NCBI GenBank assembly: GCA_023819525.1
Contig: JAMWCT010000001.1
Location: 1 to 37,835, forward strand
Source of the DNA: Candidatus Omnitrophota bacterium
GTDB taxonomy: Bacteria; Omnitrophota; Gorgyraeia; Duberdicusellales; 4484-171
Length of the DNA stretch: 37,835 nucleotides
Direction: 5' to 3'
Positions 1 to 37,835 of the stretch are shown here, in pieces. How positions within the stretch are numbered: the stretch's first letter is position 1; the number at the start of each line of letters is the position of its first letter. The position numbers and the translations under genes were made by a program. The notes below the pieces were generated by a model, which did no database searches, was not told the DNA's origin, and saw nothing but the letters and a program-made list of their open reading frames with translations.

Positions 1-132
1 ATAATAAAACAGAAAAGAAAACTAACATCACCAGATTATCAACCAACGATAAAAATAAATGTAGACAAAAATGATAACTATGTAATAATAACTATAGAGG
101 ACAATGGAATAGGAATAGAATTAAAATTTTAA
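1..132 (+). pseudogene. 3'-truncated histidine-kinase fragment (part of the HATPase_c domain only), entering from the left window edge
   Basis: nt 1-120 are base-for-base identical to nt 3583-3702 inside the full-length kinase gene. They read in the same frame as IIKQKRKLTSPDYQPTIKINVDKNDNYVIITIEDNGIGIE. Identity stops at nt 121 and the frame ends after LKF (TAA 130-132), before the F and G2 boxes. Confidence 0.6.
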
Positions 133-229
133 AATTCATGATAAAATATAATAAAAGTAATAAGAGGAAAAGGAAAAAAATAAATAAAAACCTCATTCCA
201 CTTCGTAAGTGGAAAATAGGGTTTAAAAT

Positions 230-1696
230 ATGAAAAACTTCCACATAAACAAACTCACCAACCCAAAAGGCCTAAAAAAAGACCAATATGATGTAATAAT
301 AATAGGTGCTGGTATTGGAGGTTTAGTTTGTGGTTGTTATTTAGCTAAGGCAGGCTTAAAGGTTTTAATTGTTGAGAAGAACGATAAGGTTGGTGGATAT
401 TGCACTTCATTTGAGAGAGATGGTTATAGGTTTGATGCTTGTGTGCATAGTTTGGGGAGTTGTAGGGAAGAGGGCAATATAGATAAGGTGATAAAAGATT
501 TAGGTTTAAAAATAAAGCTTTTAAGGGCAAATCCTTCATCTATTGTAATTACACCGGATTTTAAAATGGAGATTAAAAATGATAAGTATGAGACTATCGA
601 AAATTTTAAAAAAGTTTTTCCTCATCAATCTTTGGAGATAGAAAAATTTTTTAAATTTATTTTGGAAGAAAATTTTATAGTCTTATTTTTGAAATTGAAA
701 AATAAAACATTTAAAGACTTATTGGATTCTTATTTTAATGATGAAAAATTAAAATGTCTATTAAATATATTTTTAGGAAGTGTGGGTTTACCTTCTTCTT
801 TACTTTCTGCTGTCACTGCATTTATGTTATATCGTGAGTTTATTTTTGATGGTGGATATTATCCAGAAGGTGGTATGCAAATTTTTCCGTCTTTAGTAGC
901 TAAGAGGTTTGAAGAACTTGGAGGGAAAATATTATATACAAGTAAAGTTGATAAAATAGAGGTTGATAAAAAAATTGCAAAAGGCGTTGTTTTAAATAAT
1001 AAAGATAAAATTTTTGCACGATATATAATTTCTAATTGTGACCCATGGCAGACATTTTTAAAATTTGTAGGCAAGAAACACTTAGATAAAGAGTTTATTT
1101 TGAAAATAAAAAATTCTATACCTTCTATTTCAGCATTCGTAGTTCATTTAGGATTAGCAGATAATTTTGAAGGTTTAAATTATCCTGTTGGTTTAAGTTT
1201 GTGGTATTTACAGGATTATTTAAATATTGAGAGATTATTCCTTGATATATTTAAAGGAGATATAAAAGCATCTCAAAAAAATATTCTTATATTTTTCTCA
1301 GATAATCTTTTTCAAGAAAATAAAAAGACACTCTCAATACTTGTAAATATACCTTTTAAAAAAAAGGAATTTTGGATAAAATATAAAAATCATCAATACA
1401 ATAAAATGTTAGAGATACTTAATAAAATATTACCAAATATTTCTTCATTTATTAAAGTAAAGACAATTCTTACGCCATATGATTTATATAAATACACTCT
1501 AAATTATAAAGGTGCAGCATATGGATTAGCTGCTTTACCTAATCAAATTGCAAAAACAGCCTTTTCTTATCATACACCAATTGAAAATCTTTTTTTAGTT
1601 GGTCACTGGACATCGCAGGGAAATGGGGTAGCAATGGTAGCTAAATCTGGTGTGATTGTGGCAAATTCAATTATGAGGAGATGTGGATATAAATGA
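230..1696 (+). CDS. NAD(P)/FAD-dependent oxidoreductase, phytoene desaturase (CrtI/CrtD-like) family
   Basis: N-terminal dinucleotide fold DVIIIGAGIGGLVCGCYLAKAGLKVLIVEKNDKVGGYCTSFERDGYRFD. Its length (488 aa) and C-terminal LVGHWTSQGNGV are typical of the amine-oxidase/CrtI family. The stop overlaps the next start (ATGA). Confidence 0.75.
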   Translation: MKNFHINKLTNPKGLKKDQYDVIIIGAGIGGLVCGCYLAKAGLKVLIVEKNDKVGGYCTSFERDGYRFDACVHSLGSCREEGNIDKVIKDLGLKIKLLRANPSSIVITPDFKMEIKNDKYETIENFKKVFPHQSLEIEKFFKFILEENFIVLFLKLKNKTFKDLLDSYFNDEKLKCLLNIFLGSVGLPSSLLSAVTAFMLYREFIFDGGYYPEGGMQIFPSLVAKRFEELGGKILYTSKVDKIEVDKKIAKGVVLNNKDKIFARYIISNCDPWQTFLKFVGKKHLDKEFILKIKNSIPSISAFVVHLGLADNFEGLNYPVGLSLWYLQDYLNIERLFLDIFKGDIKASQKNILIFFSDNLFQENKKTLSILVNIPFKKKEFWIKYKNHQYNKMLEILNKILPNISSFIKVKTILTPYDLYKYTLNYKGAAYGLAALPNQIAKTAFSYHTPIENLFLVGHWTSQGNGVAMVAKSGVIVANSIMRRCGYK

Positions 1697-3912
1697 TTAG
1701 GCAGCTTTATTCAACCTTATATTTAGTTGGTTCATTTATTGTTTTTAGTTTCGGTATTCTTATTTTTTTAAAAAATAGAAAAAATAAAGTTAATTTTCAT
1801 TGTGGTATATGGTATTTCACCACCTTTATTTGGCTTTTTTTTTATGGATTAATGCTTTTAAGTTCAAATTTTAATCAAGCATATTTTTGGGCAAAGGTTG
1901 GTTATAGTGGAGTAGTATATGTATGCTGCCTTGGAATATTTAACTTTATTATTTCTTTTCTTGAAATCAAAAGTAGGGAAATAAAAATTTTATCTTTTAT
2001 TTTGGGATTATTTGCTTTATATTTACTTTTTTCTATCTGGAGAAACAATGCTTTTATAGATGGTCTTTATCAATATAAATTTGGATTTTACCCAAGGGCT
2101 GGCATGATTCATCCAATTTTTTTATCATTATTTTTTTCTCTTTATTTATGGATGGGTTATAATCTCTATACTAGTTTTACTTCTCAAACTAAAATAAAAG
2201 AATTATCTCCCCTTGATATTTACAGACGAAAATATCTATTTTTAGTAGCTATAATATCTTCGCTTGCATCTTTAGACTTTTTACCTAATTATGGATTTAA
2301 AATATATCCTTTAGGTTTTTTAATTACATCAATCACAATCTACGTCACTTTCTACGCTATCACCAGATACAACCTCCTAGATATCAAAATTGTAGCAGCC
2401 AGATTTATTGTATTTATTGTTGTATATACTTTAGTTTTAGGTTTACCTTTTGGTTTAGTAGCTTTTGAACAGAACTGGCTTGTAAGTATTTTTGATAAGA
2501 ATTGGTTTTGGGCCCCAATGATATCACTTTTTATTTTAGCAACCTGTGGTCCATTTATCTTCCTTTATATAAATAAAAAAATTGAAAACCGCATAAAAGC
2601 AGAGGAACTTCATGCACATCAATTATTAAAGGAAGCAGCAAGAGGGATAATTTTAATACATGACTTACCAAAACTCTTTAACCTGATAACCCATATGAGT
2701 ACTAAAATATTAAAAGTTACGAATGCCTTTGTATTCTGTTACGATAAAAACAATGATGATTTTTATTTAGCATCAATAAGATATAAAAGTAAGTATAATT
2801 ATTTAGAGAGATTAAATAAAGACAATCCCATAATTAAAACATTACTTAACAGCCAAACCCCTTTAGTCTATGAAGAGATAAAAATAAAATCCCAAGAAAA
2901 ACAAAACAATCAATATCAAATATTATTAAAAGAAATGCAAAAACTAAACTCTCAAATAATTATCCCTACCACAGTTAGAGGAGAACTTTTTGCCTTTTTA
3001 GGTTTAGATGCAAAAAAATCCCAACGCACATACACCTCTGAAGATGTCTCAACTCTATGGGCACTATCTTTTCAGGTGGGTTTAGGTATAGAAAACATTC
3101 TTTTATATGAAAGAGAAAAACAATATTTAGCTGAAAGAGCAAGGCGCCAAGCTCTTGCAGATATGGCTCCAGGTGCATCGCATCAGTTTAACAATAGACT
3201 GGCAACAATAAGTGCAATTGTTGATAATTTAGCAGAGCTTACAAAAGATGAATTTAAAGAATTTTCAAAAGAAGAAATTTTAGATACACTTTCCAATCAA
3301 CTTCCACTTCTTCAAGAGGAAATAGGAAAAGCAAAACAAATAACCTCTGTTATCCTACAGAAATCAAAGGTAAAGTTTGAATTTAGCAAGGTTGATATAG
3401 TAAAAGTGATAGAAAATGCAATAAATGCAACTAAACTTAGAAGAGCCAAAGAAAGTCTTGAAGGTATAAAAGAACCACAATTTATAATAAATGCCTCAAA
3501 TGATTTACCAAAACTTACTATTTGTGAGGGAATAATTCAAGATGTATGCGAGAATATGTTTAACAATGGCGCAGATGCAACAATAATAAAACAGAAAAGA
3601 AAACTAACATCACCAGATTATCAACCAACGATAAAAATAAATGTAGACAAAAATGATAACTATGTAATAATAACTATAGAGGACAATGGAATAGGAATAG
3701 AAGAGGAAAATTTAAAAAAAATCTTTACCCCATACTTTACAACAAAAGCCACAGCAGAAAAAGGTATAACAGGAGGTTATGGTTTAGGTCTTTGGATAAT
3801 AAGAGAGTTTATCGAAGATCATGGAGGAAAATTAGAGGTTTCTTCTGAATATACAAAATGGACTAAATTTACAATAAAATTACCAATAAACTTTAAACCA
3901 CCCAACAAATAA
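1693..3912 (+). CDS. Sensor histidine kinase with a polytopic membrane N-terminus, a GAF-like middle region and HisKA-like/HATPase_c domains
   Basis: About 8-9 hydrophobic helices in the first ~300 aa. H-box-like GASHQFNNRLATI, N box NMFNNGADA, G1 IEDNGIGI, F box FTPYFTTK, G2 GGYGLGLWI. Confidence 0.85.
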   Translation: MIRQLYSTLYLVGSFIVFSFGILIFLKNRKNKVNFHCGIWYFTTFIWLFFYGLMLLSSNFNQAYFWAKVGYSGVVYVCCLGIFNFIISFLEIKSREIKILSFILGLFALYLLFSIWRNNAFIDGLYQYKFGFYPRAGMIHPIFLSLFFSLYLWMGYNLYTSFTSQTKIKELSPLDIYRRKYLFLVAIISSLASLDFLPNYGFKIYPLGFLITSITIYVTFYAITRYNLLDIKIVAARFIVFIVVYTLVLGLPFGLVAFEQNWLVSIFDKNWFWAPMISLFILATCGPFIFLYINKKIENRIKAEELHAHQLLKEAARGIILIHDLPKLFNLITHMSTKILKVTNAFVFCYDKNNDDFYLASIRYKSKYNYLERLNKDNPIIKTLLNSQTPLVYEEIKIKSQEKQNNQYQILLKEMQKLNSQIIIPTTVRGELFAFLGLDAKKSQRTYTSEDVSTLWALSFQVGLGIENILLYEREKQYLAERARRQALADMAPGASHQFNNRLATISAIVDNLAELTKDEFKEFSKEEILDTLSNQLPLLQEEIGKAKQITSVILQKSKVKFEFSKVDIVKVIENAINATKLRRAKESLEGIKEPQFIINASNDLPKLTICEGIIQDVCENMFNNGADATIIKQKRKLTSPDYQPTIKINVDKNDNYVIITIEDNGIGIEEENLKKIFTPYFTTKATAEKGITGGYGLGLWIIREFIEDHGGKLEVSSEYTKWTKFTIKLPINFKPPNK
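3583..3702 (+). repeat. Internal copy of the 120-bp perfect direct repeat (partner at nt 1-120)
   Basis: Direct comparison of the two stretches shows no mismatches. The flanks diverge immediately (121 ttaaaatttt versus 3703 gaggaaaatt). Confidence 0.9.
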
Positions 3913-3918
3913 AATTTT

Positions 3919-4287
3919 ATGGCAAATATATTATTTGTAGACGATGAAGAAAATCTCTTAAAGGTATACAAATCCTATTTAGAAAGAAAAGGTCATAATG
4001 TAGTCTATGCTTTAAAAGGAGAGGATGGCTTAGAAATACTTAAAAATCACAAAATAGACCTTTTAATTTTAGACCTACATTTAAAAGAAGGAATGCAAGG
4101 CATAGATGTGTTAAAAGAAGCGCACAACACTTATCCAAACCTAACGATAATGATTTTATCAGGTTTTGGAGGGGATGAGGATGTCATCGCAAAATGCACC
4201 CAACTTGGCGCAAAAAAAGTGCTCAAAAAACCACTCACATTAGCTGAACTAAAAGAAAATATCGAAAAACTTCTAAGCTTAACCTAA
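3919..4287 (+). CDS. Stand-alone response regulator receiver domain (CheY-like)
   Basis: 122 aa. It has ILFVDDEE acidic residues, the LLILDLHL phospho-acceptor Asp context, MILSGFG and KKP motifs, and no output domain. Confidence 0.85.
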   Translation: MANILFVDDEENLLKVYKSYLERKGHNVVYALKGEDGLEILKNHKIDLLILDLHLKEGMQGIDVLKEAHNTYPNLTIMILSGFGGDEDVIAKCTQLGAKKVLKKPLTLAELKENIEKLLSLT

Positions 4288-4499
4288 ATTACACAAAACA
4301 GACCTCGTTTAAAAATGTATAATTGTAAAGATTTAAAGAATAATAGTTTTTCAATTTTTTCATTTTGTGAATTTAATCACAATATTTAGCATAAGGCTAC
4401 AGATAATTAATTTTTAATTTCAAATTAATCAAACTTGGAAAGTTTACTAATTTGGTTTTGGTAATTTTAGTATTTAACCCTACCCTTTTTTTATAATTT

Positions 4500-4508
4500 T
4501 GATATAAT
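4500..4508 (+). promoter_or_regulatory. Candidate extended -10 promoter (TGaTATAAT) upstream of the DUF2905/tgt operon
   Basis: ttTGaTATAAT lies 26 nt upstream of the ATG at 4535, with AGGAGG at 4524-4529. The same TTTTGATATAAT string recurs at 18621-18632. In AT-rich DNA such matches also occur by chance. Confidence 0.35.
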
Positions 4509-4534
4509 TTGTAGGTTTAAATAAGGAGGTTAAA

Positions 4535-6577
<2,043 letters not shown>

Positions 6578-6578
6578 A

Positions 6579-6926
6579 ATGGATAAATTAGCTATTTTTG
6601 AAAAAGAAATGGAAGAAGCTTTTAAAAAAGATTATCCTTCCTTTATGCAAGGAGATATTATTAAAGTTTATTACAAAATTAAAGAAAAGGATAAAGAAAG
6701 GATCCATCCAATTGAAGGTATAGTTATTAAAATTTCTGGCAGCTTGCATAGAAAATCTTTTACTATAAGAAGGATTGCTTATGGTGATGCATATGAAGTA
6801 ACTTTCCCATACTATTCGCCTAATATAGAAAAAATTGAATTAGTTAAGAAAAGTCAAAAATTTCCAAAAAGAAAAAGACTATATTATTTAAGAGAAAGAA
6901 TTGGGAGAGAAGCTCTTCTTACATAA
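6579..6926 (+). CDS. rplS: 50S ribosomal protein L19
   Basis: [15 protein letters not shown]...[11 protein letters not shown]...[30 protein letters not shown]. It sits in the conserved trmD-rplS order. Confidence 0.95.
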
Positions 6927-6940
6927 AATAAAACATAAAA

Positions 6941-7519
6941 ATGATAGTTGGAATAGATGAAGCAGGTAGGGGTCCTTTGGCAGGTGCTGTTGTGGCAGCA
7001 GCTTTATACCTTAAAACTAAACCTTCTTTTCTAATAAAAGATTCTAAAAGACTTTCAATTGTAAAACGGCAAGAACTCTTTTGTTGGCTTTTGGAAAATT
7101 CTCTTTTTTTTATTGGAATATCTACAGCCCAAGAAATTGATAAATTTAACATTCTTAATGCGACATTTTTAGCATTTGAACGCGCAATTGTCGGTTTATT
7201 GAAAAAAGAACCTCTTCTTAATAAAGCAGAATTTATTATAGATGGCCCCTTATTTAAAACTAATTTAAATTTAAAATATACTTGTATAGAAAAGGCGGAT
7301 GAAAAAATCTGTGAGGTTGCATGTGCCTCTATAGTTGCAAAAGTAACAAGGGATTATCTTATGCAAGTAGGTGATTTTTTATTTAGCAGTTGGAATTTTA
7401 GCAAACACAAAGGTTATCCAACGCCTGAGCATATTTATTTGATAAAAAAATATTCACTTTCACCAATACATCGCAAAACTTTTAAACCTTGCATAGAAGC
7501 AGTTTCTAATTATGAATAA
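6941..7519 (+). CDS. rnhB: Ribonuclease HII
   Basis: IVGIDEAGRGPLAGAVVAAA, DSKRLS, ASIVAKVTRD, KGYP. Confidence 0.93.
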   Translation: MIVGIDEAGRGPLAGAVVAAALYLKTKPSFLIKDSKRLSIVKRQELFCWLLENSLFFIGISTAQEIDKFNILNATFLAFERAIVGLLKKEPLLNKAEFIIDGPLFKTNLNLKYTCIEKADEKICEVACASIVAKVTRDYLMQVGDFLFSSWNFSKHKGYPTPEHIYLIKKYSLSPIHRKTFKPCIEAVSNYE

Positions 7520-7859
7520 AGGAACTTTTTATGAAGAAAAAGCAGTAGAATTTTTGAAACTAAAGGGTTATAAAATTTTAGAGAAAAATTTTAAAACCAG
7601 ATGGGGTGAAATAGATATAATCGCAAAGGATAGAAATTATATAACGTTTGTTGAGGTAAAGGCAAGACAAAAAAATTATATGGTTTCAGGACTTGAGGCT
7701 ATTGATAAAGATAAAAAAGATAAAATAATAAAAGTAGCAAGTTTCTATGCTTCTAAAAATTTAGATAGATTTTATCGCTTTGACGTTTTAGAGATTATCC
7801 AACATAAAAACTGTTTTGTTTACAATTTGATAAAAGGAGCATTTGATTCTGGTGACTGA
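7512..7859 (+). CDS. yraN: YraN-family (UPF0102) endonuclease-like protein
   Basis: GYKILEKNFKTRWGEIDIIAKD...ITFVEVKAR, 115 aa, in the conserved position after rnhB. Confidence 0.85.
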   Translation: MNKGTFYEEKAVEFLKLKGYKILEKNFKTRWGEIDIIAKDRNYITFVEVKARQKNYMVSGLEAIDKDKKDKIIKVASFYASKNLDRFYRFDVLEIIQHKNCFVYNLIKGAFDSGD

Positions 7860-8379
7860 ATACTATAAAGAATTTAAGGAATATTTTAACGATCTAACCA
7901 AAACAAAATCTATATATGGAGGCGGAAGTGCACTGGCTTTGGGTTTTTGTATAGGTTGTAGTCTATTGCAGAAGGCGATAAATTATTCTCTTTTAAGATC
8001 AAAAAAGATATTAAAAATTTTAGAAAATAAAAAAAAAGTTATTGGGAAAATTATTGATTTAGATGGTAAAATTTTTAAAAAAATTTTAGTTACAAAAGGA
8101 AAAAATAAAATAAAATATTTAAATAAGAGCCAAAAACTTACTGAATTAGTTGCCTTCTCTTGTAAAGAAATACTTTTACTTATTAAAGAGATAGAGCCAA
8201 GTATAAAAAAAGCAATATTAAGTGATTTTTATATTGCTAAAGAGTTTATATATCTTTGCTTAGTTGGATGTATTTATAATTTAGAGGCAAATAGCCAAAT
8301 TTTTGGCTATCCATCTGAAAATATAAAAGAACTAAAAGTTTTAAAAGCTAAATATGGGAAAGATTTTAGAAGTAAATAA
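7843..8379 (+). CDS. Cyclodeaminase/cyclohydrolase family protein (FtcD/FchA-like)
   Basis: GGGSALALGFCIGCSLLQKAINYS is typical of this helical family, and the gene sits beside folD. The track start at 7843 is TTG. GTG at 7852 is an alternative, so the start is uncertain. Confidence 0.6.
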   Translation: MILVTEYYKEFKEYFNDLTKTKSIYGGGSALALGFCIGCSLLQKAINYSLLRSKKILKILENKKKVIGKIIDLDGKIFKKILVTKGKNKIKYLNKSQKLTELVAFSCKEILLLIKEIEPSIKKAILSDFYIAKEFIYLCLVGCIYNLEANSQIFGYPSENIKELKVLKAKYGKDFRSK

Positions 8380-9202
8380 AATTTATTTTAAATTAAAAAA
8401 TGACCTAATTAAAGAAAGGGCTAAAATAAAACGGCCTTTATGCTTGGCTTCTGTCATCACAACTGAAGATAGCTCATCTAAAATTTATCTTTCTATGCAA
8501 AAAAATATGGCTTACGATTTAAAAGTAAAGTATATACCTGTAGAAATTGAAAGGAATGCATCTTGCAAAAAAATAATCAAAAAAATAGAAAAATTAAATA
8601 AGGATAAAGAAATTACTGGGATAATTTTAAATAAACCATTTCCAAAAAATATAAACGAAAGTTCTATAAGTCAGACTATAGCACCAGATAAAGATATAGA
8701 AGGTATTAACCCATATAATTTAGGCATGCTTTGTATTGGAAAACCAATTTTTATACCGCCCACGGTTTTAAGCATTTTAGAAATTTTAAAAAGCATAAAG
8801 ATTAAAATTTATGGAAAAGATGTAACTATAATTGGTTTTTCCACAATTATAGGAAAACCTCTCGCTATGCTTTTAGGGGAAAAATTTGCAACAGTTAATA
8901 TAACTCATATAGGAACATATGAAGCAAATAGACTACCTTTCTATGTTGCTCAGGCAGATATATTAATCTCTGCTGTCGGAAAACCACATATTATTAAAGG
9001 TGATTGGATAAAAAAAGGAGCGATTGTTATTGATGTTGGTATAGCAGCAAAAGAAAATAAAATAGTTGGAGATATAGAAGTTGATTTAGCCATTAAAAAC
9101 GCTTCTTATATTAGTCCTGTTCCGGGAGGGGTTGGGAAACTTACCCCACTTTTTCTTTTTAAAAATCTTTTTAAAGCCACAAAACTAAATAAATTTATAT
9201 GA
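8354..9202 (+). CDS. folD: Bifunctional methylene-THF dehydrogenase/methenyl-THF cyclohydrolase
   Basis: PDKDIEGINPYNLG, VTIIGFSTIIGKPLAMLL, ADILISAVGKPHIIK, VIDVGI, SPVPGGVGKLT. Confidence 0.92.
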   Translation: MGKILEVNKIYFKLKNDLIKERAKIKRPLCLASVITTEDSSSKIYLSMQKNMAYDLKVKYIPVEIERNASCKKIIKKIEKLNKDKEITGIILNKPFPKNINESSISQTIAPDKDIEGINPYNLGMLCIGKPIFIPPTVLSILEILKSIKIKIYGKDVTIIGFSTIIGKPLAMLLGEKFATVNITHIGTYEANRLPFYVAQADILISAVGKPHIIKGDWIKKGAIVIDVGIAAKENKIVGDIEVDLAIKNASYISPVPGGVGKLTPLFLFKNLFKATKLNKFI

Positions 9203-10131
9203 GAAATTTAACAATAATAGGGGCTGGAGAAAGTGGTATAAATTTAGTAAAATTTTTAAGAGAAAAGGAAGCAGAATTTAAAATTTTACTTATTGATAAA
9301 AATGATTATTATTTTGATAAGAGTGAATTTATTTCAACATTAACTTGTAATAATAAACTTTTAATTTCTGATTTTGCTACAAAAATGAATATAGAATTTA
9401 TTAAAGATAAGGTTTTAAAAATAAACTTAAAAAGTCGCAAAATTTATTTTAAAGAATATCAAGCACGAGAATTTGATATACTCGTAATAGCAACAGGCCT
9501 TGTTTCTAAAAGATTACAAATAGAAGGCCAACACCGTCAAGGTTTCTTTTACCTTTCGGATATAGACCCATTTGATGTCTTTAATTTGTTAAAAGTCACA
9601 AATGAAACTACTGTATATGTTTCTACAATCTTAGGTTTAAAATTAGCTTTGTGTTTAAAAAAAATAGGAAAAGAAGTAAAGATTGTTTTTTCTGATTTAG
9701 ATTTTCTTTGCGACTATAAAGAAAAAATTTTAGATTTTTTACAGCAAAAAAATATTGATTTCTATCTACATGCTATCATAGAAGAGGCAATAGGTGAAAG
9801 CACAATAAAAGCAATTAAAATTTCGCCACTTAAAGTATTTTCTTCTCAATTACTTTTTGTTGATAGTGGATTTTTGGCAGCGTTAGATTTATTTGAAGAA
9901 GGAGTTAAAATAAAAGATAATTTTTTTTGTGATTATGAAGATATTTATTTTATAGGTGATGTTATAAGGAGCCAAAAAGATTATTTTTATTTAACTAATA
10001 AAGAAGATGCTAAATTACACGCAAGGCTTTTATCAGATTTTATTTTAGGAGGAAATTTTCCTTATTTTACACCAAAACAAATTACTATTAAAGAAAAAGA
10101 AGATGCTATTTTAGATTTATTAAATTCCTGA
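9199..10131 (+). CDS. FAD/NAD(P)-binding oxidoreductase-like protein (pyridine nucleotide-disulfide oxidoreductase fold)
   Basis: N-terminal LTIIGAGESGINLVKFL...ILLIDKND and DILVIATG. The second dinucleotide motif looks degenerate. The specific function is unknown. Confidence 0.5.
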   Translation: MRNLTIIGAGESGINLVKFLREKEAEFKILLIDKNDYYFDKSEFISTLTCNNKLLISDFATKMNIEFIKDKVLKINLKSRKIYFKEYQAREFDILVIATGLVSKRLQIEGQHRQGFFYLSDIDPFDVFNLLKVTNETTVYVSTILGLKLALCLKKIGKEVKIVFSDLDFLCDYKEKILDFLQQKNIDFYLHAIIEEAIGESTIKAIKISPLKVFSSQLLFVDSGFLAALDLFEEGVKIKDNFFCDYEDIYFIGDVIRSQKDYFYLTNKEDAKLHARLLSDFILGGNFPYFTPKQITIKEKEDAILDLLNS

Positions 10132-10149
10132 TTTTAAAAAGGAGGAGTC

Positions 10150-11310
10150 ATGGCTGAGTGGATAGGTATAGGTAGGCGCGCACGTAGATGTTATGGATTT
10201 GATGAAATCGCACTTGTTCCGGGTAAAATTACAATAAATCCGGAAGAAGTTGATACCTCTTGGGAGTTTGCTGGAAAAAAATTTTCTGTTCCGATATTAG
10301 CAGCTGCAATGGATGGGGTAGTTGATGTGAATTTTGCCGTAGAGATGTCAAGGTTAGGTGGCATAGCGGTATTAAATTTAGATGGCATCCAAACAAGGTA
10401 CGAAAACCCCCAAGAAGTTTTAACAGAGATTACAACAGCAAATGCTACAGAGGCGACTAATTTAATTCAAAAAATATATTCTGCCCCTATTAAAGAAAAA
10501 TTAATTGGGAAGAGGATAGAACAGATAAAATCAAAGGGCGGATACGCTGCTGTGAGTTGTATTCCACAAAATGCTTCTCAATTTGCACCTATTGCTGAAG
10601 AAGCAGGTGCTGATTGTTTTGTTGTTCAGTCTACTGTAACCACAGTAAAACATATCTCTACTCAATATCAAGCTTTAGATTTACATAAGTTTTGCAAAGA
10701 AAGAAAAATACCTGTAATTATTGGAAATTGCGTTACTTATGATGTAACATTAGAATTATTAGAAACAGGTTGTTCTGCGATTCTTGTGGGGGTAGGTCCT
10801 GGGACATCTTGCACTACAAGAGGGGTTTTAGGTATAGGGGTTCCGCAGGTTACAGCTACTATTGATTGTGCTCAGGCAAGAGATTTTTATTATCAGAAAA
10901 CCGGAAAATATATACCAATCATAACCGATGGTGGAATGCGTAGAGGGGGAGATGTATGTAAAGCCTTTGCTTGTGGTGCGGACGCCGTAATGATAGGGTC
11001 AGCTTTTGCAAGAGCAAAAGAGGCTCCGGGAAAAGGTTTTCATTGGGGTATGGCTACTTCCCATAGCAATTTGCCAAGAGGCACAAGAATAGAAGTTGGG
11101 GTATCTGGAACTTTAGAGCAAATTCTTTATGGGCCAGCTACAGTAGATGATGGTTCTCAAAATTTAATGGGCGCTTTAGCAACATCTATGGGTTGTTTAG
11201 GTGTAAGAACTATAAAAGAGATGCATTTTGTAGAAATTATTATTGCTCCTTCAATACAAACAGAAGGAAAATTATTTCAGGTTATACAAAGAGTTGGGAT
11301 GGGAAAATGA
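10150..11310 (+). CDS. IMP dehydrogenase-related protein lacking the CBS pair (GuaB3-like)
   Basis: 386 aa. FDEIALVPG, catalytic-loop-like [47 protein letters not shown]. There is no CBS insertion. AGGAGG lies at 10141-10146. Confidence 0.8.
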
Positions 11311-12848
11311 AGAAGGATAAGATTTTAATTATTGATTTTGGTTCACAATATACACAACTTATTGCAAGAAGAATACGAGAACTTAAGGTTTTTAGTTTAA
11401 TAGAGCCGTGTAATATAGATATGGATAAAATAAAATTTATCAACCCCAAAGGCATAATACTTTCAGGAGGACCACATAGTGTATATCAAAAAAATGCACC
11501 ACAATTAAATAAAGAAATTTTAGAGTTAAAAATTCCAATTTTAGGTATCTGCTATGGTATGCAAATTTTAATGAAAATACTTGGAGGAGATGTAAAAGAA
11601 TCTCAACAACGCGAATACGGAAAAGCCCAGCTTTATATTGATGACCATACAGATTTATTTTTTTCTCTCCCAGCTAAAATCATTTGTTGGATGAGCCATA
11701 TGGATAAGGTTGTTAAGTTGCCTATAGGTTTTACTGTATCCGCCCATACAGATAACACTGTATTTGCCGCAGTAGCAAATAAAGAAAAAAAAATATATGG
11801 TGTGCAATTTCATCCAGAAGTCATCCATACACAAAATGGTTTACAAATTATCTCCAATTTCCTTTTTAGAATTTGTGAATGTTTTGCAAATTGGCAATTG
11901 GAAGATTTTGTCAATCAACAGATTAAAAAAATAAAAGAAAAAGTTAAAAACGAAAATGTAATTTGTGGATTAAGTGGTGGGGTTGACTCCTCAACAGCAG
12001 CTGTTTTGGTTCATAAAGCAATAGGTAGGCGCCTTAAATGTATTTTTGTAAATAATGGACTTTTGCGAAAAAACGAAGCTACAAATGTAATAGACATATT
12101 TTCAAAAAATTTTAAAATCAATCTACATTACGTAGATGCATCAAAGTTATTTCTAAATAAATTAAAAGGAATAACTGATCCTGAAGAAAAAAGAAAAATA
12201 ATAGGACATCTTTTTATAGATATTTTTGAGAAAGAAGCAAAAAAAATTAAAAATGCAAAATTTTTAGTTCAAGGCACGCTTTATCCTGATGTTATTGAAT
12301 CTACTTCTTTTTTTGGTGGACCAACCGCTCGCATAAAAACGCACCATAATGTTGGAGGGCTTCCTTTAGATATGAAATTAAAACTAATAGAACCTTTTAG
12401 GGAACTTTTTAAAGATGAAGTTAGAGAGATTGCAAAAATTTTAAAATTACCAGAACAAATAATTTATCGTCACCCATTTCCAGGGCCAGGTTTAGCTGTT
12501 AGGATAATAGGAGAAGTTACAAAAGAGCGCCTTGAGATTTTACGTCAAGCAGATTACATTTTAGAGGAGATTATTAAAAAAAGAGGTGTATATAAAGAGT
12601 TATGGCAGGCATTTTGTGTTTTATTGCCTTTAAAGACAGTTGGGGTTATGGGTGATAAGCGCACATATGAGTATGTTATTGCAATACGGGCTGTAAATAG
12701 TTTAGATGGTATGACTGCTGACTGGGCACATCTTGATGCTGATATTTTAAGTGAAATATCTAACTCAATAACAAATAAAGTAAGAGGTGTGAATAGGGTT
12801 GTTTTTGATATAAGTTCAAAACCTCCTGCAACCATAGAGTGGGAATAA
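11307..12848 (+). CDS. guaA: GMP synthase (glutamine-hydrolysing)
   Basis: [34 protein letters not shown]-loop SGGVDSS, C-terminal KPPATIEWE. The start was moved to the ATG at 11307 (ATGA overlap with the upstream stop). The track's 11193 start would add 38 non-homologous residues inside the upstream gene. Confidence 0.93.
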
Positions 12849-12860
12849 TTTTTTATTTAT

Positions 12861-15800
12861 ATGTTACATAGCGATTTTGTCCATTTACATGTTCACACTC
12901 AATATAGCCTTTTAGATGGGGCTTGCCTTTTAGAAAAGTTAATAGATAAAGCTGTTAACTTTAAACTTCCAGCGCTTGCTATTACAGATCACGGTAATTT
13001 ATTTGGAGCAATAAAATTTTATAATTTGTGTATAGAAAGAGGCATAAAACCTATAATTGGGATTGAGGCATATATAGCAAAAGACTCAAGATTTAAAAAA
13101 GATTATAAAATGGGAGAAGAGTCAAATTATCATTTGATACTTTTAGCAAAGGACAACGACGGTTATAGAAATCTTATAAAGTTAGCAAGTTTAGGATATT
13201 TAGAAGGTTTTTATTATAAACCAAGAATAGATATACAACTTTTATCCGAATATAGTAAAGGTCTAATTTGCACAAGCGCTTGCCTTGGTGGTGAGATTCC
13301 ATCATTTATTATTTCTGATAAAATTAATGAAGCATATAAAAAATGTGATGAATATTTAAACATCTTTGGTAAAGAAAATTTTTATTTAGAAATTATGGAA
13401 AATGGTTTAGCAGAACAGAAAAAAGTCAACAAATTTTTATTAAAAATAGCAAAAGATTTAGATATTCCTATAATCGCAACAAATGATATACACTATTTAG
13501 AACAAAATGAAGCCTTTGCGCATGAAGTTTTATTATGCATTCAAACTCAAACTACTTTAGAAGATCCGAATAGATTTAAATTTGGAAGCGATACATTTTA
13601 TTTTAGAAGCCCTCAAGAGATGAAAGATATTTTTAAAGATTTACCAGAAGCGATAAAAAATACATTGGAGGTTGCCTCTAAATGTAATTTAATAATGGAT
13701 TTTTCTCAAATACACATCCCTTCTTTTCCACTACCTGAAACCGAAACAGATTTTAGTTTCTTAAAAAAATTATGTTATCAGAATTTAGAATCTAGATACC
13801 CAAACCCAACAGATGAGATTATAAAAAGATTGGAATATGAATTAACTGTCATTAAAAAAACTGGTTTCTCAAGTTATTTTTTAATAATTTGGGATTTAGT
13901 TAAGTTTGCAAAAGAAAATAACATCCCAGTTGGTCCTGGAAGAGGCTCTGCCGCAGGAAGTCTTGTAAGTTATCTTTTAGGCATAACTGATATAGACCCA
14001 ATTAAATATAATTTAATTTTTGAAAGATTTCTTAACCCAGAGCGGGTAAGTATGCCTGATATAGATATAGATTTTTGCTTTGAGAAACGACAAAAAATTT
14101 TAGAATACGTTGAGCAAAAATATGGAAAAACTAACGTGGCTCAAATAGTAACATTTGGAACTATGTTTGCAAGAGCTGTCGTAAGAGATGTTGGAAGAGC
14201 TCTTGGTTTTAGTTATTCAGAGGTTGATAAAATTGCAAAAATGATACCACAAACTATAGGTCATCAAATTACTTTAAAAGAAGCTTTAGAGACAAATTCT
14301 CAATTGGAAGAAATCTACAGGACAAATGAGGCTATTAAAAAGCTTATAGATGTGGCTATGAAATTAGAAGGTTTATCCCGCCACGCATCAACACATGCTG
14401 CAGGGGTTGTTATCTCTGATAGGCCTCTTCTTGAGAGAATACCTTTAGCTAAAGGAGCAGAAGATGAAGTAGTGACTGGTTTTGATATGGAGTCTTTAGA
14501 GAAAACTGGCCTTTTAAAGATGGATTTTTTAGGGCTAAAAACCCTTACTGTGATAGACGAGACTATAAGAATTGTAAAGCGCACAAAAAATATTGATATA
14601 GATATAAAAAAAATTCCTTTAGATGATAAAAAGACATTTTCACTTTTAGCTAGTGGTAAAACTATAGGAGTGTTCCAATTAGAAAGTAGCGGTGTGCGTG
14701 AATTATTAAAAAAATTAGCCCCAACTAAATTTGAAGACATAATTGCAGTCCTTGCGCTTTATAGACCTGGACCTTTGGGTAGCGGCATGGTTGATGATTT
14801 TATTGAAAGAAAACATAAAAGAAAGCCTATCAGTTACTTACATCCAAAGTTAGAACCTATATTAAAAGAGACTTATGGAATAATTGTTTATCAAGAACAA
14901 ACTATGCAGATAGCATCTGTTTTAGCAGGTTTTAGTATGTCGCAGGCTGATCTTTTACGCAAAGCAATAGGCAAAAAAGTTCCCGAGATAATGGAAGAAC
15001 AAAGAAATTTATTTGTTGAAGGTTGTAAAAAAAATAACATATCGGAACGTATAGCAAATCAAATTTTTGATTTAATAGATTATTTTTCTGGATATGGTTT
15101 TAATAAAAGTCATTCAACTGCCTATGCTTTAATTTCCTATCAAACAGCGTATTTAAAAGCCAATTTTAAAGTGGAATTTATGGCTGCACTTCTAACAAGC
15201 GAAAGAAACAATACCGATAAAATTAAAGAATATGTAAATGAAGCAATTTCACTTGGGATAAAGATTCTGCCGGCAGACATTAATACAAGTTATGCAAATT
15301 TTACTGTAACAGAGGATGGAAATATTCGTTTTGGACTTTTGGCTATAAAAAATGTTGGAGAAGCAGCATTAGAAAATATAATTGCTGTGCGAAAAGAAAA
15401 AAAATTTGAAGATATTTTTGATTTTCTTAATAGAGTTGATCCGAGAACAGTAAACAAAAAAGTTGTTGAGAGTTTAATTAAATCTGGCGCGATGGATAGT
15501 TTCGGCTTAAAAAGAGCGCAGATGATGGCTATTTTAGAGAATTTTTTAAATAAAAATCATAAAAAAGATAAAGACCAATTGTATCTTTTCCCGATAAGTC
15601 AAAAAGAAGTCATTCCAAAAGTAGATGAGTGGCCTATACAGCAAATATTAAATTTTGAAAAAGAGCTATTAGGTATGTATATTAGTAGTCATCCATTGCA
15701 GCAATATTCTGATAACATAAAATATATAAAACATCAAAAAATTATTTCACTTTATGAAGGGCAAAATATGTCTAAAACAGTAATTTTTGGAATAATAGAG

Positions 15801-16262
15801 GAAATAAAGATAATTACAACAAGACAAAAAAATGAGAGGATGGCTATAGTTAAAATAGAAGACGATACCTCTTGGGTTGAGGTATTTGTTTTTCCTCGTT
15901 TATTTGAGGAAAGTTTCCCCTTTTTAAATAAGAAAGCAATTGTATTTGTTGAAGGTGATTTGGAGACAAAAGAGAAAATACCAAAAATTTTAGCCACAAA
16001 AATTATCCCTATAGAGACAATTATGGAAAATATAAAAGAAATAAATATTCATATAAAAGATAAAAATTTTAAAGTTGATAAATTAAAAGAAATTTTTAAC
16101 AACAATCGTGGCAAAACTCCAGTGTTTTTTGTTTTTAAAAATTCAAAAATGCAAGGAATAAGAATTAAAACTGCTAATGAGTTTTTTTTAAACCCAAAAA
16201 TAGAGATTTTAAATGAAGTAGCCTCTATAGTAGGAGAAGAAAATCTTTCTTTAATTATTTAA
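12861..16262 (+). CDS. dnaE: DNA polymerase III alpha subunit
   Basis: PHP domain FVHLHVHTQYSLLDG and ITDHGNLFG, GPGRGSAAGSLVSY, PDIDIDF, 1133 aa. Confidence 0.96.
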   Translation: MLHSDFVHLHVHTQYSLLDGACLLEKLIDKAVNFKLPALAITDHGNLFGAIKFYNLCIERGIKPIIGIEAYIAKDSRFKKDYKMGEESNYHLILLAKDNDGYRNLIKLASLGYLEGFYYKPRIDIQLLSEYSKGLICTSACLGGEIPSFIISDKINEAYKKCDEYLNIFGKENFYLEIMENGLAEQKKVNKFLLKIAKDLDIPIIATNDIHYLEQNEAFAHEVLLCIQTQTTLEDPNRFKFGSDTFYFRSPQEMKDIFKDLPEAIKNTLEVASKCNLIMDFSQIHIPSFPLPETETDFSFLKKLCYQNLESRYPNPTDEIIKRLEYELTVIKKTGFSSYFLIIWDLVKFAKENNIPVGPGRGSAAGSLVSYLLGITDIDPIKYNLIFERFLNPERVSMPDIDIDFCFEKRQKILEYVEQKYGKTNVAQIVTFGTMFARAVVRDVGRALGFSYSEVDKIAKMIPQTIGHQITLKEALETNSQLEEIYRTNEAIKKLIDVAMKLEGLSRHASTHAAGVVISDRPLLERIPLAKGAEDEVVTGFDMESLEKTGLLKMDFLGLKTLTVIDETIRIVKRTKNIDIDIKKIPLDDKKTFSLLASGKTIGVFQLESSGVRELLKKLAPTKFEDIIAVLALYRPGPLGSGMVDDFIERKHKRKPISYLHPKLEPILKETYGIIVYQEQTMQIASVLAGFSMSQADLLRKAIGKKVPEIMEEQRNLFVEGCKKNNISERIANQIFDLIDYFSGYGFNKSHSTAYALISYQTAYLKANFKVEFMAALLTSERNNTDKIKEYVNEAISLGIKILPADINTSYANFTVTEDGNIRFGLLAIKNVGEAALENIIAVRKEKKFEDIFDFLNRVDPRTVNKKVVESLIKSGAMDSFGLKRAQMMAILENFLNKNHKKDKDQLYLFPISQKEVIPKVDEWPIQQILNFEKELLGMYISSHPLQQYSDNIKYIKHQKIISLYEGQNMSKTVIFGIIEEIKIITTRQKNERMAIVKIEDDTSWVEVFVFPRLFEESFPFLNKKAIVFVEGDLETKEKIPKILATKIIPIETIMENIKEINIHIKDKNFKVDKLKEIFNNNRGKTPVFFVFKNSKMQGIRIKTANEFFLNPKIEILNEVASIVGEENLSLII

Positions 16263-16275
16263 AGATAGGTAAGAA

Positions 16276-17322
16276 ATGTTTGAGTTAAAAATATTTGGTA
16301 ATACTTTAAAACAATATTTATTCTTTCTTTTTGCATTTTTAGGTAGTTTAGTAATTTTAAGTTTATTAAAAATTTTTATTTTAAAACATTTTAAAAGAAT
16401 AGCAGAGAAGACAAGAACTGACATAGATAACTTTTTGATAAGGCTTTTTGAAGAATTGTGTTTACCTTTACTTTATTATTGGGTCTTTTATTTTTCTATA
16501 AATTTTCTTACTTTAAATGAGTGGGCTAAAAAATTTATTAATGCAGTTGCTTTGATTTTTTTAGTTACGCAAGGCATTAGATTTCTTATTGCTATTTTAG
16601 GTTATTTTATCCAAAAACAGTGGATAAAAAAGGGTAAGTTAAACGAAACTGCAAAACAGAATTTAAAAACCATATTATCAATAGCCAAGGTTATTCTTTG
16701 GAGTGTAGGCATAGTTTTTATTTTAGATAATTTAGGTTTTAAAATATCCACAGTTTTAGCTGGACTTGGTATAGGTGGTGTTGCGATTGCTTTGGCAGCA
16801 CAGGCAATATTGGCAGATCTGTTTAGCTATTTTGTGATTTTTTTTGATAAACCTTTTGAGGTTGGTGATTTTATCGTAATCGGGGAGTTTGCAGGCACAA
16901 TTGAACAGATAGGAATTAAAACTACTAGGCTGCGCAGTTTAAGCGGCGAACAATTAATCTTTTCAAATACTGATCTAACAAATAGTCGCGTCCGCAATTA
17001 TAAAAGGATGGAAAAACGTAGAATAGTTTTTAAAATAGGCATAACTTATCAAACACCACAAGATAAATTAAAACAGATACCACAAATCATAAAAAATATC
17101 ATTGAGAATACAAAGGATGCATTATTTGAGAGAGCGCATTTTTTTGCTTTTGGCGATTTTAGTCTTATATTTGAAATAGTCTATTATGTATTAAGCCCGG
17201 ATTATAGCAAATATATGGATATACAGCAGGAAATCAATTTCGCTATTAAAAAAAGATTTGAAGAGTTTGGTATAAAATTCGCTTACCCAACACAAACATT
17301 ATATATTGATAAAATAGATTAA
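16276..17322 (+). CDS. Mechanosensitive ion channel (MscS) family protein
   Basis: N-terminal TM helices and a pore-lining helix with GLGIGGVAIALAAQ, followed by FDKPFEVGDFI and the TTRLRSLSGEQLIFSN beta-domain. Confidence 0.88.
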   Translation: MFELKIFGNTLKQYLFFLFAFLGSLVILSLLKIFILKHFKRIAEKTRTDIDNFLIRLFEELCLPLLYYWVFYFSINFLTLNEWAKKFINAVALIFLVTQGIRFLIAILGYFIQKQWIKKGKLNETAKQNLKTILSIAKVILWSVGIVFILDNLGFKISTVLAGLGIGGVAIALAAQAILADLFSYFVIFFDKPFEVGDFIVIGEFAGTIEQIGIKTTRLRSLSGEQLIFSNTDLTNSRVRNYKRMEKRRIVFKIGITYQTPQDKLKQIPQIIKNIIENTKDALFERAHFFAFGDFSLIFEIVYYVLSPDYSKYMDIQQEINFAIKKRFEEFGIKFAYPTQTLYIDKID

Positions 17323-17333
17323 ATTTAGATTTT

Positions 17334-17642
17334 ATGTTTATCATTTCTAATTTTTTAATTGCTTTGGCAAAGGTATTAGAATTAACTTTAACAATACTTT
17401 GGTGGCTTATACTTATAAGAGCAATAATAAGTTGGGTAAATCCAGATCCTTATAATCCAATTGTATTGTTTTTACAAAAGACAACAGAGCCAATACTTTA
17501 TCCAATAAGAAGACTTTTGCCTTTTACTTTAAGATATGGCGTAGATATTTCACCAATAATTGCTTTTCTTCTAATAACCTTTATCAAACATTTTGTAGTT
17601 CAAACATTATTAGATATCGCAATAAAATTAAAATTTGGATAA
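17334..17642 (+). CDS. yggT: YggT-family membrane protein
   Basis: 102 aa. ILWWLILIRAIISWVNPDPYNPI and PILYPIRRLLP with DISPIIAFLL are typical YggT motifs. Confidence 0.85.
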   Translation: MFIISNFLIALAKVLELTLTILWWLILIRAIISWVNPDPYNPIVLFLQKTTEPILYPIRRLLPFTLRYGVDISPIIAFLLITFIKHFVVQTLLDIAIKLKFG

Positions 17643-17654
17643 ATAGGTGATATT

Positions 17655-17780
17655 ATGAAAATTAGTGGTTGGATATTTATGATTTTCTCATGGGTGATGA
17701 TTTTAACTTTAGCAACATTTTGTTTTAGCAAGATTTACAAACACGGCCTATCTACTCACAAAAAACGAAAGACTAAATAG
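17655..17780 (+). CDS. Possible 41-aa single-pass membrane peptide (not in the supplied track)
   Basis: Translated by hand as MKISGWIFMIFSWVMILTLATFCFSKIYKHGLSTHKKRKTK. It has a hydrophobic helix plus a basic tail. It is preceded by taGGTGatatt and overlaps the trmI 3' end convergently by 8 nt. No homolog is recognised. Confidence 0.3.
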   Translation: MKISGWIFMIFSWVMILTLATFCFSKIYKHGLSTHKKRKTK

Positions 17781-18540
17781 GTTTTATTATCTTGGAAGCA
17801 AAAACAATCCAACCAGTATGTGAGGGCATACGTTGTTGTGGTCTAGTCTTTCCTCTTCTAACTAAAATTTTTCGCACTAACACCTCTGAACTTTCGATAT
17901 TAGTAAATCCTTTTTCTTCTAAAGCAAAAACAGTTTTAGTAAGTTGCTCAAAAGTAGGACAAATTGTAGCTAAGCGCGCCCCGCCTTTAAGTGCATCATA
18001 AGCCGCGCTAATTAATTCCCAAGGACTTCCAATGTCAATCATAACAAAATCAACTTCCTTTTCATCAAACTTATCAATTACTTCTTTTAATTTAAATTCT
18101 ACATATTCTGCCAATCCATAACGCTCGACATTCTTTTTAGCATTTTCTAAAAAATTTATATTTTTTTCATAACTATAAACTTTACCCGTTGGTCTTACAA
18201 AATTTGCTAAAACTGTCGTAAGTGCACCGCTACCACTACCACACTCAATTACTTTCGCTCCGGGAAAAATATTAGCATTTAGCAAAATTAAACCTATATC
18301 TTTTGGGTATAGAATTTGAGTTTGCCTTTTTATTTTCATTACTTTTTCATAAAGATAAGGTTTTAAAATATAAAAAACTTCTCCTAAATTTGTTGTAATG
18401 CCCTCACCAAATTCTTTACCTATAATATCTTTTAACTCTATATAACCTAGATCTGTATGGAATTGTCCTATACCGACTTTGACCAAAAAGTTTCTATTTT
18501 CGTCTTTATATAAAAAAACCAAATCTTTATCTTTAATCAT
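17773..18540 (-). CDS. trmI: tRNA (adenine-N1)-methyltransferase (TrmI/Gcd14 family)
   Basis: GAKVIECGSGSGALTTVLANFVRPTGKVYSYE, DFVMIDIGSPW, RPQQRMPSHTGW. Confidence 0.88.
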   Translation of the reverse strand: MIKDKDLVFLYKDENRNFLVKVGIGQFHTDLGYIELKDIIGKEFGEGITTNLGEVFYILKPYLYEKVMKIKRQTQILYPKDIGLILLNANIFPGAKVIECGSGSGALTTVLANFVRPTGKVYSYEKNINFLENAKKNVERYGLAEYVEFKLKEVIDKFDEKEVDFVMIDIGSPWELISAAYDALKGGARLATICPTFEQLTKTVFALEEKGFTNIESSEVLVRKILVRRGKTRPQQRMPSHTGWIVFASKIIKPI

Positions 18541-18623
18541 AACAATAACATCTTACAGATTCGGTCTTATTTTGCAACATTTTTTTATCTGTTTAAAAAA
18601 TTTTTAGTAAAAATTTAAACTTT

Positions 18624-18632
18624 TGATATAAT
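18624..18632 (+). promoter_or_regulatory. Candidate extended -10 promoter (TGaTATAAT) in the divergent trmI/zinc-ribbon intergenic region
   Basis: The TTTTGATATAAT string is identical to the one at 4497-4508 and lies 26 nt upstream of the ATG at 18659. Confidence 0.35.
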
Positions 18633-18658
18633 TAAAATTATTATAAAAAAGGTCATTT

Positions 18659-18883
18659 ATGCCAATACATACTTATTTTTGCAAAAATTGCAAAAAAAAA
18701 TTTGACATTTTAATTAGAACAGTTGAGCATAAGATTAGTTGTCCTTACTGTAATGATACTAATTTAGAAAGGCAATTTTCTGTTTTTGGAATTGTAAGTA
18801 AGGGGGGTGGCTCTTTGGAAGCAAATTCATCTTCGAGCAAATGTAGTGGCTGTTCCGGTGGAAATTGTTCAAGTTGTGCTTAA
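18659..18883 (+). CDS. FmdB-family zinc-ribbon protein
   Basis: YFCKNCKKKFD...SCPYCNDTNLERQFS (two CxxC pairs) plus a Cys/Gly/Ser-rich tail CSGCSGGNCSSCA. Confidence 0.8.
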   Translation: MPIHTYFCKNCKKKFDILIRTVEHKISCPYCNDTNLERQFSVFGIVSKGGGSLEANSSSSKCSGCSGGNCSSCA

Positions 18884-18911
18884 CATTTCTAAAATTTAAG
18901 GAGGCTTTATT

Positions 18912-19232
18912 ATGGCTACATACCAAGATTTTTTGAAATTAGAGCTACGCATAGGAAAAATTGTCGAGATAAATCCGCATCCAAATGCAGATAAACTTTA
19001 TCTTTTAAAAGTAGATATAGGCAACAAAATTATTCAGCTTGTAGCAGGAATTAGACCATATTATAACGAAGATGAACTTAAAGATAAATTAATAGTTGTA
19101 GTTACCAATTTAGAACCAAAAGAAATTAGAGGATATATTTCTGAAGGTATGCTTCTTGCCGCCTCGTCAGCTGAAGATGTAAGTATAATTTCTCCAGATA
19201 AAACAATTGAAGTTGGAAGTAAGGTAAAATGA
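18912..19232 (+). CDS. tRNA-binding domain protein (CsaA/Trbp111-like)
   Basis: FLKLELRIGKIVEINPHPNADKLYLLKVDIG...QLVAGI...VVVVTNLEPKEIRGYISEGMLLA. AAGGAGG RBS at 18898-18904. Confidence 0.85.
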   Translation: MATYQDFLKLELRIGKIVEINPHPNADKLYLLKVDIGNKIIQLVAGIRPYYNEDELKDKLIVVVTNLEPKEIRGYISEGMLLAASSAEDVSIISPDKTIEVGSKVK

Positions 19233-19236
19233 TATT

Positions 19237-19494
19237 ATGTTTTGGGAACTTATTGGTATAGCCGCCGCATCTTTAACGATGTTTTCATTTTTCCCCCAAA
19301 TATTTAAAGTCTTAAGGACAAAATCTGTTAAAGATGTTAGTCCTATAATGCTTCTACAGTTATCTGGTGGAGTTTCTTTGTGGATAGTGTATGGTTTACA
19401 CCTAAAAAACTTAATAATTATTTTGGCAAATAGTATCACTTTATTTAGTCTAATAGTATTATTAATTCTTTATATGTTATATATAAAAAGATAA
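19237..19494 (+). CDS. SemiSWEET (PQ-loop) transporter
   Basis: 85 aa, three TM helices, and the FFPQIFKVLRTKSVKDVS PQ motif. Confidence 0.8.
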   Translation: MFWELIGIAAASLTMFSFFPQIFKVLRTKSVKDVSPIMLLQLSGGVSLWIVYGLHLKNLIIILANSITLFSLIVLLILYMLYIKR

Positions 19495-19498
19495 ACTT

Positions 19499-19816
19499 AT
19501 GCTATCAATATTTGTCCAAATTTTTGGCTTATTTTTTGGAGTTCTATCTAGAACGTTACTGCCCTTTTTTAGAAAACTTTATCAAGGAAAAATAAAGCAT
19601 TTTAAAATAAAGTTTTTTTATCAAGCTGTTGGTGCTTTTTTTCTTTCTCTGATTTTTTCTTTTATAATTTTTCCTCAGTACCCTTTACAGATAAAGACAG
19701 AGGTTGACTATTTAGCAGTTTTTAAATTGTTCTGTATATCTTTTGCTTTTGGTTTTGGATTTAACGCTTTGATAAATGAAGTTGGTGAATGGTTTAAAAA
19801 TGGCAAAAACAACTAA
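19499..19816 (+). CDS. Hypothetical membrane protein
   Basis: 105-aa ORF with about 3 hydrophobic helices. No family is recognised. Confidence 0.4.
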   Translation: MLSIFVQIFGLFFGVLSRTLLPFFRKLYQGKIKHFKIKFFYQAVGAFFLSLIFSFIIFPQYPLQIKTEVDYLAVFKLFCISFAFGFGFNALINEVGEWFKNGKNN

Positions 19817-20951
19817 AATTTTTCTTATAGATTTAAAAAGAGAATATAATTTTTTAAAAAAAGAAATTAATCAACAAATAAATGATTGTCTATGTTCACA
19901 ACAGTGGATTTTGGGAGATAAGGTAGAAGAGCTTGAAGAGGCTATATCAAAATATTTAAATTTAAAGTATACTGTTGGTGTTGCTTCTGGAACAGATGCA
20001 TTAACTATTTCATTACAAGCATTAGCATTAAAGTTAAAGGGTAAAGAGTTTTTTGACGAGGCTGACCAAATTATTACAACACCATTTACTTTTATCGCAA
20101 CAGCTGAGGCGATTTTAAGGGCAGGTGCAAAAATTGTTTTTGTTGATATTGAGCCTGATACATTTAATATTGATCCAAAAAAGATTAAAAATGCCATTAC
20201 AAAAAATACCATTGGAATTTTACCTGTGCACATTTTTGGTTTACCTTCTGCAATGGATGAGATTAAAAAAATTGCTAAAGAAAATGGTTTATTTGTCGTT
20301 GAGGATGTAGCGCAAGCCTTTGGTGCAAAATTTAAAAAAAGACCCGTTGGAAGTTTTGGAGATGTAGCTGCTTTTAGTTTTTTTCCAACTAAAAATTTAG
20401 GTTGTTATGGTGATGGTGGTTTAGTTGCAACAGATGATTTTAAAGTAGTAGAATCTGCTAAAATTTTAAGAAATCACGGACAGGCAAAACAATATATTGC
20501 AGATTATATAGGTTATAATTCAAGGTTGGATTCTATTCAGGCTGCTATACTTTTAGCAAAATTAAAGTTTGTAGAAAAGTTTAATAGTTTACGCAAAAAT
20601 GTTGCAAATAAATACAACCAAGCTTTAGGGGCAATAAAAGGTATTACTATACCAAAACAACCAAAAGATTGCGAACATGTATACCATCTTTACACTATAA
20701 AAATTAATAAAAATTTGCGAGACAAACTACTAAATTTTTTAAACCGAAAAGGTATACAAGCAAGAGTTTATTACCCTGTTGGTTTACACAAAATGAAAGC
20801 ATTTAAGTGCGCAAAATTAACTGATGAACTTAAAATAACTGATGAGGTTACCTTATCAGTAATATCTTTGCCAACACACCCTTTCTTGGAGGCTGAAGAA
20901 ATAGATTATATTATTAAAACTATTGAAAGTTTTTTCGCAAAGTCAAGATGA
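19800..20951 (+). CDS. DegT/DnrJ/EryC1/StrS-family PLP-dependent aminotransferase
   Basis: LKREY...[51 protein letters not shown]. The start is set at ATG 19800 ([16 protein letters not shown]). The track start at 19776 is also possible. Confidence 0.88.
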
Positions 20952-22612
20952 AACCAAATTTTATAACTGAAATTATTGATCAAGATAATTTAACCGGCCG
21001 TTTTGGTGGTAAAGTCCATACGCGTTTTCCACCTGAGCCAAATGGATATTTACATATCGGGCATGTAAAAGCAATTTTTTTAAATTATTCAATAGCGAAA
21101 AAATATGGTGGTAAATTTAATCTTAGATTTGACGATACAAATCCTTGCAAAGAAGAACAGGAATACGTTGACGCTATAATTAAAGATGTTTCATGGCTTG
21201 GTGTTGATTGGGAGGATAGGATTTATTATGCCTCAGATTATTTTGAAAAAATGTTTGAATATGCCATAAAACTTATAAAAAAAGGTAAAGCCTATGTGTG
21301 CGATTTAAGTCCAGAAGAGATAAGTAAAACAAGGGGAACTTTAACTGAAGCCGGAATAGAGAGCCCTTATAGAAATAGATCTGTGGTGGAGAATTTAGAT
21401 TTGTTTTGGAGGATGCGAAAAGGTGAATTTGCCGCTGGTTCTAAAACGCTGCGTGCGAAAATTGATATGGCTCATCCAAATCTTAACATGAGAGATCCTG
21501 TAATGTATCGGATAATATACGCTAGCCATCATAGAACTAAAGATAAATGGTGCATATATCCAACGTATGACTGGGCACACCCAATAGAAGATGCTATTGA
21601 GGGAATAACACATTCAATATGCACTTTAGAATTTGAAAATCATCGTCTTCTATACGATTGGTTTTTAAATGAATTAGAAATCCACCATCCGCAACAAATT
21701 GAATTTGCGCGTCTTAATTTAAGCCATACCGTTTTAAGTAAACGTTTGCTTATAGAACTTGTTCAAAAAAAATATGTAGATGGGTGGGACGACCCAAGAC
21801 TACCAACTATAGCAGGACTGAGACGAAGAGGTTACACACCGGAATCTTTAAGAAAATTTTGCGAAATAATTGGTGTATCAAAAACAGAAAGCATAGTGGA
21901 TTTAGCGGTTTTAGAAAATTGTATCAGAGAAGAATTAAATAAGACTGCACAGAGGGTTATGGCTGTATTAAAACCAATAAAATTAATCATAGATAATTAC
22001 CCTGCTAATTTAGTTGAAGAACTTGATGCTATAAATAACCCTGAAGATTTAAGTAGTGGAGTGCGAAAAATACCATTTTCTAATGAGTTATATATTGAAG
22101 AAGATGATTTTAGAGAAAATCCACCAAAAGAATTTTTTAGGTTAGCACCAAAAAGAGAAGTTAGATTAAAATACGCCTATTTTGTAACTTGCACTTCTGT
22201 GGTAAAGGATAATGACGGAAGGATAAAAGAGATACATTGTATATACGATCCGGCTACTAAAGGTGGTGGGGCTGCCAATGGGAGAAAGGTTAAAGGAACA
22301 ATTCATTGGGTATCAGCAAAACACTCAATAGATGCTACTGTAAATTTGTATGATACATTATTTACAAAACGCAATCCACAAGAAGATGAAGATTTTTTAA
22401 AAAATTTAAATTCACGCTCAAAAGAAATTTTTATAAATTGCAAAGTAGAAAGCAGTTTAAAAAATGCAAAAGTTGGTGATAGATATCAATTTGAAAGATT
22501 AGGATATTTTATTGTTGATGGTATTTGTGAAGATACAGGAAATTTAATCTTTAACCGCATAGTTACTTTAAAAGATAGCTGGGCTAAAATTGAAAGTAAA
22601 TTAAAAAGTTAA
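20948..22612 (+). CDS. glnS: Glutamine--tRNA ligase
   Basis: FITEIIDQD...[20 protein letters not shown] (HIGH), VLSKRLL (KMSKS-like), and the C-terminal anticodon-binding beta-barrel region [10 protein letters not shown]. Confidence 0.9.
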
Positions 22613-22625
22613 CTTAAAATTTGTC

Positions 22626-22655
22626 TTGACAAAAATTTAAAATTAATGTTATCTT
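22626..22655 (+). promoter_or_regulatory. Candidate sigma70-type promoter (TTGACA -35, TGtTATCTT extended -10)
   Basis: TTGACA at 22626-22631, 18-nt spacer, TATCTT at 22650-22655 preceded by TG. The ATG at 22666 is only 10 nt downstream with no Shine-Dalgarno sequence. Confidence 0.35.
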
Positions 22656-22665
22656 TTAGATAGAT

Positions 22666-23025
22666 ATGAACAAAGAAATTATTCTTATTGGAGATAAGGT
22701 GTTAATTGAGCCAGATGAAGGCGAAGGGAAAACAGATGCAGGACTTTATCTACCTCAAAATGTAAAAGAAAAAGAAAAAATTCAGAGTGGTAAGATTATA
22801 AAAACCGGTCCAGGATACCCCGTGCCTGATCCCAGTATACTTGATCAAGAACCGTGGGTTAAAAATTCAAAAAGCAAATATTTCCCTTTACAGGCTAAAG
22901 AAGGAGATTATTGCATTTTTCTAAAAGATCAGGCAGTTGAGATTGAATTTGAAAAAAAGCATTACGTTGTCATTCCGCACTCAAGCATTCTTTTGCTTAT
23001 ACGCGATAAGGAACTGACATTTTAA
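22666..23025 (+). CDS. GroES/Cpn10-fold protein with an internal insertion (no groEL adjacent)
   Basis: ILIGDKVLIEPDEGEGKTDAGLYLPQNVKEKEKIQSGKIIKTGPG matches the GroES N-terminal pattern. An insertion of about 20 aa (YPVPDPSILDQEPWVKNSKSKY) precedes the EGDYCIF strand. Confidence 0.6.
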   Translation: MNKEIILIGDKVLIEPDEGEGKTDAGLYLPQNVKEKEKIQSGKIIKTGPGYPVPDPSILDQEPWVKNSKSKYFPLQAKEGDYCIFLKDQAVEIEFEKKHYVVIPHSSILLLIRDKELTF

Positions 23026-23043
23026 ATTTTTTACATTATCCAG

Positions 23044-24951
23044 ATGCTTACCATACACGAACTTTCTAAATCCTACGGTGATAAAATTCTTTTTGACAAT
23101 ATAAATTTATCTATAAATAAAGGTGAAAAAATAGGTTTTATTGGTCCAAATGGTGCAGGTAAATCTACTCTTTTTTCTCTGATTGTAAAAGAAATAGAAA
23201 ATCCTTCTGGACAAATTCTTTTTAGAAAAAATCTTCGCATAGGCCATCTTCCCCAAGAGACTTATTTTTCTTCTTCTACAACAGTAATAAGAGAAGTGAT
23301 TGAAGAAAATGAGATTTTTAAAAAATTATTAGAAGAAAAAGAAAAACTTGAACTGGAAGAAAGTATAGCCACAACTAAATATGCCCAAATAATTAGTAAA
23401 TTAGAAGAGGTAGGGTATTTTGTAATAGAGCATAAAGCAAAAAAAATCTTGGCTGGTTTGGGTTTTAAAGAAACTGATTTTTTTAAAATTGTTAATCAAT
23501 TAAGTAGTGGCTTTAGGATGCGAGTATTGTTAGCAAAATTGCTTTTAAATGAATATGATATTTTATTATTAGATGAGCCAACAAATTATTTAGATTTAAA
23601 TGCTACCCTTTGGCTTAAAGATTTCCTAAAGGGATTTAAAGGAACTTATATAATAATCTCACATGATAGGGATTTTCTTGATGAGGTCACTAATATTACT
23701 TTAATTTTAGAAGATGCTAAACTTATAAAATTTAAAGGAAATTACCAGCAATATTTAAAAATTCGTGCAGAACGTAAAAATTACCTTTTGCGACAGGCAA
23801 ATGAACAGGAAAAAAAGATAAAACAATTACAAAGATTTATTGAAAGATTTTCTGCCCATCCAAATAAAGCTTCACAAGTAAGAGCAAAAAAAAGACTTCT
23901 TGAAAAAATAAAACCCATTGTTGTCCCACAAGATATAAAAGAAAGCATTAAAAACTTTGAGTTTCTTAAACCAAAAAGAAGTGGTTATGTCGTTTTAGAG
24001 CTTAAAGGTGTTTCTAAATCTTATCAAAACAATCTTGTCTATAAAAATTTGAACTTCGAGGTTCTAAGAGGAGAGAAAGCTGTTTTAGTAGGAGAGAATG
24101 GTGCTGGTAAATCTACTCTTTTAAAAATTCTTGCAGGTGTCACTGATATAGATGAAGGAAAACGTATTGTTGGCTACAATGTCAGTATAGGTTATTTTTC
24201 TCAAAGCCATCAAGAGAATTTAAATCCTAATAATACAGTGCTTGAGGAGATTACGCTAAACGGCTTGGTTTCGGAGCAGTTAGCAAGAAATATACTTGGT
24301 ATTTTTTTCTTTAGAGGAAATGATGTATATAAAAAAATAAGTGTACTTTCTGGTGGTGAAAAGAGTAGACTTGTTTTAGCAAAGTTACTTATAAATCCTC
24401 CAAATTTATTACTCCTTGATGAACCAACAACTCACTTAGATATAGATGCAACAGATGCATTAATTAAAGCCTTACAAAACTATGAAGGAACTATTGTGTT
24501 TATTAGTCATAACATTTATTTTATTAGGTCAATTGCAAATGTTGTATATTATGTAAATCTGCCTTTAGATTATCCAAACCTCGAACGCATAAAAAAAATA
24601 GCTGGAAATTTTGATTATTTTTTACAAAAAAAAGAGCAATTGATCAACAAGTCAAAAATTATTTATGATAAAGAAAGTGCGCGGCCTATAGATAGAAATT
24701 TTTCTTTTAATTTAAAAGATTTAACCACTGATGCTAAAAAAGATATAGATGTAGCAAAAAAAATTAGTAAGTTAAGAAGAGAGAAAGAAAAATTAGAAAG
24801 CAAAAGATATGTAAAAAAACGCATTTTGTCTAATCCATACACTACGCATAACAAAGAAATATTAAAATTATACGAAGAGGAACTTAAAAAAATAGAAAAT
24901 AGAATTTTAGCAATAGAAGAGGAAATCAAAAGACTTAAGCACCTAAAGTAA
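23044..24951 (+). CDS. ABC-F family ATPase (tandem ABC domains, no TMD; translation-factor type)
   Basis: Walker A GPNGAGKST and GENGAGKST, signatures LSSGFRMR and LSGGEKSR, Walker B LLLDEPTN and LLLDEPTT, and a charged coiled-coil C-terminus. Confidence 0.9.
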   Translation: MLTIHELSKSYGDKILFDNINLSINKGEKIGFIGPNGAGKSTLFSLIVKEIENPSGQILFRKNLRIGHLPQETYFSSSTTVIREVIEENEIFKKLLEEKEKLELEESIATTKYAQIISKLEEVGYFVIEHKAKKILAGLGFKETDFFKIVNQLSSGFRMRVLLAKLLLNEYDILLLDEPTNYLDLNATLWLKDFLKGFKGTYIIISHDRDFLDEVTNITLILEDAKLIKFKGNYQQYLKIRAERKNYLLRQANEQEKKIKQLQRFIERFSAHPNKASQVRAKKRLLEKIKPIVVPQDIKESIKNFEFLKPKRSGYVVLELKGVSKSYQNNLVYKNLNFEVLRGEKAVLVGENGAGKSTLLKILAGVTDIDEGKRIVGYNVSIGYFSQSHQENLNPNNTVLEEITLNGLVSEQLARNILGIFFFRGNDVYKKISVLSGGEKSRLVLAKLLINPPNLLLLDEPTTHLDIDATDALIKALQNYEGTIVFISHNIYFIRSIANVVYYVNLPLDYPNLERIKKIAGNFDYFLQKKEQLINKSKIIYDKESARPIDRNFSFNLKDLTTDAKKDIDVAKKISKLRREKEKLESKRYVKKRILSNPYTTHNKEILKLYEEELKKIENRILAIEEEIKRLKHLK

Positions 24952-24989
24952 AGAAGAGGGAATGGAGGAGACATCGTACTTCCCTTTGG

Positions 24990-25340
24990 CCGAAAAGCTA
25001 AATTTTTTATTAAGTAAAGTATCTAAATCAACTGTTGGCAACATAAGTGCTTCTTCTGGTAAGTTTGGTTGTTTTTCTTTAGCTTGCAGCCAATGTGTCT
25101 TATGTAGGAATTAGGTCTTTTCCATAAAATCTCTTCTATCAGAGAATTCTTCTATTTCATAGAATTCCAATTCTATCAAATTATGCATAGTTTCAATTTA
25201 GACCGGAATCTGTGAGCACCTGCAGGAATAGTTTGATGTAATAGACCAGTCTTCTCTAAAGCTTCAGTGTAAGCAGAAGGTTACTTATTAAATCAAGAAT
25301 CACAATATTTTAAAACCTTCATTAGTCTGGCGTTTACCTT
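24990..25340 (-). pseudogene. Degraded C-terminal remnant of a DDE/rve-type (IS481/IS3-like) transposase
   Basis: Minus-strand hand translation gives PSAYTEALEKTGLLHQTIPAGAHRFRS (25280-25201). After a frameshift it gives ETMHNLIELEFYEIEEFSDRRDFMEKT*FLHKTHWLQAKEKQPNLPEEAL. This resembles the ...GI.H..TRP..PQTNGK.ERFH.TLKEEFY....F.S.EEL...L..W...YN..RPH..L..KTP.E tail of rve integrases. Stops and frameshifts are present, there is no N-terminal catalytic part, and the stretch is visibly more GC-rich than its flanks. Confidence 0.5.
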
Positions 25341-25366
25341 TTTCCGTACTTAATTTTTCTTTCTAC

Positions 25367-25396
25367 TTGACAATAAAATGCAAACTAAAGTATAAT
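25367..25396 (+). promoter_or_regulatory. Consensus sigma70 promoter TTGACA-N18-TATAAT heading the 13-gene accessory operon
   Basis: TTGACA at 25367-25372 and TATAAT at 25391-25396, both perfect hexamers. The first ATG (25406) starts 10 nt after the -10 and has no Shine-Dalgarno sequence. Confidence 0.55.
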
Positions 25397-25405
25397 GATT
25401 TCTGT

Positions 25406-26254
25406 ATGTATGAATTATACTGGAATTTAAAAGAGAAACCTTTCGAAAATACGCCTGATCCAAAATATATTTACTATTCTTCTTTGCATAAAGAAGCAAT
25501 CTCAAGACTTCTATATGCGGTGAGAGAAAGAAAAGGTGCTGCACTTTTAACAGGAGAGTATGGCAGTGGCAAGACCTTATTAAGTAGAATTCTTTTAGAA
25601 GAATTAGCCCAAGAACATATTTATCAGTATGTAGTTATTTTTAATCCAAGATTAGATGCGACAGATTTGTTGCGGACAATACTTATACAGTTATCAGAGC
25701 AAAACCAGTCAACTTCTAAAGCAGAAATACTTTCATCTTTATACAATATATTTTATTCTATTTATCGCTCAAATAGGCACACGGTAATAGTTATAGACGA
25801 AGCTCAAGCAATTATAAATGAGGAAGTTTTTGAAGAGTTAAGATTATTATTAAATTTTCAATTAAATAATGCATTTTTGCTTACTTTAGTTATTTTAGGC
25901 CAACCTGAATTAAAAGTAAAAATTGCAAAATTACCACAATTACTTCAGCGACTTTCTATACGCTATCATTTAAATGCCTTAAATGAAGTAGAGACAAAAG
26001 AGTACATTTTACATAGACTTTCAGTTGCAGGCGCAACAATACAGCCTTTCACCGAAGATGCCTTTAAAGATATCTATTTTTTTTCAGCCGGTATTCCAAG
26101 ACAAATTAATACTATATGCGATTTAGCATTACTTGTTGGTTATGGAGAGAATTTAAAGGAAATTACTAGAGATGTAATTTTAAAAGTGGCTGAAGATATA
26201 AAACCAACACCATCTTTATTAGAAAAACAGCAGGGTTTATATTTTGGAAAATAA
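25406..26254 (+). CDS. ExeA/GspA-like AAA ATPase (COG3267 type)
   Basis: MYELYWNLKEKPFENTPDPKYIYYSSLHKEAISRLLYAV matches the family N-terminus. Walker A GEYGSGKT, Walker B VIVIDEAQ, then LVILGQPEL and GIPRQINTICD. The start is set at ATG 25406. The track's TTG at 25367 is the -35 hexamer. Confidence 0.8.
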   Translation: MYELYWNLKEKPFENTPDPKYIYYSSLHKEAISRLLYAVRERKGAALLTGEYGSGKTLLSRILLEELAQEHIYQYVVIFNPRLDATDLLRTILIQLSEQNQSTSKAEILSSLYNIFYSIYRSNRHTVIVIDEAQAIINEEVFEELRLLLNFQLNNAFLLTLVILGQPELKVKIAKLPQLLQRLSIRYHLNALNEVETKEYILHRLSVAGATIQPFTEDAFKDIYFFSAGIPRQINTICDLALLVGYGENLKEITRDVILKVAEDIKPTPSLLEKQQGLYFGK

Positions 26255-26258
26255 ATAT

Positions 26259-27266
26259 ATGATTAAAATTTCCGATATTTTTGATAAACATAAAAAAAAT
26301 AAAATTGAAAACAAAGAAAAAGCAAAAGACTTAATTTCTAAAACAACCGATGCACCTGTCTCTTATTCTGAAGGCGATCAAGAAAGTGTTTCTTTGCAAG
26401 TAATTAATATAACTACCAACCTGATAGATTTAGCGCTTAAAATTTACAAACCGAATGCCCTTAATTTAGATTTAATAAATAAATTAAAAAACTGTATCAA
26501 TATGCTTGTAGAATTTAAAAATTTGGAAGATGATTTTTTAAAAGTATTTTTTAAAGACTATCCAGAAGACTCTACCTATTTAGTCTATCATATAGCAAAT
26601 ACTTCTATTTTAAGTTTAGAAGTCGCTAAAACTTTAAAGTATGATAACGAAAGGCTTTTTTATTTAGGTTTAGGAGCTTTTTTGCATAAAATAGGTTTAA
26701 CTACAATTTTAGACATAACCTTAGAAGATTCTCAATTAGAGCAAGCAAAAAGTGAAAAAATAAAGACACATCCTTTGGTGGGCAGTAAAATTTTAAAAGA
26801 ATTTGAAAAAGAATTTGATTCAACTACAATTAAAATTGTTGAGCAGAGTTTTGAAAGGATAGATAAAAGCGGTTATCCTTTAGGGATAGATGAACCAATA
26901 CCAGAAGCTCAAATAGTAAATATTGTCCAAGTATATGAGAGTTTGGTTCATAAAAGAAATTATCGGGAAAAATTTAATCCACTTAAAGCAATGAAAATAA
27001 TTATAGAAGATAAAGGTTTTGTGAATAATAAAATAAAAAAGGCATTAATTGAAAGGGTTGGTTTTTATCCACCAAATACACTCGTACTTCTTAATACAAA
27101 AGAAGAAGCAATTGTAATAGCAACAAATTTTAAAAATCCTTTAAGGCCGATAGTAAAAAAAATATCTACTCAAAATAAGATCCAAATTACAGAGCCAAAG
27201 ATTATTAATTTAGCCAAAGATACCCATTTTTATATTGAGAAAATTTTAACTCAAAATGGCCAATAA
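26259..27266 (+). CDS. Degenerate HD-GYP-like domain protein
   Basis: GAFLHKIG (HD replaced by HK), KTHPLVGSKIL, SFERIDKSGYPLGI (HHE replaced by SFE, GYP retained), IVNIVQVYESLVHKRNY (the DxxD position reads QxxE). The start is set at ATG 26259. The track start at 26244 is TTG. Confidence 0.6.
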   Translation: MIKISDIFDKHKKNKIENKEKAKDLISKTTDAPVSYSEGDQESVSLQVINITTNLIDLALKIYKPNALNLDLINKLKNCINMLVEFKNLEDDFLKVFFKDYPEDSTYLVYHIANTSILSLEVAKTLKYDNERLFYLGLGAFLHKIGLTTILDITLEDSQLEQAKSEKIKTHPLVGSKILKEFEKEFDSTTIKIVEQSFERIDKSGYPLGIDEPIPEAQIVNIVQVYESLVHKRNYREKFNPLKAMKIIIEDKGFVNNKIKKALIERVGFYPPNTLVLLNTKEEAIVIATNFKNPLRPIVKKISTQNKIQITEPKIINLAKDTHFYIEKILTQNGQ

Positions 27267-28962
27267 AAAGGTTTTTTTTGTTTCAATAAGTATTCTTTTT
27301 TTAGTTTTTGTTATCTCATATTATTTAACCACACTTATCTATAAAGAAAAATTTGATTCAGATTTTTTGCAATATTCTAAATATTTTGAAAAGACTACCA
27401 GAGAAAACGACGCGCTTAATTTAGCGAAAAAAATATTTGAAAGTGCACAATTTAAAATAAATGTTTTACAGGATAAAATATATCAATTAGAGAAAAAAAA
27501 TAAAAGTCTAATTCAAGAGATAAAAGATAAACAAAAAGAAATAGAAAAAATCAATCAAAATAAATCATTAGCGGAGAAAGAACTTAATCAGCTCTTAAAA
27601 GATAAAGTTTTAATAGATCAAGAGATTAAGAAACTAAAAGAAAAATTAACCAATTATGAAATAGATAATAGAAGATTGGCTGAAGAGAATTTAGTTCTAA
27701 AAGAGGAAATTGAAAAATTTCAAAATGAAAATTCAGCTTTAAATAAAACTGTAAATTTGCTAAAAGAAAATATAAATAATAAAGAGGCTGTAGAAAAAAA
27801 ACTTAAAGAAAGAGTTGTTTACTTAAACAATCTTTTGTTAGAAAAAGACAATTTAATAACTACAAAGAATGCTCAAATAAATAATCTTAATACAGTAAAA
27901 GTAAATTACGAAGAAAAAATAAATGAATTAATAGAAGAAAACTCTAATTTAAAAAAATCACTTTTGTCTTTACAGGAAGAATTATCTACAAAAAAATTAG
28001 AATTAACCGAATTATTAAAGCAAAAATATATGCAAAAACAGCAAAATTTAAAAATGCAGGAAACGATTAATTCTATATCAGCCACACTAAGCGAAAAAGA
28101 TCAAATGTTGCAAGCTACAGAAAGCGAAAATGAAGCTTTAAAAAGCACGGTTAAAAAACAAATTAAAGAATTTCAGGATTTGCAAAAACTTTATAATAAA
28201 GTTTCAACTGAGTATAATATATTAAATGATAAGTTAAAAAATTTAGAAGAAGAAAAAAACCAACTTCAAAGTCAATATTTAAACTATAAACTTGAAACAC
28301 AAAAACAACTAGAGGAAACTACCGCCAAATTGCTATCTACACAAAGAGAATTAAACAATTTAAAAAATGAATTAGAGAACCAAAAGCAACTTAATCTAAC
28401 AACAAATAATCAATTGTTACAGTTTACAGAAGAGATAAAAGAAAAAGAGGCAAGAATAGGAGAGCTTCAAAATCAAAAAACTTCCTTAGAAGAAGAAAAA
28501 TACACGCTTAATGATAAAATGAAAGACATACAAAACAAATATAATCAACTTTTGGTAAACCACAATAGTCTACAAGAAAAATTTTCTAATTTGCAAAAAA
28601 ATTTTGAAGAAATTAAAGTCGAAAAAGAAGCGCAGATAAATAAATTAATTGAGGAAGCCAAATTACTTAAGCAAGAAGTTTCTTTAAAAGAAAAAGCAGT
28701 TTCCAATTTAAAGGAACAATTTGAGCATTTAAACCAAAAATATATAGTAGTTTCCAAAGAAAATTTAGATTTAAACTCGCAAAATTATCAATTAAGGCAA
28801 CAGATAGATGAGTTAAATGTAAAAATAGATAATATTTTAAAAGATAAGGAGAAAACCATTAAAATAAAACAACAATTAAGTCCAAAAGTTACCAAAAAAA
28901 CTAAAGTAGAAGAGTTAAAAAATAAAGTTGAGGAAAAATTAAGAGAAATTATAGCTTTTTAG
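27256..28962 (+). CDS. Membrane-anchored long coiled-coil protein
   Basis: One N-terminal TM helix (VFFVSISILFLVFVISYYLTTLIY), then about 520 aa of E/K/L/N/Q-rich heptad-like sequence. No enzymatic motif is present. Confidence 0.6.
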   Translation: MANKKVFFVSISILFLVFVISYYLTTLIYKEKFDSDFLQYSKYFEKTTRENDALNLAKKIFESAQFKINVLQDKIYQLEKKNKSLIQEIKDKQKEIEKINQNKSLAEKELNQLLKDKVLIDQEIKKLKEKLTNYEIDNRRLAEENLVLKEEIEKFQNENSALNKTVNLLKENINNKEAVEKKLKERVVYLNNLLLEKDNLITTKNAQINNLNTVKVNYEEKINELIEENSNLKKSLLSLQEELSTKKLELTELLKQKYMQKQQNLKMQETINSISATLSEKDQMLQATESENEALKSTVKKQIKEFQDLQKLYNKVSTEYNILNDKLKNLEEEKNQLQSQYLNYKLETQKQLEETTAKLLSTQRELNNLKNELENQKQLNLTTNNQLLQFTEEIKEKEARIGELQNQKTSLEEEKYTLNDKMKDIQNKYNQLLVNHNSLQEKFSNLQKNFEEIKVEKEAQINKLIEEAKLLKQEVSLKEKAVSNLKEQFEHLNQKYIVVSKENLDLNSQNYQLRQQIDELNVKIDNILKDKEKTIKIKQQLSPKVTKKTKVEELKNKVEEKLREIIAF

Positions 28963-28965
28963 ATT

Positions 28966-29793
28966 ATGTTTTGGATAAATTTTTTGTTATTTTTTTTCTT
29001 TTTTCTACATCCTGCCTTCTCAGAAAACCTTATAGAAAAAATAAAAATAACATACAAAAAAGCAAATTATTATTATCAGCGTGGCGAATACCAAAAAGCT
29101 GAGAAAGAATATCTGGAAACTTTAAGGCTTATCGATGAATATAAGATTAACCTAAAAGATAAAAATCAGGCAAGCAGTAAAAAAGAAAAAACAACCTTAT
29201 ATACTATTGGCGAAGGCGATATTTTATATATTTCTGTCTGGCAAAATGAAGATTTAAATCAAGAGATAATTGTAAGACCAGATGGATATGCATCTTTTCC
29301 TTTAATTGGAGATTTAAAGATATCTGGTTTAACAATACCTCAATTAGACAAACTACTTACCGAAAAATTGAAAGAATATATACGTAGACCAGAAGTTTCA
29401 ATAACTTTGAGAAAAATTGGAGGAAGCAGGGTTGTTTTATTAGGTGAAGTTACTTGGCCAGGGGTATACCATGTTGATGGAACAAAGACGGTTTTAGAAT
29501 TAATCGGAATGGCCGGGGATTTTACTCTTGACGCGGTAAAATCAAGTGTGATTTTAATAAGAGGTGGATTTTTAAATCCAGAAGTTAGACGACTAAATAT
29601 AGCAAATGTATTAAAAGGAGACCTAACTGATAATGTTGTGCTTCAATCAGAAGATATAGTCTTTGTTCCAAAAACCTTTATTTCAAACCTAAACTATGTT
29701 ATAAATCAGATCCTTGAGCCGCTTTCAGGTGGTAGTATGGTTTATTCAAAATGGCATTCCTTTGACCGTCTGCCAAGAGAAAAAAAGCCTTGA
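28966..29793 (+). CDS. Polysaccharide-export (Wza-like Poly_export + SLBB) periplasmic/outer-membrane protein
   Basis: Signal peptide MFWINFLLFFFFFLHPAFS. YTIGEGDILYISVWQNEDLNQEIIVRPDGYASFPLIGDLKISGLTIPQLDKLL (Poly_export), then VVLLGEVTWPGVYHVDGTKTVLELIGMAGDFT (SLBB). There is no lipobox Cys. Confidence 0.78.
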   Translation: MFWINFLLFFFFFLHPAFSENLIEKIKITYKKANYYYQRGEYQKAEKEYLETLRLIDEYKINLKDKNQASSKKEKTTLYTIGEGDILYISVWQNEDLNQEIIVRPDGYASFPLIGDLKISGLTIPQLDKLLTEKLKEYIRRPEVSITLRKIGGSRVVLLGEVTWPGVYHVDGTKTVLELIGMAGDFTLDAVKSSVILIRGGFLNPEVRRLNIANVLKGDLTDNVVLQSEDIVFVPKTFISNLNYVINQILEPLSGGSMVYSKWHSFDRLPREKKP

Positions 29794-29800
29794 AAATAAA

Positions 29801-31636
29801 ATGTTTAAGGTTCTTCTATGTATCCCGCCAGATTACGAATATAGTTACCCACCTCTTGGGACAGCTTCGCTTTGCGGTTTTTTGAAAGCAAAAAAAATAG
29901 ATACCCTACAAATGGATTTAAACATACTTTATAGAAAATTTCTTTTAAATAAAATTGAAGCAGATTTTTTAGATACCCATCAAAAAAAGAAAATTTTAAA
30001 GCAAATTCTCTTTAATTTCTTTCATAAAAAATTAAAAGATAGATATTATTCTGATTTTTTACCAAGAAATACTGATAGAATTTTTCCATTTTTACCTTAT
30101 GAAAACAATTCAAATAGTTCCTTTTATTTTACCGAAAGACTACTTTCTTCTGAATATCTTTTTTATTATCTTTCTGATATCAAAGAAAATACTTTTTATC
30201 AATTTTACCAACAAGAAAAAATTTTAGATTTTTTGGATAAAGAAAAAATTAATTTATGTGGAATATCTGTTATCTCCCCTTCACAGGTAATTGCATCTTT
30301 AACCTTAGGTTTTTTAATTAAAAAGAACTTACCGCATATACATATAACTTTTGGTGGACAATGGGTGACTTTATATAGGAAGGCTTTACTTAAAAGAAAA
30401 AAATTTTTTTCCTGTTTTGATAGTTTAGTTGTCTTTGAAGGAGAAACCCCTCTTTATAGACTTTGCTGTATGTTAAAGCAAAAAAGAAAGTATTATATTA
30501 AAAATTTAATATTTAAAGAGACAAAAGAAGATTTTACCTATAACCATACTGAAGAAGACCTAAATAAATTGCCAACTCCAGATTTTGATGGCCTGCCTTT
30601 GAAAGAATACGACGCAAATGACTTTAAAACTATAACATTAACTTATGAAACCTCAAGAGGTTGTTATTGGGCAAGATGTGCATATTGCGTAGATTTACCT
30701 TTACCTAAACCAACTTATAGAAAAAAAGCAGCATATTTAGTTTCAAATGATATAAAAAAATTAAAGAAAAAGTATAAAGCAACAAATCTTCTTTTTAGCG
30801 ATCCAGCGCTTTCGCCGCGTCAAATGCTTGAGGTTTCAAAAGAACTACTAAAAAACCGAATAAAGATAAAATGGTGGTGTATGGCTAGACCAGATAGTGG
30901 TTTTAAGTATGAAATTTTTAAAGCTGCTTTTAGGGCAGGACTTACACATATAAATTTTGGCTTTGAAACAGCAAATGATAGATTGTATAATCTTCTTTCT
31001 AAAGGAACAAAATTAGAAATAGTTAAAAAAGTAATTAGAGATTGCAAAAAAGCAGGTATTTTAGTAGACCTGCAAACAATGTTAGGACTTCCAAAAGAAG
31101 GCTTTCAAGAAGGTTTAAATACAATAGAGTTTTTGGTAAAAAATAAAAAATACATCTTTAATGTTAGTTTCAATCTTTATTATCTTACCCCTCAAAATCA
31201 TATATTTTGTCAACCAGAAAAATATCAAATAGAATATAAGCAAAAATACCCATTTAGTTTTTTTATACCTTTTAGAAATAGAGAAGGCCTGACAAGAAAA
31301 GAAGCTTATCTACTTTGGTTACTTTATGAAAAACTTATCAATAAAGAAAAAACTTACAATTTAGGTCCTTTAGAATCTATTAAAATACCTAATTATATAG
31401 AAGAAAAAATAATTCGTTTTAAGTTGCTTGAAGAATCAATTAAATTGTATTGTCTTTTTGATACAAAATCTAAAAAATTTATAGTTATGGATAGAATAAG
31501 GAAGAATATGTTGAAGCTACTGGAGAATAAAAATTTTCACCATTTAGCAAAAGAGCAAATTGATTTTTTAAATTATCTTCTAAAAGAAAAATTTTTAAAA
31601 AAAACTCCAAAATATGGCCGAGAAACTGCTCTTTAA
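29801..31636 (+). CDS. B12-binding-domain radical SAM protein
   Basis: N-terminal KVLLCIPPDYEYSYPPLGTASLCGFL and ISVISPSQV (B12-binding Rossmann pattern). Radical SAM cluster region TSRGCYWARCAYC, followed by NFGFETANDR. The start is set at ATG 29801, 7 nt after the upstream stop. Confidence 0.75.
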   Translation: MFKVLLCIPPDYEYSYPPLGTASLCGFLKAKKIDTLQMDLNILYRKFLLNKIEADFLDTHQKKKILKQILFNFFHKKLKDRYYSDFLPRNTDRIFPFLPYENNSNSSFYFTERLLSSEYLFYYLSDIKENTFYQFYQQEKILDFLDKEKINLCGISVISPSQVIASLTLGFLIKKNLPHIHITFGGQWVTLYRKALLKRKKFFSCFDSLVVFEGETPLYRLCCMLKQKRKYYIKNLIFKETKEDFTYNHTEEDLNKLPTPDFDGLPLKEYDANDFKTITLTYETSRGCYWARCAYCVDLPLPKPTYRKKAAYLVSNDIKKLKKKYKATNLLFSDPALSPRQMLEVSKELLKNRIKIKWWCMARPDSGFKYEIFKAAFRAGLTHINFGFETANDRLYNLLSKGTKLEIVKKVIRDCKKAGILVDLQTMLGLPKEGFQEGLNTIEFLVKNKKYIFNVSFNLYYLTPQNHIFCQPEKYQIEYKQKYPFSFFIPFRNREGLTRKEAYLLWLLYEKLINKEKTYNLGPLESIKIPNYIEEKIIRFKLLEESIKLYCLFDTKSKKFIVMDRIRKNMLKLLENKNFHHLAKEQIDFLNYLLKEKFLKKTPKYGRETAL

Positions 31637-31988
31637 ACTTACAGGCTCAAGCATGTATCCATTAATAAGGGAGGGAAGTTATATTTTAGTTAAGCCAACA
31701 AAAAAAATTTTTTTTGGTGAACTTGTTGTTTTCAAAGAGGGCGATAAGATTATCTGTCACCGTTTAATTTTTAAAAAAAATCATTTTTTTTATTCTAAGT
31801 CTGATACTGAACTTTTTAGAATAGAAAAATTAAATATAGAAAATATTTTAGGAAAAGTGGTAATGGTTATAGATTTTAAAAAACGTATATTTTTAAATAA
31901 TTTTTTTTGGTATCTCAAAAGTTTATTATTTTTTTTCTTTACCCCAATTTTAGTAATATTTCTTAATTTTTTTAAAAAAAATGAATAG
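31614..31988 (+). CDS. S26B (Sec11/SipW, Ser-His type) signal-peptidase-like protein with a C-terminal TM helix
   Basis: GSSMYPLI (box B Ser13), GELVVF (box C), ICHRLI (box D with His49, not Lys), SKSDTE (weak box E). Hydrophobic tail FFWYLKSLLFFFFTPILVIFLNFF. There is no N-terminal TM or signal sequence. Confidence 0.6.
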   Translation: MAEKLLFKLTGSSMYPLIREGSYILVKPTKKIFFGELVVFKEGDKIICHRLIFKKNHFFYSKSDTELFRIEKLNIENILGKVVMVIDFKKRIFLNNFFWYLKSLLFFFFTPILVIFLNFFKKNE

Positions 31989-33411
31989 CATTTATATAGT
32001 TGAAGAGCACCATCAAGTTTTAAGAATATGGAGAAAGAAAAAAATTAAAAATTTAGATGTTTTGCACATAGATGCACATCTTGACTGGCAAGTTTTTCTG
32101 GCAAAACCTATAGAACAGATTTTAAGAGATTCAAAAACAATAAAACAACTAAAAGAAGAATTAGAAAACACACTTCTATACTTTCAATACCAAAAGAATT
32201 TAGGAGAACAAACAAATATAGGAAATTACCTATATCCAGCACAAAAAGAAAATATAATAAAAAATATCTGGTGGGTGGTTCCTTCAAAAAATTTATATAA
32301 AGATATAAGCTTAATAAAAAAATTTTTCTTTTATTTAAAAAAAGATTCTCGATTAGCAGAAAAACCAATTTTTAAATTAAAAAATAAAATTTTGAAAGTA
32401 AATTTTGCAGAGCAGGTTTTTTACATTTGCACACTTTATGACCTACCTAAATTTAAAGATGAGGTTATATTAGATATAGATATAGATTTTTTTGTAATTA
32501 ATAATTTAAAAAAAACAGACAATGTAACTGATATCGCAAAAAGAAAACTTTGGATACAGCCAAAAGAAGTAGCAACCCTCTTAAAAGAAAAAGTAAAAAA
32601 CTCTAAAATCATTACTATTTCTTATTCTACTAACGATGGTTTTACTCCAATAGAGTTTAGGTATATAGCTAGTGAACTGGCATTTTATTTTTCACCTCAA
32701 AAATTCAAAAATAGATTTTTAAAAAGTTTTAAAGCGCATATAAATTTTTTCGCATTTAAAGAAACAAAAAAAAGTTTTTACTATTGGCAAGCAGTCAAAT
32801 TAGATAAAGCTTATAGATTTAAAGATAATAACTTTGGTTTTCTTTATTTGAAAATAAAAAAATTTAATTTAGCTAAAAAAGAATTTGAAAATATTTTATC
32901 TGTAGACAAAACTAACCCAGCGGCTCTTTTAGGTTTAGGATTTATATATTTTCATAAGAAAAAATTAAAAGAAGCCAAAAAAAATCTTTATAAAGCTTAT
33001 TATTTTTCAAAAATTCAAAGATTTTTTTCTATCTACAGAAAAGCAATATTTCTTTTGGCTAAATTAGAATTTAGGTTAAAAAATTTTAGAGTATCTAAAA
33101 AATTTTTTTTAAAATTTATCAAAAGCGAATCAACTGAACCAGAGGCTTATTTTTATCTTGCAAGACTGCTCATTTTAGAAAAAAAATTTCTAAAAGCAAC
33201 CATTTACTTAAAAGATGCTGTAAAGTTAGGCTTGGAGGTTGATGGTTTATTTTATTTAGCAAAAATTTTAACCTTCCTAAAGAAAAACAAATATGATATA
33301 ATAAATTTTATAAATCAAAGAATAATCTTTATAAAAAACAAAAAATTAAAAAAGATAAAATATGTAAGAGAAATTTTAAAAAAATTTAAATATGCAGGAG
33401 ATAATCTATAA
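31981..33411 (+). CDS. Arginase/deacetylase-fold (UPF0489-like) domain fused to TPR repeats
   Basis: The N-terminus has IVEEHHQVL, LHIDAHLDW (D31-x-H33-x-D35) and ILDIDIDFF (D165/D167/D169), which mimic the ureohydrolase metal-ligand motifs. The C-terminal half has TPR-like repeats (AALLGLGFIYFHKKKLKEAKKNLYKAY, EAYFYLARLLILEKKFLKATIYLKDAV). Confidence 0.55.
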   Translation: MNSIYIVEEHHQVLRIWRKKKIKNLDVLHIDAHLDWQVFLAKPIEQILRDSKTIKQLKEELENTLLYFQYQKNLGEQTNIGNYLYPAQKENIIKNIWWVVPSKNLYKDISLIKKFFFYLKKDSRLAEKPIFKLKNKILKVNFAEQVFYICTLYDLPKFKDEVILDIDIDFFVINNLKKTDNVTDIAKRKLWIQPKEVATLLKEKVKNSKIITISYSTNDGFTPIEFRYIASELAFYFSPQKFKNRFLKSFKAHINFFAFKETKKSFYYWQAVKLDKAYRFKDNNFGFLYLKIKKFNLAKKEFENILSVDKTNPAALLGLGFIYFHKKKLKEAKKNLYKAYYFSKIQRFFSIYRKAIFLLAKLEFRLKNFRVSKKFFLKFIKSESTEPEAYFYLARLLILEKKFLKATIYLKDAVKLGLEVDGLFYLAKILTFLKKNKYDIINFINQRIIFIKNKKLKKIKYVREILKKFKYAGDNL

Positions 33412-33685
33412 AAAAAATCCTAATTTTGTAGCAAGAGAGATTGTCAATGAATTAGTCTTGGTTCCTATATATAAGGATACAAAAGAACTAAACTGTATTT
33501 ATACTTTAAATAAACCTGCTAAAGTTTTTTGGCAACTTTTAGATGGAAAAAGAACGATTTCGCAAATAAAAAAAGAACTCTTAAAAAAATTTTCTTCTAT
33601 AGATTTAGATAATAATTTTGAAAAGTTAATAAAAGAACTTCTAGAAATAAAAGCAATAAAAAAATCATATGAAACCAAAATTTAA
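33392..33685 (+). CDS. PqqD-family peptide chaperone (RiPP recognition element)
   Basis: 97 aa. FVAREIVNELVLVP...IYTLNKPAKVFWQLLDGKRTISQIKKELLKKF...LIKELLEIKAIK fits the PqqD beta-strand plus three-helix pattern. Confidence 0.8.
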   Translation: MQEIIYKKNPNFVAREIVNELVLVPIYKDTKELNCIYTLNKPAKVFWQLLDGKRTISQIKKELLKKFSSIDLDNNFEKLIKELLEIKAIKKSYETKI

Positions 33686-33866
33686 TCCAAAAATTACCAA
33701 AATCAAATTAAATCCAGAACAAGCAGTTTTAATCTGCAGTTGTTATCGCTCAGGAAGAGTTATAGCTACTAGTGGTACTCGTTCAAGCACTCGGGTTTGT
33801 GGAAGAGGAACTGTAAGAGGATATCCTAGATATGCAACCACAACAACCAGCAGAAGCTGGAGTTAA
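33669..33866 (+). CDS. Candidate RiPP precursor peptide (65 aa)
   Basis: MKPKFNPKITKIKLNPEQAVLICSCYRSGRVIATSGTRSSTRVCGRGTVRGYPRYATTTTSRSWS. The leader is Lys-rich. The core has 8 Arg, 3 Cys and many Ser/Thr/Gly, and ends in Ser. Its start overlaps the PqqD stop by 17 nt, and an rSAM/SPASM gene begins 7 nt after its stop. Core DNA is about 44% GC versus about 24% for the leader (hand count). Confidence 0.65.
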   Translation: MKPKFNPKITKIKLNPEQAVLICSCYRSGRVIATSGTRSSTRVCGRGTVRGYPRYATTTTSRSWS

Positions 33867-33873
33867 TTTTTAA

Positions 33874-34917
33874 ATGCCAGATGAGTTTTATAATTTTTTT
33901 AAAAAATTAGACAATAATCTTTTTATAAACCAAGCCCACCTTGAGATTACATATCGTTGTAACCTAGATTGCGTTTATTGTTATTGTTTAAAAAATTCTA
34001 ATGAAATTAGTACTAATCAATTTAAAAAAATAATTGCTCAGTTAAAGGATTTAAATATTTTTTTCCTTACATTTAGTGGTGGAGAACCTTTTTTAAGAGA
34101 GGATTTTTTAGAACTATATTTATATGCAAAGCAAAAAGGTTTTTTGATAAGTGTATTAACTAATGGAACGCTTTTTAATAAAAAAAATATAGGTGTTTTA
34201 GCAAAAGCACCTCCATATGTAATTGAGATAACTTTAAATGCAATAAGCCAAAAGATTTATCAAAAAATCACACAGACTAATTTTAAAGTAAAAAAAGTTT
34301 TAGAAAATATCAAATTTTTAAAGGAAAAAAATATACCAGTTAAAGTTAAAACTACTGTTTTGAATTTAAATAAAGATGAGTTAATAAAGATTAAAAACTA
34401 TGTGTTTTCTGTTTTAGGAAAACCAAAGAAAGGCTATCTATTTGGTTACGATTTTTATATTTATCCTAAAATTGATGGAGAGAAAACACCAATAAAATAT
34501 AGATTAAATTTTACTCAAATAGAGAATATTTTAAAAAAAGATAGGGATTTATGGCGAGATTGGAAAAAAGAACTGAAAAGAAATTTGCCAAAAATTAATT
34601 TAAAAAATAAATTTTTCTGCACTTTCCCACTACAAAATTTTGTTATCTCGCCTACAGGAAAATTAAAATTTTGTATATTTTCTACTAAATTCAGTCAAGA
34701 TATAAAAGAAAAACCTATTAATTTAACTCACAGAGAACTTCTAAAAAATTTAGAAAATTATTTTCACGAATATAAAAATTCTTGTTATTTTAATTGCAAA
34801 TTTAATAAAACCTGTTTTTGGTGTCCTATAAGGCAAGAACTTGAAGGTAAAAGCAATTTAGATTATTTTTGCGCTTGGGCAAAATATTTTTATAAAGAAA
34901 CAAAAAGATGCAGATAA
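33874..34917 (+). CDS. Radical SAM/SPASM peptide maturase, paralog 1
   Basis: CNLDCVYC (CX3CX2C), FSGGEPFLR, C-terminal CTFPLQNFVISPTGKLKFC (CX12GX4C), CYFNCKFNKTCFWC and a final YFC. Confidence 0.82.
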   Translation: MPDEFYNFFKKLDNNLFINQAHLEITYRCNLDCVYCYCLKNSNEISTNQFKKIIAQLKDLNIFFLTFSGGEPFLREDFLELYLYAKQKGFLISVLTNGTLFNKKNIGVLAKAPPYVIEITLNAISQKIYQKITQTNFKVKKVLENIKFLKEKNIPVKVKTTVLNLNKDELIKIKNYVFSVLGKPKKGYLFGYDFYIYPKIDGEKTPIKYRLNFTQIENILKKDRDLWRDWKKELKRNLPKINLKNKFFCTFPLQNFVISPTGKLKFCIFSTKFSQDIKEKPINLTHRELLKNLENYFHEYKNSCYFNCKFNKTCFWCPIRQELEGKSNLDYFCAWAKYFYKETKRCR

Positions 34918-35969
34918 AAGCTCAAAGTGATTTTTTTTATAAATTGCATAAAGAGGCAATAAAAAGAAGAATTCCTTTGAGAGTTATGTTTGAGATCACA
35001 TATAGATGTAATTTTAGCTGTCAATATTGCTATTTGCCAAAAAGCTATCGAAACATTAAAGAATTAAATAAAAAAGAGGTTTTTTCTATATTAAAAGATT
35101 TAGCAAAAGAAGGGTGTTTTTATTTAGGTTTTAGTGGGGGTGAACCTTTTTTAAGAAATGATTTTTTAGAGATATTAGAATTTTCTAAAAGGTTAGGATT
35201 TTTTATAACTATAAATACAAATGCTTCTTTAATTAACAAAAAAGTTGCAAAAAAAATCATTGATTTGGGCATAAATAAGATTGATATAAATATTATTAGT
35301 CTAAAAGAAGCTATTTTTAGAAAAGTTACAAAAAGTTTACGTTTTAATAAAGTTTTAGATGCTATTTATTTTTTAAAAAGTAAAATTCCTTTGGGATTTA
35401 AAACTTGTATAACAAAATATAATTTTAACCAAATAGAAAATATAAAAAAATTTGCTAAAAGTATGGGGGTTTTTTTAAGATTAGACGATAGACTAAGCCT
35501 TTGTTTAAATGGAGATAACCGTCCTTATAGATTTAGTATATATAAGATTGAAGACCTAGATTTAGATTTATATTTAGAGAAAAAAGTTTCAGTTAAAAAA
35601 TTTAAGGCTATAGATATATTTAGTTGTAAAGCAGGATTTTTACAATGCGCCATTAATCCGGCTGGTAAAATTAAAATATGTGTTGGCATAGATGCCCCTT
35701 TATATAGTTGTAAAAAAAATTTTAAAAGAGCCTGGCAAAGATTGGAAGATTTTTTAAATTTAATTAAAATAGATGATAGATTTAAATGTTTTAGATGTAA
35801 ATTAAAAAATTTTTGTGACTGGTGTCCCGCAAAGTCTTTTCTTGAAAATAAGGACTTTATAAGTTGCGATAAGGAAAGTAGGTTTTTTGCATATCAAGCT
35901 TACAAAAAATATTATGAGCAAACAAATATATTTAAAAATAGCAGATACAGTAGTTTTGTTGGAAAGTAA
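34908..35969 (+). CDS. Radical SAM/SPASM peptide maturase, paralog 2
   Basis: CNFSCQYC, FSGGEPFLR, CKAGFLQCAINPAGKIKIC, CFRCKLKNFCDWC and a final SC. Confidence 0.82.
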   Translation: MQIKAQSDFFYKLHKEAIKRRIPLRVMFEITYRCNFSCQYCYLPKSYRNIKELNKKEVFSILKDLAKEGCFYLGFSGGEPFLRNDFLEILEFSKRLGFFITINTNASLINKKVAKKIIDLGINKIDINIISLKEAIFRKVTKSLRFNKVLDAIYFLKSKIPLGFKTCITKYNFNQIENIKKFAKSMGVFLRLDDRLSLCLNGDNRPYRFSIYKIEDLDLDLYLEKKVSVKKFKAIDIFSCKAGFLQCAINPAGKIKICVGIDAPLYSCKKNFKRAWQRLEDFLNLIKIDDRFKCFRCKLKNFCDWCPAKSFLENKDFISCDKESRFFAYQAYKKYYEQTNIFKNSRYSSFVGK

Positions 35970-36822
35970 ATTTGAATATGCAAAGAACGACAAAGGCATA
36001 GCACCAGAGCGTTTCAGTAATTTTTTTTATAAAAAAGCAATACCGGATATAAAGATAGAGATACAAATAGTAGAAAAGTTCCCCCAAGACTTTTACAGGC
36101 CGGATGGTTTTTCAACAATTCACCCACAGGATAAGTCTTTATGTTGGCAATGGGAAGAAAAAAAAGATTATTTTATTTTTAGAAGTTTAGTAGAAGGTAA
36201 ATTTCAATTAGCACAAATTGAAAAAAATTTCAAAAATGTGAGATTTTTTGTCCTGCCACAAAAAAATAAATTTATATGGTTTGCCACAGATGTAATTTAT
36301 GATTTTTTACAAATACTTTTTTTAGTTTATTTTGCAAAAACAAAAAAAGGGATATTTTTACATGCAAGTGGTATAAATTTATATGGCAGTGGTTTTGTCT
36401 TTGCAGGAAAATCAGGCGTAGGAAAAACTACTTTAGCCAAACTTTGGAATAAATATTCTGATGCAGAAATTTTAAACGATGATAGGATAATTGTGCGAAA
36501 ACAAAATAAGCAATTTTTTATATATGGTTGCCCTTGGCATGGAGCTTTTAGCGATTATTTAAAATCAAGGATGCATCCAGCGCCTTTAAAAAAAGTATTT
36601 TTTATCTATCCGGCTAAAAAAAATATTCTAAAAAAGTTAAATTTTTTTGATGCATTTAAACTTCTATATCCGGCTATTTTTCCTGTCTTTTGGGATAGGC
36701 TTTCGTTAAATAATATATTTTTATTTTTAAACGATTTGTTAGAAAATATAGTTTGTTTCTCTTTAGGATTTAGAAAGACAAAGGATATAATTAAATTTTT
36801 TAAAGAAAAGTGTTTAAATTAG
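35914..36822 (+). CDS. HPr-kinase-like P-loop kinase
   Basis: IFLHASGINLYGSGFVFAGKSGVGKTTLAKLW...ILNDDRIIV matches the HprK C-terminal catalytic core (lHg..v...G.GvLi.G.SG.GKS..A..L......l..DD). The start is set at ATG 35914 (MSKQIYLKIAD). The track start at 35887 is possible. Confidence 0.72.
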   Translation: MSKQIYLKIADTVVLLESKFEYAKNDKGIAPERFSNFFYKKAIPDIKIEIQIVEKFPQDFYRPDGFSTIHPQDKSLCWQWEEKKDYFIFRSLVEGKFQLAQIEKNFKNVRFFVLPQKNKFIWFATDVIYDFLQILFLVYFAKTKKGIFLHASGINLYGSGFVFAGKSGVGKTTLAKLWNKYSDAEILNDDRIIVRKQNKQFFIYGCPWHGAFSDYLKSRMHPAPLKKVFFIYPAKKNILKKLNFFDAFKLLYPAIFPVFWDRLSLNNIFLFLNDLLENIVCFSLGFRKTKDIIKFFKEKCLN

Positions 36823-37835
36823 CTTATAAAAATTTTAGTCTTGCAACTCATATAAAAAGCATAAGTCTAAAAAAAATAATTTTTGCTCAATTTGATTTAA
36901 CTTATAAGTGTGATTATTCTTGTAATTACTGTTATACAATTTGTTTCAACAAAGAAAAATATTTGAAAAAAGAATTAGATACCAACAAAATAAAAGCTAT
37001 TTTAGATAAACTTTATAATGAAGGTATCCTATGGCTTACTTTTAGTGGAGGAGATCCATTAACAAGAAGTGATTTTTTAGAAATTTATAAGTATTCAAAG
37101 GAAAAAGGTTTTCTTATAAGTATCCTTACAAATGGTTATAGGATAGACTTAAAACTAATCGATTTTTTCAAAAAGTATAGACCCTTTTTGATTGAGATTA
37201 CTTTAAATTCTATAAATCCCAAAACTTTTAAAAAAATTATCCAAAAAAATTTAAATTCAGAAAAGGTGCTTTCTGTAATAAAAAAATTAAAAAAAGAAGG
37301 GCTACCACTAAAAATAAAGACCCAAGTTATAAAGAATAATTTAGATGAAATTCCAAAAATAAAAAAATTTCTTCAAAAACTAAATTTAAAATTTTACCCA
37401 TCTTCTATAATATATCCAAGACTAAATAAAAATAAATTTCCTTGCTCGTTAAGGATAGATAAAGAGAAGTTTTTCAAAAAAAATTTGGGTTGTAATCAAA
37501 ATTTTAAGAAACATTTTAAATTTTTTCCCTGCACAGTTTTGAATACAGAGGGAATTCAGATTGATCCTTATGGAAATGTTTTTCTATGCGAACTTATAAG
37601 AAAACCTAAAGTAAATATTTTAAGATGTGACTTAAAAACTCTATACAATAAACTTATAGATTTTTTAAAAGATTTAGAAAACAGGTATAAAGATAAATGC
37701 CTTTGTGCAAGATGTAGATATATATATAGTTGTATGTGGTGTCCAGGGAAGGCATATTTAGAGACAAATAGTTTTATAAAACCAATAGATTATTACTGCC
37801 TACAAAAAGAAATTTTAAATTATGGAAAAAGTATC
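36810..37835 (+). CDS. Radical SAM/SPASM peptide maturase, paralog 3 (GTG start; 3' end cut by the window edge; absent from the supplied ORF track)
   Basis: Hand translation gives (V/M)FKLAYKNFSLATHIKSISLKKIIFAQFDLTYKCDYSCNYCY...LTFSGGDPLTRSDFLEIYKYSKEKGFLISILTNG...CTVLNTEGIQIDPYGNVFLC...CLCARCRYIYSCMWC...YYC. The frame is open from the stop at 36801-36803 to nt 37835 (342 codons). The only plausible start is GTG at 36810. It is most similar to paralog 1. Confidence 0.8.
   Translation, partial: MFKLAYKNFSLATHIKSISLKKIIFAQFDLTYKCDYSCNYCYTICFNKEKYLKKELDTNKIKAILDKLYNEGILWLTFSGGDPLTRSDFLEIYKYSKEKGFLISILTNGYRIDLKLIDFFKKYRPFLIEITLNSINPKTFKKIIQKNLNSEKVLSVIKKLKKEGLPLKIKTQVIKNNLDEIPKIKKFLQKLNLKFYPSSIIYPRLNKNKFPCSLRIDKEKFFKKNLGCNQNFKKHFKFFPCTVLNTEGIQIDPYGNVFLCELIRKPKVNILRCDLKTLYNKLIDFLKDLENRYKDKCLCARCRYIYSCMWCPGKAYLETNSFIKPIDYYCLQKEILNYGKSI

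Follow-up and report, generated by a model that had tools for sequence, protein, structure and literature searches.

The window analysed here, a stretch of 37,835 nt that is the entire contig of a MAG of the uncultured bacterium Candidatus Omnitrophota, carries 13 genes, all on the plus strand, from 25406 to the contig end. These are probably the first 13 genes of a longer cell-envelope operon, in which a polysaccharide-export set encloses a nested RiPP cassette whose peptide has its own ABC pump; in a close relative the operon comprises about 20 genes.

Operon structure and promoter

The features of the operon are as follows.

25367..25396, plus strand: sigma-70 consensus promoter TTGACA-18-TATAAT (12/12 consensus match)
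25406..26254, plus strand: gene 1, ExeA-like AAA_22 P-loop ATPase (PF13401, E = 1e-22)
26259..27266, plus strand: gene 2, HD_5 (HD-GYP-type) domain protein with degenerate motifs (PF13487, E = 4e-13)
27256..28962, plus strand: gene 3, 568-aa coiled-coil protein with N-terminal membrane anchor (weak hits)
28966..29793, plus strand: gene 4, short OPX protein (PF02563, E = 8e-23; PF22461, E = 3e-9)
29801..31636, plus strand: gene 5, B12-binding radical SAM enzyme (PF04055, PF02310)
31614..31988, plus strand: gene 6, SipW/archaeal-type signal-peptidase-I-like S24/S26 peptidase (PF00717, E = 4e-10)
31981..33411, plus strand: gene 7, peptide-arginase-like N-terminal domain with C-terminal TPR repeats (PF12640)
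33392..33685, plus strand: gene 8, PqqD-family RiPP recognition element (PF05402, E = 5e-7)
33669..33866, plus strand: gene 9, 65-aa precursor peptide
33847..33860, plus strand: weak hairpin with a 5-bp stem, within the final codons of the precursor gene (-7.9 kcal/mol, z = -1.98)
33874..34917, plus strand: gene 10, radical SAM enzyme with Cys-rich SPASM-like C-terminus (PF04055, E = 6e-24)
34908..35969, plus strand: gene 11, radical SAM enzyme with Cys-rich SPASM-like C-terminus
35914..36822, plus strand: gene 12, ScmC-family HprK/PEPCK-fold P-loop protein (precomputed PF27840)
36810..37835, plus strand: gene 13, third radical SAM/SPASM-like enzyme (stop codon beyond the contig end)

A preliminary description had proposed a single operon of 13 co-directional coupled genes, and a promoter-headed, gap-free string was confirmed. 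With its start choices, its junctions of -11, -11, +3, +7, -23, -8, -20, -17, +7, -10, -83 or -56 and -13 nt were exactly reproduced, and its preference for ATG 26259 in the HD-GYP gene agrees with the start called in the relative L001. It had also begun the string at 25367, but the TTG at this position is not a start codon, being the -35 hexamer of the sigma-70 consensus; gene 1 begins at ATG 25406, with homologues that begin MYxxYW and a TIGR03015 alignment from residue 14. The start of gene 12 is ATG 35914, giving the 302-aa protein on record in agreement with the N-termini of its homologues. The corrected starts yield junctions of +4, -11, +3, +7, -23, -8, -20, -17, +7, -10, -56 and -13 nt, so that all 12 lie at ≤7 nt and 8 of the 12 overlap.

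Co-directionality and, in part, tight packing are genome-wide traits here, which is a caveat on the packing of the operon: the large ORFs of the window lie on the plus strand with one exception, and among the upstream housekeeping junctions 11/20 lie at ≤7 nt and 9 overlap, although the genes concerned (TGT, TrmD, FolD, GuaB, GuaA, DnaE, GlnRS, GroES and ABC-F) are unrelated. This speaks for an unlikely reading in which the adjacency is meaningless: surface-polysaccharide loci would readily collect accessory genes, a compact, strand-biased genome would make any insert co-directional and gap-free, and the peptide would be a lodged antimicrobial or signalling RiPP. The 12-junction run is tighter than the upstream background (0.55^12 = 8e-4; Mann-Whitney p = 0.03).

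The promoter is the sole perfect TTGACA-N18-TATAAT of the window (expected 0.06; at least one site in 5/100 shuffles) and sits in its largest intergenic gap. Only 9 nt separate its -10 box from the ATG of gene 1, and the mRNA would therefore be nearly leaderless; the relative L070 has an identical 12/12 site, also 9 nt from the ATG. Terminator-like sites are not above chance (6 versus 3.9 ± 2.0 expected). The weak hairpin noted in the preliminary description exists, its 3' arm overlapping a GGAG upstream of gene 10, but no conservation of this hairpin was observed in L001 or L004.

Predicted polysaccharide-export genes

All earlier gene-product assignments were confirmed by Pfam and NCBIfam. 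Gene 1 is of the XrtA/PEP-CTERM-associated type, yet falls under the family cut-off (TIGR03015, 237.8 bits versus 324.5); the gene 1/gene 2 pair occurs in 14/14 informative relatives. As read from the sequence, HK replaces HD and SFERIDKSGYP replaces HHExxDGxGYP in gene 2, while relatives such as L004 retain HD and EHERMDGTGYP in the homologue. Profile matches of gene 3 are weak and only coiled-coil/SMC-like; a 568-aa coiled-coil gene lies between the HD and Wza genes of L004, and several other relatives have a similar-sized gap at this position.

Gene 4 comprises a signal peptide, a TPR-like stretch, Poly_export and one SLBB, and scores 111 bits versus 180 for TIGR03027. Because only Poly_export and one SLBB are present, positions 46-251 of 380 of the Wza-type profile PRK15078 are matched and Wza_C was not found by domain-profile search, its predicted architecture is Class-3-like, without an outer-membrane pore of its own, under the class definitions of PMC9603273, where Class-3 OPX proteins lacking such a pore are described.

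Peptide cassette

The gene 9 leader is MKPKFNPKITKIKLNPEQAVL, and the 43-residue core begins CSC, has a third Cys, eight Arg and zero acidic residues, and ends in Ser. The precursor family, in which the leader is invariant, contains 1045 proteins, all unnamed. In the best 120 of these 1045, EQAVLxCxC is present in 120/120, and the CxC and third Cys are likewise invariant (120/120). The C-terminal residue is always Ser (112) or Thr (8), although Ser and Thr together make up only 26% of the core residues. The cores are hypervariable, and two to three precursor paralogues per locus are often found.

Gene 5 matches TIGR03975 (RiPP rSAM C-methyltransferase, E = 2e-27), is a probable peptide C-methyltransferase by homology, and has homologues located within the peptide cassette in relatives. 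Gene 6, a candidate leader peptidase, matches TIGR02228 (sigpep_I_arch, E = 7e-9) and shows a C-terminal membrane helix and, as read from the sequence, the motifs GSSMYP and CHRL; its homologue in L006 is fused to NTP_transf_5. The N-terminal domain of gene 7 is UPF0489 / FlmR_OhkR_N (PF12640, 29.3 bits versus 27), its profile matches OspR (8BRP, E = 1.2e-5), and the six Mn ligands, from the peptide-arginase list in PMC10028609, are all invariant among 8 homologues; precursor cores are Arg-richer where gene 7 is present (p = 2e-4). The top NCBIfam matches of gene 10 are rSAM/SPASM maturases, every one under cut-off. In gene 12, a probable peptide Ser/Thr kinase, the P-loop and the DD motif are intact, with Walker A GKSGxGK[ST] and LNDDR both invariant, and the AF2 model (pLDDT 83) matches PEPCK and HprK/P (E = 4e-6 to 7e-6). 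Gene 13 is essentially complete, as all conserved C-terminal Cys are present in the alignment with L001 and L004.

Related loci and the export of the peptide

The operon had been expected to run past the window end, and L001, the 78%-identical relative, has the same 13 genes and then more of the operon: an MsbA/HlyB-type ABC exporter directly after gene 13 and, further downstream, an NTP_transf_5 nucleotidyltransferase, a Wzc-like tyrosine-kinase co-polymerase (Wzz/GNVR/AAA_31), a Wzy_C protein and a MurJ/Wzx-family flippase. The RiPP module is therefore placed within a polysaccharide-export locus, the corresponding five genes of the present genome being predicted, outside the window, from this relative. 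The cassette of L004 (45% identity) is nested as in L001. In class A loci the Wzc, Wzy_C and flippase genes are co-directional after the cassette with gaps of only 32-76 nt, and so may well be read through it. The L001 flippase scores 222.8, near the MurJ equivalog cut-off of 235.55, and could thus be a housekeeping lipid II flippase; neither a glycosyltransferase nor a priming phosphoglycosyl transferase was seen in the 20.7 kb of L001.

Linkage was counted in dereplicated, informative loci (ScmC-centred, n = 14; ExeA-centred, n = 14). ScmC-centred loci contain ABC in 14/14, PqqD (gene 8) and the precursor gene each in 13/14, and NTP_transf_5 in 11/14; ExeA-centred loci contain ExeA-HD in 14/14 and Wza in 12/14. 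Both gene sets occur together in 7/14 ScmC-centred and 6-8/14 ExeA-centred loci, in at least three gene orders. ExeA-HD-Wza and the cassette are genuinely but not obligatorily linked, in about 50% of loci from either side, which is far more often than expected by chance; about half of the related loci carry them apart: L045 and L069 have ExeA-HD-Wza beside Wzc-like and Wzy_C genes without the cassette, and L006 has the cassette amid housekeeping genes without envelope genes nearby. This separation, together with the hypervariable cores and precursor paralogues, which resemble conflict-type RiPPs, would suit a chance adjacency. However, the two-way linkage is far above 20-kb chance if a megabase-scale genome is assumed, it persists in relatives diverged to ~45% identity and across three or more rearranged gene orders, and the class A polysaccharide genes follow the cassette co-directionally.

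The preliminary description had also noted no ABC or MFS exporter; the operon genes that lie within the window indeed include none, but related cassettes carry an ABC in 14/14 informative loci, so this premise fails in relatives. The ABC match at 23044-24951 was rejected as an exporter, being an ABC-F ATPase. The dedicated export route drawn from that premise, in which the ExeA-type ATPase would power or assemble the Wza-like protein and the free cationic peptide, once modified and across the inner membrane, would leave through the channel of this protein, appears very unlikely. In its favour, a diderm producer requires an outer-membrane path and a TolC-like gene was seen in neither L001 nor L004; moreover, gene 4 directly adjoins the peptide genes in the 15 class A loci, and about half of the loci have ExeA-HD-Wza beside the cassette. 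Against this, gene 4 has a Class-3 architecture without the pore-forming Wza_C segment, Wza accompanies Wzc-like and Wzy_C genes whether the cassette is present or not (L045, L069), Wza adjoins Wzc rather than the peptide genes in classes B and C, and no OPX was found within 10 kb of the cassette in L006 and L016, which have the ABC pump alone. In relatives the cassette has an ABC pump, which here would lie immediately beyond the contig end, so the Wza-like protein probably does not export the peptide, and the earlier fallback, a peptide made with the polysaccharide as an envelope or matrix component, fits the evidence better.

Proposed pathway and known systems

In the favoured nested-operon model, transcription would start at the consensus promoter at 25367-25396 in a compact Omnitrophota genome. 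The polysaccharide set would comprise, in the window, the ExeA-like ATPase with its HD-GYP-like partner, the membrane-anchored coiled coil and the Class-3-type OPX protein and, expected past the contig end from the L001 homologues, the Wzc-like PCP/tyrosine kinase, Wzy_C and the flippase, with the RiPP cassette nested between the OPX and PCP genes. The chemical steps are all drawn from homology: the RRE would bind the conserved leader; the rSAM/SPASM-like enzymes would cross-link the three invariant Cys; the B12-rSAM would methylate the peptide; the arginase may convert some of the eight Arg to ornithine; the invariant Ser at the C-terminus would receive a phosphate from the kinase, which the NTP-transferase may extend; the membrane peptidase would remove the leader; and the peptide would cross the inner membrane via the ABC pump of the cassette. 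The Wza, ExeA, HD, Wzc and Wzy proteins would serve the polysaccharide. With both gene sets in one predicted transcript, peptide and polymer would be made together, and would most likely act jointly on the cell surface or within the matrix.

The predicted cassette resembles the recently described LPP family, sharing five functions with the LPP/paeninodin tailoring set (SipW-type peptidase, PqqD RRE, HprK-like kinase, NTP-transferase and ABC pump) and adding three radical-SAM/SPASM-like enzymes, a B12-rSAM and a peptide-arginase-like protein. In the sole LPP studied the phosphorylated Ser is core residue 3, whereas the C-terminal residue is proposed here; the C-terminal Ser of lasso peptides is phosphorylated by HprK-like kinases, and PsmN, an NTP-transferase, is required for hexose addition to the C-terminal Ser phosphate of pseudomycoidin (PMC6993621).

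Such a kinase and NTP-transferase pair, which places phosphate and then hexose on the C-terminal Ser, also suggests a conjugate, of low probability, in which the peptide would be covalently joined to a sugar or polysaccharide via its phosphorylated C-terminal Ser/Thr and leave with the polymer through the OPX pathway, by means of the NTP-transferase, the GT9 enzyme of some loci and possibly Wzy_C as ligase. The invariant C-terminal Ser/Thr (against 26% in cores), the Glyco_transf_9 gene within the cassette of L004, L062 and L070, and the ABC/NTP_transf_5 end of the cassette, which adjoins Wza or Wzc in most linked loci, are consistent with it, as is a weak match of the L001 Wzy_C to TIGR03097 (exosortase-system 'putative O-glycosylation ligase', E = 7e-6), which is far under cut-off (25 versus 188 bits). 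This support is wholly indirect; LppN was inactive in the one LPP system tested, and some genomes (L006) have the cassette without nearby polysaccharide genes. The Wzy_C domain itself does not tell polymerase from ligase.

The distribution of LPP is patchy and HGT-like (Popov et al.), as would be expected of a lodged RiPP, but against a meaningless adjacency a similar cassette is independently embedded in polysaccharide loci of the unrelated phylum Bacillota, where LPP clusters with the same five-gene core lie in capsule loci and are up-regulated with an EPS gene (PMC13381572).

Gene content, promoter and packing of the operon

The thirteen plus-strand open reading frames from 25367 to the contig end, as well as the junction distances given in the preliminary description, were recovered identically on recomputation, and the product assignments were confirmed by Pfam and NCBIfam. 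The start of gene 1, previously placed at the TTG at 25367, was moved, as this triplet is not a start codon and forms the -35 hexamer of a sigma-70 promoter. Gene 1 starts at ATG 25406, where the TIGR03015 alignment begins and where all homologues start with MYxxYW; for gene 2 the start is taken as ATG 26259, in agreement with a close relative locus (L001), and for gene 12 as ATG 35914. With these starts, all twelve junctions measure 7 nt or less, eight of them being overlaps.

Promoter and products of the thirteen genes, all on the plus strand
25367-25396: sigma-70 promoter, 12 of 12 consensus positions (TTGACA-18-TATAAT)
Gene 1, from 25406: AAA_22 ATPase (ExeA-like), nearest to the XrtA/PEP-CTERM-associated ATPase (TIGR03015; 237.8 bits, cut-off 324.5)
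Gene 2, 26259-27266: HD_5 protein, HK in place of HD and SFERIDKSGYP in place of HHExxDGxGYP
Gene 3: coiled coil with a membrane anchor at the N-terminus
Gene 4: short OPX (Wza-like) protein, Poly_export and one SLBB
Gene 5: B12-binding radical SAM protein, nearest to RiPP C-methyltransferases
Gene 6: S24/S26 peptidase of archaeal/SipW type
Gene 7: UPF0489 domain and TPR
Gene 8: PqqD, RiPP recognition element
Gene 9: 65-aa peptide, precursor
Genes 10, 11 and 13: radical SAM proteins with Cys-rich, SPASM-like C-termini
Gene 12, from 35914: ScmC-family protein, HprK/PEPCK fold

The promoter is the sole such site in the window, where 0.06 would be expected by chance. Since its -10 box ends only 9 nt before the gene 1 ATG, we infer that the mRNA of this first cistron is leaderless or nearly so, and no Shine-Dalgarno sequence lies between the two (window 25391-25408). 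L070, a relative locus whose operon is also headed by the ExeA-like gene, has an equally perfect promoter, again 9 nt ahead of the ATG. The source genome is of low GC content (about 28%).

Short junctions and co-directionality are no proof of functional linkage here, because the unrelated housekeeping genes upstream (TGT, TrmD, FolD, GuaB, GuaA, DnaE, MscS, GlnRS, GroES and ABC-F) are also closely packed and overlap too, with 11 of 20 junctions at 7 nt or less and nine overlaps; the packing of the operon is less special than its appearance. A run of twelve junctions that all measure 7 nt or less is nevertheless tighter than this background (0.55^12 = 8e-4), and the tight string, together with the 454-nt spacer before it, which is the largest in the window, and the consensus promoter ahead of it, makes a single transcription unit a reasonable reading. 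Terminator-like sites in the operon occur at chance level, and so do promoter-like sites (71 against 67 +/- 8), which, at such a count in AT-rich DNA, are of no use for or against internal promoters. The hairpin reported after the precursor gene (33847-33860) does exist, but it is weak and not conserved, and was rejected as a conserved attenuator.

Genes 10, 11 and 13 match PF04055 (E = 1e-24); Pfam SPASM was not reported for them at E <= 0.01, their C-termini carry 7-8 Cys residues in SPASM-like spacing, and a homologue in the relative locus L002 carries PF13186. The contig end leaves gene 13 essentially complete. Gene 1 comprises AAA_22 only (282 aa) and shows no C-terminal peptidoglycan-binding domain, and no secretin was found in the window; its assignment as a type II secretion ExeA/GspA secretin-assembly ATPase was rejected, the partners being missing. 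The protein encoded by gene 2 departs from the catalytic HD-GYP motifs in both the window and L001, where HK and S/AFERIDK(S/Q)GYP were found. The degeneration of this ExeA partner differs in extent between lineages: HK is found in the window as well as in L001, L027 has YD, GYP is lost in L028, and the protein is near-canonical in L004, L021 and L026. This pattern suggests a repeated loss of catalysis with some other role kept.

Continuation of the operon in a relative locus

An exact-sequence look-up of gene 11 for contig extension returned no record; as the window spans an entire contig of 37,835 nt, the extension was taken instead from L001 (GCA_023819445.1), whose gene-12 protein is 78% and whose precursor is 85% identical to that of the window. 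The named close relatives of the window proteins are all Candidatus Omnitrophota MAGs. All thirteen genes recur in L001 in unchanged order, with identical 4-nt and 56-nt junctions, and the gene order of L001 bears out the expectation that the operon runs past the window end.

Genes following gene 13 in L001
After a 12-nt gap: 558-aa HlyB/MsbA-type ABC exporter without peptidase domain
After a 7-nt overlap: NTP_transf_5 protein
After a 32-nt gap: Wzz/GNVR/AAA_31 protein, above the cut-off of the tyrosine-autokinase model TIGR01007 (152 against 108)
After a 76-nt gap: Wzy_C protein
After a 20-nt overlap: MurJ/Wzx-family (MOP-family) flippase
After a 34-nt overlap and then 0 nt: two methyltransferases

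As L001 continues past gene 13, the whole operon is predicted to hold about 20 genes, and from the gene order the peptide genes appear nested in a polysaccharide export set, flanked by its OPX gene and its PCP gene; the same nesting was observed in L004, a relative at 45% identity. Candidate parts of a Wzx/Wzy-dependent pathway are the OPX gene in the window and the Wzc-like (PCP), Wzy_C and MOP-family flippase genes in L001. The flippase may be MurJ proper, and no glycosyltransferase was found in the 20.7 kb of L001.

The Wza-like protein and the ExeA-HD pair

With no ABC or MFS exporter in sight, the preliminary description had proposed the Wza-like OPX protein and the ExeA-type ATPase as a possible dedicated export route for the peptide. 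The lack of an ABC exporter turned out to be an artefact of the contig end, and the proposal is not supported in view of the ABC pump in relatives, the Class-3-like nature of the OPX protein and the gene order, as Wza goes with Wzc and Wzy_C, not with the peptide genes, where the order changes. Gene 4 matched only positions 46-251 of the 380-position, Wza-type model PRK15078; no Wza_C match was found in it, and its signal peptide lacks a lipobox Cys. It thus departs from Wza-type (Class 1) OPX proteins, and its architecture fits Class 3, whose members lack an outer-membrane pore and need a separate porin (PMC9603273). The ABC HMM match at 23044-24951, considered as the missing exporter, was rejected, being an ABC-F ATPase without membrane domains.

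ExeA and HD form an invariant pair. Secretin genes, usually as two secretin-TPR pairs, lie close to ExeA in 8 of 14 informative ExeA-centred relatives, and since two such pairs precede ExeA-HD in half of the informative relatives, a role of ExeA/HD in outer-membrane channel assembly rather than in peptide handling is suggested. The conserved block ahead of ExeA-HD in many relatives consists of a secretin, a TPR protein, a secretin, a TPR protein and a hypothetical protein of about 205 aa, such as in L041, L045, L046, L048, L056, L057, L066, L068, L069 and L072 (at about 0-10 kb in each). The window is without this block and has the ABC-F gene upstream instead.

Linkage of the envelope genes and the peptide cassette

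The 28 ScmC-centred loci from species-representative genomes, as well as loci obtained by exact look-up, were annotated with custom profile HMMs; 14 dereplicated ScmC-centred loci with at least 8 kb on both sides were informative. Among these 14, the ABC exporter was present in all, PqqD in 13, the precursor in 13, NTP_transf_5 in 11, the S24 peptidase in seven, the arginase-TPR protein in six and the B12-rSAM protein in five. For the envelope genes, ExeA, HD, Wzc-like and Wzy_C were each observed in 7/14 and Wza in 6/14 of the same loci, with at least one of the five in 11/14. The reciprocal set, 14 informative dereplicated loci from 80 ExeA-centred metagenome loci fetched, contained HD in 14, Wza in 12 and the peptide core in six, or in eight when partial cassettes at locus edges are counted.

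At least three arrangements connect the two sets: 15 loci have ExeA-HD-(CC)-Wza-[cassette]-Wzc, CC being the coiled coil; six have ExeA-HD-[cassette] with Wza-Wzc-WzyC downstream; and two complete loci, as well as edge cases, have [cassette]-ABC-NTP-Wza-Wzc-ExeA-HD-WzyC. Each set also occurs alone, such as ExeA-HD-Wza-Wzc-WzyC without the peptide cassette in L045 and L069, and the cassette among housekeeping genes in L006. The linkage of an export-like to a RiPP-like module therefore stands, being far above chance and surviving rearrangement, but it is facultative.

The precursor family and the cassette

The precursor family comprises 1045 members at E <= 1e-3, all of them unnamed and without a Pfam domain. 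Their leader (M..KPKFKPxITRVKLNPEQAVL) hardly varies, and the core of 39-69 residues is hypervariable except for an initial CxC and one further Cys downstream. Among the best 120 of the 1045 precursors, the C-terminal residue is Ser in 112 and Thr in eight; in the cores overall, Ser and Thr account for 26% of residues. Many loci, such as L010 (three copies), L002, L006, L009, L011, L016, L022, L025, L027, L033 and L034, contain two or three precursor paralogues that share the leader but differ widely in the core; L009 and L013 also contain truncated copies of 38-39 aa without the C-terminal Ser. One family member, P0191, is labelled Elusimicrobiales, not Omnitrophota, which represents either a binning error or a precursor family reaching beyond the phylum. 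Literature searching on Omnitrophota RiPPs returned generic BGC surveys only.

In L006 (3574-5421), NTP_transf_5 and Peptidase_S24 are fused in one 615-aa protein, a gene-fusion link that would tie the nucleotidyltransferase to the SipW-type leader peptidase. In L004 (10932-12074), L062 and L070, a Glyco_transf_9 (heptosyltransferase-family) gene inside the cassette separates the ScmC-like gene from the last radical SAM gene and suggests peptide glycosylation in some lineages.

Gene 12 as a candidate peptide kinase

PF27840 (ScmC) is precomputed for the window gene 12 protein and its relatives, and the motifs GKSGxGK[ST] and LNDDR are invariant in sixteen members of the family. The sequence gives a weak Hpr_kinase_C match (20 bits), and the best PDB matches found by Foldseek for the AlphaFold model (pLDDT 83, pTM 0.83) are PEP carboxykinase and HPr kinase/phosphorylase (E = 4e-6 to 7e-6, probability 1.00). 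By domain, Walker A, DD motif and modelled fold, gene 12 would thus encode an ScmC-family protein with the HprK-PEPCK P-loop kinase fold. The C-terminal Ser side chain is phosphorylated by HprK-like kinases in lasso-peptide clusters, where a DD-to-AA mutant is inactive, and PsmN, a neighbouring nucleotidyltransferase-family protein, is needed for a hexose on that phosphate (PMC6993621). The invariant C-terminal Ser/Thr of the precursors would fit this chemistry by analogy, and, from the intact kinase motifs and this terminal residue, the product is presumed to be (poly)phosphorylated on Ser.

Gene 7 as a candidate peptide arginase

Gene 7 matches PF12640 (FlmR_OhkR_N, UPF0489) at 29.3 bits, with a gathering score of 27; the current Pfam name refers to FlmR and OhkR, enzymes that convert Arg of RiPP cores to ornithine by hydrolysis (PMC12703449). 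A single-sequence phmmer search of gene 7 against PDB returned TPR matches only, and OspR was found only by the profile of the N-terminal domain, of which this peptide arginase (8BRP) is the top PDB match (E = 1.2e-5). The binuclear Mn ligands of OspR are His12, Asp39, His41, Asp43, Asp165 and Asp167 (PMC10028609), and the gene 7 equivalents H10, D31, H33, D35, D165 and D167 are invariant in eight homologues. The N-terminal domain resembles OspR, FlmR and OhkR in its Pfam family and in all six Mn ligands, and peptide arginase activity is predicted; gene 7 differs from these enzymes in that about 220 aa of TPR sequence extend its C-terminus, and by its precursor type, which would be new for peptide arginases. 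Per locus, the largest Arg count averages 4.5 with the gene 7 family and 1.25 without it (Mann-Whitney p = 2e-4, not phylogeny-corrected), and this genomic correlation of the arginase gene with core Arg content is the support for the new precursor type. The window precursor core contains eight Arg and no acidic residue.

Comparison with known systems

The closest resemblance was observed for the linear polyphosphorylated peptide (LPP) clusters, which Popov et al. (Nat Commun 2026) called restricted to Bacillota (PMC13381572). [quoted passage not shown] An LPP cluster encodes 1-3 precursors, which are conserved at the N-terminus and vary at the C-terminus; the clusters lie within capsular polysaccharide loci, and their expression rises along with that of an EPS gene (PMC13381572). 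The cassette likewise comes with 1-3 precursors, whose N-terminus is conserved and whose C-terminal part is hypervariable, and it likewise sits in polysaccharide loci. Differences were found in the host phylum (diderm Omnitrophota against Bacillota); in the leader (KFKPxITRVKLNPEQAVL against YxxPxVLxHQxIxFETxxS); in the invariant CxC...C, the two to three radical-SAM/SPASM-like enzymes, the B12-rSAM protein and the putative peptide arginase that the cassette adds; in the invariant Ser/Thr, which is C-terminal here, whereas LppK phosphorylates core residue 3; and in the nesting between OPX and PCP genes in one operon. Because of the different leader, the extra enzymes and Cys residues, the diderm host and the OPX-PCP nesting, the Omnitrophota cassette is related to, but not a member of, the LPP family. 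The additional radical SAM enzymes and the invariant Cys residues argue for a cross-linked rather than a linear product.

Lasso-peptide tailoring of the paeninodin and pseudomycoidin type (PadeK/PsmK and PsmN; PMC6993621) likewise relies on an HprK-like kinase, whose DD motif is essential, and on a partner of NTP_transf_5 type; the precursor also ends in Ser, and an ABC pump is also present. The cassette is without a lasso cyclase and without a B2 protease, which excludes a lasso peptide as the product.

The SynChlorMet (ScmC/D/E/F) and GeoRSP cassettes (NCBIfam TIGR04248-04251 and TIGR04303), which were reportedly described by Haft and Basu in 2011, also comprise an ScmC-type HprK-like protein, a PqqD relative and two radical-SAM/SPASM enzymes, and gene 12 has PF27840. 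All scores fell far short of the equivalog cut-offs, namely ScmC (TIGR04249) at 21.4 against 125, ScmD (TIGR04248) at 23.2 against 100, ScmE (TIGR04250) at 71.9 or 62.6 against 400 and the GeoRSP rSAM at 75 against 400. These cassettes are uncharacterised themselves, and a literature search for SynChlorMet/ScmC returned unrelated acronyms only.

On the envelope side, XrtA/PEP-CTERM loci share the combination of an ExeA-like ATPase with a short OPX and a PCP/tyrosine kinase (TIGR03015, TIGR03027 and TIGR03007/03018), and the best NCBIfam matches of gene 1, gene 4 and the L001 Wzc-like gene are PEP-CTERM-locus subfamilies, all below cut-offs (gene 4 against TIGR03027: 111.4, cut-off 180). No exosortase was present in the Pfam tables of L001, L002, L004 and L006, and the peptide cargo of the cassette differs in having no PEP-CTERM signal; with scores below cut-offs and partners missing, membership was rejected. 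Class-3 OPX systems (Myxococcus WzaX/S/B; PMC9603273, PMC9601211) agree in a Poly_export-SLBB protein of about 256-275 aa that has no Wza_C and is accompanied by PCP and Wzy-like genes. They differ in that no partner beta-barrel porin was found here, many relatives having instead two secretin-TPR pairs upstream of ExeA, and in that gene 4 has an N-terminal TPR-like stretch.

Interpretation of the operon

The original observation is confirmed, its starts being corrected and a promoter added. Its interpretation is supported in part, and the tempting misreading of the Wza-like protein as a RiPP exporter is corrected. The locus is probably a composite operon of the cell envelope, where polysaccharide export genes share a transcript with a kinase/rSAM RiPP cassette that brings its own ABC pump. 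Also defined is a large RiPP family of Omnitrophota, so far without a name, in which four predicted modification chemistries come together. We regard as rather improbable a more far-reaching proposal, in which a cross-linked, ornithine-bearing peptide would carry a phosphorylated C-terminal Ser/Thr as the site of sugar or polysaccharide attachment, and would cap, prime or anchor an exopolysaccharide and exit via OPX/PCP. If true, it would represent a peptide-polysaccharide conjugate pathway made of RiPP enzymes and functionally parallel to PEP-CTERM/exosortase sorting, and would explain HprK-kinase/NTP-transferase cassettes in the polysaccharide loci of two unrelated phyla. The role of the LPP peptides and the reason for their placement in capsule loci were left open by Popov et al. 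(2026; PMC13381572). The same core in a diderm candidate phylum, in one operon and nested between OPX and PCP genes, turns this into a sharper, testable question of peptide-polysaccharide coupling, which is sharpened further by a precursor family of more than 1000 members with an invariant C-terminal Ser/Thr among the best 120.

Sequence upstream of the operon

The Rfam search of the window returned no match, and thus no riboswitch in the 454-nt spacer. Without its promoter, the spacer leaves about 415 nt of non-coding sequence (24952-25366) with no ORF above 50 aa and no Rfam match, which may be the remnant of a lost gene. A 7TM-sensor histidine kinase is encoded at 1693-3912. The large ORFs of the window are all on the plus strand except one (17773-18540, minus strand), and the GC skew is positive over nearly the whole window, both being consistent with a strongly strand-biased, compact genome.

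Follow-up and report, generated by a model that had tools for sequence, protein, structure and literature searches.

A candidate RiPP gene cluster of Omnitrophota predicted to join an LPP-type phosphorylation and export module to radical SAM, arginase and methylase chemistry

Region 29801-37835 of the analyzed window (the whole stretch of 37,835 nucleotides of Omnitrophota DNA) appears, judged by its gene content, to direct the biosynthesis of an extensively modified peptide of ribosomal origin (RiPP). Here, genes for a phosphorylation and export module of the type known from linear polyphosphorylated peptides (LPP) accompany those for a peptide arginase, a methylase and three enzymes of the radical SAM class; no earlier description of this combination was found in the libraries and papers searched. 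The best explanation, which we consider reasonably probable, is a two-layer RiPP cluster in Omnitrophota that unites an LPP/paeninodin-type module with core-modifying chemistry.

The genes form one packed string on the plus strand, in which neighbouring genes overlap or are separated by at most 7 bases. Their order is B12-type radical SAM enzyme, signal peptidase, arginase-TPR protein, PqqD-type RiPP recognition element (RRE), precursor, radical SAM/SPASM enzymes 1 and 2, HprK-like kinase, and radical SAM/SPASM enzyme 3, the kinase gene being flanked by radical SAM/SPASM paralogues (two before and one after). The original prediction had proposed a RiPP-like cassette here; all of its enzyme genes were found where it had placed them on the plus strand, and each assignment was confirmed. 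In agreement with it, no lasso cyclase, YcaO, LanB/M or NHLP-type leader was found either within the window or at the orthologous locus (L001). The window end truncates the cluster, leaving the third radical SAM/SPASM gene without a stop codon. In L001, genes for an ABC exporter and an NTP_transf_5 protein (PF14907, 1e-39) directly follow this gene, just past the position matching the window end; both thus lie outside the window and are inferred from an ortholog with ~80% protein identity. The comparisons presented below establish the identities of the genes and their linkage, the conservation of catalytic residues, the traits shared across the family, and that the precursor is real.

The precursor and its family

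The precursor gene (33669..33866, plus strand) encodes a peptide of 65 aa and is recognized by its dN/dS, its family and its leader/core conservation. Relative to the 85%-identical ortholog in L001, it shows 22.5 synonymous and 13.5 non-synonymous differences, and its dN/dS of 0.115 is the lowest of the cluster genes. A search among 1.84 billion representatives retrieved relatives in 539 clusters at 50% identity (E <= 1e-3). This dN/dS value and these relatives put the small ORF far beyond chance and identify it as a true gene, in support of the proposed cassette with a bona fide precursor. The peptide is matched by no model of Pfam or NCBIfam. Its leader spans approximately residues 1-21, MKPKFNPKITKIKLNPEQAVL, and its core, ICSCYRSGRVIATSGTRSSTRVCGRGTVRGYPRYATTTTSRSWS, contains eight Arg, three Cys and a TTTT run and ends in Ser, exactly the composition claimed originally.

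Altogether, the precursor family includes 137 genes across 75 loci, in arrays of up to seven genes, and is characterized by an invariant leader motif KLNPEQAVL, a CxC or CC motif and a hypervariable core. In type-A leaders (69 members), the L, E, Q, A and V residues are 100% conserved. Conservation drops sharply after CxC[YFW]xxG. Among 54 type-B members, 21 have a leader with WxxPx[ILM], the motif through which lasso and LPP leaders are bound by the RRE (PMC13381572), and 82% have the W at its position. Both Cys of the CxC/CC motif next to the leader are invariant, and the C-terminal Ser/Thr, found in 122 of 126 family members (97%), outranks every other core position in conservation.

Leader-handling and phosphorylation genes

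[quoted passage not shown] The kinases LppK, PadeK and PsmK polyphosphorylate a Ser, the phosphate receives a hexose from PsmN, and leader cleavage by LppS requires LppB (PMC13381572, PMC6993621). A kinase and an NTP-transferase are the tailoring pair of paeninodin and pseudomycoidin (PMC6993621), and the same core set of module genes serves lasso tailoring of the paeninodin type. The Omnitrophota cluster resembles the LPP systems in having a signal peptidase, a discrete RRE and an HprK-like kinase, with the NTP_transf_5 protein and the MsbA-like exporter found in the L001 ortholog, and it likewise lies inside a capsule/exopolysaccharide (EPS) locus.

The RRE is a discrete PqqD-family protein of 97 aa (33392..33685, plus strand; Pfam PqqD at 5.4e-7), whose gene shares 17 bases with that of the precursor. 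The best PDB match of its profile is the lasso RRE TbiB1 (4e-5), and hhalign related it to the B1 protein of a Paenibacillus lasso cluster with a probability of 94% (E 1.5e-7). The putative leader peptidase of S24/S26 type, a candidate counterpart of LppS, is an archaeal/ER-type signal peptidase I-like protease of 124 aa with a hydrophobic tail at its C-terminus (31614..31988, plus strand; Pfam Peptidase_S24 at 4.3e-10, NCBIfam sigpep_I_arch at 6.8e-9). A profile built from 17 homologs matches SEC11C/SEC11A at 8e-8, and Ser13 (GSSMYP), His49-Arg50 and Asp64 are kept in 17, 19 and 18 of 19 homologs, respectively.

The putative peptide Ser kinase is an HprK-like P-loop protein of the ScmC family with 302 aa (35914..36822, plus strand; precomputed Pfam family PF27840 ScmC). 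It can be aligned to L. casei HprK through the His, GxSGxGK[ST] and DDR motifs, all three of which are invariant in 41 homologs, and hhalign related it to the kinase of a paeninodin-type Paenibacillus lasso cluster (probability 93.9%, E 1.6e-7). It falls far short of the cut-off for each curated kinase family, including the matched HprK_rel_B (3.1e-7) and ScmC (1.3e-4) models, and a profile search of the PDB reached HprK at E = 0.1 only. The NTP_transf_5 protein of L001 matches its counterpart in the same Paenibacillus lasso cluster (tblastn, 2e-9), and on sequence grounds we regard the phosphorylation/export module as homologous to the lasso/LPP parts. The C-terminal Ser, previously suggested as the kinase substrate, gains comparative support from the Ser/Thr ends of nearly all family members and is favoured as the phosphorylation site; the target Ser is nevertheless uncertain here because LppK phosphorylates core Ser3 and not the C-terminus.

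The claim that the gene set matches no known family thus did not stand for the LPP/paeninodin-type module. What differs from the LPP and lasso systems is the addition of the radical SAM/SPASM trio, the arginase-TPR protein, the B12-type radical SAM enzyme and a separate precursor family, and for the full combination and the KLNPEQAVL family the claim holds, as neither was found in the curated libraries or the literature searched. The cluster also echoes the SynChlorMet cassette (Haft), in which an HprK-like protein (ScmC) and a PqqD-like protein (ScmD) accompany two paralogous radical SAM/SPASM enzymes (ScmE/F). It is highly improbable, in our view, that the cluster belongs to this type of cassette and might serve cofactor or protein maturation instead of making a secreted peptide. 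The NCBIfam matches include ScmC, ScmD and ScmE, the kinase falls into the ScmC family of Pfam, and 25 of 28 homologs match TIGR04249; however, the scores are far below the equivalog cut-offs (21 bits vs 125 for ScmC, 23 vs 100 for ScmD, and 72 vs 400 for ScmE), hypervariability and arrays of up to seven genes are unexpected for a cofactor precursor, and the exporter and leader peptidase genes favour secretion.

Core-modifying enzymes and their distribution

The three radical SAM/SPASM enzymes have a mutual identity of 34-40% (34% between enzymes 1 and 2), and each contains a CX3CX2C motif and a 7-Cys SPASM-type motif. Enzyme 1 (33874..34917, plus strand; 347 aa; Pfam Radical_SAM 85.5 bits) is without a fused RRE and combines CNLDCVYC with the SPASM motifs C-x13-G-x4-C and CX3CX5CX2C; its best PDB sequence match is the thioether synthase SkfB (2.2e-11). 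Enzyme 2 (34908..35969, plus strand; 353 aa; Radical_SAM 85.5 bits) has CNFSCQYC and the SPASM Cys motifs. Enzyme 3 (36810..37835, plus strand; Radical_SAM 86 bits; CDYSCNYC and SPASM motifs) begins with GTG at 36810, runs for 342 codons to the window end, and is 81% identical to its 333-aa ortholog in L001. Because they carry full sets of radical SAM and SPASM Cys, all three enzymes look complete. In NCBIfam, they score highest against haem, PQQ and MoaA enzymes, in no case reaching the cut-off.

The B12-binding-type radical SAM enzyme (29801..31636, plus strand; 611 aa) is a putative peptide C-methyltransferase. Its best NCBIfam matches are all B12-type radical SAM families, among them TIGR03975 (RiPP C-methyltransferase, 1.7e-27) and the PhpK family (1.2e-24), and all are below cut-offs. 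Pfam Radical_SAM (44 bits) is above its cut-off and B12-binding (28.3 bits) is below the cut-off of 32.1; the cluster motif CX4CX2C (CYWARCAYC) is conserved in seven orthologs.

The peptide arginase domain (pfam12640, UPF0489; residues 1 to ~250) is fused to a TPR region (~260-476) in a protein encoded at 31981..33411 (plus strand), which matches PF12640 with 29.3 bits (cut-off 27), as do 22 of 22 homologs. OspR (8BRP) is the sole significant PDB match of the arginase profile (3.7e-9), and the three metal-binding motifs (H10, H29, D31, H33, D35, D165, D167, D169) are retained by 23-24 of 24 homologs. The TPR region matches by both fold and sequence. A fold search with the arginase-domain model gave no significant match (best ureohydrolase E = 0.04, TM ~0.35; OspR not listed). 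Cores adjoining an arginase gene always contain Arg, with a median of 4 Arg vs 1 where the gene is absent (p = 6.6e-6, uncorrected for phylogeny), which lends comparative support to the Arg-rich core as the proposed arginase substrate. Given the intact metal ligands, the OspR match and these Arg-enriched cores, the arginase looks active, with substrate available.

Across 76 related loci, the order PqqD-precursor-rSAM1-rSAM2-ScmC-rSAM3-ABC-NTP_transf_5 recurs, and the cluster is a phylum-wide system of the little-known Omnitrophota, not a one-off. Enzyme 1 was found in 46 loci, enzyme 2 in 41, and the kinase, conserved to a similar degree, in 40. NTP_transf_5 follows the exporter in 21 loci; PqqD, ScmC, ABC and NTP_transf_5 co-occur in 18, and together with the peptidase in 7. 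The peptidase, the arginase and the B12-type enzyme (8 loci) are missing from many related loci and are thus accessory genes.

These data bear on another reading, an ordinary bacteriocin of the sactipeptide or ranthipeptide type, in which Cys thioethers would be class-defining, the kinase, arginase and methylase would be minor tailoring enzymes, and the secreted product would be an antimicrobial with no relation to the capsule locus. It would account for three core Cys beside three radical SAM/SPASM enzymes, a discrete RRE and an exporter, for SkfB as the best solved relative and for the StsB and AlbA families among the NCBIfam matches; bacteriocins typically have hypervariable cores and precursors in multi-copy arrays, and a cationic Arg/Orn-rich core suits an antimicrobial. 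We consider it unlikely, however, with all such models far below cut-off (AlbA 61.6 bits vs 850, StsB 55.6 vs 625), the kinase as conserved as the radical SAM enzymes, NTP_transf_5 recurring after the exporter, and the cluster placed between wza-like and wzc-like genes. In addition, the C-terminal Ser/Thr tops core conservation outside the invariant Cys, which suggests that the phosphorylation module is class-defining as well.

Exopolysaccharide context and proposed pathway

The surrounding exopolysaccharide locus contributes plus-strand genes for a pepcterm_ATPase-like AAA_22 protein (25367-26254), an HD-domain protein (26244-27266), a coiled-coil protein (27256-28962) and a Wza-like Poly_export protein (28966-29793), the last ending 7 bases before the start of the B12-type enzyme. 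Matches in this string include TIGR03015 (238 bits) and TIGR03027 (111 bits), and the same string lies upstream of the cluster in both L001 and L004. Poly_export/Wzz genes occur in 17 of 39 ScmC-containing loci, and the side of the cluster on which Poly_export lies varies between loci.

The peptide might be a quorum-sensing-like signal or regulator of exopolysaccharide production, or a structural part glycosylated by the EPS machinery, and not an antimicrobial, a reading to which we give little credence. A Wza/Wzc/Wzy-type locus surrounds the cluster in many genomes, a glycosyltransferase-9 gene lies within it in L004, L026 and L067, and the LPP and paeninodin clusters are also capsule-associated and co-induced with an EPS gene (PMC13381572). 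Signals, however, are usually lineage-conserved, whereas these cores are hypervariable and multi-copy, and with Pfam and NCBIfam neither a receptor nor a regulator was found among the cluster genes. The linkage could also reflect gene order inherited within one phylum and not functional coupling.

For the two-layer cluster that we prefer, the chemical steps, the site of cleavage and the role of the product are all inferred. The whole set would be co-transcribed inside the Wza/Wzc-type locus. The discrete PqqD RRE would bind the conserved leader KFxPxITRIKLNPEQAVL, and the three radical SAM/SPASM enzymes, having no RRE of their own, would most likely form thioether-type crosslinks using the conserved CxC and the third Cys. 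The arginase-TPR protein may turn some of the eight Arg into ornithine, and the B12-type enzyme may C-methylate unactivated carbons. The HprK-like kinase would phosphorylate a Ser, preferably the C-terminal one as in paeninodin and pseudomycoidin, and NTP_transf_5, located beyond the window and known from the ortholog, would extend the phosphate with a sugar. The membrane-anchored archaeal-type signal peptidase, assisted by the RRE, would then cut off the leader, and the MsbA-like ABC exporter would secrete the product. Because the cluster resides within a Wza/Wzc-type exopolysaccharide locus, this product is probably active at the cell surface or in association with the capsule.

Gene content and setting of the cluster

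Nine genes of the + strand occupy window positions 29801-37835, and they either overlap or are spaced by no more than seven bases. In order, they encode a B12-type radical SAM (rSAM) enzyme (29801-31636), an S24/S26 peptidase of the archaeal signal-peptidase type (31614-31988), a UPF0489/pfam12640 domain fused to TPR repeats (31981-33411), a PqqD protein (33392-33685, two genes downstream of the peptidase gene), a 65-aa ORF taken as the precursor (33669-33866), radical SAM enzymes 1 (33874-34917) and 2 (34908-35969), an HprK-like P-loop protein (35914-36822), and radical SAM enzyme 3 (from 36810 to the window end, which falls inside the gene). In domain searches, the gene content and coordinates given in the original prediction proved correct in every particular. 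The remainder of the window is rich in housekeeping genes, including those for DnaE, GuaA/B, Tgt, TrmD, FolD and GlnRS, and the locus is therefore chromosomal.

Rfam and tRNA searches of the window returned no matches. A GC-rich patch was considered as a non-coding RNA and ruled out, since it has neither an Rfam nor a tRNA match and its substitution pattern is that of coding sequence. A promoter and terminator scan of the window gave matches at chance level as a whole, among them a perfect sigma-70-type match (TTGACA, 18 nt, TATAAT) at 25367-25396 that follows a 415-base gap and heads a same-strand string of pepcterm_ATPase-like, HD, coiled-coil and Wza-like genes and the RiPP cluster. A 5-bp GC-rich hairpin at 33847-33860 (CCAGCAGAAGCTGG), with an AT-rich stretch behind it, extends over the final codons of the precursor gene; it may be a weak attenuator through which the ratio of precursor to enzymes is set, or may be due to chance.

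The precursor family and its gene neighborhoods

A word-indexed search with the small ORF returned a single homolog, 85% identical, from a Candidatus Omnitrophica MAG, and the contig that carries it (L001) is syntenic with the window. In a codon-level comparison of the window with L001, the small ORF had the lowest dN/dS of eleven gene pairs (0.115), with 22.5 synonymous and 13.5 non-synonymous differences. An exhaustive phmmer search identified 539 representatives of clusters at 50% identity that are related to the precursor at E <= 1e-3. A one-genome-per-species pattern scan gave 70 precursor loci, mostly from Omnitrophota, with a few bins labelled as Elusimicrobia, Planctomycetales, Verrucomicrobiota, Saganbacteria, WOR-3 or Chloroflexota, and the family HMM recovered 137 precursor genes in 75 loci. 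No Pfam or NCBIfam model matched the precursor.

The leader is near-invariant in the family alignment (K-P-K-F-x-P-x-I-T-R-[IV]-K-L-N-P-E-Q-A-V-L). Next comes xCxC[YFW]xxG in type A precursors, to which the window precursor belongs, or SCC[DN]xxx[RK] in type B; beyond this cysteine motif conservation is wholly gone. Leader removal is predicted to occur near NPEQA|VL or AVL|x. The cores comprise 26-82 residues with three to four Cys, two of which are invariant at the leader-core junction, and the C-terminal residue is Ser in 111 and Thr in 11 of 126 full-length precursors. Among type B leaders, 21 of 54 contain the element W-x-x-P-x-[I/L/M], and Trp is found at that position in 82%.

The genes around the precursor follow a recurrent order, PqqD-precursor-rSAM1-rSAM2-ScmC-rSAM3-ABC exporter-NTP_transf_5, which is conserved across 76 loci (ScmC denotes the family of the HprK-like kinase). 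The accessory genes comprise the peptidase (19 loci), arginase-TPR protein (27), B12-rSAM enzyme (8), a U32-family protein (11), and a GT9 glycosyltransferase (6), while the full gene set of the window recurs in four loci (L001, L008, L012 and L028). Homologs of the HprK-like protein number more than 180, at 42-50% identity, and all of those with a source name are from Omnitrophota. The cluster thus has the generic makeup of a RiPP locus, in that a short precursor, its leader conserved and its core variable, is under purifying selection and adjoins modifying enzymes; together with the conserved gene order, this gives good support to the proposal that the region is a RiPP-like cassette with a real precursor gene.

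Several variants of this arrangement were observed. Tandem arrays of up to seven type B precursor genes are present in some genomes, for instance seven within 2.5 kb at L055:1-2578, and arrays with the SCC motif and 26-43-aa cores were also seen in L054, L057, L058, L061 and L071 (MAGs STF1_137 and STB_176). The STF1_137 MAG by itself has at least 12 loci, and many arrays lie far from any modifying-enzyme gene. One marine Omnitrophota MAG encodes a PqqD RRE and a precursor in one ORF (L041:8868-9623, L045:7151-7990 and L048:11514-12236), the two parts being joined by a charged Arg/Glu/Lys-rich linker with, in L041, no Met between them, which suggests a genuine RRE-precursor fusion. A Peptidase_U32-family gene, which the window lacks, lies inside the cluster in the 11 related loci (e.g. 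L003:13790-14794 and L005:6496-7539). Not all U32 proteins are peptidases, several being Fe-S hydroxylases, and this gene may add a further tailoring step. In some relatives, the GT9 (heptosyltransferase-like) gene is inserted between the HprK-like and third rSAM genes (L004:10932-12074, and also L026 and L067); this insertion is a hint that the peptide may be glycosylated.

The NTP transferase and exporter genes fall outside the window, whose end cuts the third rSAM gene. In L001, directly downstream of that gene, there is an MsbA/HlyB-type ABC exporter followed by a PF14907 nucleotidyltransferase (1e-39), and further on a Wzc-like kinase, a Wzy_C protein and a flippase; the transferase and exporter are present in 18 related loci. 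Upstream of the cluster, the window, L001 and the related locus L004 carry pepcterm_ATPase-like, HD, coiled-coil and Wza-like Poly_export genes, while in other loci Poly_export/Wzz genes come after NTP_transf_5. Exopolysaccharide (EPS) genes were found in 17 of 39 ScmC-containing loci, even though contigs were truncated. The EPS genes at window 25367-29793 and L001:16959-20198 are similar to those associated with XrtA/PEP-CTERM (pepcterm_ATPase at 238 bits, pepcterm_export, and a chain-length determinant/Tyr kinase); the stretches examined showed neither an exosortase nor a PEP-CTERM protein. The gene at window 27256-28962 encodes a 568-aa protein that is nearly all coiled coil (rich in Lys, Glu, Asn, Gln and Leu) and is conserved before the Wza-like gene, in L001 and L004 as well as in the window.

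Predicted functions of the modifying enzymes

Single-sequence PDB searches with the PqqD protein and the peptidase gave nothing useful, and profiles of homologs were needed. The peptidase profile matched SEC11C/A, the ER-type Ser/His/Asp signal peptidases (8e-8), with the SM-P, HR and GD motifs aligned; in addition, the protein matches sigpep_I_arch (6.8e-9), and S13, H49 and D64 are conserved. For the RRE profile, the lasso B1 protein TbiB1 was the best match in PDB, ahead of two 2026 entries with the names "PqqD family protein" and "Lasso peptide biosynthesis PqqD family chaperone". In the kinase, His159, the GxSGxGK[ST] P-loop and Asp198-Asp199-Arg200 align with HprK of L. casei, and these motifs are unchanged in 41 of 41 homologs except at position 199 (37 Asp, 4 Glu) and at some Gly/Ser positions of the P-loop. 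The nearest NCBIfam models for the kinase homologs were HprK_rel_B (27 of 28) and ScmC (25 of 28), with all scores far below the cut-offs and a best ScmC E-value of 4e-9. The kinase profile search against PDB was swamped by P-loop ABC matches, with HprK at E = 0.1.

The N-terminal domain of the arginase-TPR protein belongs to pfam12640: the window protein scored 29.3 bits with PF12640 against a cut-off of 27, and 22 of 22 homologs matched. A 22-sequence profile of this domain had a sole significant match in PDB, OspR (8BRP, "Peptide arginase"; 3.7e-9), in which EEH, HxDxHxD and DIDxD were aligned. The corresponding motifs VEEHHQVL, HIDAHLD and LDIDIDFF are conserved among the homologs, with the eight candidate metal-site residues in the three motifs retained in 23-24 of 24; these three motifs are the ones that PMC12703449 gives. 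A single-sequence PDB search found TPR proteins only, and a homolog search retrieved only five true homologs amid saturating low-complexity candidates. AlphaFold models of the protein had pLDDT values of 77-80. A fold search with the full-length model found TPR folds only; with the N-domain model, ureohydrolases had the highest probabilities, there being no significant E-value and OspR being absent. In cores from loci with an arginase gene, Arg is always present at a median of 4 (8.0% of residues), compared with a median of 1 (3.0%) in cores from loci without one (Mann-Whitney p = 6.6e-6, uncorrected for phylogeny). This enrichment is indirect support for the predicted conversion of Arg to Orn in the peptide. 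As in OspR, FlmR and OhkR, described in the excerpts of PMC12703449 and PMC10028609, the window domain has DxHxD, EEH(N/H) and DIDxD and its neighboring precursor is Arg-rich. In contrast to these enzymes, the window protein has an additional C-terminal TPR domain of about 220 aa, a fusion that the same excerpts do not mention, and its precursor falls outside the types they list for peptide arginases (NHLP, N11P, SCIFF, SCCRRSCN, DD(I/V)LF and MGxRRSSE).

The three rSAM proteins are paralogs, 34-40% identical, and each has CX3CX2C and a seven-cysteine SPASM pattern. Since the cluster motif begins at residue 29-36, they have no N-terminal RRE. Their best PDB match was SkfB, and all curated sacti- and ranthipeptide models in NCBIfam scored far below cut-off. 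The sacti-/ranthipeptide maturases (SkfB, AlbA, StsB and CteB type) and the window trio share rSAM and SPASM domains with auxiliary-cluster cysteines, and both systems have Cys-containing cores and RRE dependence (putative here). However, the window enzymes are about 350 aa long, are not fused to an N-terminal RRE, and occur as three paralogs per cluster. Given SkfB-like enzymes and cores with three to four cysteines, of which the two at the leader-core junction are invariant, thioether crosslinks are our leading guess for the products of the trio; C-C crosslinks or other radical chemistry would be equally compatible with the sequences.

The B12-rSAM enzyme scored 96 bits with TIGR03975 (cut-off 282). 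Its residues 288-296 read CYWARCAYC, that is CX4CX2C rather than the canonical CX3CX2C, and this spacing is kept in seven orthologs. Proteusins combine an NHLP leader with B12-rSAM C-methyltransferases, whereas the window precursor has no NHLP leader and its B12-rSAM enzyme falls below the TIGR03975 cut-off.

Relation to known peptide classes and implications

[quoted passage not shown] These clusters lie within capsular polysaccharide loci, are reported as Bacillota-restricted, and encode precursors that are conserved at the N-terminus and hypervariable at the C-terminus; LppK adds polyphosphate to the core at Ser3, and leader cleavage by LppS needs LppB (PMC13381572). Compared by described gene set (sequence homology was computed against the paeninodin-type lasso cluster only), the LPP and Omnitrophota systems have the signal peptidase, discrete RRE and HprK-like kinase in common and, to judge from L001 and related loci, probably all five accessory gene types. 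They are also alike in having one to several conserved-N/hypervariable-C precursors per cluster and a capsule/EPS setting. The W-x-x-P-x-[I/L/M] element that lasso and LPP RREs recognise (PMC13381572) has its counterpart in the aromatic-x-x-Pro motif of the type B relatives.

The two systems nevertheless differ in some of the features that define the class. The window has an archaeal-type signal peptidase (Ser/His/Asp) beside a discrete RRE and an HprK-like kinase, as expected for LPP. In contrast, LPP clusters have no radical SAM enzyme, arginase or B12-rSAM, while the Omnitrophota cluster has all of them and its three rSAM/SPASM enzymes are conserved across the family, at odds with a linear product made without other class-defining enzymes. 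The LPP leader YxxPxVLxHQxIxFETxxS precedes a phosphorylated Ser3, whereas in Omnitrophota a CxC or CC motif comes after the leader KLNPEQAVL and the conserved Ser lies at the C-terminus; the window leader lacks FETxxS and is similar to the LPP consensus only in the aromatic-Pro element. Because both the leader motif and the absence of further class-defining enzymes fail, we place the cluster outside LPP proper.

Lasso peptide tailoring offers a second comparison. The L001 NTP_transf_5 query led to the Paenibacillus cellulosilyticus locus L077 (tblastn 2e-9), a paeninodin-type lasso cluster adjoining nucleotide-sugar genes, in which the genes run NTP_transf_5, Asn synthase, HprK-like kinase, PqqD, transglutaminase-like protease and ABC exporter. 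A Bacillus plasmid match to NTP_transf_5 (H4) was set aside for its unrelated context. In hhalign comparisons with L077, the Omnitrophota kinase profile matched the lasso-cluster kinase with a probability of 93.9% (E 1.6e-7) and the RRE profile matched the B1 protein with a probability of 94%. The tailoring system of paeninodin and pseudomycoidin (PadeK/PsmK and PsmN, PMC6993621) shares with the Omnitrophota cluster the HprK-like kinase and PqqD-type B1 RRE and, as judged from L001 and related loci, the PF14907 nucleotidyltransferase and ABC exporter, the equation of PsmN/LppN with PF14907 resting on the L077 control. PsmK phosphorylates the C-terminal Ser of pseudomycoidin, and PsmN then adds one or two hexoses to the phosphate (Zyubko et al. 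2019, PMC6993621). Like these substrates, which end in a Ser that is (poly)phosphorylated and then hexosylated, most Omnitrophota precursors end in Ser. Given the near-universal C-terminal Ser, its phosphorylation by the kinase is the most economical prediction; in view of the Ser3 precedent of LPP, the target may lie elsewhere. Lasso clusters employ a transglutaminase-like B2 leader protease, unlike the Omnitrophota cluster with its signal peptidase and rSAM enzymes. Neither an Asn-synthase-like cyclase nor a transglutaminase-like B2 protease was present in the window or L001, and both were readily found in L077.

The SynChlorMet cassette, which is completed by ScmF and for which we know of no identified precursor, is a third relative. 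Its ScmD, ScmC and ScmE (NCBIfam TIGR04248-04250) share with the window HprK-like ScmC-family, PqqD-like and paralogous rSAM/SPASM proteins. However, the window proteins score below the equivalog cut-offs (ScmC 21.4 bits versus 125, ScmD 23.2 versus 100, ScmE 71.9 versus 400), and the Omnitrophota cluster stands apart in its trio of rSAM enzymes, its identified precursor family, and its genes for a peptidase, an exporter, an NTP transferase and an arginase. Divergent precursors in non-Omnitrophota bins (L066:4783-5037 and L069:1703-1927; Chloroflexota and 'Bacillati bacterium ANGP1') have the same KLNPEQAVL leader, cores starting with G[AT]C, and adjoining ScmC-like and rSAM genes, and may bridge to the classical SynChlorMet cassette.

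Since the defining features of the lasso, proteusin and SynChlorMet families also fail, the cluster stands outside all three. As judged from the encoded proteins, it would combine an LPP/paeninodin-type module for recognition, phosphorylation, sugar addition, cleavage and export with chemistry unreported alongside it, namely three putatively RRE-dependent rSAM/SPASM enzymes, a predicted peptide arginase fused to TPR repeats, and a B12-rSAM enzyme. The earlier suggestion that this enzyme combination matches no described class was half right: about half of the set corresponds to the module described in 2026 and is partly echoed by the old TIGRFAMs cassette, while the full combination and the precursor family are undescribed in the literature searched. 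Full-text searches under HPr kinase + SPASM + PqqD, ScmC/SynChlorMet, the leader motif, or Omnitrophota + RiPP/ranthipeptide gave no description of the cluster, and the literature found on Omnitrophota BGCs consisted of antiSMASH-type counts only.

We regard as improbable a more specific picture of the product, in which it is a crosslinked, ornithine-bearing peptide rather than a free bacteriocin, with a C-terminal Ser-phosphate that NTP_transf_5 and neighboring glycosyltransferases extend into or onto exopolysaccharide, exported via the ABC/Wzc/Wza envelope machinery. If true, the nano-sized Omnitrophota would have a capsule tagged with hypervariable peptides that serves in interaction with hosts or prey and in evasion of phages and predators, and the phosphopeptide systems linked to capsules in Bacillota (LPP, paeninodins) and in Omnitrophota would form one ancient cross-phylum class of peptide-glycan conjugates.

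To our knowledge, hardly any Omnitrophota have been cultured and none of their natural products has been characterised. The precursor family, which no Pfam or NCBIfam model covers, is very large (at least 539 clusters at 50% identity). For peptide engineering, the three putatively RRE-dependent rSAM/SPASM paralogs, the arginase-TPR fusion and the CX4CX2C B12-rSAM enzyme have potential, all being tolerant of hypervariable cores. The main value of the cluster lies in the size and phylum-wide spread of the family, its rSAM chemistry, and the cross-phylum linkage between phosphopeptides and capsule. Its occurrence beyond Bacillota suggests that the LPP/paeninodin module is ancient or mobile and can be combined with radical SAM crosslinking, and the suggested recurrence of the capsule-locus link across phyla bears on the function of LPPs and phosphorylated lasso peptides.

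Follow-up and report, generated by a model that had tools for sequence, protein, structure and literature searches.

A TPR-containing member of the PF12640 peptide-arginase family in a putative radical SAM RiPP operon of Candidatus Omnitrophota

There is demand for peptide arginases that can install ornithine ribosomally, and few of these enzymes have been characterised. The peptide arginases OspR, FlmR, OhkR, and PbsE belong to PF12640 (UPF0489) (PMC12703449, PMC10028609), a family with the three motifs EEH(N/H)EAF, DXHXD, and LDIDLDYFSC (PMC12703449). The Mn ligands of OspR are His12, Asp39, His41, Asp43, Asp165, and Asp167, while Glu11 touches the guanidine group; mutants in the DXHXD motif lost both Mn and activity, and the enzyme rejects free arginine (PMC10028609). 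Precursors that carry no modification are substrates of OspR, FlmR, and OhkR, which convert several of their Arg residues, while KgrD, the enteropeptin arginase, needs a thiomorpholine in its substrate (PMC12703449). In the biphenomycin pathways the TPR-containing PF12640 arginases PbsE (PMC12257519) and BipC (PMC12707348) have been proven to convert Arg to Orn in an Mn-dependent manner, both in vivo and in vitro. PbsE and Ps_BipC act on one Arg only, and only on the bis-hydroxylated substrate (PMC12257519, PMC12707348).

The window analysed here is a stretch of 37,835 nucleotides from a Candidatus Omnitrophota bacterium (contig JAMWCT010000001.1), and all features described below lie on its forward strand. 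At 31981..33411, with an ATG at 31981 and the stop at 33411, it encodes a protein of 476 amino acids, here called the arginase-TPR protein, in which a PF12640 domain (aa 1 to ~237; 31981..32691) is followed by an all-helical TPR solenoid (aa ~238-476; 32692..33408). The host DNA has ~24% GC, and the reading frame is long for such DNA. A syntenic orthologue that is 79% identical is found in an identical gene order in a Candidatus Omnitrophica MAG, and the reading frame is confirmed as real.

The N-terminal domain was assigned using Pfam, profile searches, hhalign, and Foldseek. The Pfam match to PF12640 (UPF0489, FlmR_OhkR_N) covers aa 4-123 only and exceeds the gathering cut-off by a small margin (29.3 bits vs 27); the same model recognises 72 of the 93 long family representatives. 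When the full protein was compared to PDB sequences using phmmer only TPR proteins were found, and a profile of the N-terminal domain alone was therefore needed to reach OspR. OspR (8BRP) was the sole match of this profile among the PDB sequences (E 9.5e-7), and hhalign aligned the domain to OspR residues 6-178 with a probability of 98.7% (E 2e-16). A profile of 16 sequences that included an OspR fragment retrieved metagenomic proteins only in a protein search. Judged by these sequence comparisons, the N-terminal domain is a member of the PF12640 peptide-arginase family. The original prediction had pointed to UPF0489 and to the OspR family; both likenesses were found, except that they represent one Pfam family and not two separate resemblances.

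An AF2 model of aa 1-250 has a pLDDT of 88. The leading Foldseek matches of this model are agmatinase, proclavaminate amidinohydrolase, guanidinopropionase, and arginases, with probabilities up to 1.0 but weak scores (E 1e-3 to 1e-1, TM 0.38-0.42) and with 8BRP outside the top 50. Structures of acetylpolyamine aminohydrolase (ApaH) are found far lower in the ranking, at probabilities of 0.15-0.38. Membership among the conventional arginases and agmatinases (PF00491) was rejected, as no match was obtained at E<=0.1 and GGDHS and SxDxDxxDP are replaced by EEHH and LDIDIDFF. A deiminase-like activity had also been suggested for the protein; no deiminase family is found among the Pfam/NCBIfam matches at E<=0.1, and the protein instead displays a conserved six-ligand binuclear ureohydrolase pattern.

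All three family motifs are present, as VEEHHQVL (aa 7-14), DAHLD (aa 31-35), and LDIDIDFF (aa 164-171), with tails that differ from the published ones (QVL vs EAF in the first motif and FFV vs YFSC in the third). The residues that the original prediction had singled out as a ureohydrolase ligand pattern were all found at the positions given, and most of them map onto OspR ligands. In the first motif, E8-E9-H10-H11 (32002..32013), H10 corresponds to the MnA ligand His12 and E9 to the guanidine-contacting Glu11, while D31, H33, and D35 of the second (32071..32085) correspond to Asp39, His41, and Asp43. In the third, D165-I-D167-I-D169 (32473..32487), the ligands are predicted to be D167 and D169, because it aligns with D163-I-D165-I-D167 of OspR, where Asp165 and Asp167 bind Mn. 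D165 is in this alignment a conserved residue just ahead of the predicted ligand pair.

Conservation was assessed in ~150 diverged representatives (20-40% identity). The six predicted ligands H10, D31, H33, D35, D167, and D169 are invariant in alignments of 37 and 16 sequences and at least 90% conserved in those of 147 and 93 sequences. The 37-, 93-, and 16-sequence alignments show no exception for H10 or for the second motif, and E8 is nearly invariant there; in the alignment of 147 sequences the second motif is conserved to at least 90%, and the three aspartates of the third motif reach at least this level in every alignment. The position of OspR Glu11 holds Glu in the arginase-TPR protein and Asp in most homologues. 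The inserted dimerisation domain of OspR is absent; ~21 aa separate F171 from W191, and 37 clade members have 31-46 aa (median 45) between the third motif and the S..GxTP motif, where OspR has ~95 aa.

In the C-terminal part Pfam recognises TPR_17, TPR_2, TPR_19, TPR_8, and TPR_16 over aa ~270-435. An AlphaFold2 model of the full-length protein (pLDDT 90, pTM 0.84) displays C-terminal helices from H239 to H473, and TPR structures (CTPR, PilF, OGT-TPR, MamA) dominate its Foldseek matches. Clustered at 50% identity, the homologues found in an exhaustive search comprise 955 representatives, and among the best 150 of these most are 400-550 aa long. TPRs are present in 88 of the 93 long family representatives.

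The neighbouring genes make up a putative RiPP operon. Upstream lies a B12-binding radical SAM (rSAM) enzyme (29801..31636; PF02310 and PF04055) with weak matches to RiPP C-methyltransferase families; its mechanically called reading frame begins with a TTG at 29714, while the N-terminus of P0006 makes the ATG at 29801 the likely start. It is followed by an S24/S26-type peptidase of 124 aa (31614..31988; PF00717, E 4.3e-10), a candidate leader peptidase, whose gene shares 8 nt with the start of the arginase gene and which immediately precedes the arginase in most loci. A PqqD-type RiPP recognition element (RRE) of 97 aa (33392..33685; PF05402, E 5.4e-7) starts 20 nt before the end of the arginase-TPR gene, and a precursor peptide of 65 aa (33669..33866) comes next, so that peptidase, arginase-TPR, PqqD, and precursor genes form an overlapping series. 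Further downstream are two radical SAM/SPASM-type maturases, the first (33874..34917; PF04055) with near-full-length similarity to AlbA and full-length similarity to NirJ2, the second (34908..35969) recognised by HMM matches, then a ScmC-like, HprK-related P-loop protein (35887..36822) with weak matches to Hpr_kinase_C, TIGR04355, and TIGR04249, and a third radical SAM/SPASM-type maturase cut by the window end (36810..37835). Orthologues of the ScmC-like protein, among them that of locus L003, match PF27840 (ScmC). Genes for an XrtA/PEP-CTERM-like ATPase, Poly_export, and Wzz flank the cassette, and glycosyltransferase, DegT, and PIG-L genes are found around other loci.

The precursor consists of the leader MKPKFNPKITKIKLNPEQAVL (nt 33669-33731) and a core of 44 aa (ICSC...SWS; nt 33732-33863). 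The eight Arg originally counted in this core were verified; it also contains three Cys and no Lys. When the large ORFs of the window are used as a baseline (3.6% Arg, 11.6% Lys), the binomial probability is 1.6e-4 for at least eight Arg and 4e-3 for zero Lys. The KLNPEQAVLxCxC leader is common to more than 70 distinct members of the precursor family. At least one Arg is found in 37 of 38 cores adjoining an arginase, while the core of locus L032 is Arg-free in spite of the arginase there. Cores accompanied by an arginase contain 7.7% Arg and 2.0% Lys, compared with 4.5% and 4.3% in arginase-less cassettes (one-sided Mann-Whitney p=0.006, for small samples that are not phylogenetically independent), and Arg is also present in the cores of all arginase-less cassettes. 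The correlation between core Arg and the presence of the arginase is a moderate one.

The cassette is found in ~60 loci, mostly from Omnitrophota, of which ~45 were reached via the arginase and 10 more via the precursor. It comprises the S24 peptidase, arginase-TPR, PqqD, precursor, SPASM-type radical SAM enzymes, ScmC-like protein, an ABC exporter, and often the B12-rSAM enzyme; some cassettes lack the arginase. In some lineages B12-rSAM, UPF0489, and TPR are joined in a single protein, with or without PqqD. L001, L041, L043, and L045 carry the B12-rSAM and the arginase domain on one polypeptide, and in L041 (8714-11458) PqqD is joined to the C-terminus of the TPR, while L024 has a B12-rSAM-TPR fusion without an arginase domain. 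Three distant homologues of ~400 aa (P0040, P0042, and P0043) have no rSAM cassette in their gene context and were left out of the argument. A literature search on the cassette gave no relevant description, and the cassette and its precursor family appear to be uncharacterised.

The reading that we favour, and which we consider rather probable, is that the arginase-TPR protein is a two-domain RiPP maturase, in which a PF12640 peptide arginase acts on the adjacent precursor and the TPR serves as a tether to partners. Its N-terminal ~240 aa would form a binuclear-Mn ureohydrolase with H10, D31, H33, D35, D167, and D169 as predicted ligands and E9 placed to hold the guanidinium group. In the 65-aa precursor, which is presumably co-transcribed with the enzyme, this domain would hydrolyse core Arg to ornithine and urea (-42.02 Da per site, at up to eight sites). 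The TPR solenoid may take the role filled in OspR by the inserted dimerisation domain; the natural gene fusions suggest that its most likely function is to link the catalytic domain with PqqD, which would hold the KLNPEQAVL leader, and with the B12-rSAM enzyme, so that one precursor, once bound, could be worked on by the maturation enzymes. Cross-links in the Cys-rich core would presumably be introduced by the SPASM-type enzymes, and the final processing and export of the product would fall to the S24 peptidase and ABC exporter. The original prediction of a peptide arginase acting on an Arg-rich precursor is supported by profile, fold, and conservation comparisons: profiles reach OspR, ureohydrolases precede deacetylases in the fold search, if at weak TM scores, and the ligands are kept in homologues. 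Its suggestion that the TPR half docks a partner gains support from the B12-rSAM/arginase/TPR/PqqD fusions of other lineages. The locus thus probably represents ornithine formation in a new RiPP family by a member of a known enzyme family.

Conversion of all eight Arg is not implied, since PbsE and Ps_BipC convert one Arg, and only after prior modification. The enzyme might even be a narrow, late-acting peptide arginase that converts one or a few specific Arg after radical SAM modification of neighbouring residues, which we regard as somewhat unlikely. The substrate demands of PbsE, Ps_BipC, and KgrD would by analogy agree with such a role, as would the three SPASM-type enzymes and the B12-rSAM enzyme of the operon, and the fusion of B12-rSAM to the arginase points to a tight coupling of steps. 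OspR, FlmR, and OhkR, however, handle several Arg of unmodified precursors, and eight Arg without a single Lys in the window core are easier to explain by many used sites. The surroundings raise a different question, as the XrtA/PEP-CTERM-like ATPase, Poly_export, and Wzz genes around the cassette, the glycosyltransferase, DegT, and PIG-L genes at other loci, and the Arg-free core of L032 would fit an active ureohydrolase whose substrate is not the peptide, but a guanidino-bearing small molecule or sugar of the exopolysaccharide locus. This is improbable given that translation of the arginase gene is coupled to that of the PqqD and precursor genes, and that the arginase occurs in single-protein fusions with the PqqD RRE and the RiPP-type B12-rSAM. 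It also follows the cassette in loci without detectable EPS-export neighbours, and all characterised PF12640 members use peptides; OspR rejects free arginine.

Arginases and HDAC-like deacetylases have a common fold, and a deacetylase-type activity had been named originally as an alternative. The HDAC site is a single-Zn Asp-His-Asp site, while DXHXD and DxDxD with six His/Asp is the signature of a binuclear-Mn ureohydrolase. An HDAC- or acetylpolyamine amidohydrolase-like enzyme, or some other hydrolase on the shared alpha/beta fold, is very improbable here: the ApaH structures do appear weakly in the fold search, but ureohydrolases come first, the only relative among PDB sequences is a proven arginase, the six conserved His/Asp have the DXHXD and DxDxD arrangement and not that of a single-Zn site, and no histone-deacetylase-type match was found in Pfam. 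Least credible of all is a catalytically inert protein in which the arginase-like domain and the TPR merely organise a PqqD/radical-SAM complex. TPRs are scaffold modules, L024 combines B12-rSAM and TPR without the arginase domain, and some cassettes do without the arginase, which would all be compatible with such a scaffold. The metal ligands and the Glu11 position (Glu here, Asp in most homologues) are nevertheless invariant or nearly so in ~150 representatives, and a dead enzyme is not expected to keep its ligands across such divergence.

If the two-domain maturase reading is correct, the product of the window precursor would be unusually ornithine-dense. Gene order and the natural fusions with PqqD and B12-rSAM give a concrete, testable model for substrate recognition, a question that the published structural papers leave standing, and the protein represents a very large TPR-fused clade without the OspR dimerisation domain. 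More tentatively, and with a greater chance of being wrong than right, the cassette may define a new RiPP class that is widespread in uncultivated phyla (Omnitrophota, Elusimicrobia, Aminicenantes, Planctomycetota, and others). A B12-rSAM/arginase/TPR/PqqD complex would then work on a leader-bound precursor to give a Cys-cross-linked peptide with many ornithines (up to eight in 44 residues), made and exported within an exopolysaccharide or cell-surface programme of the XrtA/PEP-CTERM type and not as a classical antibiotic.

Parts of the operon are similar to the SynChlorMet (SCM) cassette ScmC/ScmD/ScmE/ScmF (TIGR04248-04251), as both have a PqqD-like protein, two SPASM radical SAM enzymes, and an HprK-related ScmC-like protein. 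Membership was rejected, since the scores are far below the equivalog cut-offs (21.4 vs 125 for ScmC, 23.2 vs 100 for ScmD, and 71.9 vs 400 for ScmE), and the likeness is one of architecture only. To our knowledge SCM has not been described with an arginase, an S24 peptidase, a B12-rSAM enzyme, or the KLNPEQAVLxCxC precursor family. KgrD resembles the proposed enzyme in converting peptide Arg to Orn in a radical-SAM RiPP pathway, after prior rSAM modification; it differs in belonging to PF00491, to which the arginase-TPR protein gives no match, and in having no TPR.

OspR (landornamide; 8BRP), FlmR, and OhkR are PF12640 proteins that use several Arg of RiPP cores as substrates. OspR shares the six ligands, Glu11, and the NxxYPA and S..GxTP motifs with the arginase-TPR protein. 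It is, however, a single-domain protein of ~309 aa without a TPR, which dimerises via the inserted domain Ser170-Ser234 absent here, and its precursors are of the NHLP, Nif11, or DD(I/V)LF type with LanM and an epimerase as partners.

PbsE (from Peribacillus simplex BE23) and BipC (Ps_BipC and Sg_BipC), known here by their published description only, are likewise close counterparts. They have the PF12640 domain and TPRs in one polypeptide, the Mn motifs EEHxE, DxHxD, and DIDLD, and a B12-dependent radical SAM partner in the cluster. The predicted ligands of PbsE are His10, Asp31, His33, Asp35, Asp165, and Asp167, a numbering and spacing that, going by the description, match those of the arginase-TPR protein, and BipC is ~400 aa long as inferred from an 88-kDa MBP fusion. 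The pathways differ in that those of PbsE and BipC use an MNIO with a partner protein and FHAFRF/FRF-motif precursors and are found in Bacillota and Actinomycetota. Neither an MNIO nor an FRF-motif precursor is found in the window, and no MNIO is found among the precomputed Pfam annotations of the annotated related loci. A single Arg is converted there, compared with up to eight Arg in the window core, and the window cluster instead has three SPASM-type radical SAM enzymes, a ScmC-like protein, PqqD, an S24 peptidase, and a different leader. The original prediction held that peptide arginases are not known as TPR fusions; this was mistaken, and the fusion can no longer be counted as novel because PbsE and BipC are already TPR-containing peptide arginases. 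The arginase-TPR cassette thus extends known enzymology and brings no new principle; the enzyme family and the TPR fusion are known from these systems, while the operon context is new.

The arginase-TPR gene (31981-33411, plus strand) is a real open reading frame of 476 codons for amino acids, situated in an operon where all genes lie on one strand and are tightly packed. Upstream are the genes for a B12-binding radical SAM (rSAM) enzyme (probable start 29801, end 31636) and an S24-type peptidase (31614-31988). Downstream follow a PqqD-type recognition protein (33392-33685), a precursor of 65 amino acids (33669-33866), two SPASM-type rSAM enzymes (33874-34917 and 34908-35969), a ScmC/HprK-like protein (35887-36822) and a third SPASM-type rSAM enzyme (36810 to the window end), all on the plus strand. 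The S24 and arginase-TPR genes overlap by 8 nt, the arginase-TPR and PqqD genes by 20 nt, and the PqqD and precursor genes by 17 nt. For the B12-rSAM gene the mechanical ORF has TTG 29714 as its first codon and shares 80 nt with the Poly_export gene; the N-terminus of the homologous protein P0006 (MSQVLLIIPPNY...) suggests, by comparison, that the true start is ATG 29801 (MFKVLLCIPPDY...). The remaining window is ordinary chromosome, encoding DnaE, GuaA/GuaB, Tgt, TrmD, FolD and a class-I Glu/Gln-type aminoacyl-tRNA synthetase.

Amino acids 4-123 of arginase-TPR match PF12640 (UPF0489; 29.3 bits, gathering score 27), a family called FlmR_OhkR_N in a newer Pfam release. The peptide arginases OspR, FlmR, OhkR, KspR/PhaR and PbsE belong to PF12640 and are characterized by the motifs EEH(N/H)EAF, DXHXD and LDIDLDYFSC (PMC12703449, PMC10028609, PMC8784127). 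UPF0489 and the OspR family, which the original prediction treated as two resemblances, are therefore one family. A profile of six N-domains found OspR (8BRP) as the sole meaningful PDB sequence match (E 9.5e-7), with the alignment running across all three motifs, and a 37-sequence alignment compared by hhalign with OspR residues 6-178 gave 98.7% probability (E 2e-16), bearing out the predicted arginase relationship. No deiminase family is found among the Pfam and NCBIfam matches at E<=0.1, leaving the deiminase-like reading without support. A fold search using an AlphaFold2 model of amino acids 1-250 (pLDDT 88) ranked ureohydrolases first, namely E. coli agmatinase, proclavaminate amidinohydrolase, guanidinopropionase and arginases, with weak scores (E 1e-3 to 1e-1, TM 0.38-0.42). 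Acetylpolyamine aminohydrolases ranked far below these, and 8BRP was absent from the top 50. The fold result agrees with an arginase relationship but does not decide it; the weight is carried by the sequence-profile evidence. Arginase-TPR is almost certainly a member of the peptide-arginase family.

The residues E8-E9-H10-H11, D31-A-H33-L-D35 and D165-I-D167-I-D169 are all found at the positions originally predicted. In OspR the metal ligands are His12, Asp39, His41, Asp43, Asp165 and Asp167, with Glu11 in contact with the guanidine group (PMC10028609). These correspond to H10, D31, H33, D35, D167, D169 and E9 of arginase-TPR. This slightly corrects the original prediction for the third motif: the ligands according to the OspR mapping are D167 and D169, and D165 is the conserved residue preceding them. 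The mapped ligand positions are invariant in the 37-sequence alignment and in a 16-sequence alignment including OspR, and their conservation is 90% or higher in 147 and in 93 representatives with 20-40% identity. As judged from these alignments, the binuclear-metal ligand set is intact.

OspR forms dimers by means of an insert domain located after motif 3 (Ser170-Ser234; PMC10028609). This insert is missing from arginase-TPR, and the spacing from motif 3 to S..GxTP is 31-46 amino acids in its clade compared to about 95 in OspR. What follows instead is an all-helical TPR solenoid (full-length model pLDDT 90, pTM 0.84), for which Foldseek returned CTPR, PilF, OGT-TPR and MamA, and several Pfam TPR families match over approximately amino acids 270-435. 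In an exhaustive HMM search 955 cluster representatives scored E<=1e-3, of which 202 reached E<=1e-30; among the best 150 of the 955, the majority are 400-550 amino acids long. TPRs are found in 88 of 93 long representatives and a PF12640 match in 72 of them, and TPR fusion is the rule within the clade. A distant TPR-arginase-like clade (about 400-415 amino acids, 25% identical) is encoded directly after a GNAT acetyltransferase gene (L050 1978-3809, L051 7003-9233, L052 5342-7608). In L051 and L052 the GNAT gene is closely preceded by two small ORFs (53 and 69-81 amino acids), and prepilin-type N_methyl proteins are encoded nearby. None of these three loci has a radical SAM cassette. By analogy, the arrangement recalls the arginase-then-GNAT acylation logic of selidamides.

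The precursor has no match in NCBIfam or Pfam; related small ORFs, about 70 in number, occur in the comparison loci L001-L131. The leader, K(F)KPxITR[VI]KLNPEQAVLxCxC, is conserved, and the hypervariable cores are rich in Ser, Gly, Thr, Ala, Cys and Arg and usually end in Ser/Thr (e.g. ...SS, ...AS). L017, L019, L064 and L124 encode three to four paralogous precursors each. The 44-residue core in the window contains eight Arg and no Lys; given 3.6% Arg and 11.6% Lys in the large ORFs of the window, the binomial probabilities are 1.6e-4 and 4e-3, respectively. Arg is present in 37 of 38 distinct arginase-adjoining cores, 30 of which have two or more, and these cores contain 7.1% Arg and 2.0% Lys compared to 6.3% and 9.0% in the cassette proteins. 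When metagenomes were scanned independently by leader motif, 79 loci emerged, some of them complete cassettes (PqqD, precursor, rSAMs, ScmC, ABC) lacking arginase-TPR (L064, L065, L078, L079/L081, L108, L115 and L120). The 64 distinct cores from arginase-containing loci have 7.7% Arg and 2.0% Lys, while ten cores from six well-covered arginase-less cassettes have 4.5% and 4.3% (one-sided Mann-Whitney p=0.006, for a small sample that is not phylogenetically independent). None of the arginase-less cassettes has an Arg-free core. The sole precursor core detected at one arginase-TPR locus is Arg-free (L032 2406-2618, SCCEQPSKPWVCASPW...); another precursor may be off-contig, or the enzyme there may have a different substrate. 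In its direction the Arg/Lys difference between cores fits an arginine-consuming enzyme, the effect being moderate.

A pattern scan of reference genomes gave 40 loci, the majority from Omnitrophota and the others from Verrucomicrobiota, Planctomycetes, Aminicenantes, Elusimicrobia, Saganbacteria, Nitrospirae, Gottesmanbacteria and one Woesearchaeota MAG. When their ORFs were annotated by HMMs made from the window's own proteins, a recurring cassette emerged: S24 peptidase, arginase-TPR, PqqD, precursor, one to three SPASM-type rSAMs, a ScmC-like protein, a further rSAM, an ABC exporter and an NTP_transf_5 protein, often with a B12-rSAM. Fusion proteins, with domains confirmed by Pfam, occur in Elusimicrobia and other MAGs. 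They combine B12-rSAM and UPF0489 without TPR (711 amino acids, L001:1126-3261), B12-rSAM, UPF0489 and TPR (about 960-990 amino acids, L043:8414-11383 and L045:8468-11338), all of these with PqqD (914 amino acids, L041:8714-11458), or B12-rSAM and TPR without the arginase domain (L024:8124-10391). In L041 the domains follow one another as arginase, TPR, PqqD, just as the genes do in the window, and this is the best evidence for the TPR as a link between the arginase domain, the leader-binding RRE and the B12-rSAM. Several loci also have apparent S24 peptidase-NTP_transf_5 fusions, flagged by the window-protein HMMs only.

The cassette lies within a set of exopolysaccharide genes of the XrtA/PEP-CTERM type (window 25367-29793; 13853-17422 in the syntenic Omnitrophica locus L003). 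Upstream are genes for a TIGR03015-like ATPase (237.8 bits, cut-off 324.5), an HD_5 protein, a 568-residue coiled-coil protein and a Poly_export protein, and downstream in L003 an ABC exporter, an NTP_transf_5 protein and a Wzz chain-length determinant. At least eight further loci (L012, L013, L025, L029, L047, L055, L057, L060) have the same flanks.

As far as computation reaches, the core of the original prediction, a peptide arginase next to an Arg-rich precursor, is supported. In the proposed mechanism arginase-TPR would hydrolyse some or all of the eight Arg side chains in the core of the adjoining precursor to ornithine and urea by a metal-activated hydroxide mechanism, as proposed for OspR (PMC10028609). 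The TPR could hold the PqqD-leader complex and partner enzymes, the Cys-rich core would be cross-linked by the SPASM-type enzymes, and the S24 peptidase and the ABC exporter would complete maturation. That the window precursor undergoes this Arg-to-Orn chemistry is reasonably probable. A variant of the same explanation, which we regard as possible though not favoured, is a narrow, late-acting arginase; PbsE and KgrD both require prior radical-SAM chemistry for Arg conversion.

A ureohydrolase might alternatively act on a non-peptide substrate of the flanking exopolysaccharide locus, but the fusions with PqqD and rSAM, together with translational coupling, speak against this, and we consider it improbable. 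A deacetylase-type activity is highly improbable, given the wrong ligand pattern, the lack of an HMM match and the lower fold ranks, and it is even harder to believe in an inert scaffold with invariant ligands.

The TPR fusion had been thought novel, a view refuted by two TPR-containing arginases, and the fusion is thus already known to science from the 2025 papers on PbsE and BipC. PbsE, a 'TPR-containing putative arginase', produces L-Orn from Arg with Mn, as demonstrated both in vivo and in vitro, and its predicted ligands are His10, Asp31, His33, Asp35, Asp165 and Asp167 (PMC12257519), the same numbering as in arginase-TPR. BipC, a UPF0489-superfamily protein with a tetratricopeptide repeat annotation, is likewise a proven regioselective arginase (PMC12707348). 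Arginase-TPR is a putative orthologue of PbsE and BipC. What is new is the context: a large TPR-arginase clade of predicted function without the OspR dimerization domain, accompanied in uncultivated phyla by a precursor family and an SCM-like radical-SAM cassette that both seem uncharacterized, with natural multi-enzyme fusions and a location within XrtA/PEP-CTERM-like polysaccharide loci.

Follow-up and report, generated by a model that had tools for sequence, protein, structure and literature searches.

A conserved-leader, variable-core peptide family with a near-invariant C-terminal Ser accompanies radical SAM and HprK-like genes in Omnitrophota

Closest described systems

The linear polyphosphorylated peptides (LPPs) of Bacillota (Popov et al., Nat Commun 2026, PMC13381572) are encoded in clusters that unite a SpI-like peptidase, a discrete RiPP recognition element (RRE) and an HprK-like kinase with one to several precursors, which are conserved at the N-terminus and variable at the C-terminus, and the clusters are embedded in polysaccharide loci. 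All of these features recur in the Omnitrophota locus analyzed here, which lies within a 37,835-nt stretch of DNA (the window), and the LPP-like RRE motif Y-x-x-P-x-[IV] is carried by the type B leaders of its precursor family. However, no radical SAM or arginase has been described in LPP clusters, termed Bacillota-restricted (PMC13381572), whereas this locus holds three radical SAM/SPASM genes and one B12-radical SAM gene. The LPP leader consensus YxxPxVLxHQxIxFETxxS is absent here, with no HQxIxFET. The LPP kinase targets core Ser3, not the C-terminus (PMC13381572); here, no Ser is conserved after the conserved block, and the family instead has a near-invariant C-terminal Ser and three or four Cys. 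With the leader consensus and a conserved Ser3 lacking and crosslinking-type enzymes present, we rejected strict membership in the LPPs, whose products are linear.

In the lasso peptides paeninodin and pseudomycoidin, HprK-like kinases phosphorylate a C-terminal Ser, and PsmN puts a hexose on the phosphate (PMC6993621). The C-terminal Ser, the HprK-like kinase and the PqqD-like RRE are matched here, and in pseudomycoidin-type systems it is an NTP_transf_5-type enzyme that can hexosylate the phosphate (PMC6993621). Yet neither a lasso cyclase (Asn-synthetase-like) nor a B2 cysteine protease was found among the scanned window ORFs of at least 90 aa, and assignment to the phosphorylated lasso peptides was rejected for lack of both. 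In contrast to lasso systems, crosslinking here would presumably be carried out by radical SAM/SPASM enzymes, and the candidate leader protease is SpI-like.

The SynChlorMet (SCM)/GeoRSP systems of NCBIfam/TIGRFAMs show the same combination of a PqqD homologue, radical SAM/SPASM enzymes and an HprK-related protein. The window proteins reach 23 bits against an equivalog cut-off of 100 for ScmD, 21 against 125 for ScmC and 72 against 400 for ScmE; with a type B locus (L063) included, the ranges are 21–35 bits for ScmC and 72–83 for ScmE. Membership in the SCM cassette (NCBIfam TIGR04248-04251) was rejected because the scores of both loci lie far below the cut-offs, making these proteins remote relatives rather than members. 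We found no description of such a precursor system in the literature on HPr kinase/PqqD/SPASM/signal-peptidase combinations and on SynChlorMet. No precursor is known to be named in the TIGRFAM text on SCM.

Judged from genes alone, the locus also matches the sactipeptides and ranthipeptides, which combine a radical SAM/SPASM maturase and an RRE with a Cys-bearing core. The AlbA, StsB and PapB models match weakly, none of the known sacti- or ranthipeptide precursor models matches the family members scanned, and a kinase, a nucleotidyltransferase, an arginase and an SpI-type protease come in addition here. Finally, peptide-arginase RiPPs (landornamide OspR; FlmR/OhkR) have, as here, a PF12640 enzyme with three catalytic motifs beside an Arg-containing precursor. 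Unlike OspR, FlmR and OhkR, the arginase homologue here is fused to TPRs, and radical SAM/SPASM and kinase steps are added; the precursor family is unrelated to the 'DD(I/V)LF' precursors of FlmR/OhkR, lacks DD(I/V)LF and is no proteusin.

Table 1. Features of the locus, with positions in the window
Feature	Position	Strand	Remarks
Polysaccharide export protein (Wza-like)	28966-29793	+	PF02563 and SLBB domains; genomic context only
B12-binding radical SAM protein, candidate peptide C-methyltransferase	29714-31636	+	PF04055, PF02310; probable start ATG 29801
Archaeal/ER-type signal peptidase I homologue, candidate leader peptidase, 124 aa	31614-31988	+	PF00717, E=4e-10
Peptide arginase homologue (PF12640, OspR family) with C-terminal TPR domain	31981-33411	+	PF12640 29.3 bits (cut-off 27); TPR families
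PqqD-family RiPP recognition element, 97 aa	33392-33685	+	Pfam PF05402, 30.3 bits (cut-off 23.4)
Candidate precursor peptide gene	33669-33866	+	ATG start; 65 aa and stop; 17-nt overlap with 3' end of PqqD gene
Conserved N-terminal block, residues 1-26 (MKPKFNPKITKIKLNPEQAVLICSCY)	33669-33746	+	Leader with RRE-type F-x-P-x-I and CxC-aromatic motif
Hypervariable core, residues 27-65	33747-33863	+	8 Arg, no Lys; Cys44 33798-33800; Ser65 codon 33861-33863
Radical SAM/SPASM-type maturase 1, 347 aa	33874-34917	+	PF04055, E=6e-24
Radical SAM/SPASM-type maturase 2, 353 aa	34908-35969	+	PF04055, E=6e-24
ScmC-type HprK-like P-loop protein, candidate Ser kinase, 302 aa	35914-36822	+	ATG 35914; precomputed Pfam PF27840 ScmC
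Radical SAM/SPASM maturase 3, cut by window end	36810-37835	+	PF04055, E=4e-24

Coding evidence and neighboring genes

Comparative and codon-position evidence shows that the precursor ORF is beyond chance. Its recomputed translation is identical to that of the preliminary description, and the count of 60 G+C among the 135 nt at 33732-33866 (44.4%) was reproduced. The accompanying leader count of 16 in 66 fits 33666-33731 but not the first 63 nt of the ORF itself, which contain 15 G+C (23.8%). Residues 22-65 comprise 8 Arg, 8 Ser, 8 Thr, 5 Gly and 3 Cys (C23, C25 and C44) with no Lys, Asp or Glu, giving a net charge of +8; they include a TTTT run and end in Ser. Against a window mean of 28.4% G+C (sd 5.7%, in 135-nt windows), this region stands out by about +2.8 sd and is the top peak of the last 8 kb. 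Such a peak is not unique: about six that reach 42% or more fall within housekeeping genes elsewhere, and the maximum, 50%, is at ~10.9 kb in the IMPDH gene. ORF length alone is weak evidence, since many antisense ORFs of 30–86 aa lie nearby.

The G+C excess had been ascribed to selection on the peptide, and this holds. G+C at codon positions 1/2/3 is 0.32/0.82/0.23 for residues 22-65 and 0.36/0.85/0.21 for residues 27-65, confining the excess to position 2, and the amino acid content combined with window codon usage predicts a core G+C of 0.447, compared with 0.455 observed. A homologue in another Omnitrophota MAG (locus L001) is also 65 aa long, is 85% identical and sits in the same gene order; the two copies differ at 8/6/22 sites over codon positions 1/2/3. 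The resulting dN/dS of 0.115 is the lowest among eight cluster genes, and that of residues 22-65 against this homologue is 0.16. No alternative frame was found open in both copies. These substitution patterns show purifying selection on the encoded protein. Strong Shine-Dalgarno sites precede 64 of 77 family members; the window copy lacks one, as do 25 of the 29 window genes, and a promoter scan gave no signal above shuffled expectation.

In the window, in L001 and in a further locus (L002), the precursor gene sits between the PqqD and radical SAM genes, and in most type A loci the PqqD gene immediately precedes that of the precursor. This adjacency to a PqqD RRE and three radical SAM/SPASM genes bears out the earlier proposal of a RiPP-type precursor. 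The PqqD-family protein weakly matches the PqqD and ScmD NCBIfam models. Maturase 1 matches NirJ2, PqqE, MftC, ScmE, AlbA and StsB, and maturase 2 matches MftC, PqqE, GeoRSP and StsB, all under the cut-offs; the solved structure closest to maturase 1 by sequence is SkfB (E=2e-11). Maturase 3 is the best match for the single radical SAM enzyme of minimal cassettes, and most type B radical SAM proteins match it best. The B12-radical SAM gene is syntenic in L001, L030 and L032, and the best NCBIfam match of its product is the RiPP maturation radical SAM C-methyltransferase TIGR03975 (96 bits, below cut-off).

The ScmC-type protein weakly matches HprK_rel_B, ScmC and Hpr_kinase_C and has an invariant G-S-G-K P-loop and an L-N-D-D-R motif. 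Its AF2 model (pLDDT 88.4), for which PEPCK and HprK/P are the top Foldseek matches, has a predicted HprK/PEPCK fold. The signal peptidase homologue scores 35.8 bits against TIGR02228 (sigpep_I_arch; cut-off 51.85), keeps GSSMYP and ICHRL motifs across loci and has a hydrophobic C-terminal segment. Neither this signal-peptidase-like candidate leader protease nor the peptide arginase gene had been noticed by the earlier reader.

Peptide arginases of the PF12640 type convert peptide Arg to Orn (PMC10028609, PMC12703449) and are defined by the motifs EEH(N/H), DXHXD and LDIDLDYF, which hold six metal ligands (PMC10028609). The homologue here reads EEHH, DAHLD and LDIDIDFF, and the ligand-equivalent residues H10, D31, H33, D35, D165 and D167 are all invariant columns in alignment A4. 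A profile of the arginase homologues hits PDB entry 8brp ('Peptide arginase', E=6.9e-10); OspR was reached only with this profile, and single sequences of the PqqD, SpI and arginase-TPR proteins gave nothing informative in PDB searches. The arginase gene goes together with Arg-rich, Lys-poor cores: these average 4.2 Arg per peptide in loci that have it and 1.7 in loci without it (p=2e-5, ignoring phylogenetic relatedness and with some loci truncated). The homologue is predicted to convert core Arg to ornithine, and its presence upstream would best explain the Arg-rich, Lys-free core of the window precursor.

L001 has a polysaccharide export gene at the same position as the window, and Wzz, Wzy or Poly_export genes flank many related loci. 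An NTP_transf_5 gene and an MsbA/HlyB-like ABC exporter gene, of kinds that also characterize LPP clusters, lie directly downstream in L001 and occur in many other loci; they are not visible in the window because it ends inside the third radical SAM gene.

The precursor family and its leader/core architecture

Sequence comparison places the precursor in a large unnamed family with a conserved leader, a hypervariable Cys-containing core and, almost always, a C-terminal Ser. The family HMM matches the window precursor at E=1.2e-18. Related small ORFs, one to six per locus, are present in at least 67 of 83 loci with an HprK-like (ScmC-type) gene, and about ten of the loci without a member have less than ~2 kb of contig upstream of ScmC. 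The 77 copies collected all share the strand of ScmC, which was a selection criterion; in L044, an additional candidate precursor lies on the opposite strand. In the protein database the family accounts for 485 clusters, all 'hypothetical' and without a Pfam domain, and ten diverse members searched against NCBIfam and Pfam with E up to 10 gave no meaningful match. By these sequence criteria, the family is shown to number in the hundreds: small proteins in which a Lys/Pro-rich leader is conserved and the core has 3–4 Cys and a C-terminal Ser. In Omnitrophota and several further uncultured phyla, they are encoded beside radical SAM enzymes, a signal-peptidase-like protease and a kinase-like protein.

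The leader consensus takes two forms, KF.P.ITR[IV]KLNPEQAVL.C.C and Y..P.[IV]…EEAVL..CK. In the family alignment A3, four residues (L14, A19, V20 and C25) never vary, and conservation reaches at least 90% at K2, P7, E17 and L21. The C44 column holds Cys in every aligned sequence, but it may be forced, as it lies in the hypervariable core. Leaders of paralogues share 55–98% nucleotide identity (mostly 75–98% outside locus L038), whereas their cores mostly share a near-random 20–45%, and beyond the conserved block the core is unalignable across the family. The preliminary boundary between leader and core, at residues 21/22, is not borne out, as conservation extends through C25/Y26. Spacing as in LppA, for which a leader motif and a cleavage site have been described (PMC13381572), would put leader cleavage after Ala19 (33723-33725). 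The predicted site has Glu at -3, compared with Phe-3 in LppA.

The terminal Ser, singled out in the preliminary description, turned out to be the most conserved core feature: Ser ends 61 of the 69 locus-derived members (Thr in 7 more) and 117 of the 118 database members. Cys number is also constant, with three or four in 65 of 69 locus-derived members and exactly three in 116 of 118 database members, and C25 is invariant. What did not survive is the pairing of three Cys with three SPASM enzymes, since relatives with a single radical SAM enzyme likewise have three Cys. Nor are the suggested aromatic-X-X cyclophane motifs YRS, YPR and YAT conserved; the 85%-identical homologue reads YSA, NPR and YNT at these sites, and only Y26 is semi-conserved. 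In this respect the family does not fit the triceptide-type cyclophane RiPPs with their three-residue motifs; an aromatic residue follows CxC in most type A members, and no other aromatic position recurs. The core charge of +8 is no family trait either, as net charge spans -6 to +8.

Proposed pathway and competing readings

Taken together, the ORF quite probably codes for a RiPP precursor whose maturation depends on an RRE and involves several modifications. The PqqD protein would bind the leader strand F/Y-x(1,2)-P-x-[IV] and present the peptide to three radical SAM/SPASM enzymes, which would crosslink the core via the conserved Cys, most likely as thioethers. Thioethers are proposed as the commonest chemistry of such enzymes and are no deduction, because the number of radical SAM enzymes (1–3) is untied to that of Cys. 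The B12-radical SAM enzyme may C-methylate the peptide, and the arginase-TPR protein could hydrolyze part of the eight Arg in the core, yielding ornithine. The ScmC-type kinase would phosphorylate the C-terminal Ser, a target suggested by its conservation and by lasso-peptide precedent, given that in the LPPs, the one characterized SpI/HprK system, the kinase instead acts on core Ser3. The nucleotidyltransferase may then add a sugar to the phosphate, as in pseudomycoidin. The signal-peptidase homologue would cut off the leader, possibly after Ala19, and the ABC transporter would export the product.

If correct, these assignments provide a widespread type of RRE, radical SAM/SPASM and HprK-like cassette with a concrete substrate family that can be aligned and that has no name in Pfam, NCBIfam or public annotation. 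They would join the kinase/nucleotidyltransferase/signal-peptidase toolkit of the Bacillota LPPs (2026) with radical SAM crosslinking and carry both over into uncultured phyla. With a fixed Cys count, a nearly invariant C-terminal Ser and a correlation of arginase with Arg, the scheme makes predictions that heterologous expression can test. Constant leaders with hypervariable cores suggest substrate-tolerant enzymes, possibly useful in peptide engineering, and the recurrent location among polysaccharide export genes hints that the products may act in the envelope or in biofilms. A much bolder extension, which we regard as a long shot, is that the family is the long-unrecognized substrate of ScmC-type radical SAM cassettes and a new RiPP class, with products that are Cys-crosslinked, ornithine-bearing, Ser-phosphorylated peptide-glycan conjugates that form part of the envelope or biofilm matrix and are not free antibiotics. 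This class would be spread over Omnitrophota, Desulfobacterota, Aminicenantes, Nitrospirota and other uncultured phyla, and its phosphorylated C-terminal Ser would be glycosylated or joined to exopolysaccharide.

The peptide could be a genuine precursor that undergoes other chemistry, namely C-C or C-O crosslinks (e.g., Tyr/Trp cyclophanes) or epimerization, with the ScmC-type protein modifying another hydroxyl or serving as a scaffold. The diversity of radical SAM/SPASM chemistry, NCBIfam matches that all fall far under the family cut-offs, the aromatic residue that most type A members have directly behind CxC, the independence of radical SAM and Cys counts and the Ser3 target of the LPP kinase are compatible with such a course. 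Yet Cys number is the most constant core property and C25 is invariant, whereas the aromatic-X-X motifs are unconserved; the nearest solved relative of maturase 1, SkfB, forms thioethers. Moreover, no Ser or Thr is conserved around the predicted cleavage site, and the sole near-invariant hydroxyl belongs to the C-terminal Ser (occasionally Thr). We consider this reading unlikely, though the most serious competitor of a thioether-crosslinked, Ser-phosphorylated product. Considerably less plausible is a peptide that acts as a carrier or primer, on whose C-terminal phospho-Ser the NTP_transf_5 protein and the flanking exopolysaccharide machinery would build sugars to yield a peptide-linked polysaccharide. 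Poly_export, Wzz, Wzy or flippase genes do flank the cassette not only in the window and L001 but also in at least ten more loci, which come from different phyla, PsmN does add hexoses to the pseudomycoidin phosphate (PMC6993621), and LPP and paeninodin clusters likewise lie inside capsule loci. However, hypervariable cores and several paralogues per locus fit diversifying bioactive peptides better than a carrier, there is a dedicated MsbA/HlyB-like exporter, and many type B loci have no polysaccharide genes within 7 kb.

That the G+C-rich stretch is a structured RNA or other nucleotide-level element and the ORF incidental has, in our view, a negligible probability compared with a protein-coding precursor gene. 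A 5-bp terminator-like hairpin lies at 33847-33860, and the final 21 nt of the ORF, including the stop codon, are identical in the close homologue. Against this stand a scan at Rfam gathering thresholds that matched no family, an ARAGORN search that found no tRNA or tmRNA, and folding z-scores against shuffles of -0.38 and -0.02, one per strand. G+C at codon position 3 is at the window level, with the excess restricted to position 2, and substitutions relative to the close homologue fall mostly at third positions. Nucleotide-level conservation of the G+C-rich stretch had been named in the preliminary description as the finding that would point to RNA; across the family the core nucleotides are unconserved, whereas the A+T-rich leader is conserved, and with the results above the RNA reading is effectively refuted.

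Coding capacity of the precursor ORF

Retranslation of the precursor ORF, which starts with ATG, gave a 65-aa peptide identical to that quoted in the preliminary description. The core, too, is as described there, with eight each of Arg, Ser and Thr, five Gly, three Cys, net charge +8, a TTTT run and Ser as its last residue. The core contains 60 G+C in 135 nt (44%; nt 33732-33866), as counted there; the leader value of 16 of 66 is right for nt 33666-33731, but the 63 nt that begin the ORF contain 15 G+C (24%). Relative to the window mean of 28.4% (sd 5.7%, 135-nt windows) the core lies at about +2.8 sd. It is the top G+C peak of the last 8 kb; comparable peaks occur elsewhere in the window, within housekeeping genes.

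This G+C bump had been ascribed to selection on the peptide, with an RNA element named as the alternative. Searches at the ORF for Rfam families, tRNA and tmRNA found none, and folding of both strands against shuffles revealed no excess stability (z = -0.38 and -0.02). In the core, G+C by codon position is 0.32/0.82/0.23, compared to ~0.3/0.25/0.17 in neighbouring genes, with the excess confined to position 2; codon usage across the window, applied to the peptide sequence, predicts 0.447 overall, close to the 0.455 observed. An 85%-identical 65-aa homologue occupies the same position in two Candidatus Omnitrophica MAGs; of the 36 nucleotide differences, 8, 6 and 22 fall at first, second and third codon positions. 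The precursor's dN/dS of 0.115 is the lowest among eight cluster genes compared, and no alternative reading frame is open in both copies. Every sequence test run agrees that the stretch is coding and argues against an RNA element.

No Shine-Dalgarno site precedes the window's precursor, and only 4/29 window genes have a similar motif no more than 20 nt from their start. In L001, the syntenic Omnitrophota locus, the precursor is preceded by AAGGAGG, and 64/77 family members have a strong site. The window's genome thus appears to start translation largely without Shine-Dalgarno sites, unlike most related loci. The final codons of the precursor contain a 5-bp G+C terminator-like hairpin, identical in sequence in L001, and a T-rich tail (33847-33860, +); this element could tune the precursor:enzyme transcript ratio.

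A precursor family with conserved leaders

From GTDB species representatives we gathered 80 loci coding for proteins related to the ScmC-type protein. They are mainly from Omnitrophota, with distant ones in Desulfobacterota, Aminicenantes, Nitrospirota, KSB1, WOR-3 and Elusimicrobia. Searches by tblastn and with a leader HMM identified 77 related small ORFs on the ScmC strand, between one and six in each locus. With manually recovered members included, a precursor relative is present in at least 67 of 83 loci; in about ten of the others the contig reaches less than ~2 kb upstream of ScmC. Type A peptides (Omnitrophota and a few other phyla) share M.RKPKF[KRN]P.[IV]TR[IV]KLNPEQAVL.C.C[YWF], followed by 30–60 unalignable residues, whereas type B peptides of other phyla (~57 aa) read ..Y.KP.[IV]..V.L..EEAVL..CK…C…C…GS. 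The Y-x-x-P-x-[IV] of type B leaders is the motif recognised by discrete lasso/LPP RREs (PMC13381572). The joint alignment shows L14, A19, V20, C25 and C44 (numbered as in the window) without exception, although the C44 match may have been forced by the aligner, as its column is part of the unalignable core.

Ser is the last residue in 61 of 69 distinct full-length members, Thr in 7 and Arg in 1, and 65 of the 69 have 3 or 4 Cys downstream of the AVL motif. Searching 5.8 billion proteins with a profile returned 485 clusters, all 'hypothetical' and without a Pfam domain. All 118 database members retrieved carry aromatic-x-x-P-x-[IVLF], 116 have exactly three Cys, 117 end in Ser and 115 in Gly-Ser. 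This comparative evidence supports the proposed tie between the terminal Ser and the HprK-like enzyme. Scanned at E up to 10, ten diverse members matched no Pfam or NCBIfam model.

Within loci, paralogous leaders are 55–98% identical in nucleotides (mostly 75–98% outside L038), while ungapped cores are mostly 20–45% identical, near random. Arrays of this kind, with conserved leaders and unrelated cores, also occur in L006 and L012; L038 has six copies (at 234, 1997, 7105, 7317, 7608 and 7832). In L038 and L040 'CC' replaces 'CxC' and a single rSAM gene is present. Leader-only copies of 38–39 aa, ending shortly past CxC (L005 2576-2692; L012/L013 1612-1728; L009 3377-3496), could be leader decoys or paralogues that have decayed. 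L001 retains 7 of the window peptide's 8 Arg; the window's core lacks Lys.

Cassette organization and enzymes

The first 25 kb of the window hold housekeeping genes, among them TGT, TrmD, L19, FolD, IMPDH, GuaA, DnaE and GlnRS. Genes for an AAA_22/STAND-like ATPase, an HD_5 phosphohydrolase and a 568-aa coiled-coil protein (25367-28962, +) lie upstream of Poly_export, an order repeated in L001 (1810-5288).

Genes of the cluster in the window
Feature	Coordinates	Strand	Basis
Poly_export	28966-29793	+	domain scan
B12-binding rSAM	29714-31636	+	domain scan
SpI homologue (S24/archaeal-type signal peptidase I)	31614-31988	+	domain scan
PF12640 + TPR protein	31981-33411	+	domain scan
PqqD	33392-33685	+	domain scan
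Precursor	33669-33866	+	ORF, homologue, family
rSAM/SPASM 1	33874-34917	+	domain scan
rSAM/SPASM 2	34908-35969	+	domain scan
HprK-like ScmC-type protein	35914-36822	+	domain scan
rSAM/SPASM 3, interrupted by window end	36810-end	+	domain scan

L001, which is syntenic with the window, extends past the point where the window ends, with genes for an ABC exporter resembling MsbA/HlyB, a nucleotidyltransferase (NTP_transf_5), Wzz, Wzy and a flippase. The type A order is (Poly_export, B12-rSAM) SpI, arginase-TPR, PqqD, precursor, rSAM1, rSAM2, ScmC, rSAM3, ABC, NTP_transf_5 (Wzz…). The minimal type B module comprises PqqD, one rSAM/SPASM, precursor, ScmC, SpI and NTP_transf_5. This six-gene module, with a 57-aa precursor ending in Gly-Ser, is seen in L063 (4905-9271) and similar loci (L047-L069), is widespread in sediment metagenomes and lies behind most listed matches among the 485 clusters. 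For its lone rSAM, the best match is rSAM3 in most loci. The suggestion of one Cys per SPASM enzyme fails because the Cys count is three with one rSAM gene as with three. Cassettes repeatedly lie within exopolysaccharide export/assembly loci (Poly_export, Wzz, Wzy, flippase), distant phyla included: the window itself, L001 (5292-6119 and 16959-20198), L015, L017, L020, L025, L030, L039, L051, L053, L054, L074 and L079.

The P-loop G-S-G-K and the L-N-D-D-R motif of the ScmC-type protein are invariant; the DD pair is the metal site in PsmK (PMC6993621). Its AF2 model (pLDDT 88.4) structurally matches only PEPCK and HprK/P. SpI homologues retain G-x-S-M-x-P and x-H-R-[LV], spaced similarly to catalytic Ser29 and His68 of the LPP leader peptidase LppS (PMC13381572). 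The window's homologue is small and of archaeal/ER type, with GSSMYP, ICHRL and a hydrophobic C-terminal segment; the L063 copy exceeds the archaeal SPase I cut-off. The nearest solved relative of rSAM1 is thioether-forming SkfB.

The preliminary description did not mention the PF12640 gene. Its product scores above the PF12640 threshold, contains EEHH, DAHLD and LDIDIDFF, the three motif types that define peptide arginases (PMC10028609), and continues into a fused TPR domain at the C terminus; a profile built from 14 homologues matched the OspR structure 8brp (E = 6.9e-10). It is a predicted peptide arginase of the OspR family. Type A cores average 4.2 Arg and 1.2% Lys with an arginase gene versus 1.7 Arg and 2.8% Lys without (Arg association, Mann-Whitney p = 2e-5, in a test that ignores relatedness and includes truncated loci).

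Related pathways and predicted maturation

At the level of sequence, these comparisons show that the precursor gene is real, that its family exists and that the gene association holds. They back the main earlier reading, a real RiPP precursor whose terminal Ser is tied to the HprK-like enzyme; several details of that interpretation, one Cys per enzyme among them, found no support. Among known systems, the LPP pathway of Bacillota (PMC13381572) comes closest: it has in common with the window an SpI, an RRE and an HprK-like kinase, and with L001 and many other loci an NTP-transferase and an exporter as well; it, too, sits in polysaccharide loci. A 2026 report identified its leader peptidase as an SpI-type enzyme and called the family Bacillota-restricted (PMC13381572). 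LPP clusters differ in their leader, in phosphorylation at core Ser3 and in that rSAM enzymes and arginase, both present here, are not described in them. Paeninodin and pseudomycoidin share the C-terminal Ser rule (PMC6993621), but their lasso cyclase and B2 protease were not found among the scanned window ORFs of at least 90 aa; paeninodin clusters in Bacilli are likewise reported in exopolysaccharide loci. The cassette also resembles the SynChlorMet and GeoRSP systems (NCBIfam), below all their equivalog cut-offs. It is best classed as a new relative of the LPP and phospho-lasso pathways that has a precursor family of its own and putative radical-SAM crosslinking.

In the pathway that we propose, the RRE would bind the leader, the rSAM/SPASM enzymes would form crosslinks through Cys, the B12-rSAM enzyme would methylate and the arginase would turn Arg into ornithine. 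The ScmC-type protein would then phosphorylate Ser65, with NTP_transf_5 possibly adding a sugar, before the SpI homologue cuts off the leader and the ABC transporter exports the product. The LPP precursor LppA has 16 residues between its motif Tyr and the point of cleavage (PMC13381572). With equal spacing, cleavage might follow invariant Ala19, and the CxC motif would then fall in the core; this placement is tentative, given Glu at position -3 where LppA has Phe.

Follow-up and report, generated by a model that had tools for sequence, protein, structure and literature searches.

The window is a stretch of 37,835 nucleotides from a Candidatus Omnitrophota bacterium, in which a RiPP cluster containing an HprK-like kinase gene was examined. 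All of the genes described here lie on the plus strand. The embedding polysaccharide locus is marked by a gene for a Wza-like polysaccharide export protein (28966..29793; Poly_export and SLBB domains). It is followed by a gene for a B12-binding radical SAM (rSAM) enzyme (29714..31636; B12-binding and Radical_SAM domains), which among the NCBIfam models is matched best by TIGR03975, a RiPP maturation rSAM C-methyltransferase (96 bits, below cutoff), and which is a candidate peptide C-methyltransferase. [quoted passage not shown] Peptide arginases form the family PF12640 (PMC12703449), and the arginase-like protein is a candidate Arg-to-Orn maturase; precursor cores are richer in Arg at loci that carry its gene. 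A discrete PqqD-type RiPP recognition element (RRE; 33392..33685; Pfam PqqD 30.3 bits, gathering threshold 23.4) and a 65-aa precursor peptide (33669..33866) precede the first of three rSAM/SPASM maturases. Maturase 1 (33874..34917; Radical_SAM 85.5 bits) aligns with SPASM families over the full length of their models (NirJ2, 6–307/326; AlbA), maturase 2 (34908..35969; Radical_SAM 85.5 bits) overlaps the start of the kinase gene with its 3′ end, and maturase 3 (36810..37835; GTG start; Radical_SAM 86.3 bits) is open to the window end and continues past it; its orthologue in the syntenic locus L001 has 333 aa.

The kinase gene (35914..36822) codes for an HprK-like kinase with a P-loop, a member of Pfam ScmC. 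Its open reading frame starts with ATG at 35914, or alternatively with TTG at 35887, and ends with TAG at 36820–36822, giving a product of 302 or 311 aa that carries LHASGINLYGSGFVFAGKSGVGKTTLAKLW and, further on, NDDRIIV. As the sequence-only reading had proposed, the gene is wedged between two rSAM/SPASM genes, one upstream (34908–35969) and one downstream (from GTG 36810), the latter sharing 13 nt with the end of the kinase gene. With the upstream gene (stop at 35969) the overlap, which had been put at 56 nt or more, is indeed 56 nt from the ATG or 83 nt from the TTG; we took it as 56 nt because the homologues begin at the ATG position, and an identical 56-nt overlap is called in the relative L001 (78% identical).

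An HprK-like P-loop and core had been recognized from the letters of the DNA, and a comparison with profiles of HprK and HprK-related families was run. Matches were found, though every curated cutoff was missed: Pfam Hpr_kinase_C (PF07475) scored 20.2 bits (gathering threshold 33.3), and the NCBIfam models HprK_rel_B, ScmC (TIGR04249) and HprK (TIGR00679) scored 29.8 bits (cutoff 200), 21.4 bits (cutoff 125) and 19.5 bits (cutoff 240), respectively. A phmmer comparison with Lactobacillus casei HprK gave E=0.029 over the stretch from the P-loop to the Asp-Asp pair, and the alignment (LHA...GKSGVGKT...NDD in the kinase; MHG...GDSGVGKS...ADD in L. casei) contains the Walker A motif, the His and the Asp-Asp. 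When the family profile was searched against PDB sequences, ABC-transporter P-loops (E=0.0055) came above HprK (E=0.025). The AF2 model of the kinase (pLDDT 89.4), on the other hand, had PEP carboxykinase (PEPCK) and HprK/P as its top Foldseek PDB matches at probability 1.00, so that the HprK likeness is weak by sequence and firm by predicted fold, and the HprK-like core stands. All of 69 family members, taken across phyla, have H150, K171 and D190, and 68/69 have D189. Lasso-peptide kinases cannot do without this His-Lys-Asp-Asp tetrad (PMC9266682), and PsmK is inactivated by a DD-to-AA change (PMC6993621).

The P-loop nucleotide-binding fold, the catalytic His, the Lys and the Asp-Asp are features that the kinase has in common with HprK/P and PEPCK. 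Unlike HprK/P, it differs in its N-terminal domain and gene context: a Pfam profile search detected no Hpr_kinase_N match, an invariant PWHG stands in place of the EIRG-type signature loop throughout the family, and neither HPr nor PTS genes were found among the 43 window ORFs scanned. The missing regulatory domain and PTS context had been noted earlier. The weak HprK profile matches are what could be said for a genuine HPr kinase/phosphorylase controlling carbon catabolism; with a HprK score so far below its cutoff, no HprK N-terminal domain, no HPr/PTS and an operon shared with RiPP genes, that identity is effectively refuted.

Precomputed Pfam PF27840 "ScmC" matches are listed for the kinase (P0001) and for most of 120 homologues, 183 homologues carry such a match, and the PF27840 family comprises 10,823 representative clusters. 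The kinase shares with ScmC of the SynChlorMet cassette (TIGR04249; PF27840) its relation to HprK, a length of about 300 aa and gene neighbours for a PqqD homologue and for rSAM/SPASM enzymes in pairs, the partners in that cassette being ScmD (PqqD) and ScmE/ScmF (rSAM/SPASM). Unlike the ScmC equivalog, all 82 sampled relatives miss the TIGR04249 cutoff (best E=7e-9), and six locus homologues scored 22.5–34.4 bits against the cutoff of 125. The partner models fared likewise in the window, with ScmD at 23.2 bits (vs 100), ScmE at 71.9 bits (vs 400) and ScmF outside the top matches. The architecture is analogous to that of the SynChlorMet cassette, and its genes are not orthologous when judged by these cutoffs. 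A literature search returned nothing on SynChlorMet ("ScmC" gave unrelated acronyms only) and no paper that joins an HPr kinase with rSAM/SPASM RiPPs. Phosphorylation of an rSAM-crosslinked peptide had been put forward as chemistry that would be new for the context of this enzyme family. The context does have precedents: HprK-like proteins in PqqD plus rSAM/SPASM cassettes are already catalogued under these ScmC models, and in 2026 experiments on the linear polyphosphorylated peptide (LPP) system demonstrated HprK-like kinases in clusters of a kind other than lasso (PMC13381572).

The LPP system consists of LppK/LppB/LppS/LppN/LppD and was described from Paenibacillus alginolyticus (Popov et al., Nat Commun 2026; PMC13381572). 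[quoted passage not shown] Pfam matches verify the NTP_transf_5 gene at L001, L048 and L072. Among 26 well-flanked related loci, PqqD and SPASM genes were each present in 25, NTP_transf_5 in 18 and ABC genes in 17. The SpI-like (SipW-type) peptidase has the Ser/His/Asp residues of its LPP counterpart (S13, H49, D64), which lie in GxS13MxP, H49-R50 and D64 motifs conserved in 27–28 of 28 sequences; it matched characterised LppS over the full length by BLASTP (E=2e-8) and TIGR02228 with E=6.8e-9 at a score below the model cutoff. The PqqD protein matched LppB with E=0.032 only. As in the LPP system, the cluster sits within a polysaccharide locus: the Wza synteny is shared by L001, L002 and L003, where Wzz, Wzy and flippase genes lie downstream, and glycosyltransferase genes are interleaved at related loci. 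Unlike the LPP system, which has been described as restricted to Bacillota (PMC13381572), the host range here covers Omnitrophota and other non-Bacillota phyla. Three rSAM/SPASM enzymes, the B12-rSAM enzyme and the arginase-like enzyme are added, and the precursors have conserved Cys residues; because of these added enzymes, a linear product is unlikely here.

The precursor consists of a leader, KPKFNPKITKIKLNPEQA, with a predicted cleavage at A19|V20, and a core with a VLxCxC[YFW] motif, a third Cys and an abundance of Arg and Ser/Thr. The leader is conserved across 52 distinct precursor homologues. The reported ending in ...SRSWS was found as described, with Ser65 as the last residue, whereas the 18 Ser/Thr attributed to residues 22–65 have to be corrected to 16 (8 S and 8 T); 8 Arg also lie in this segment. 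An RNA gene hidden beneath this GC-richer open reading frame was considered and rejected, as there was no tRNA/Rfam match and the protein is conserved in more than 50 loci. The precursor motif, FxPxI...KLNPEQA|VLxCxC, differs from the YxxPxVLxHQxIxFET|xxS of LPP precursors, and the leader Pro is separated from the predicted cleavage by a spacing equal to that in LppA. At this cleavage the sequence reads KFNPKITKIKLNPEQA|VLI. LppK phosphorylates core Ser3, not the C-terminus, and rejects Thr (PMC13381572). Since core residue 3 of the window precursor is Ile22 by the equal Pro-to-cleavage spacing, the LPP phospho-site is unavailable in it, and roughly half of the precursor homologues have a residue without a hydroxyl at the equivalent position.

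The conserved hydroxyl of these precursors is instead found at the C-terminus. The last residue is Ser (41) or Thr (7) in 48/48 distinct full-length Omnitrophota precursors, the Thr cases being a further difference from LPP, while the cores are hypervariable and the 15 residues preceding the C-terminus have a mean identity of only 11%. These 48 sequences form 38 independent tail clusters, for which the probability of a terminal Ser/Thr throughout, against the background of a Ser/Thr-rich tail, was about 6.5e-17. Twenty-three unannotated candidate precursors from Desulfobacterota, Nitrospirota, Aminicenantes and others, all lying in the gap that precedes the kinase gene, likewise end in Ser (22, of which 20 in ...GS) or Thr (1). 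Because every precursor locus was reached via the kinase gene, kinase presence and the C-terminal Ser/Thr are inseparable in this sample and the two could not be decoupled. To us the invariant terminal residue is a very clean comparative signal, which points to the residue for mutation.

The precursor might still be phosphorylated at a Ser/Thr other than the last, whether close to the junction of leader and core, the LPP arrangement, or in the Ser/Thr-rich tail, possibly at several positions. The Ser3 specificity of LppK would be a precedent, and there is no shortage of hydroxyls: the last eight residues are 37.5% Ser/Thr, position -2 is Ser in 25/48 precursors, and the core of the window precursor has the 16 Ser/Thr counted above. 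No internal Ser/Thr position is conserved, however, and in the Omnitrophota and the distant-phyla precursors alike the terminal residue is the sole invariant hydroxyl; together with the Ile at the LPP-equivalent position, this leads us to regard an internal site as unlikely.

A strictly conserved C-terminal Ser(/Thr) is also what is seen in lasso precursors such as those of paeninodin and pseudomycoidin, in which the C-terminal Ser is the site of the kinase (PMC6993621, PMC9266682). The kinase itself resembles the lasso kinases PadeK, ThcoK, PsmK and SyanK in having an HprK-like fold without the HprK N-domain and the His-Lys-Asp-Asp tetrad, a likeness judged by these features, and the clusters have in common a PqqD RRE, an NTP_transf_5 partner (cf. 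PsmN) and an ABC exporter. Unlike lasso clusters, the locus has no lasso cyclase or B2 protease, and leader removal by the SpI-like peptidase and cross-linking by the rSAM/SPASM enzymes are predicted in their place. A search for an Asn-synthase-like lasso cyclase and a B2 protease found neither among the 43 window ORFs or the called genes of L001–L003, as the sequence-only reading had said of the cyclase. The analogy to paeninodin-type kinases drawn there has gained strength from the near-invariant tetrad and from the terminal Ser/Thr of 48/48 and 23/23 precursors.

We consider the chances slightly better than even that this HprK/PEPCK-superfamily protein (Pfam ScmC) is a serine kinase which tailors a RiPP and acts on the C-terminal Ser/Thr in the following pathway. 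The PqqD protein would bind the 65-aa precursor at its conserved leader, and the kinase, with ATP (or GTP), would place one or more phosphates on the C-terminal Ser/Thr hydroxyl (Ser65); this site is favoured because a conserved hydroxyl is the kinase site in both characterised classes, the C-terminal Ser of lasso peptides and Ser3 of LPP. The three rSAM/SPASM enzymes would cross-link the Cys-containing core, and the B12-rSAM and arginase-like enzymes would make further changes. The SpI-like peptidase would cut off the leader, by prediction after ...EQA19. The NTP_transf_5 enzyme encoded just beyond the window end in syntenic relatives may decorate the phosphate, as PsmN does by adding hexoses, and the MsbA-like ABC exporter would then secrete the product within the polysaccharide-export locus.

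A role away from the peptide would fit some of the same surroundings. In this reading the protein phosphorylates an intermediate of the export locus, be it a sugar, a lipid or a polysaccharide, or serves as an ATP-binding scaffold, and the terminal Ser/Thr is kept for rSAM chemistry or export. The cluster does lie inside a Wza/Wzz/Wzy/flippase locus with interleaved glycosyltransferase genes in its relatives, and the fold is common to PEPCK, a small-molecule kinase. Radical SAM/SPASM enzymes can act on C-terminal residues too, as MftC does in mycofactocin. LppN, moreover, seems to need genes beyond the LPP core for its function (PMC13381572). Against this, tight linkage ties the kinase gene to PqqD (25/26 loci) and to the precursor, which it often adjoins, its translation is coupled to that of the maturases, and all characterised HprK-like enzymes in a PqqD context phosphorylate the precursor (PMC6993621, PMC9266682, PMC13381572); a pure scaffold is further disfavoured because the catalytic tetrad is invariant. 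We therefore give a non-peptide role a low probability.

The phosphate might also be transient. Phospho-Ser/Thr would then be eliminated to dehydro-amino acids, followed by Cys addition (lanthionine-like) or by C-terminal hydrolysis to an amidated end. The core is rich in both Ser/Thr and Cys, and the kinase-then-lyase logic has a precedent in class III/IV lanthipeptides. The elimination route, which had been suggested earlier, is nevertheless unsupported: a scan of the window and the syntenic loci for lyase/cyclase domains found none and no gene of the lyase type, and HprK-like RiPP kinases have so far yielded stable (poly)phosphates (PMC6993621, PMC9266682, PMC13381572). The co-conservation of the NTP transferase suggests that the phosphate is retained and decorated, and we regard elimination as very improbable.

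The locus would provide the ScmC/HprK-related family, with its more than 10,000 representative clusters, with a first functional hypothesis and extend LPP-like systems beyond Bacillota. To our knowledge, no route to (poly)phosphorylated RiPPs has been described other than by HprK-like kinases, and we know of characterised examples only from lasso peptides and, since 2026, from the linear LPPs of Bacillota; the present locus joins the tailoring core of these two classes to rSAM/SPASM chemistry in uncultured anaerobic phyla. It would also sharpen the question of why such peptides are placed inside polysaccharide-export loci. In a more speculative reading, to which we would assign little weight, the kinase and the NTP transferase assemble a glycan that is joined by a phosphodiester to the C-terminal Ser of the rSAM-cross-linked peptide, and the phosphoglycosyl peptide is passed to Wza/Wzz/Wzy, the product being a peptide-primed or peptide-capped surface polysaccharide and not a free antibiotic-type RiPP. 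The LPP/paeninodin core would in that case be an ancient pan-bacterial envelope module spanning Omnitrophota, Desulfobacterota, Nitrospirota, Aminicenantes, Bacteroidota and Bacillota, and not a Bacillota speciality.

A distant relative in Butyrivibrio has the kinase, PqqD and S24 genes without rSAM genes; its candidate precursor ends in Trp, which counts against the C-terminal Ser/Thr reading, and the DD motif of its kinase is altered to GD. Matches to Parageobacillus and Streptomyces plasmids in a tblastn search were set aside as irrelevant. The same search against plasmids located kinase, PqqD and S24 modules in Prevotella and Butyrivibrio.

The kinase ORF extends on the forward strand from an ATG at 35914 to a TAG at 36820–36822 and encodes 302 amino acids. 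An alternative TTG start lies nine codons further 5′, at 35887; judging from the alignment, ATG 35914 is the likelier start, because 32 homologues have their first residues within a few residues of this position and the conserved first strand IYLKIADTVVLLES follows it directly. Given this start, the 5′ end overlaps the rSAM/SPASM gene before it, which stops at 35969, by 56 nt, and the overlap is called likewise in L001, a 78%-identical syntenic relative. The third rSAM/SPASM gene begins on the same strand at GTG 36810, overlaps the 3′ end of the kinase gene by 13 nt and continues beyond the window end.

At the sequence level, the kinase resembled HprK only weakly. An HMM comparison with HprK and HprK-related kinases, as suggested in the sequence-only reading, returned weak scores and none above cutoff: Pfam Hpr_kinase_C scored 20.2 bits (gathering threshold 33.3), and the NCBIfam models HprK_rel_B, ScmC and HprK scored 29.8, 21.4 and 19.5 bits, respectively, all far under their cutoffs. 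A phmmer search of the PDB matched Lactobacillus casei HprK at E=0.029 across LHA...GKSGVGKT...NDD; a family profile brought no improvement, with ABC-transporter P-loops scoring above HprK. The AF2 model built with 33 homologues as input (pLDDT 89.4, pTM 0.87) had PEP carboxykinases and HprK/P as its best PDB structure matches, all at probability 1.00, and the predicted fold is clearly HprK-like. Among the 43 scanned ORFs of the window, none encoded HPr, PTS components, an Asn-synthase-like cyclase or a B2 protease. The observations of the sequence-only reading, namely the ORF, its HprK-like motifs, the overlap of at least 56 nt and the absence of HPr, PTS and lasso cyclase, were hence correct.

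Nearly all of the 183 word-indexed homologues are "hypothetical protein" entries from Candidatus Omnitrophota MAGs, and most, among the matches listed, carry a precomputed match to Pfam PF27840 (ScmC). A HMMER scan of 1.84 billion representatives matched 10,823 clusters at E<=1e-3, 5,478 at <=1e-10 and 546 at <=1e-30. No sequence among 82 sampled close representatives and six homologues from other phyla reached the NCBIfam cutoffs of ScmC (TIGR04249), HprK_rel_A/B or HprK, which places the clade, judged by sequence, in a separate, unnamed branch within the HprK-related superfamily that is covered by the Pfam ScmC model yet lies outside the TIGR04249 equivalog. Twelve residues (H150, G170, K171, T173, L187, N188, D189, D190, P207, W208, G210 and N237) are kept in 68 or all 69 of the members compared, which come from many phyla. 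Four of them (H150, K171, D189 and D190) are the counterparts of the His-Lys-Asp-Asp tetrad that mutagenesis has proved indispensable in lasso-peptide kinases (PMC9266682), and D189-D190 of the Asp-Asp pair whose replacement kills the pseudomycoidin kinase PsmK (PMC6993621).

The operon comprises, in order, genes for a Wza-like exporter, a B12-rSAM protein, an S24/S26 peptidase, a PF12640 + TPR protein, PqqD, the 65-aa peptide, rSAM/SPASM 1 and 2, the kinase and rSAM/SPASM 3. The rest of the window holds housekeeping genes (TGT, TrmD, L19, FolD, IMPDH, GuaA, DnaE, GlnRS, GroES) and a polysaccharide-export set. In L001, rSAM/SPASM 3 is followed by an ABC_membrane/ABC_tran exporter, an NTP_transf_5 protein, Wzz, Wzy and a flippase. 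We collected 68 genome loci, all retrieved via the kinase gene. Outside Omnitrophota, PqqD, one rSAM/SPASM, kinase, S24 peptidase and NTP_transf_5 recur as a set, often adjoined by an ABC exporter and Wza/Wzz; this set was found in Elusimicrobiota, Desulfobacterota, Nitrospirota, Nitrospinota, Aminicenantes, WOR-3 and Anaerolineales. Among the 26 loci whose flanks each extend for 6 kb or more, PqqD and any SPASM gene each occurred in 25, NTP_transf_5 in 18, an ABC exporter in 17 and the S24 peptidase in 13, counts that are lower bounds because they come from single-sequence phmmer. A block 5′ of the RiPP genes (25367–29793, forward strand), encoding an AAA_22 ATPase, an HD-domain protein, a 568-aa coiled-coil protein and the Wza-like exporter, recurs in L001–L003, so that the peptide cluster has a constant position within an envelope-polysaccharide locus.

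The 65-aa ORF (33669–33866, forward strand) is a genuine gene. The leader KPKF[KR]PxIT[RK][VI]KLNPEQAVL, followed by xCxC[YFW], is common to 52 distinct homologues, and the Omnitrophota core is hypervariable with a third (often fourth) Cys. Residues 22–65 of the window precursor, 44 in all, hold 8 Arg and 16 Ser/Thr (8 S + 8 T), rather than the 18 counted earlier. Full-length Omnitrophota precursors end in Ser (41/48) or Thr (7/48), and the preceding 15 residues average 11% identity. Over 38 independent clusters, the chance of all-Ser/Thr ends is ~6.5e-17 against the tail's own 37.5% Ser/Thr frequency. In other phyla, 23 unannotated candidates lie in the gap 5′ of the kinase gene (150–470 nt, occasionally ~1.4 kb), share the pattern K.Y.KPQ..QVKL..EEAVL..CK...C...C...GS, and end in Ser in 22 cases (GS in 20) and Thr in one; their YxxP corresponds to the canonical RRE-binding motif in lasso and LPP leaders. 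Because every locus was retrieved via the kinase gene, kinase and C-terminal Ser/Thr cannot be decoupled, and rSAM/SPASM enzymes can also act on C-terminal residues.

The closest characterised system is that of the linear polyphosphorylated peptides (LPPs) of Paenibacillus alginolyticus (Popov et al., Nat Commun 2026; PMC13381572). According to that report, the LPP core sits in capsular polysaccharide loci and is restricted to Bacillota, the kinase LppK puts up to four phosphates on core Ser3 (S3A, S3T and S3Y remain unmodified), and the leader is removed by LppS with RRE assistance; the supplements, as far as available, do not refer to radical SAM, SPASM or Omnitrophota. The 124-aa window peptidase aligns with LppS over its full length (E=2e-8); GxS13MxP, H49-R50 and D64 are kept in 27–28 of 28 sequences, and S13, H49 and D64 match the catalytic Ser/His/Asp of LppS. 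In the precursor LppA (sequence from the PMC13381572 supplement), 12 residues separate the RRE-motif Pro from the cleavage site (...FET|AQS), the same spacing as separates the leader Pro from ...EQA|VLx in Omnitrophota and from ...EEA|VLx in other phyla; by this analogy, the window precursor is predicted to be cleaved after Ala19. The LPP phospho-site Ser3 would then correspond to Ile22, a position without a hydroxyl in about half of the homologues. LppK rejects Thr, whereas 7/48 Omnitrophota precursors end in Thr.

Lasso-peptide kinases act on the conserved C-terminal Ser, and hexoses are attached to the resulting phosphate by the NTP transferase PsmN (PMC6993621; PMC9266682). Considering this site, the LPP Ser3 site, and the fact that the C-terminal hydroxyl residue is the only one invariant in window-type precursors, we propose Ser65 as the target. 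The kinase would carry out RRE-guided (poly)phosphorylation of Ser65, possibly preceding both NTP_transf_5-dependent decoration and rSAM cross-linking of the Cys-containing core; the SpI-like peptidase would take off the leader, and export would come last. In this scheme, fold, tetrad, gene set and C-terminal invariance are shown, while catalysis, modification site, step order and decoration are inferred. The core of the earlier interpretation is plausible. Its claim of unprecedented context was overstated: ScmC is already a catalogued family, and characterised precedents exist for the tailoring module. New here are the joining of an LPP/paeninodin-type phosphorylation core to rSAM/SPASM, B12-rSAM and arginase-like maturases, its occurrence far beyond Bacillota, and the C-terminal Ser/Thr rule.

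PF12640 (UPF0489), the N-domain of the 476-aa TPR-repeat protein (31981–33411, forward strand), is the peptide arginase family, which converts Arg to Orn (PMC12703449). Precursor cores contain 8.0% Arg with a PF12640 gene vs 3.5% without (Mann-Whitney p=4e-5, uncorrected for relatedness and for truncated flanks). The B12-binding radical SAM protein (29714–31636, forward strand) best matches TIGR03975, a RiPP C-methyltransferase family, at 96 bits, under cutoff; it is an accessory maturase, as such a gene is present in only 4/26 well-flanked loci.

A GT9 (heptosyltransferase-like) glycosyltransferase gene lies between the kinase and third rSAM genes in L002 (10932–12074) and L037 (10783–11988), in agreement with glycosyl decoration of the peptide. 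The deltaproteobacterial L048 encodes a 350-aa S24-like peptidase fused to a GNAT acetyltransferase domain (10500–11552). Candidate precursor genes of 50–75 aa occur across L039–L066, from Desulfobacterota, Nitrospirota, Aminicenantes and others (e.g., L049 9326–9499, L053 9419–9592, L048 9262–9453). Many Omnitrophota loci have two or three precursor paralogues; copies truncated to 38–43 aa (L006 2576–2692, L010 3377–3496, L013 4612–4728, L027 8920–9051) keep the leader and CxC, have lost the core and C-terminal Ser, and probably represent pseudogenes or assembly breaks. Prevotella sp. oral taxon 299 (L073, 7611–9255) has kinase, S24 and PqqD only, and Butyrivibrio fibrisolvens plasmid pNP243 (L072, 500–9610) has an HprK-like protein, peptide, PqqD, S24/S26, NTP_transf_5 and glycosyltransferases; neither has an rSAM or lasso cyclase gene within +/-8 kb of the kinase module. 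In Butyrivibrio, the last residue of the candidate precursor is Trp, the kinase has GD in place of DD, and the same gene set is listed in published "lasso" calls for B. fibrisolvens.
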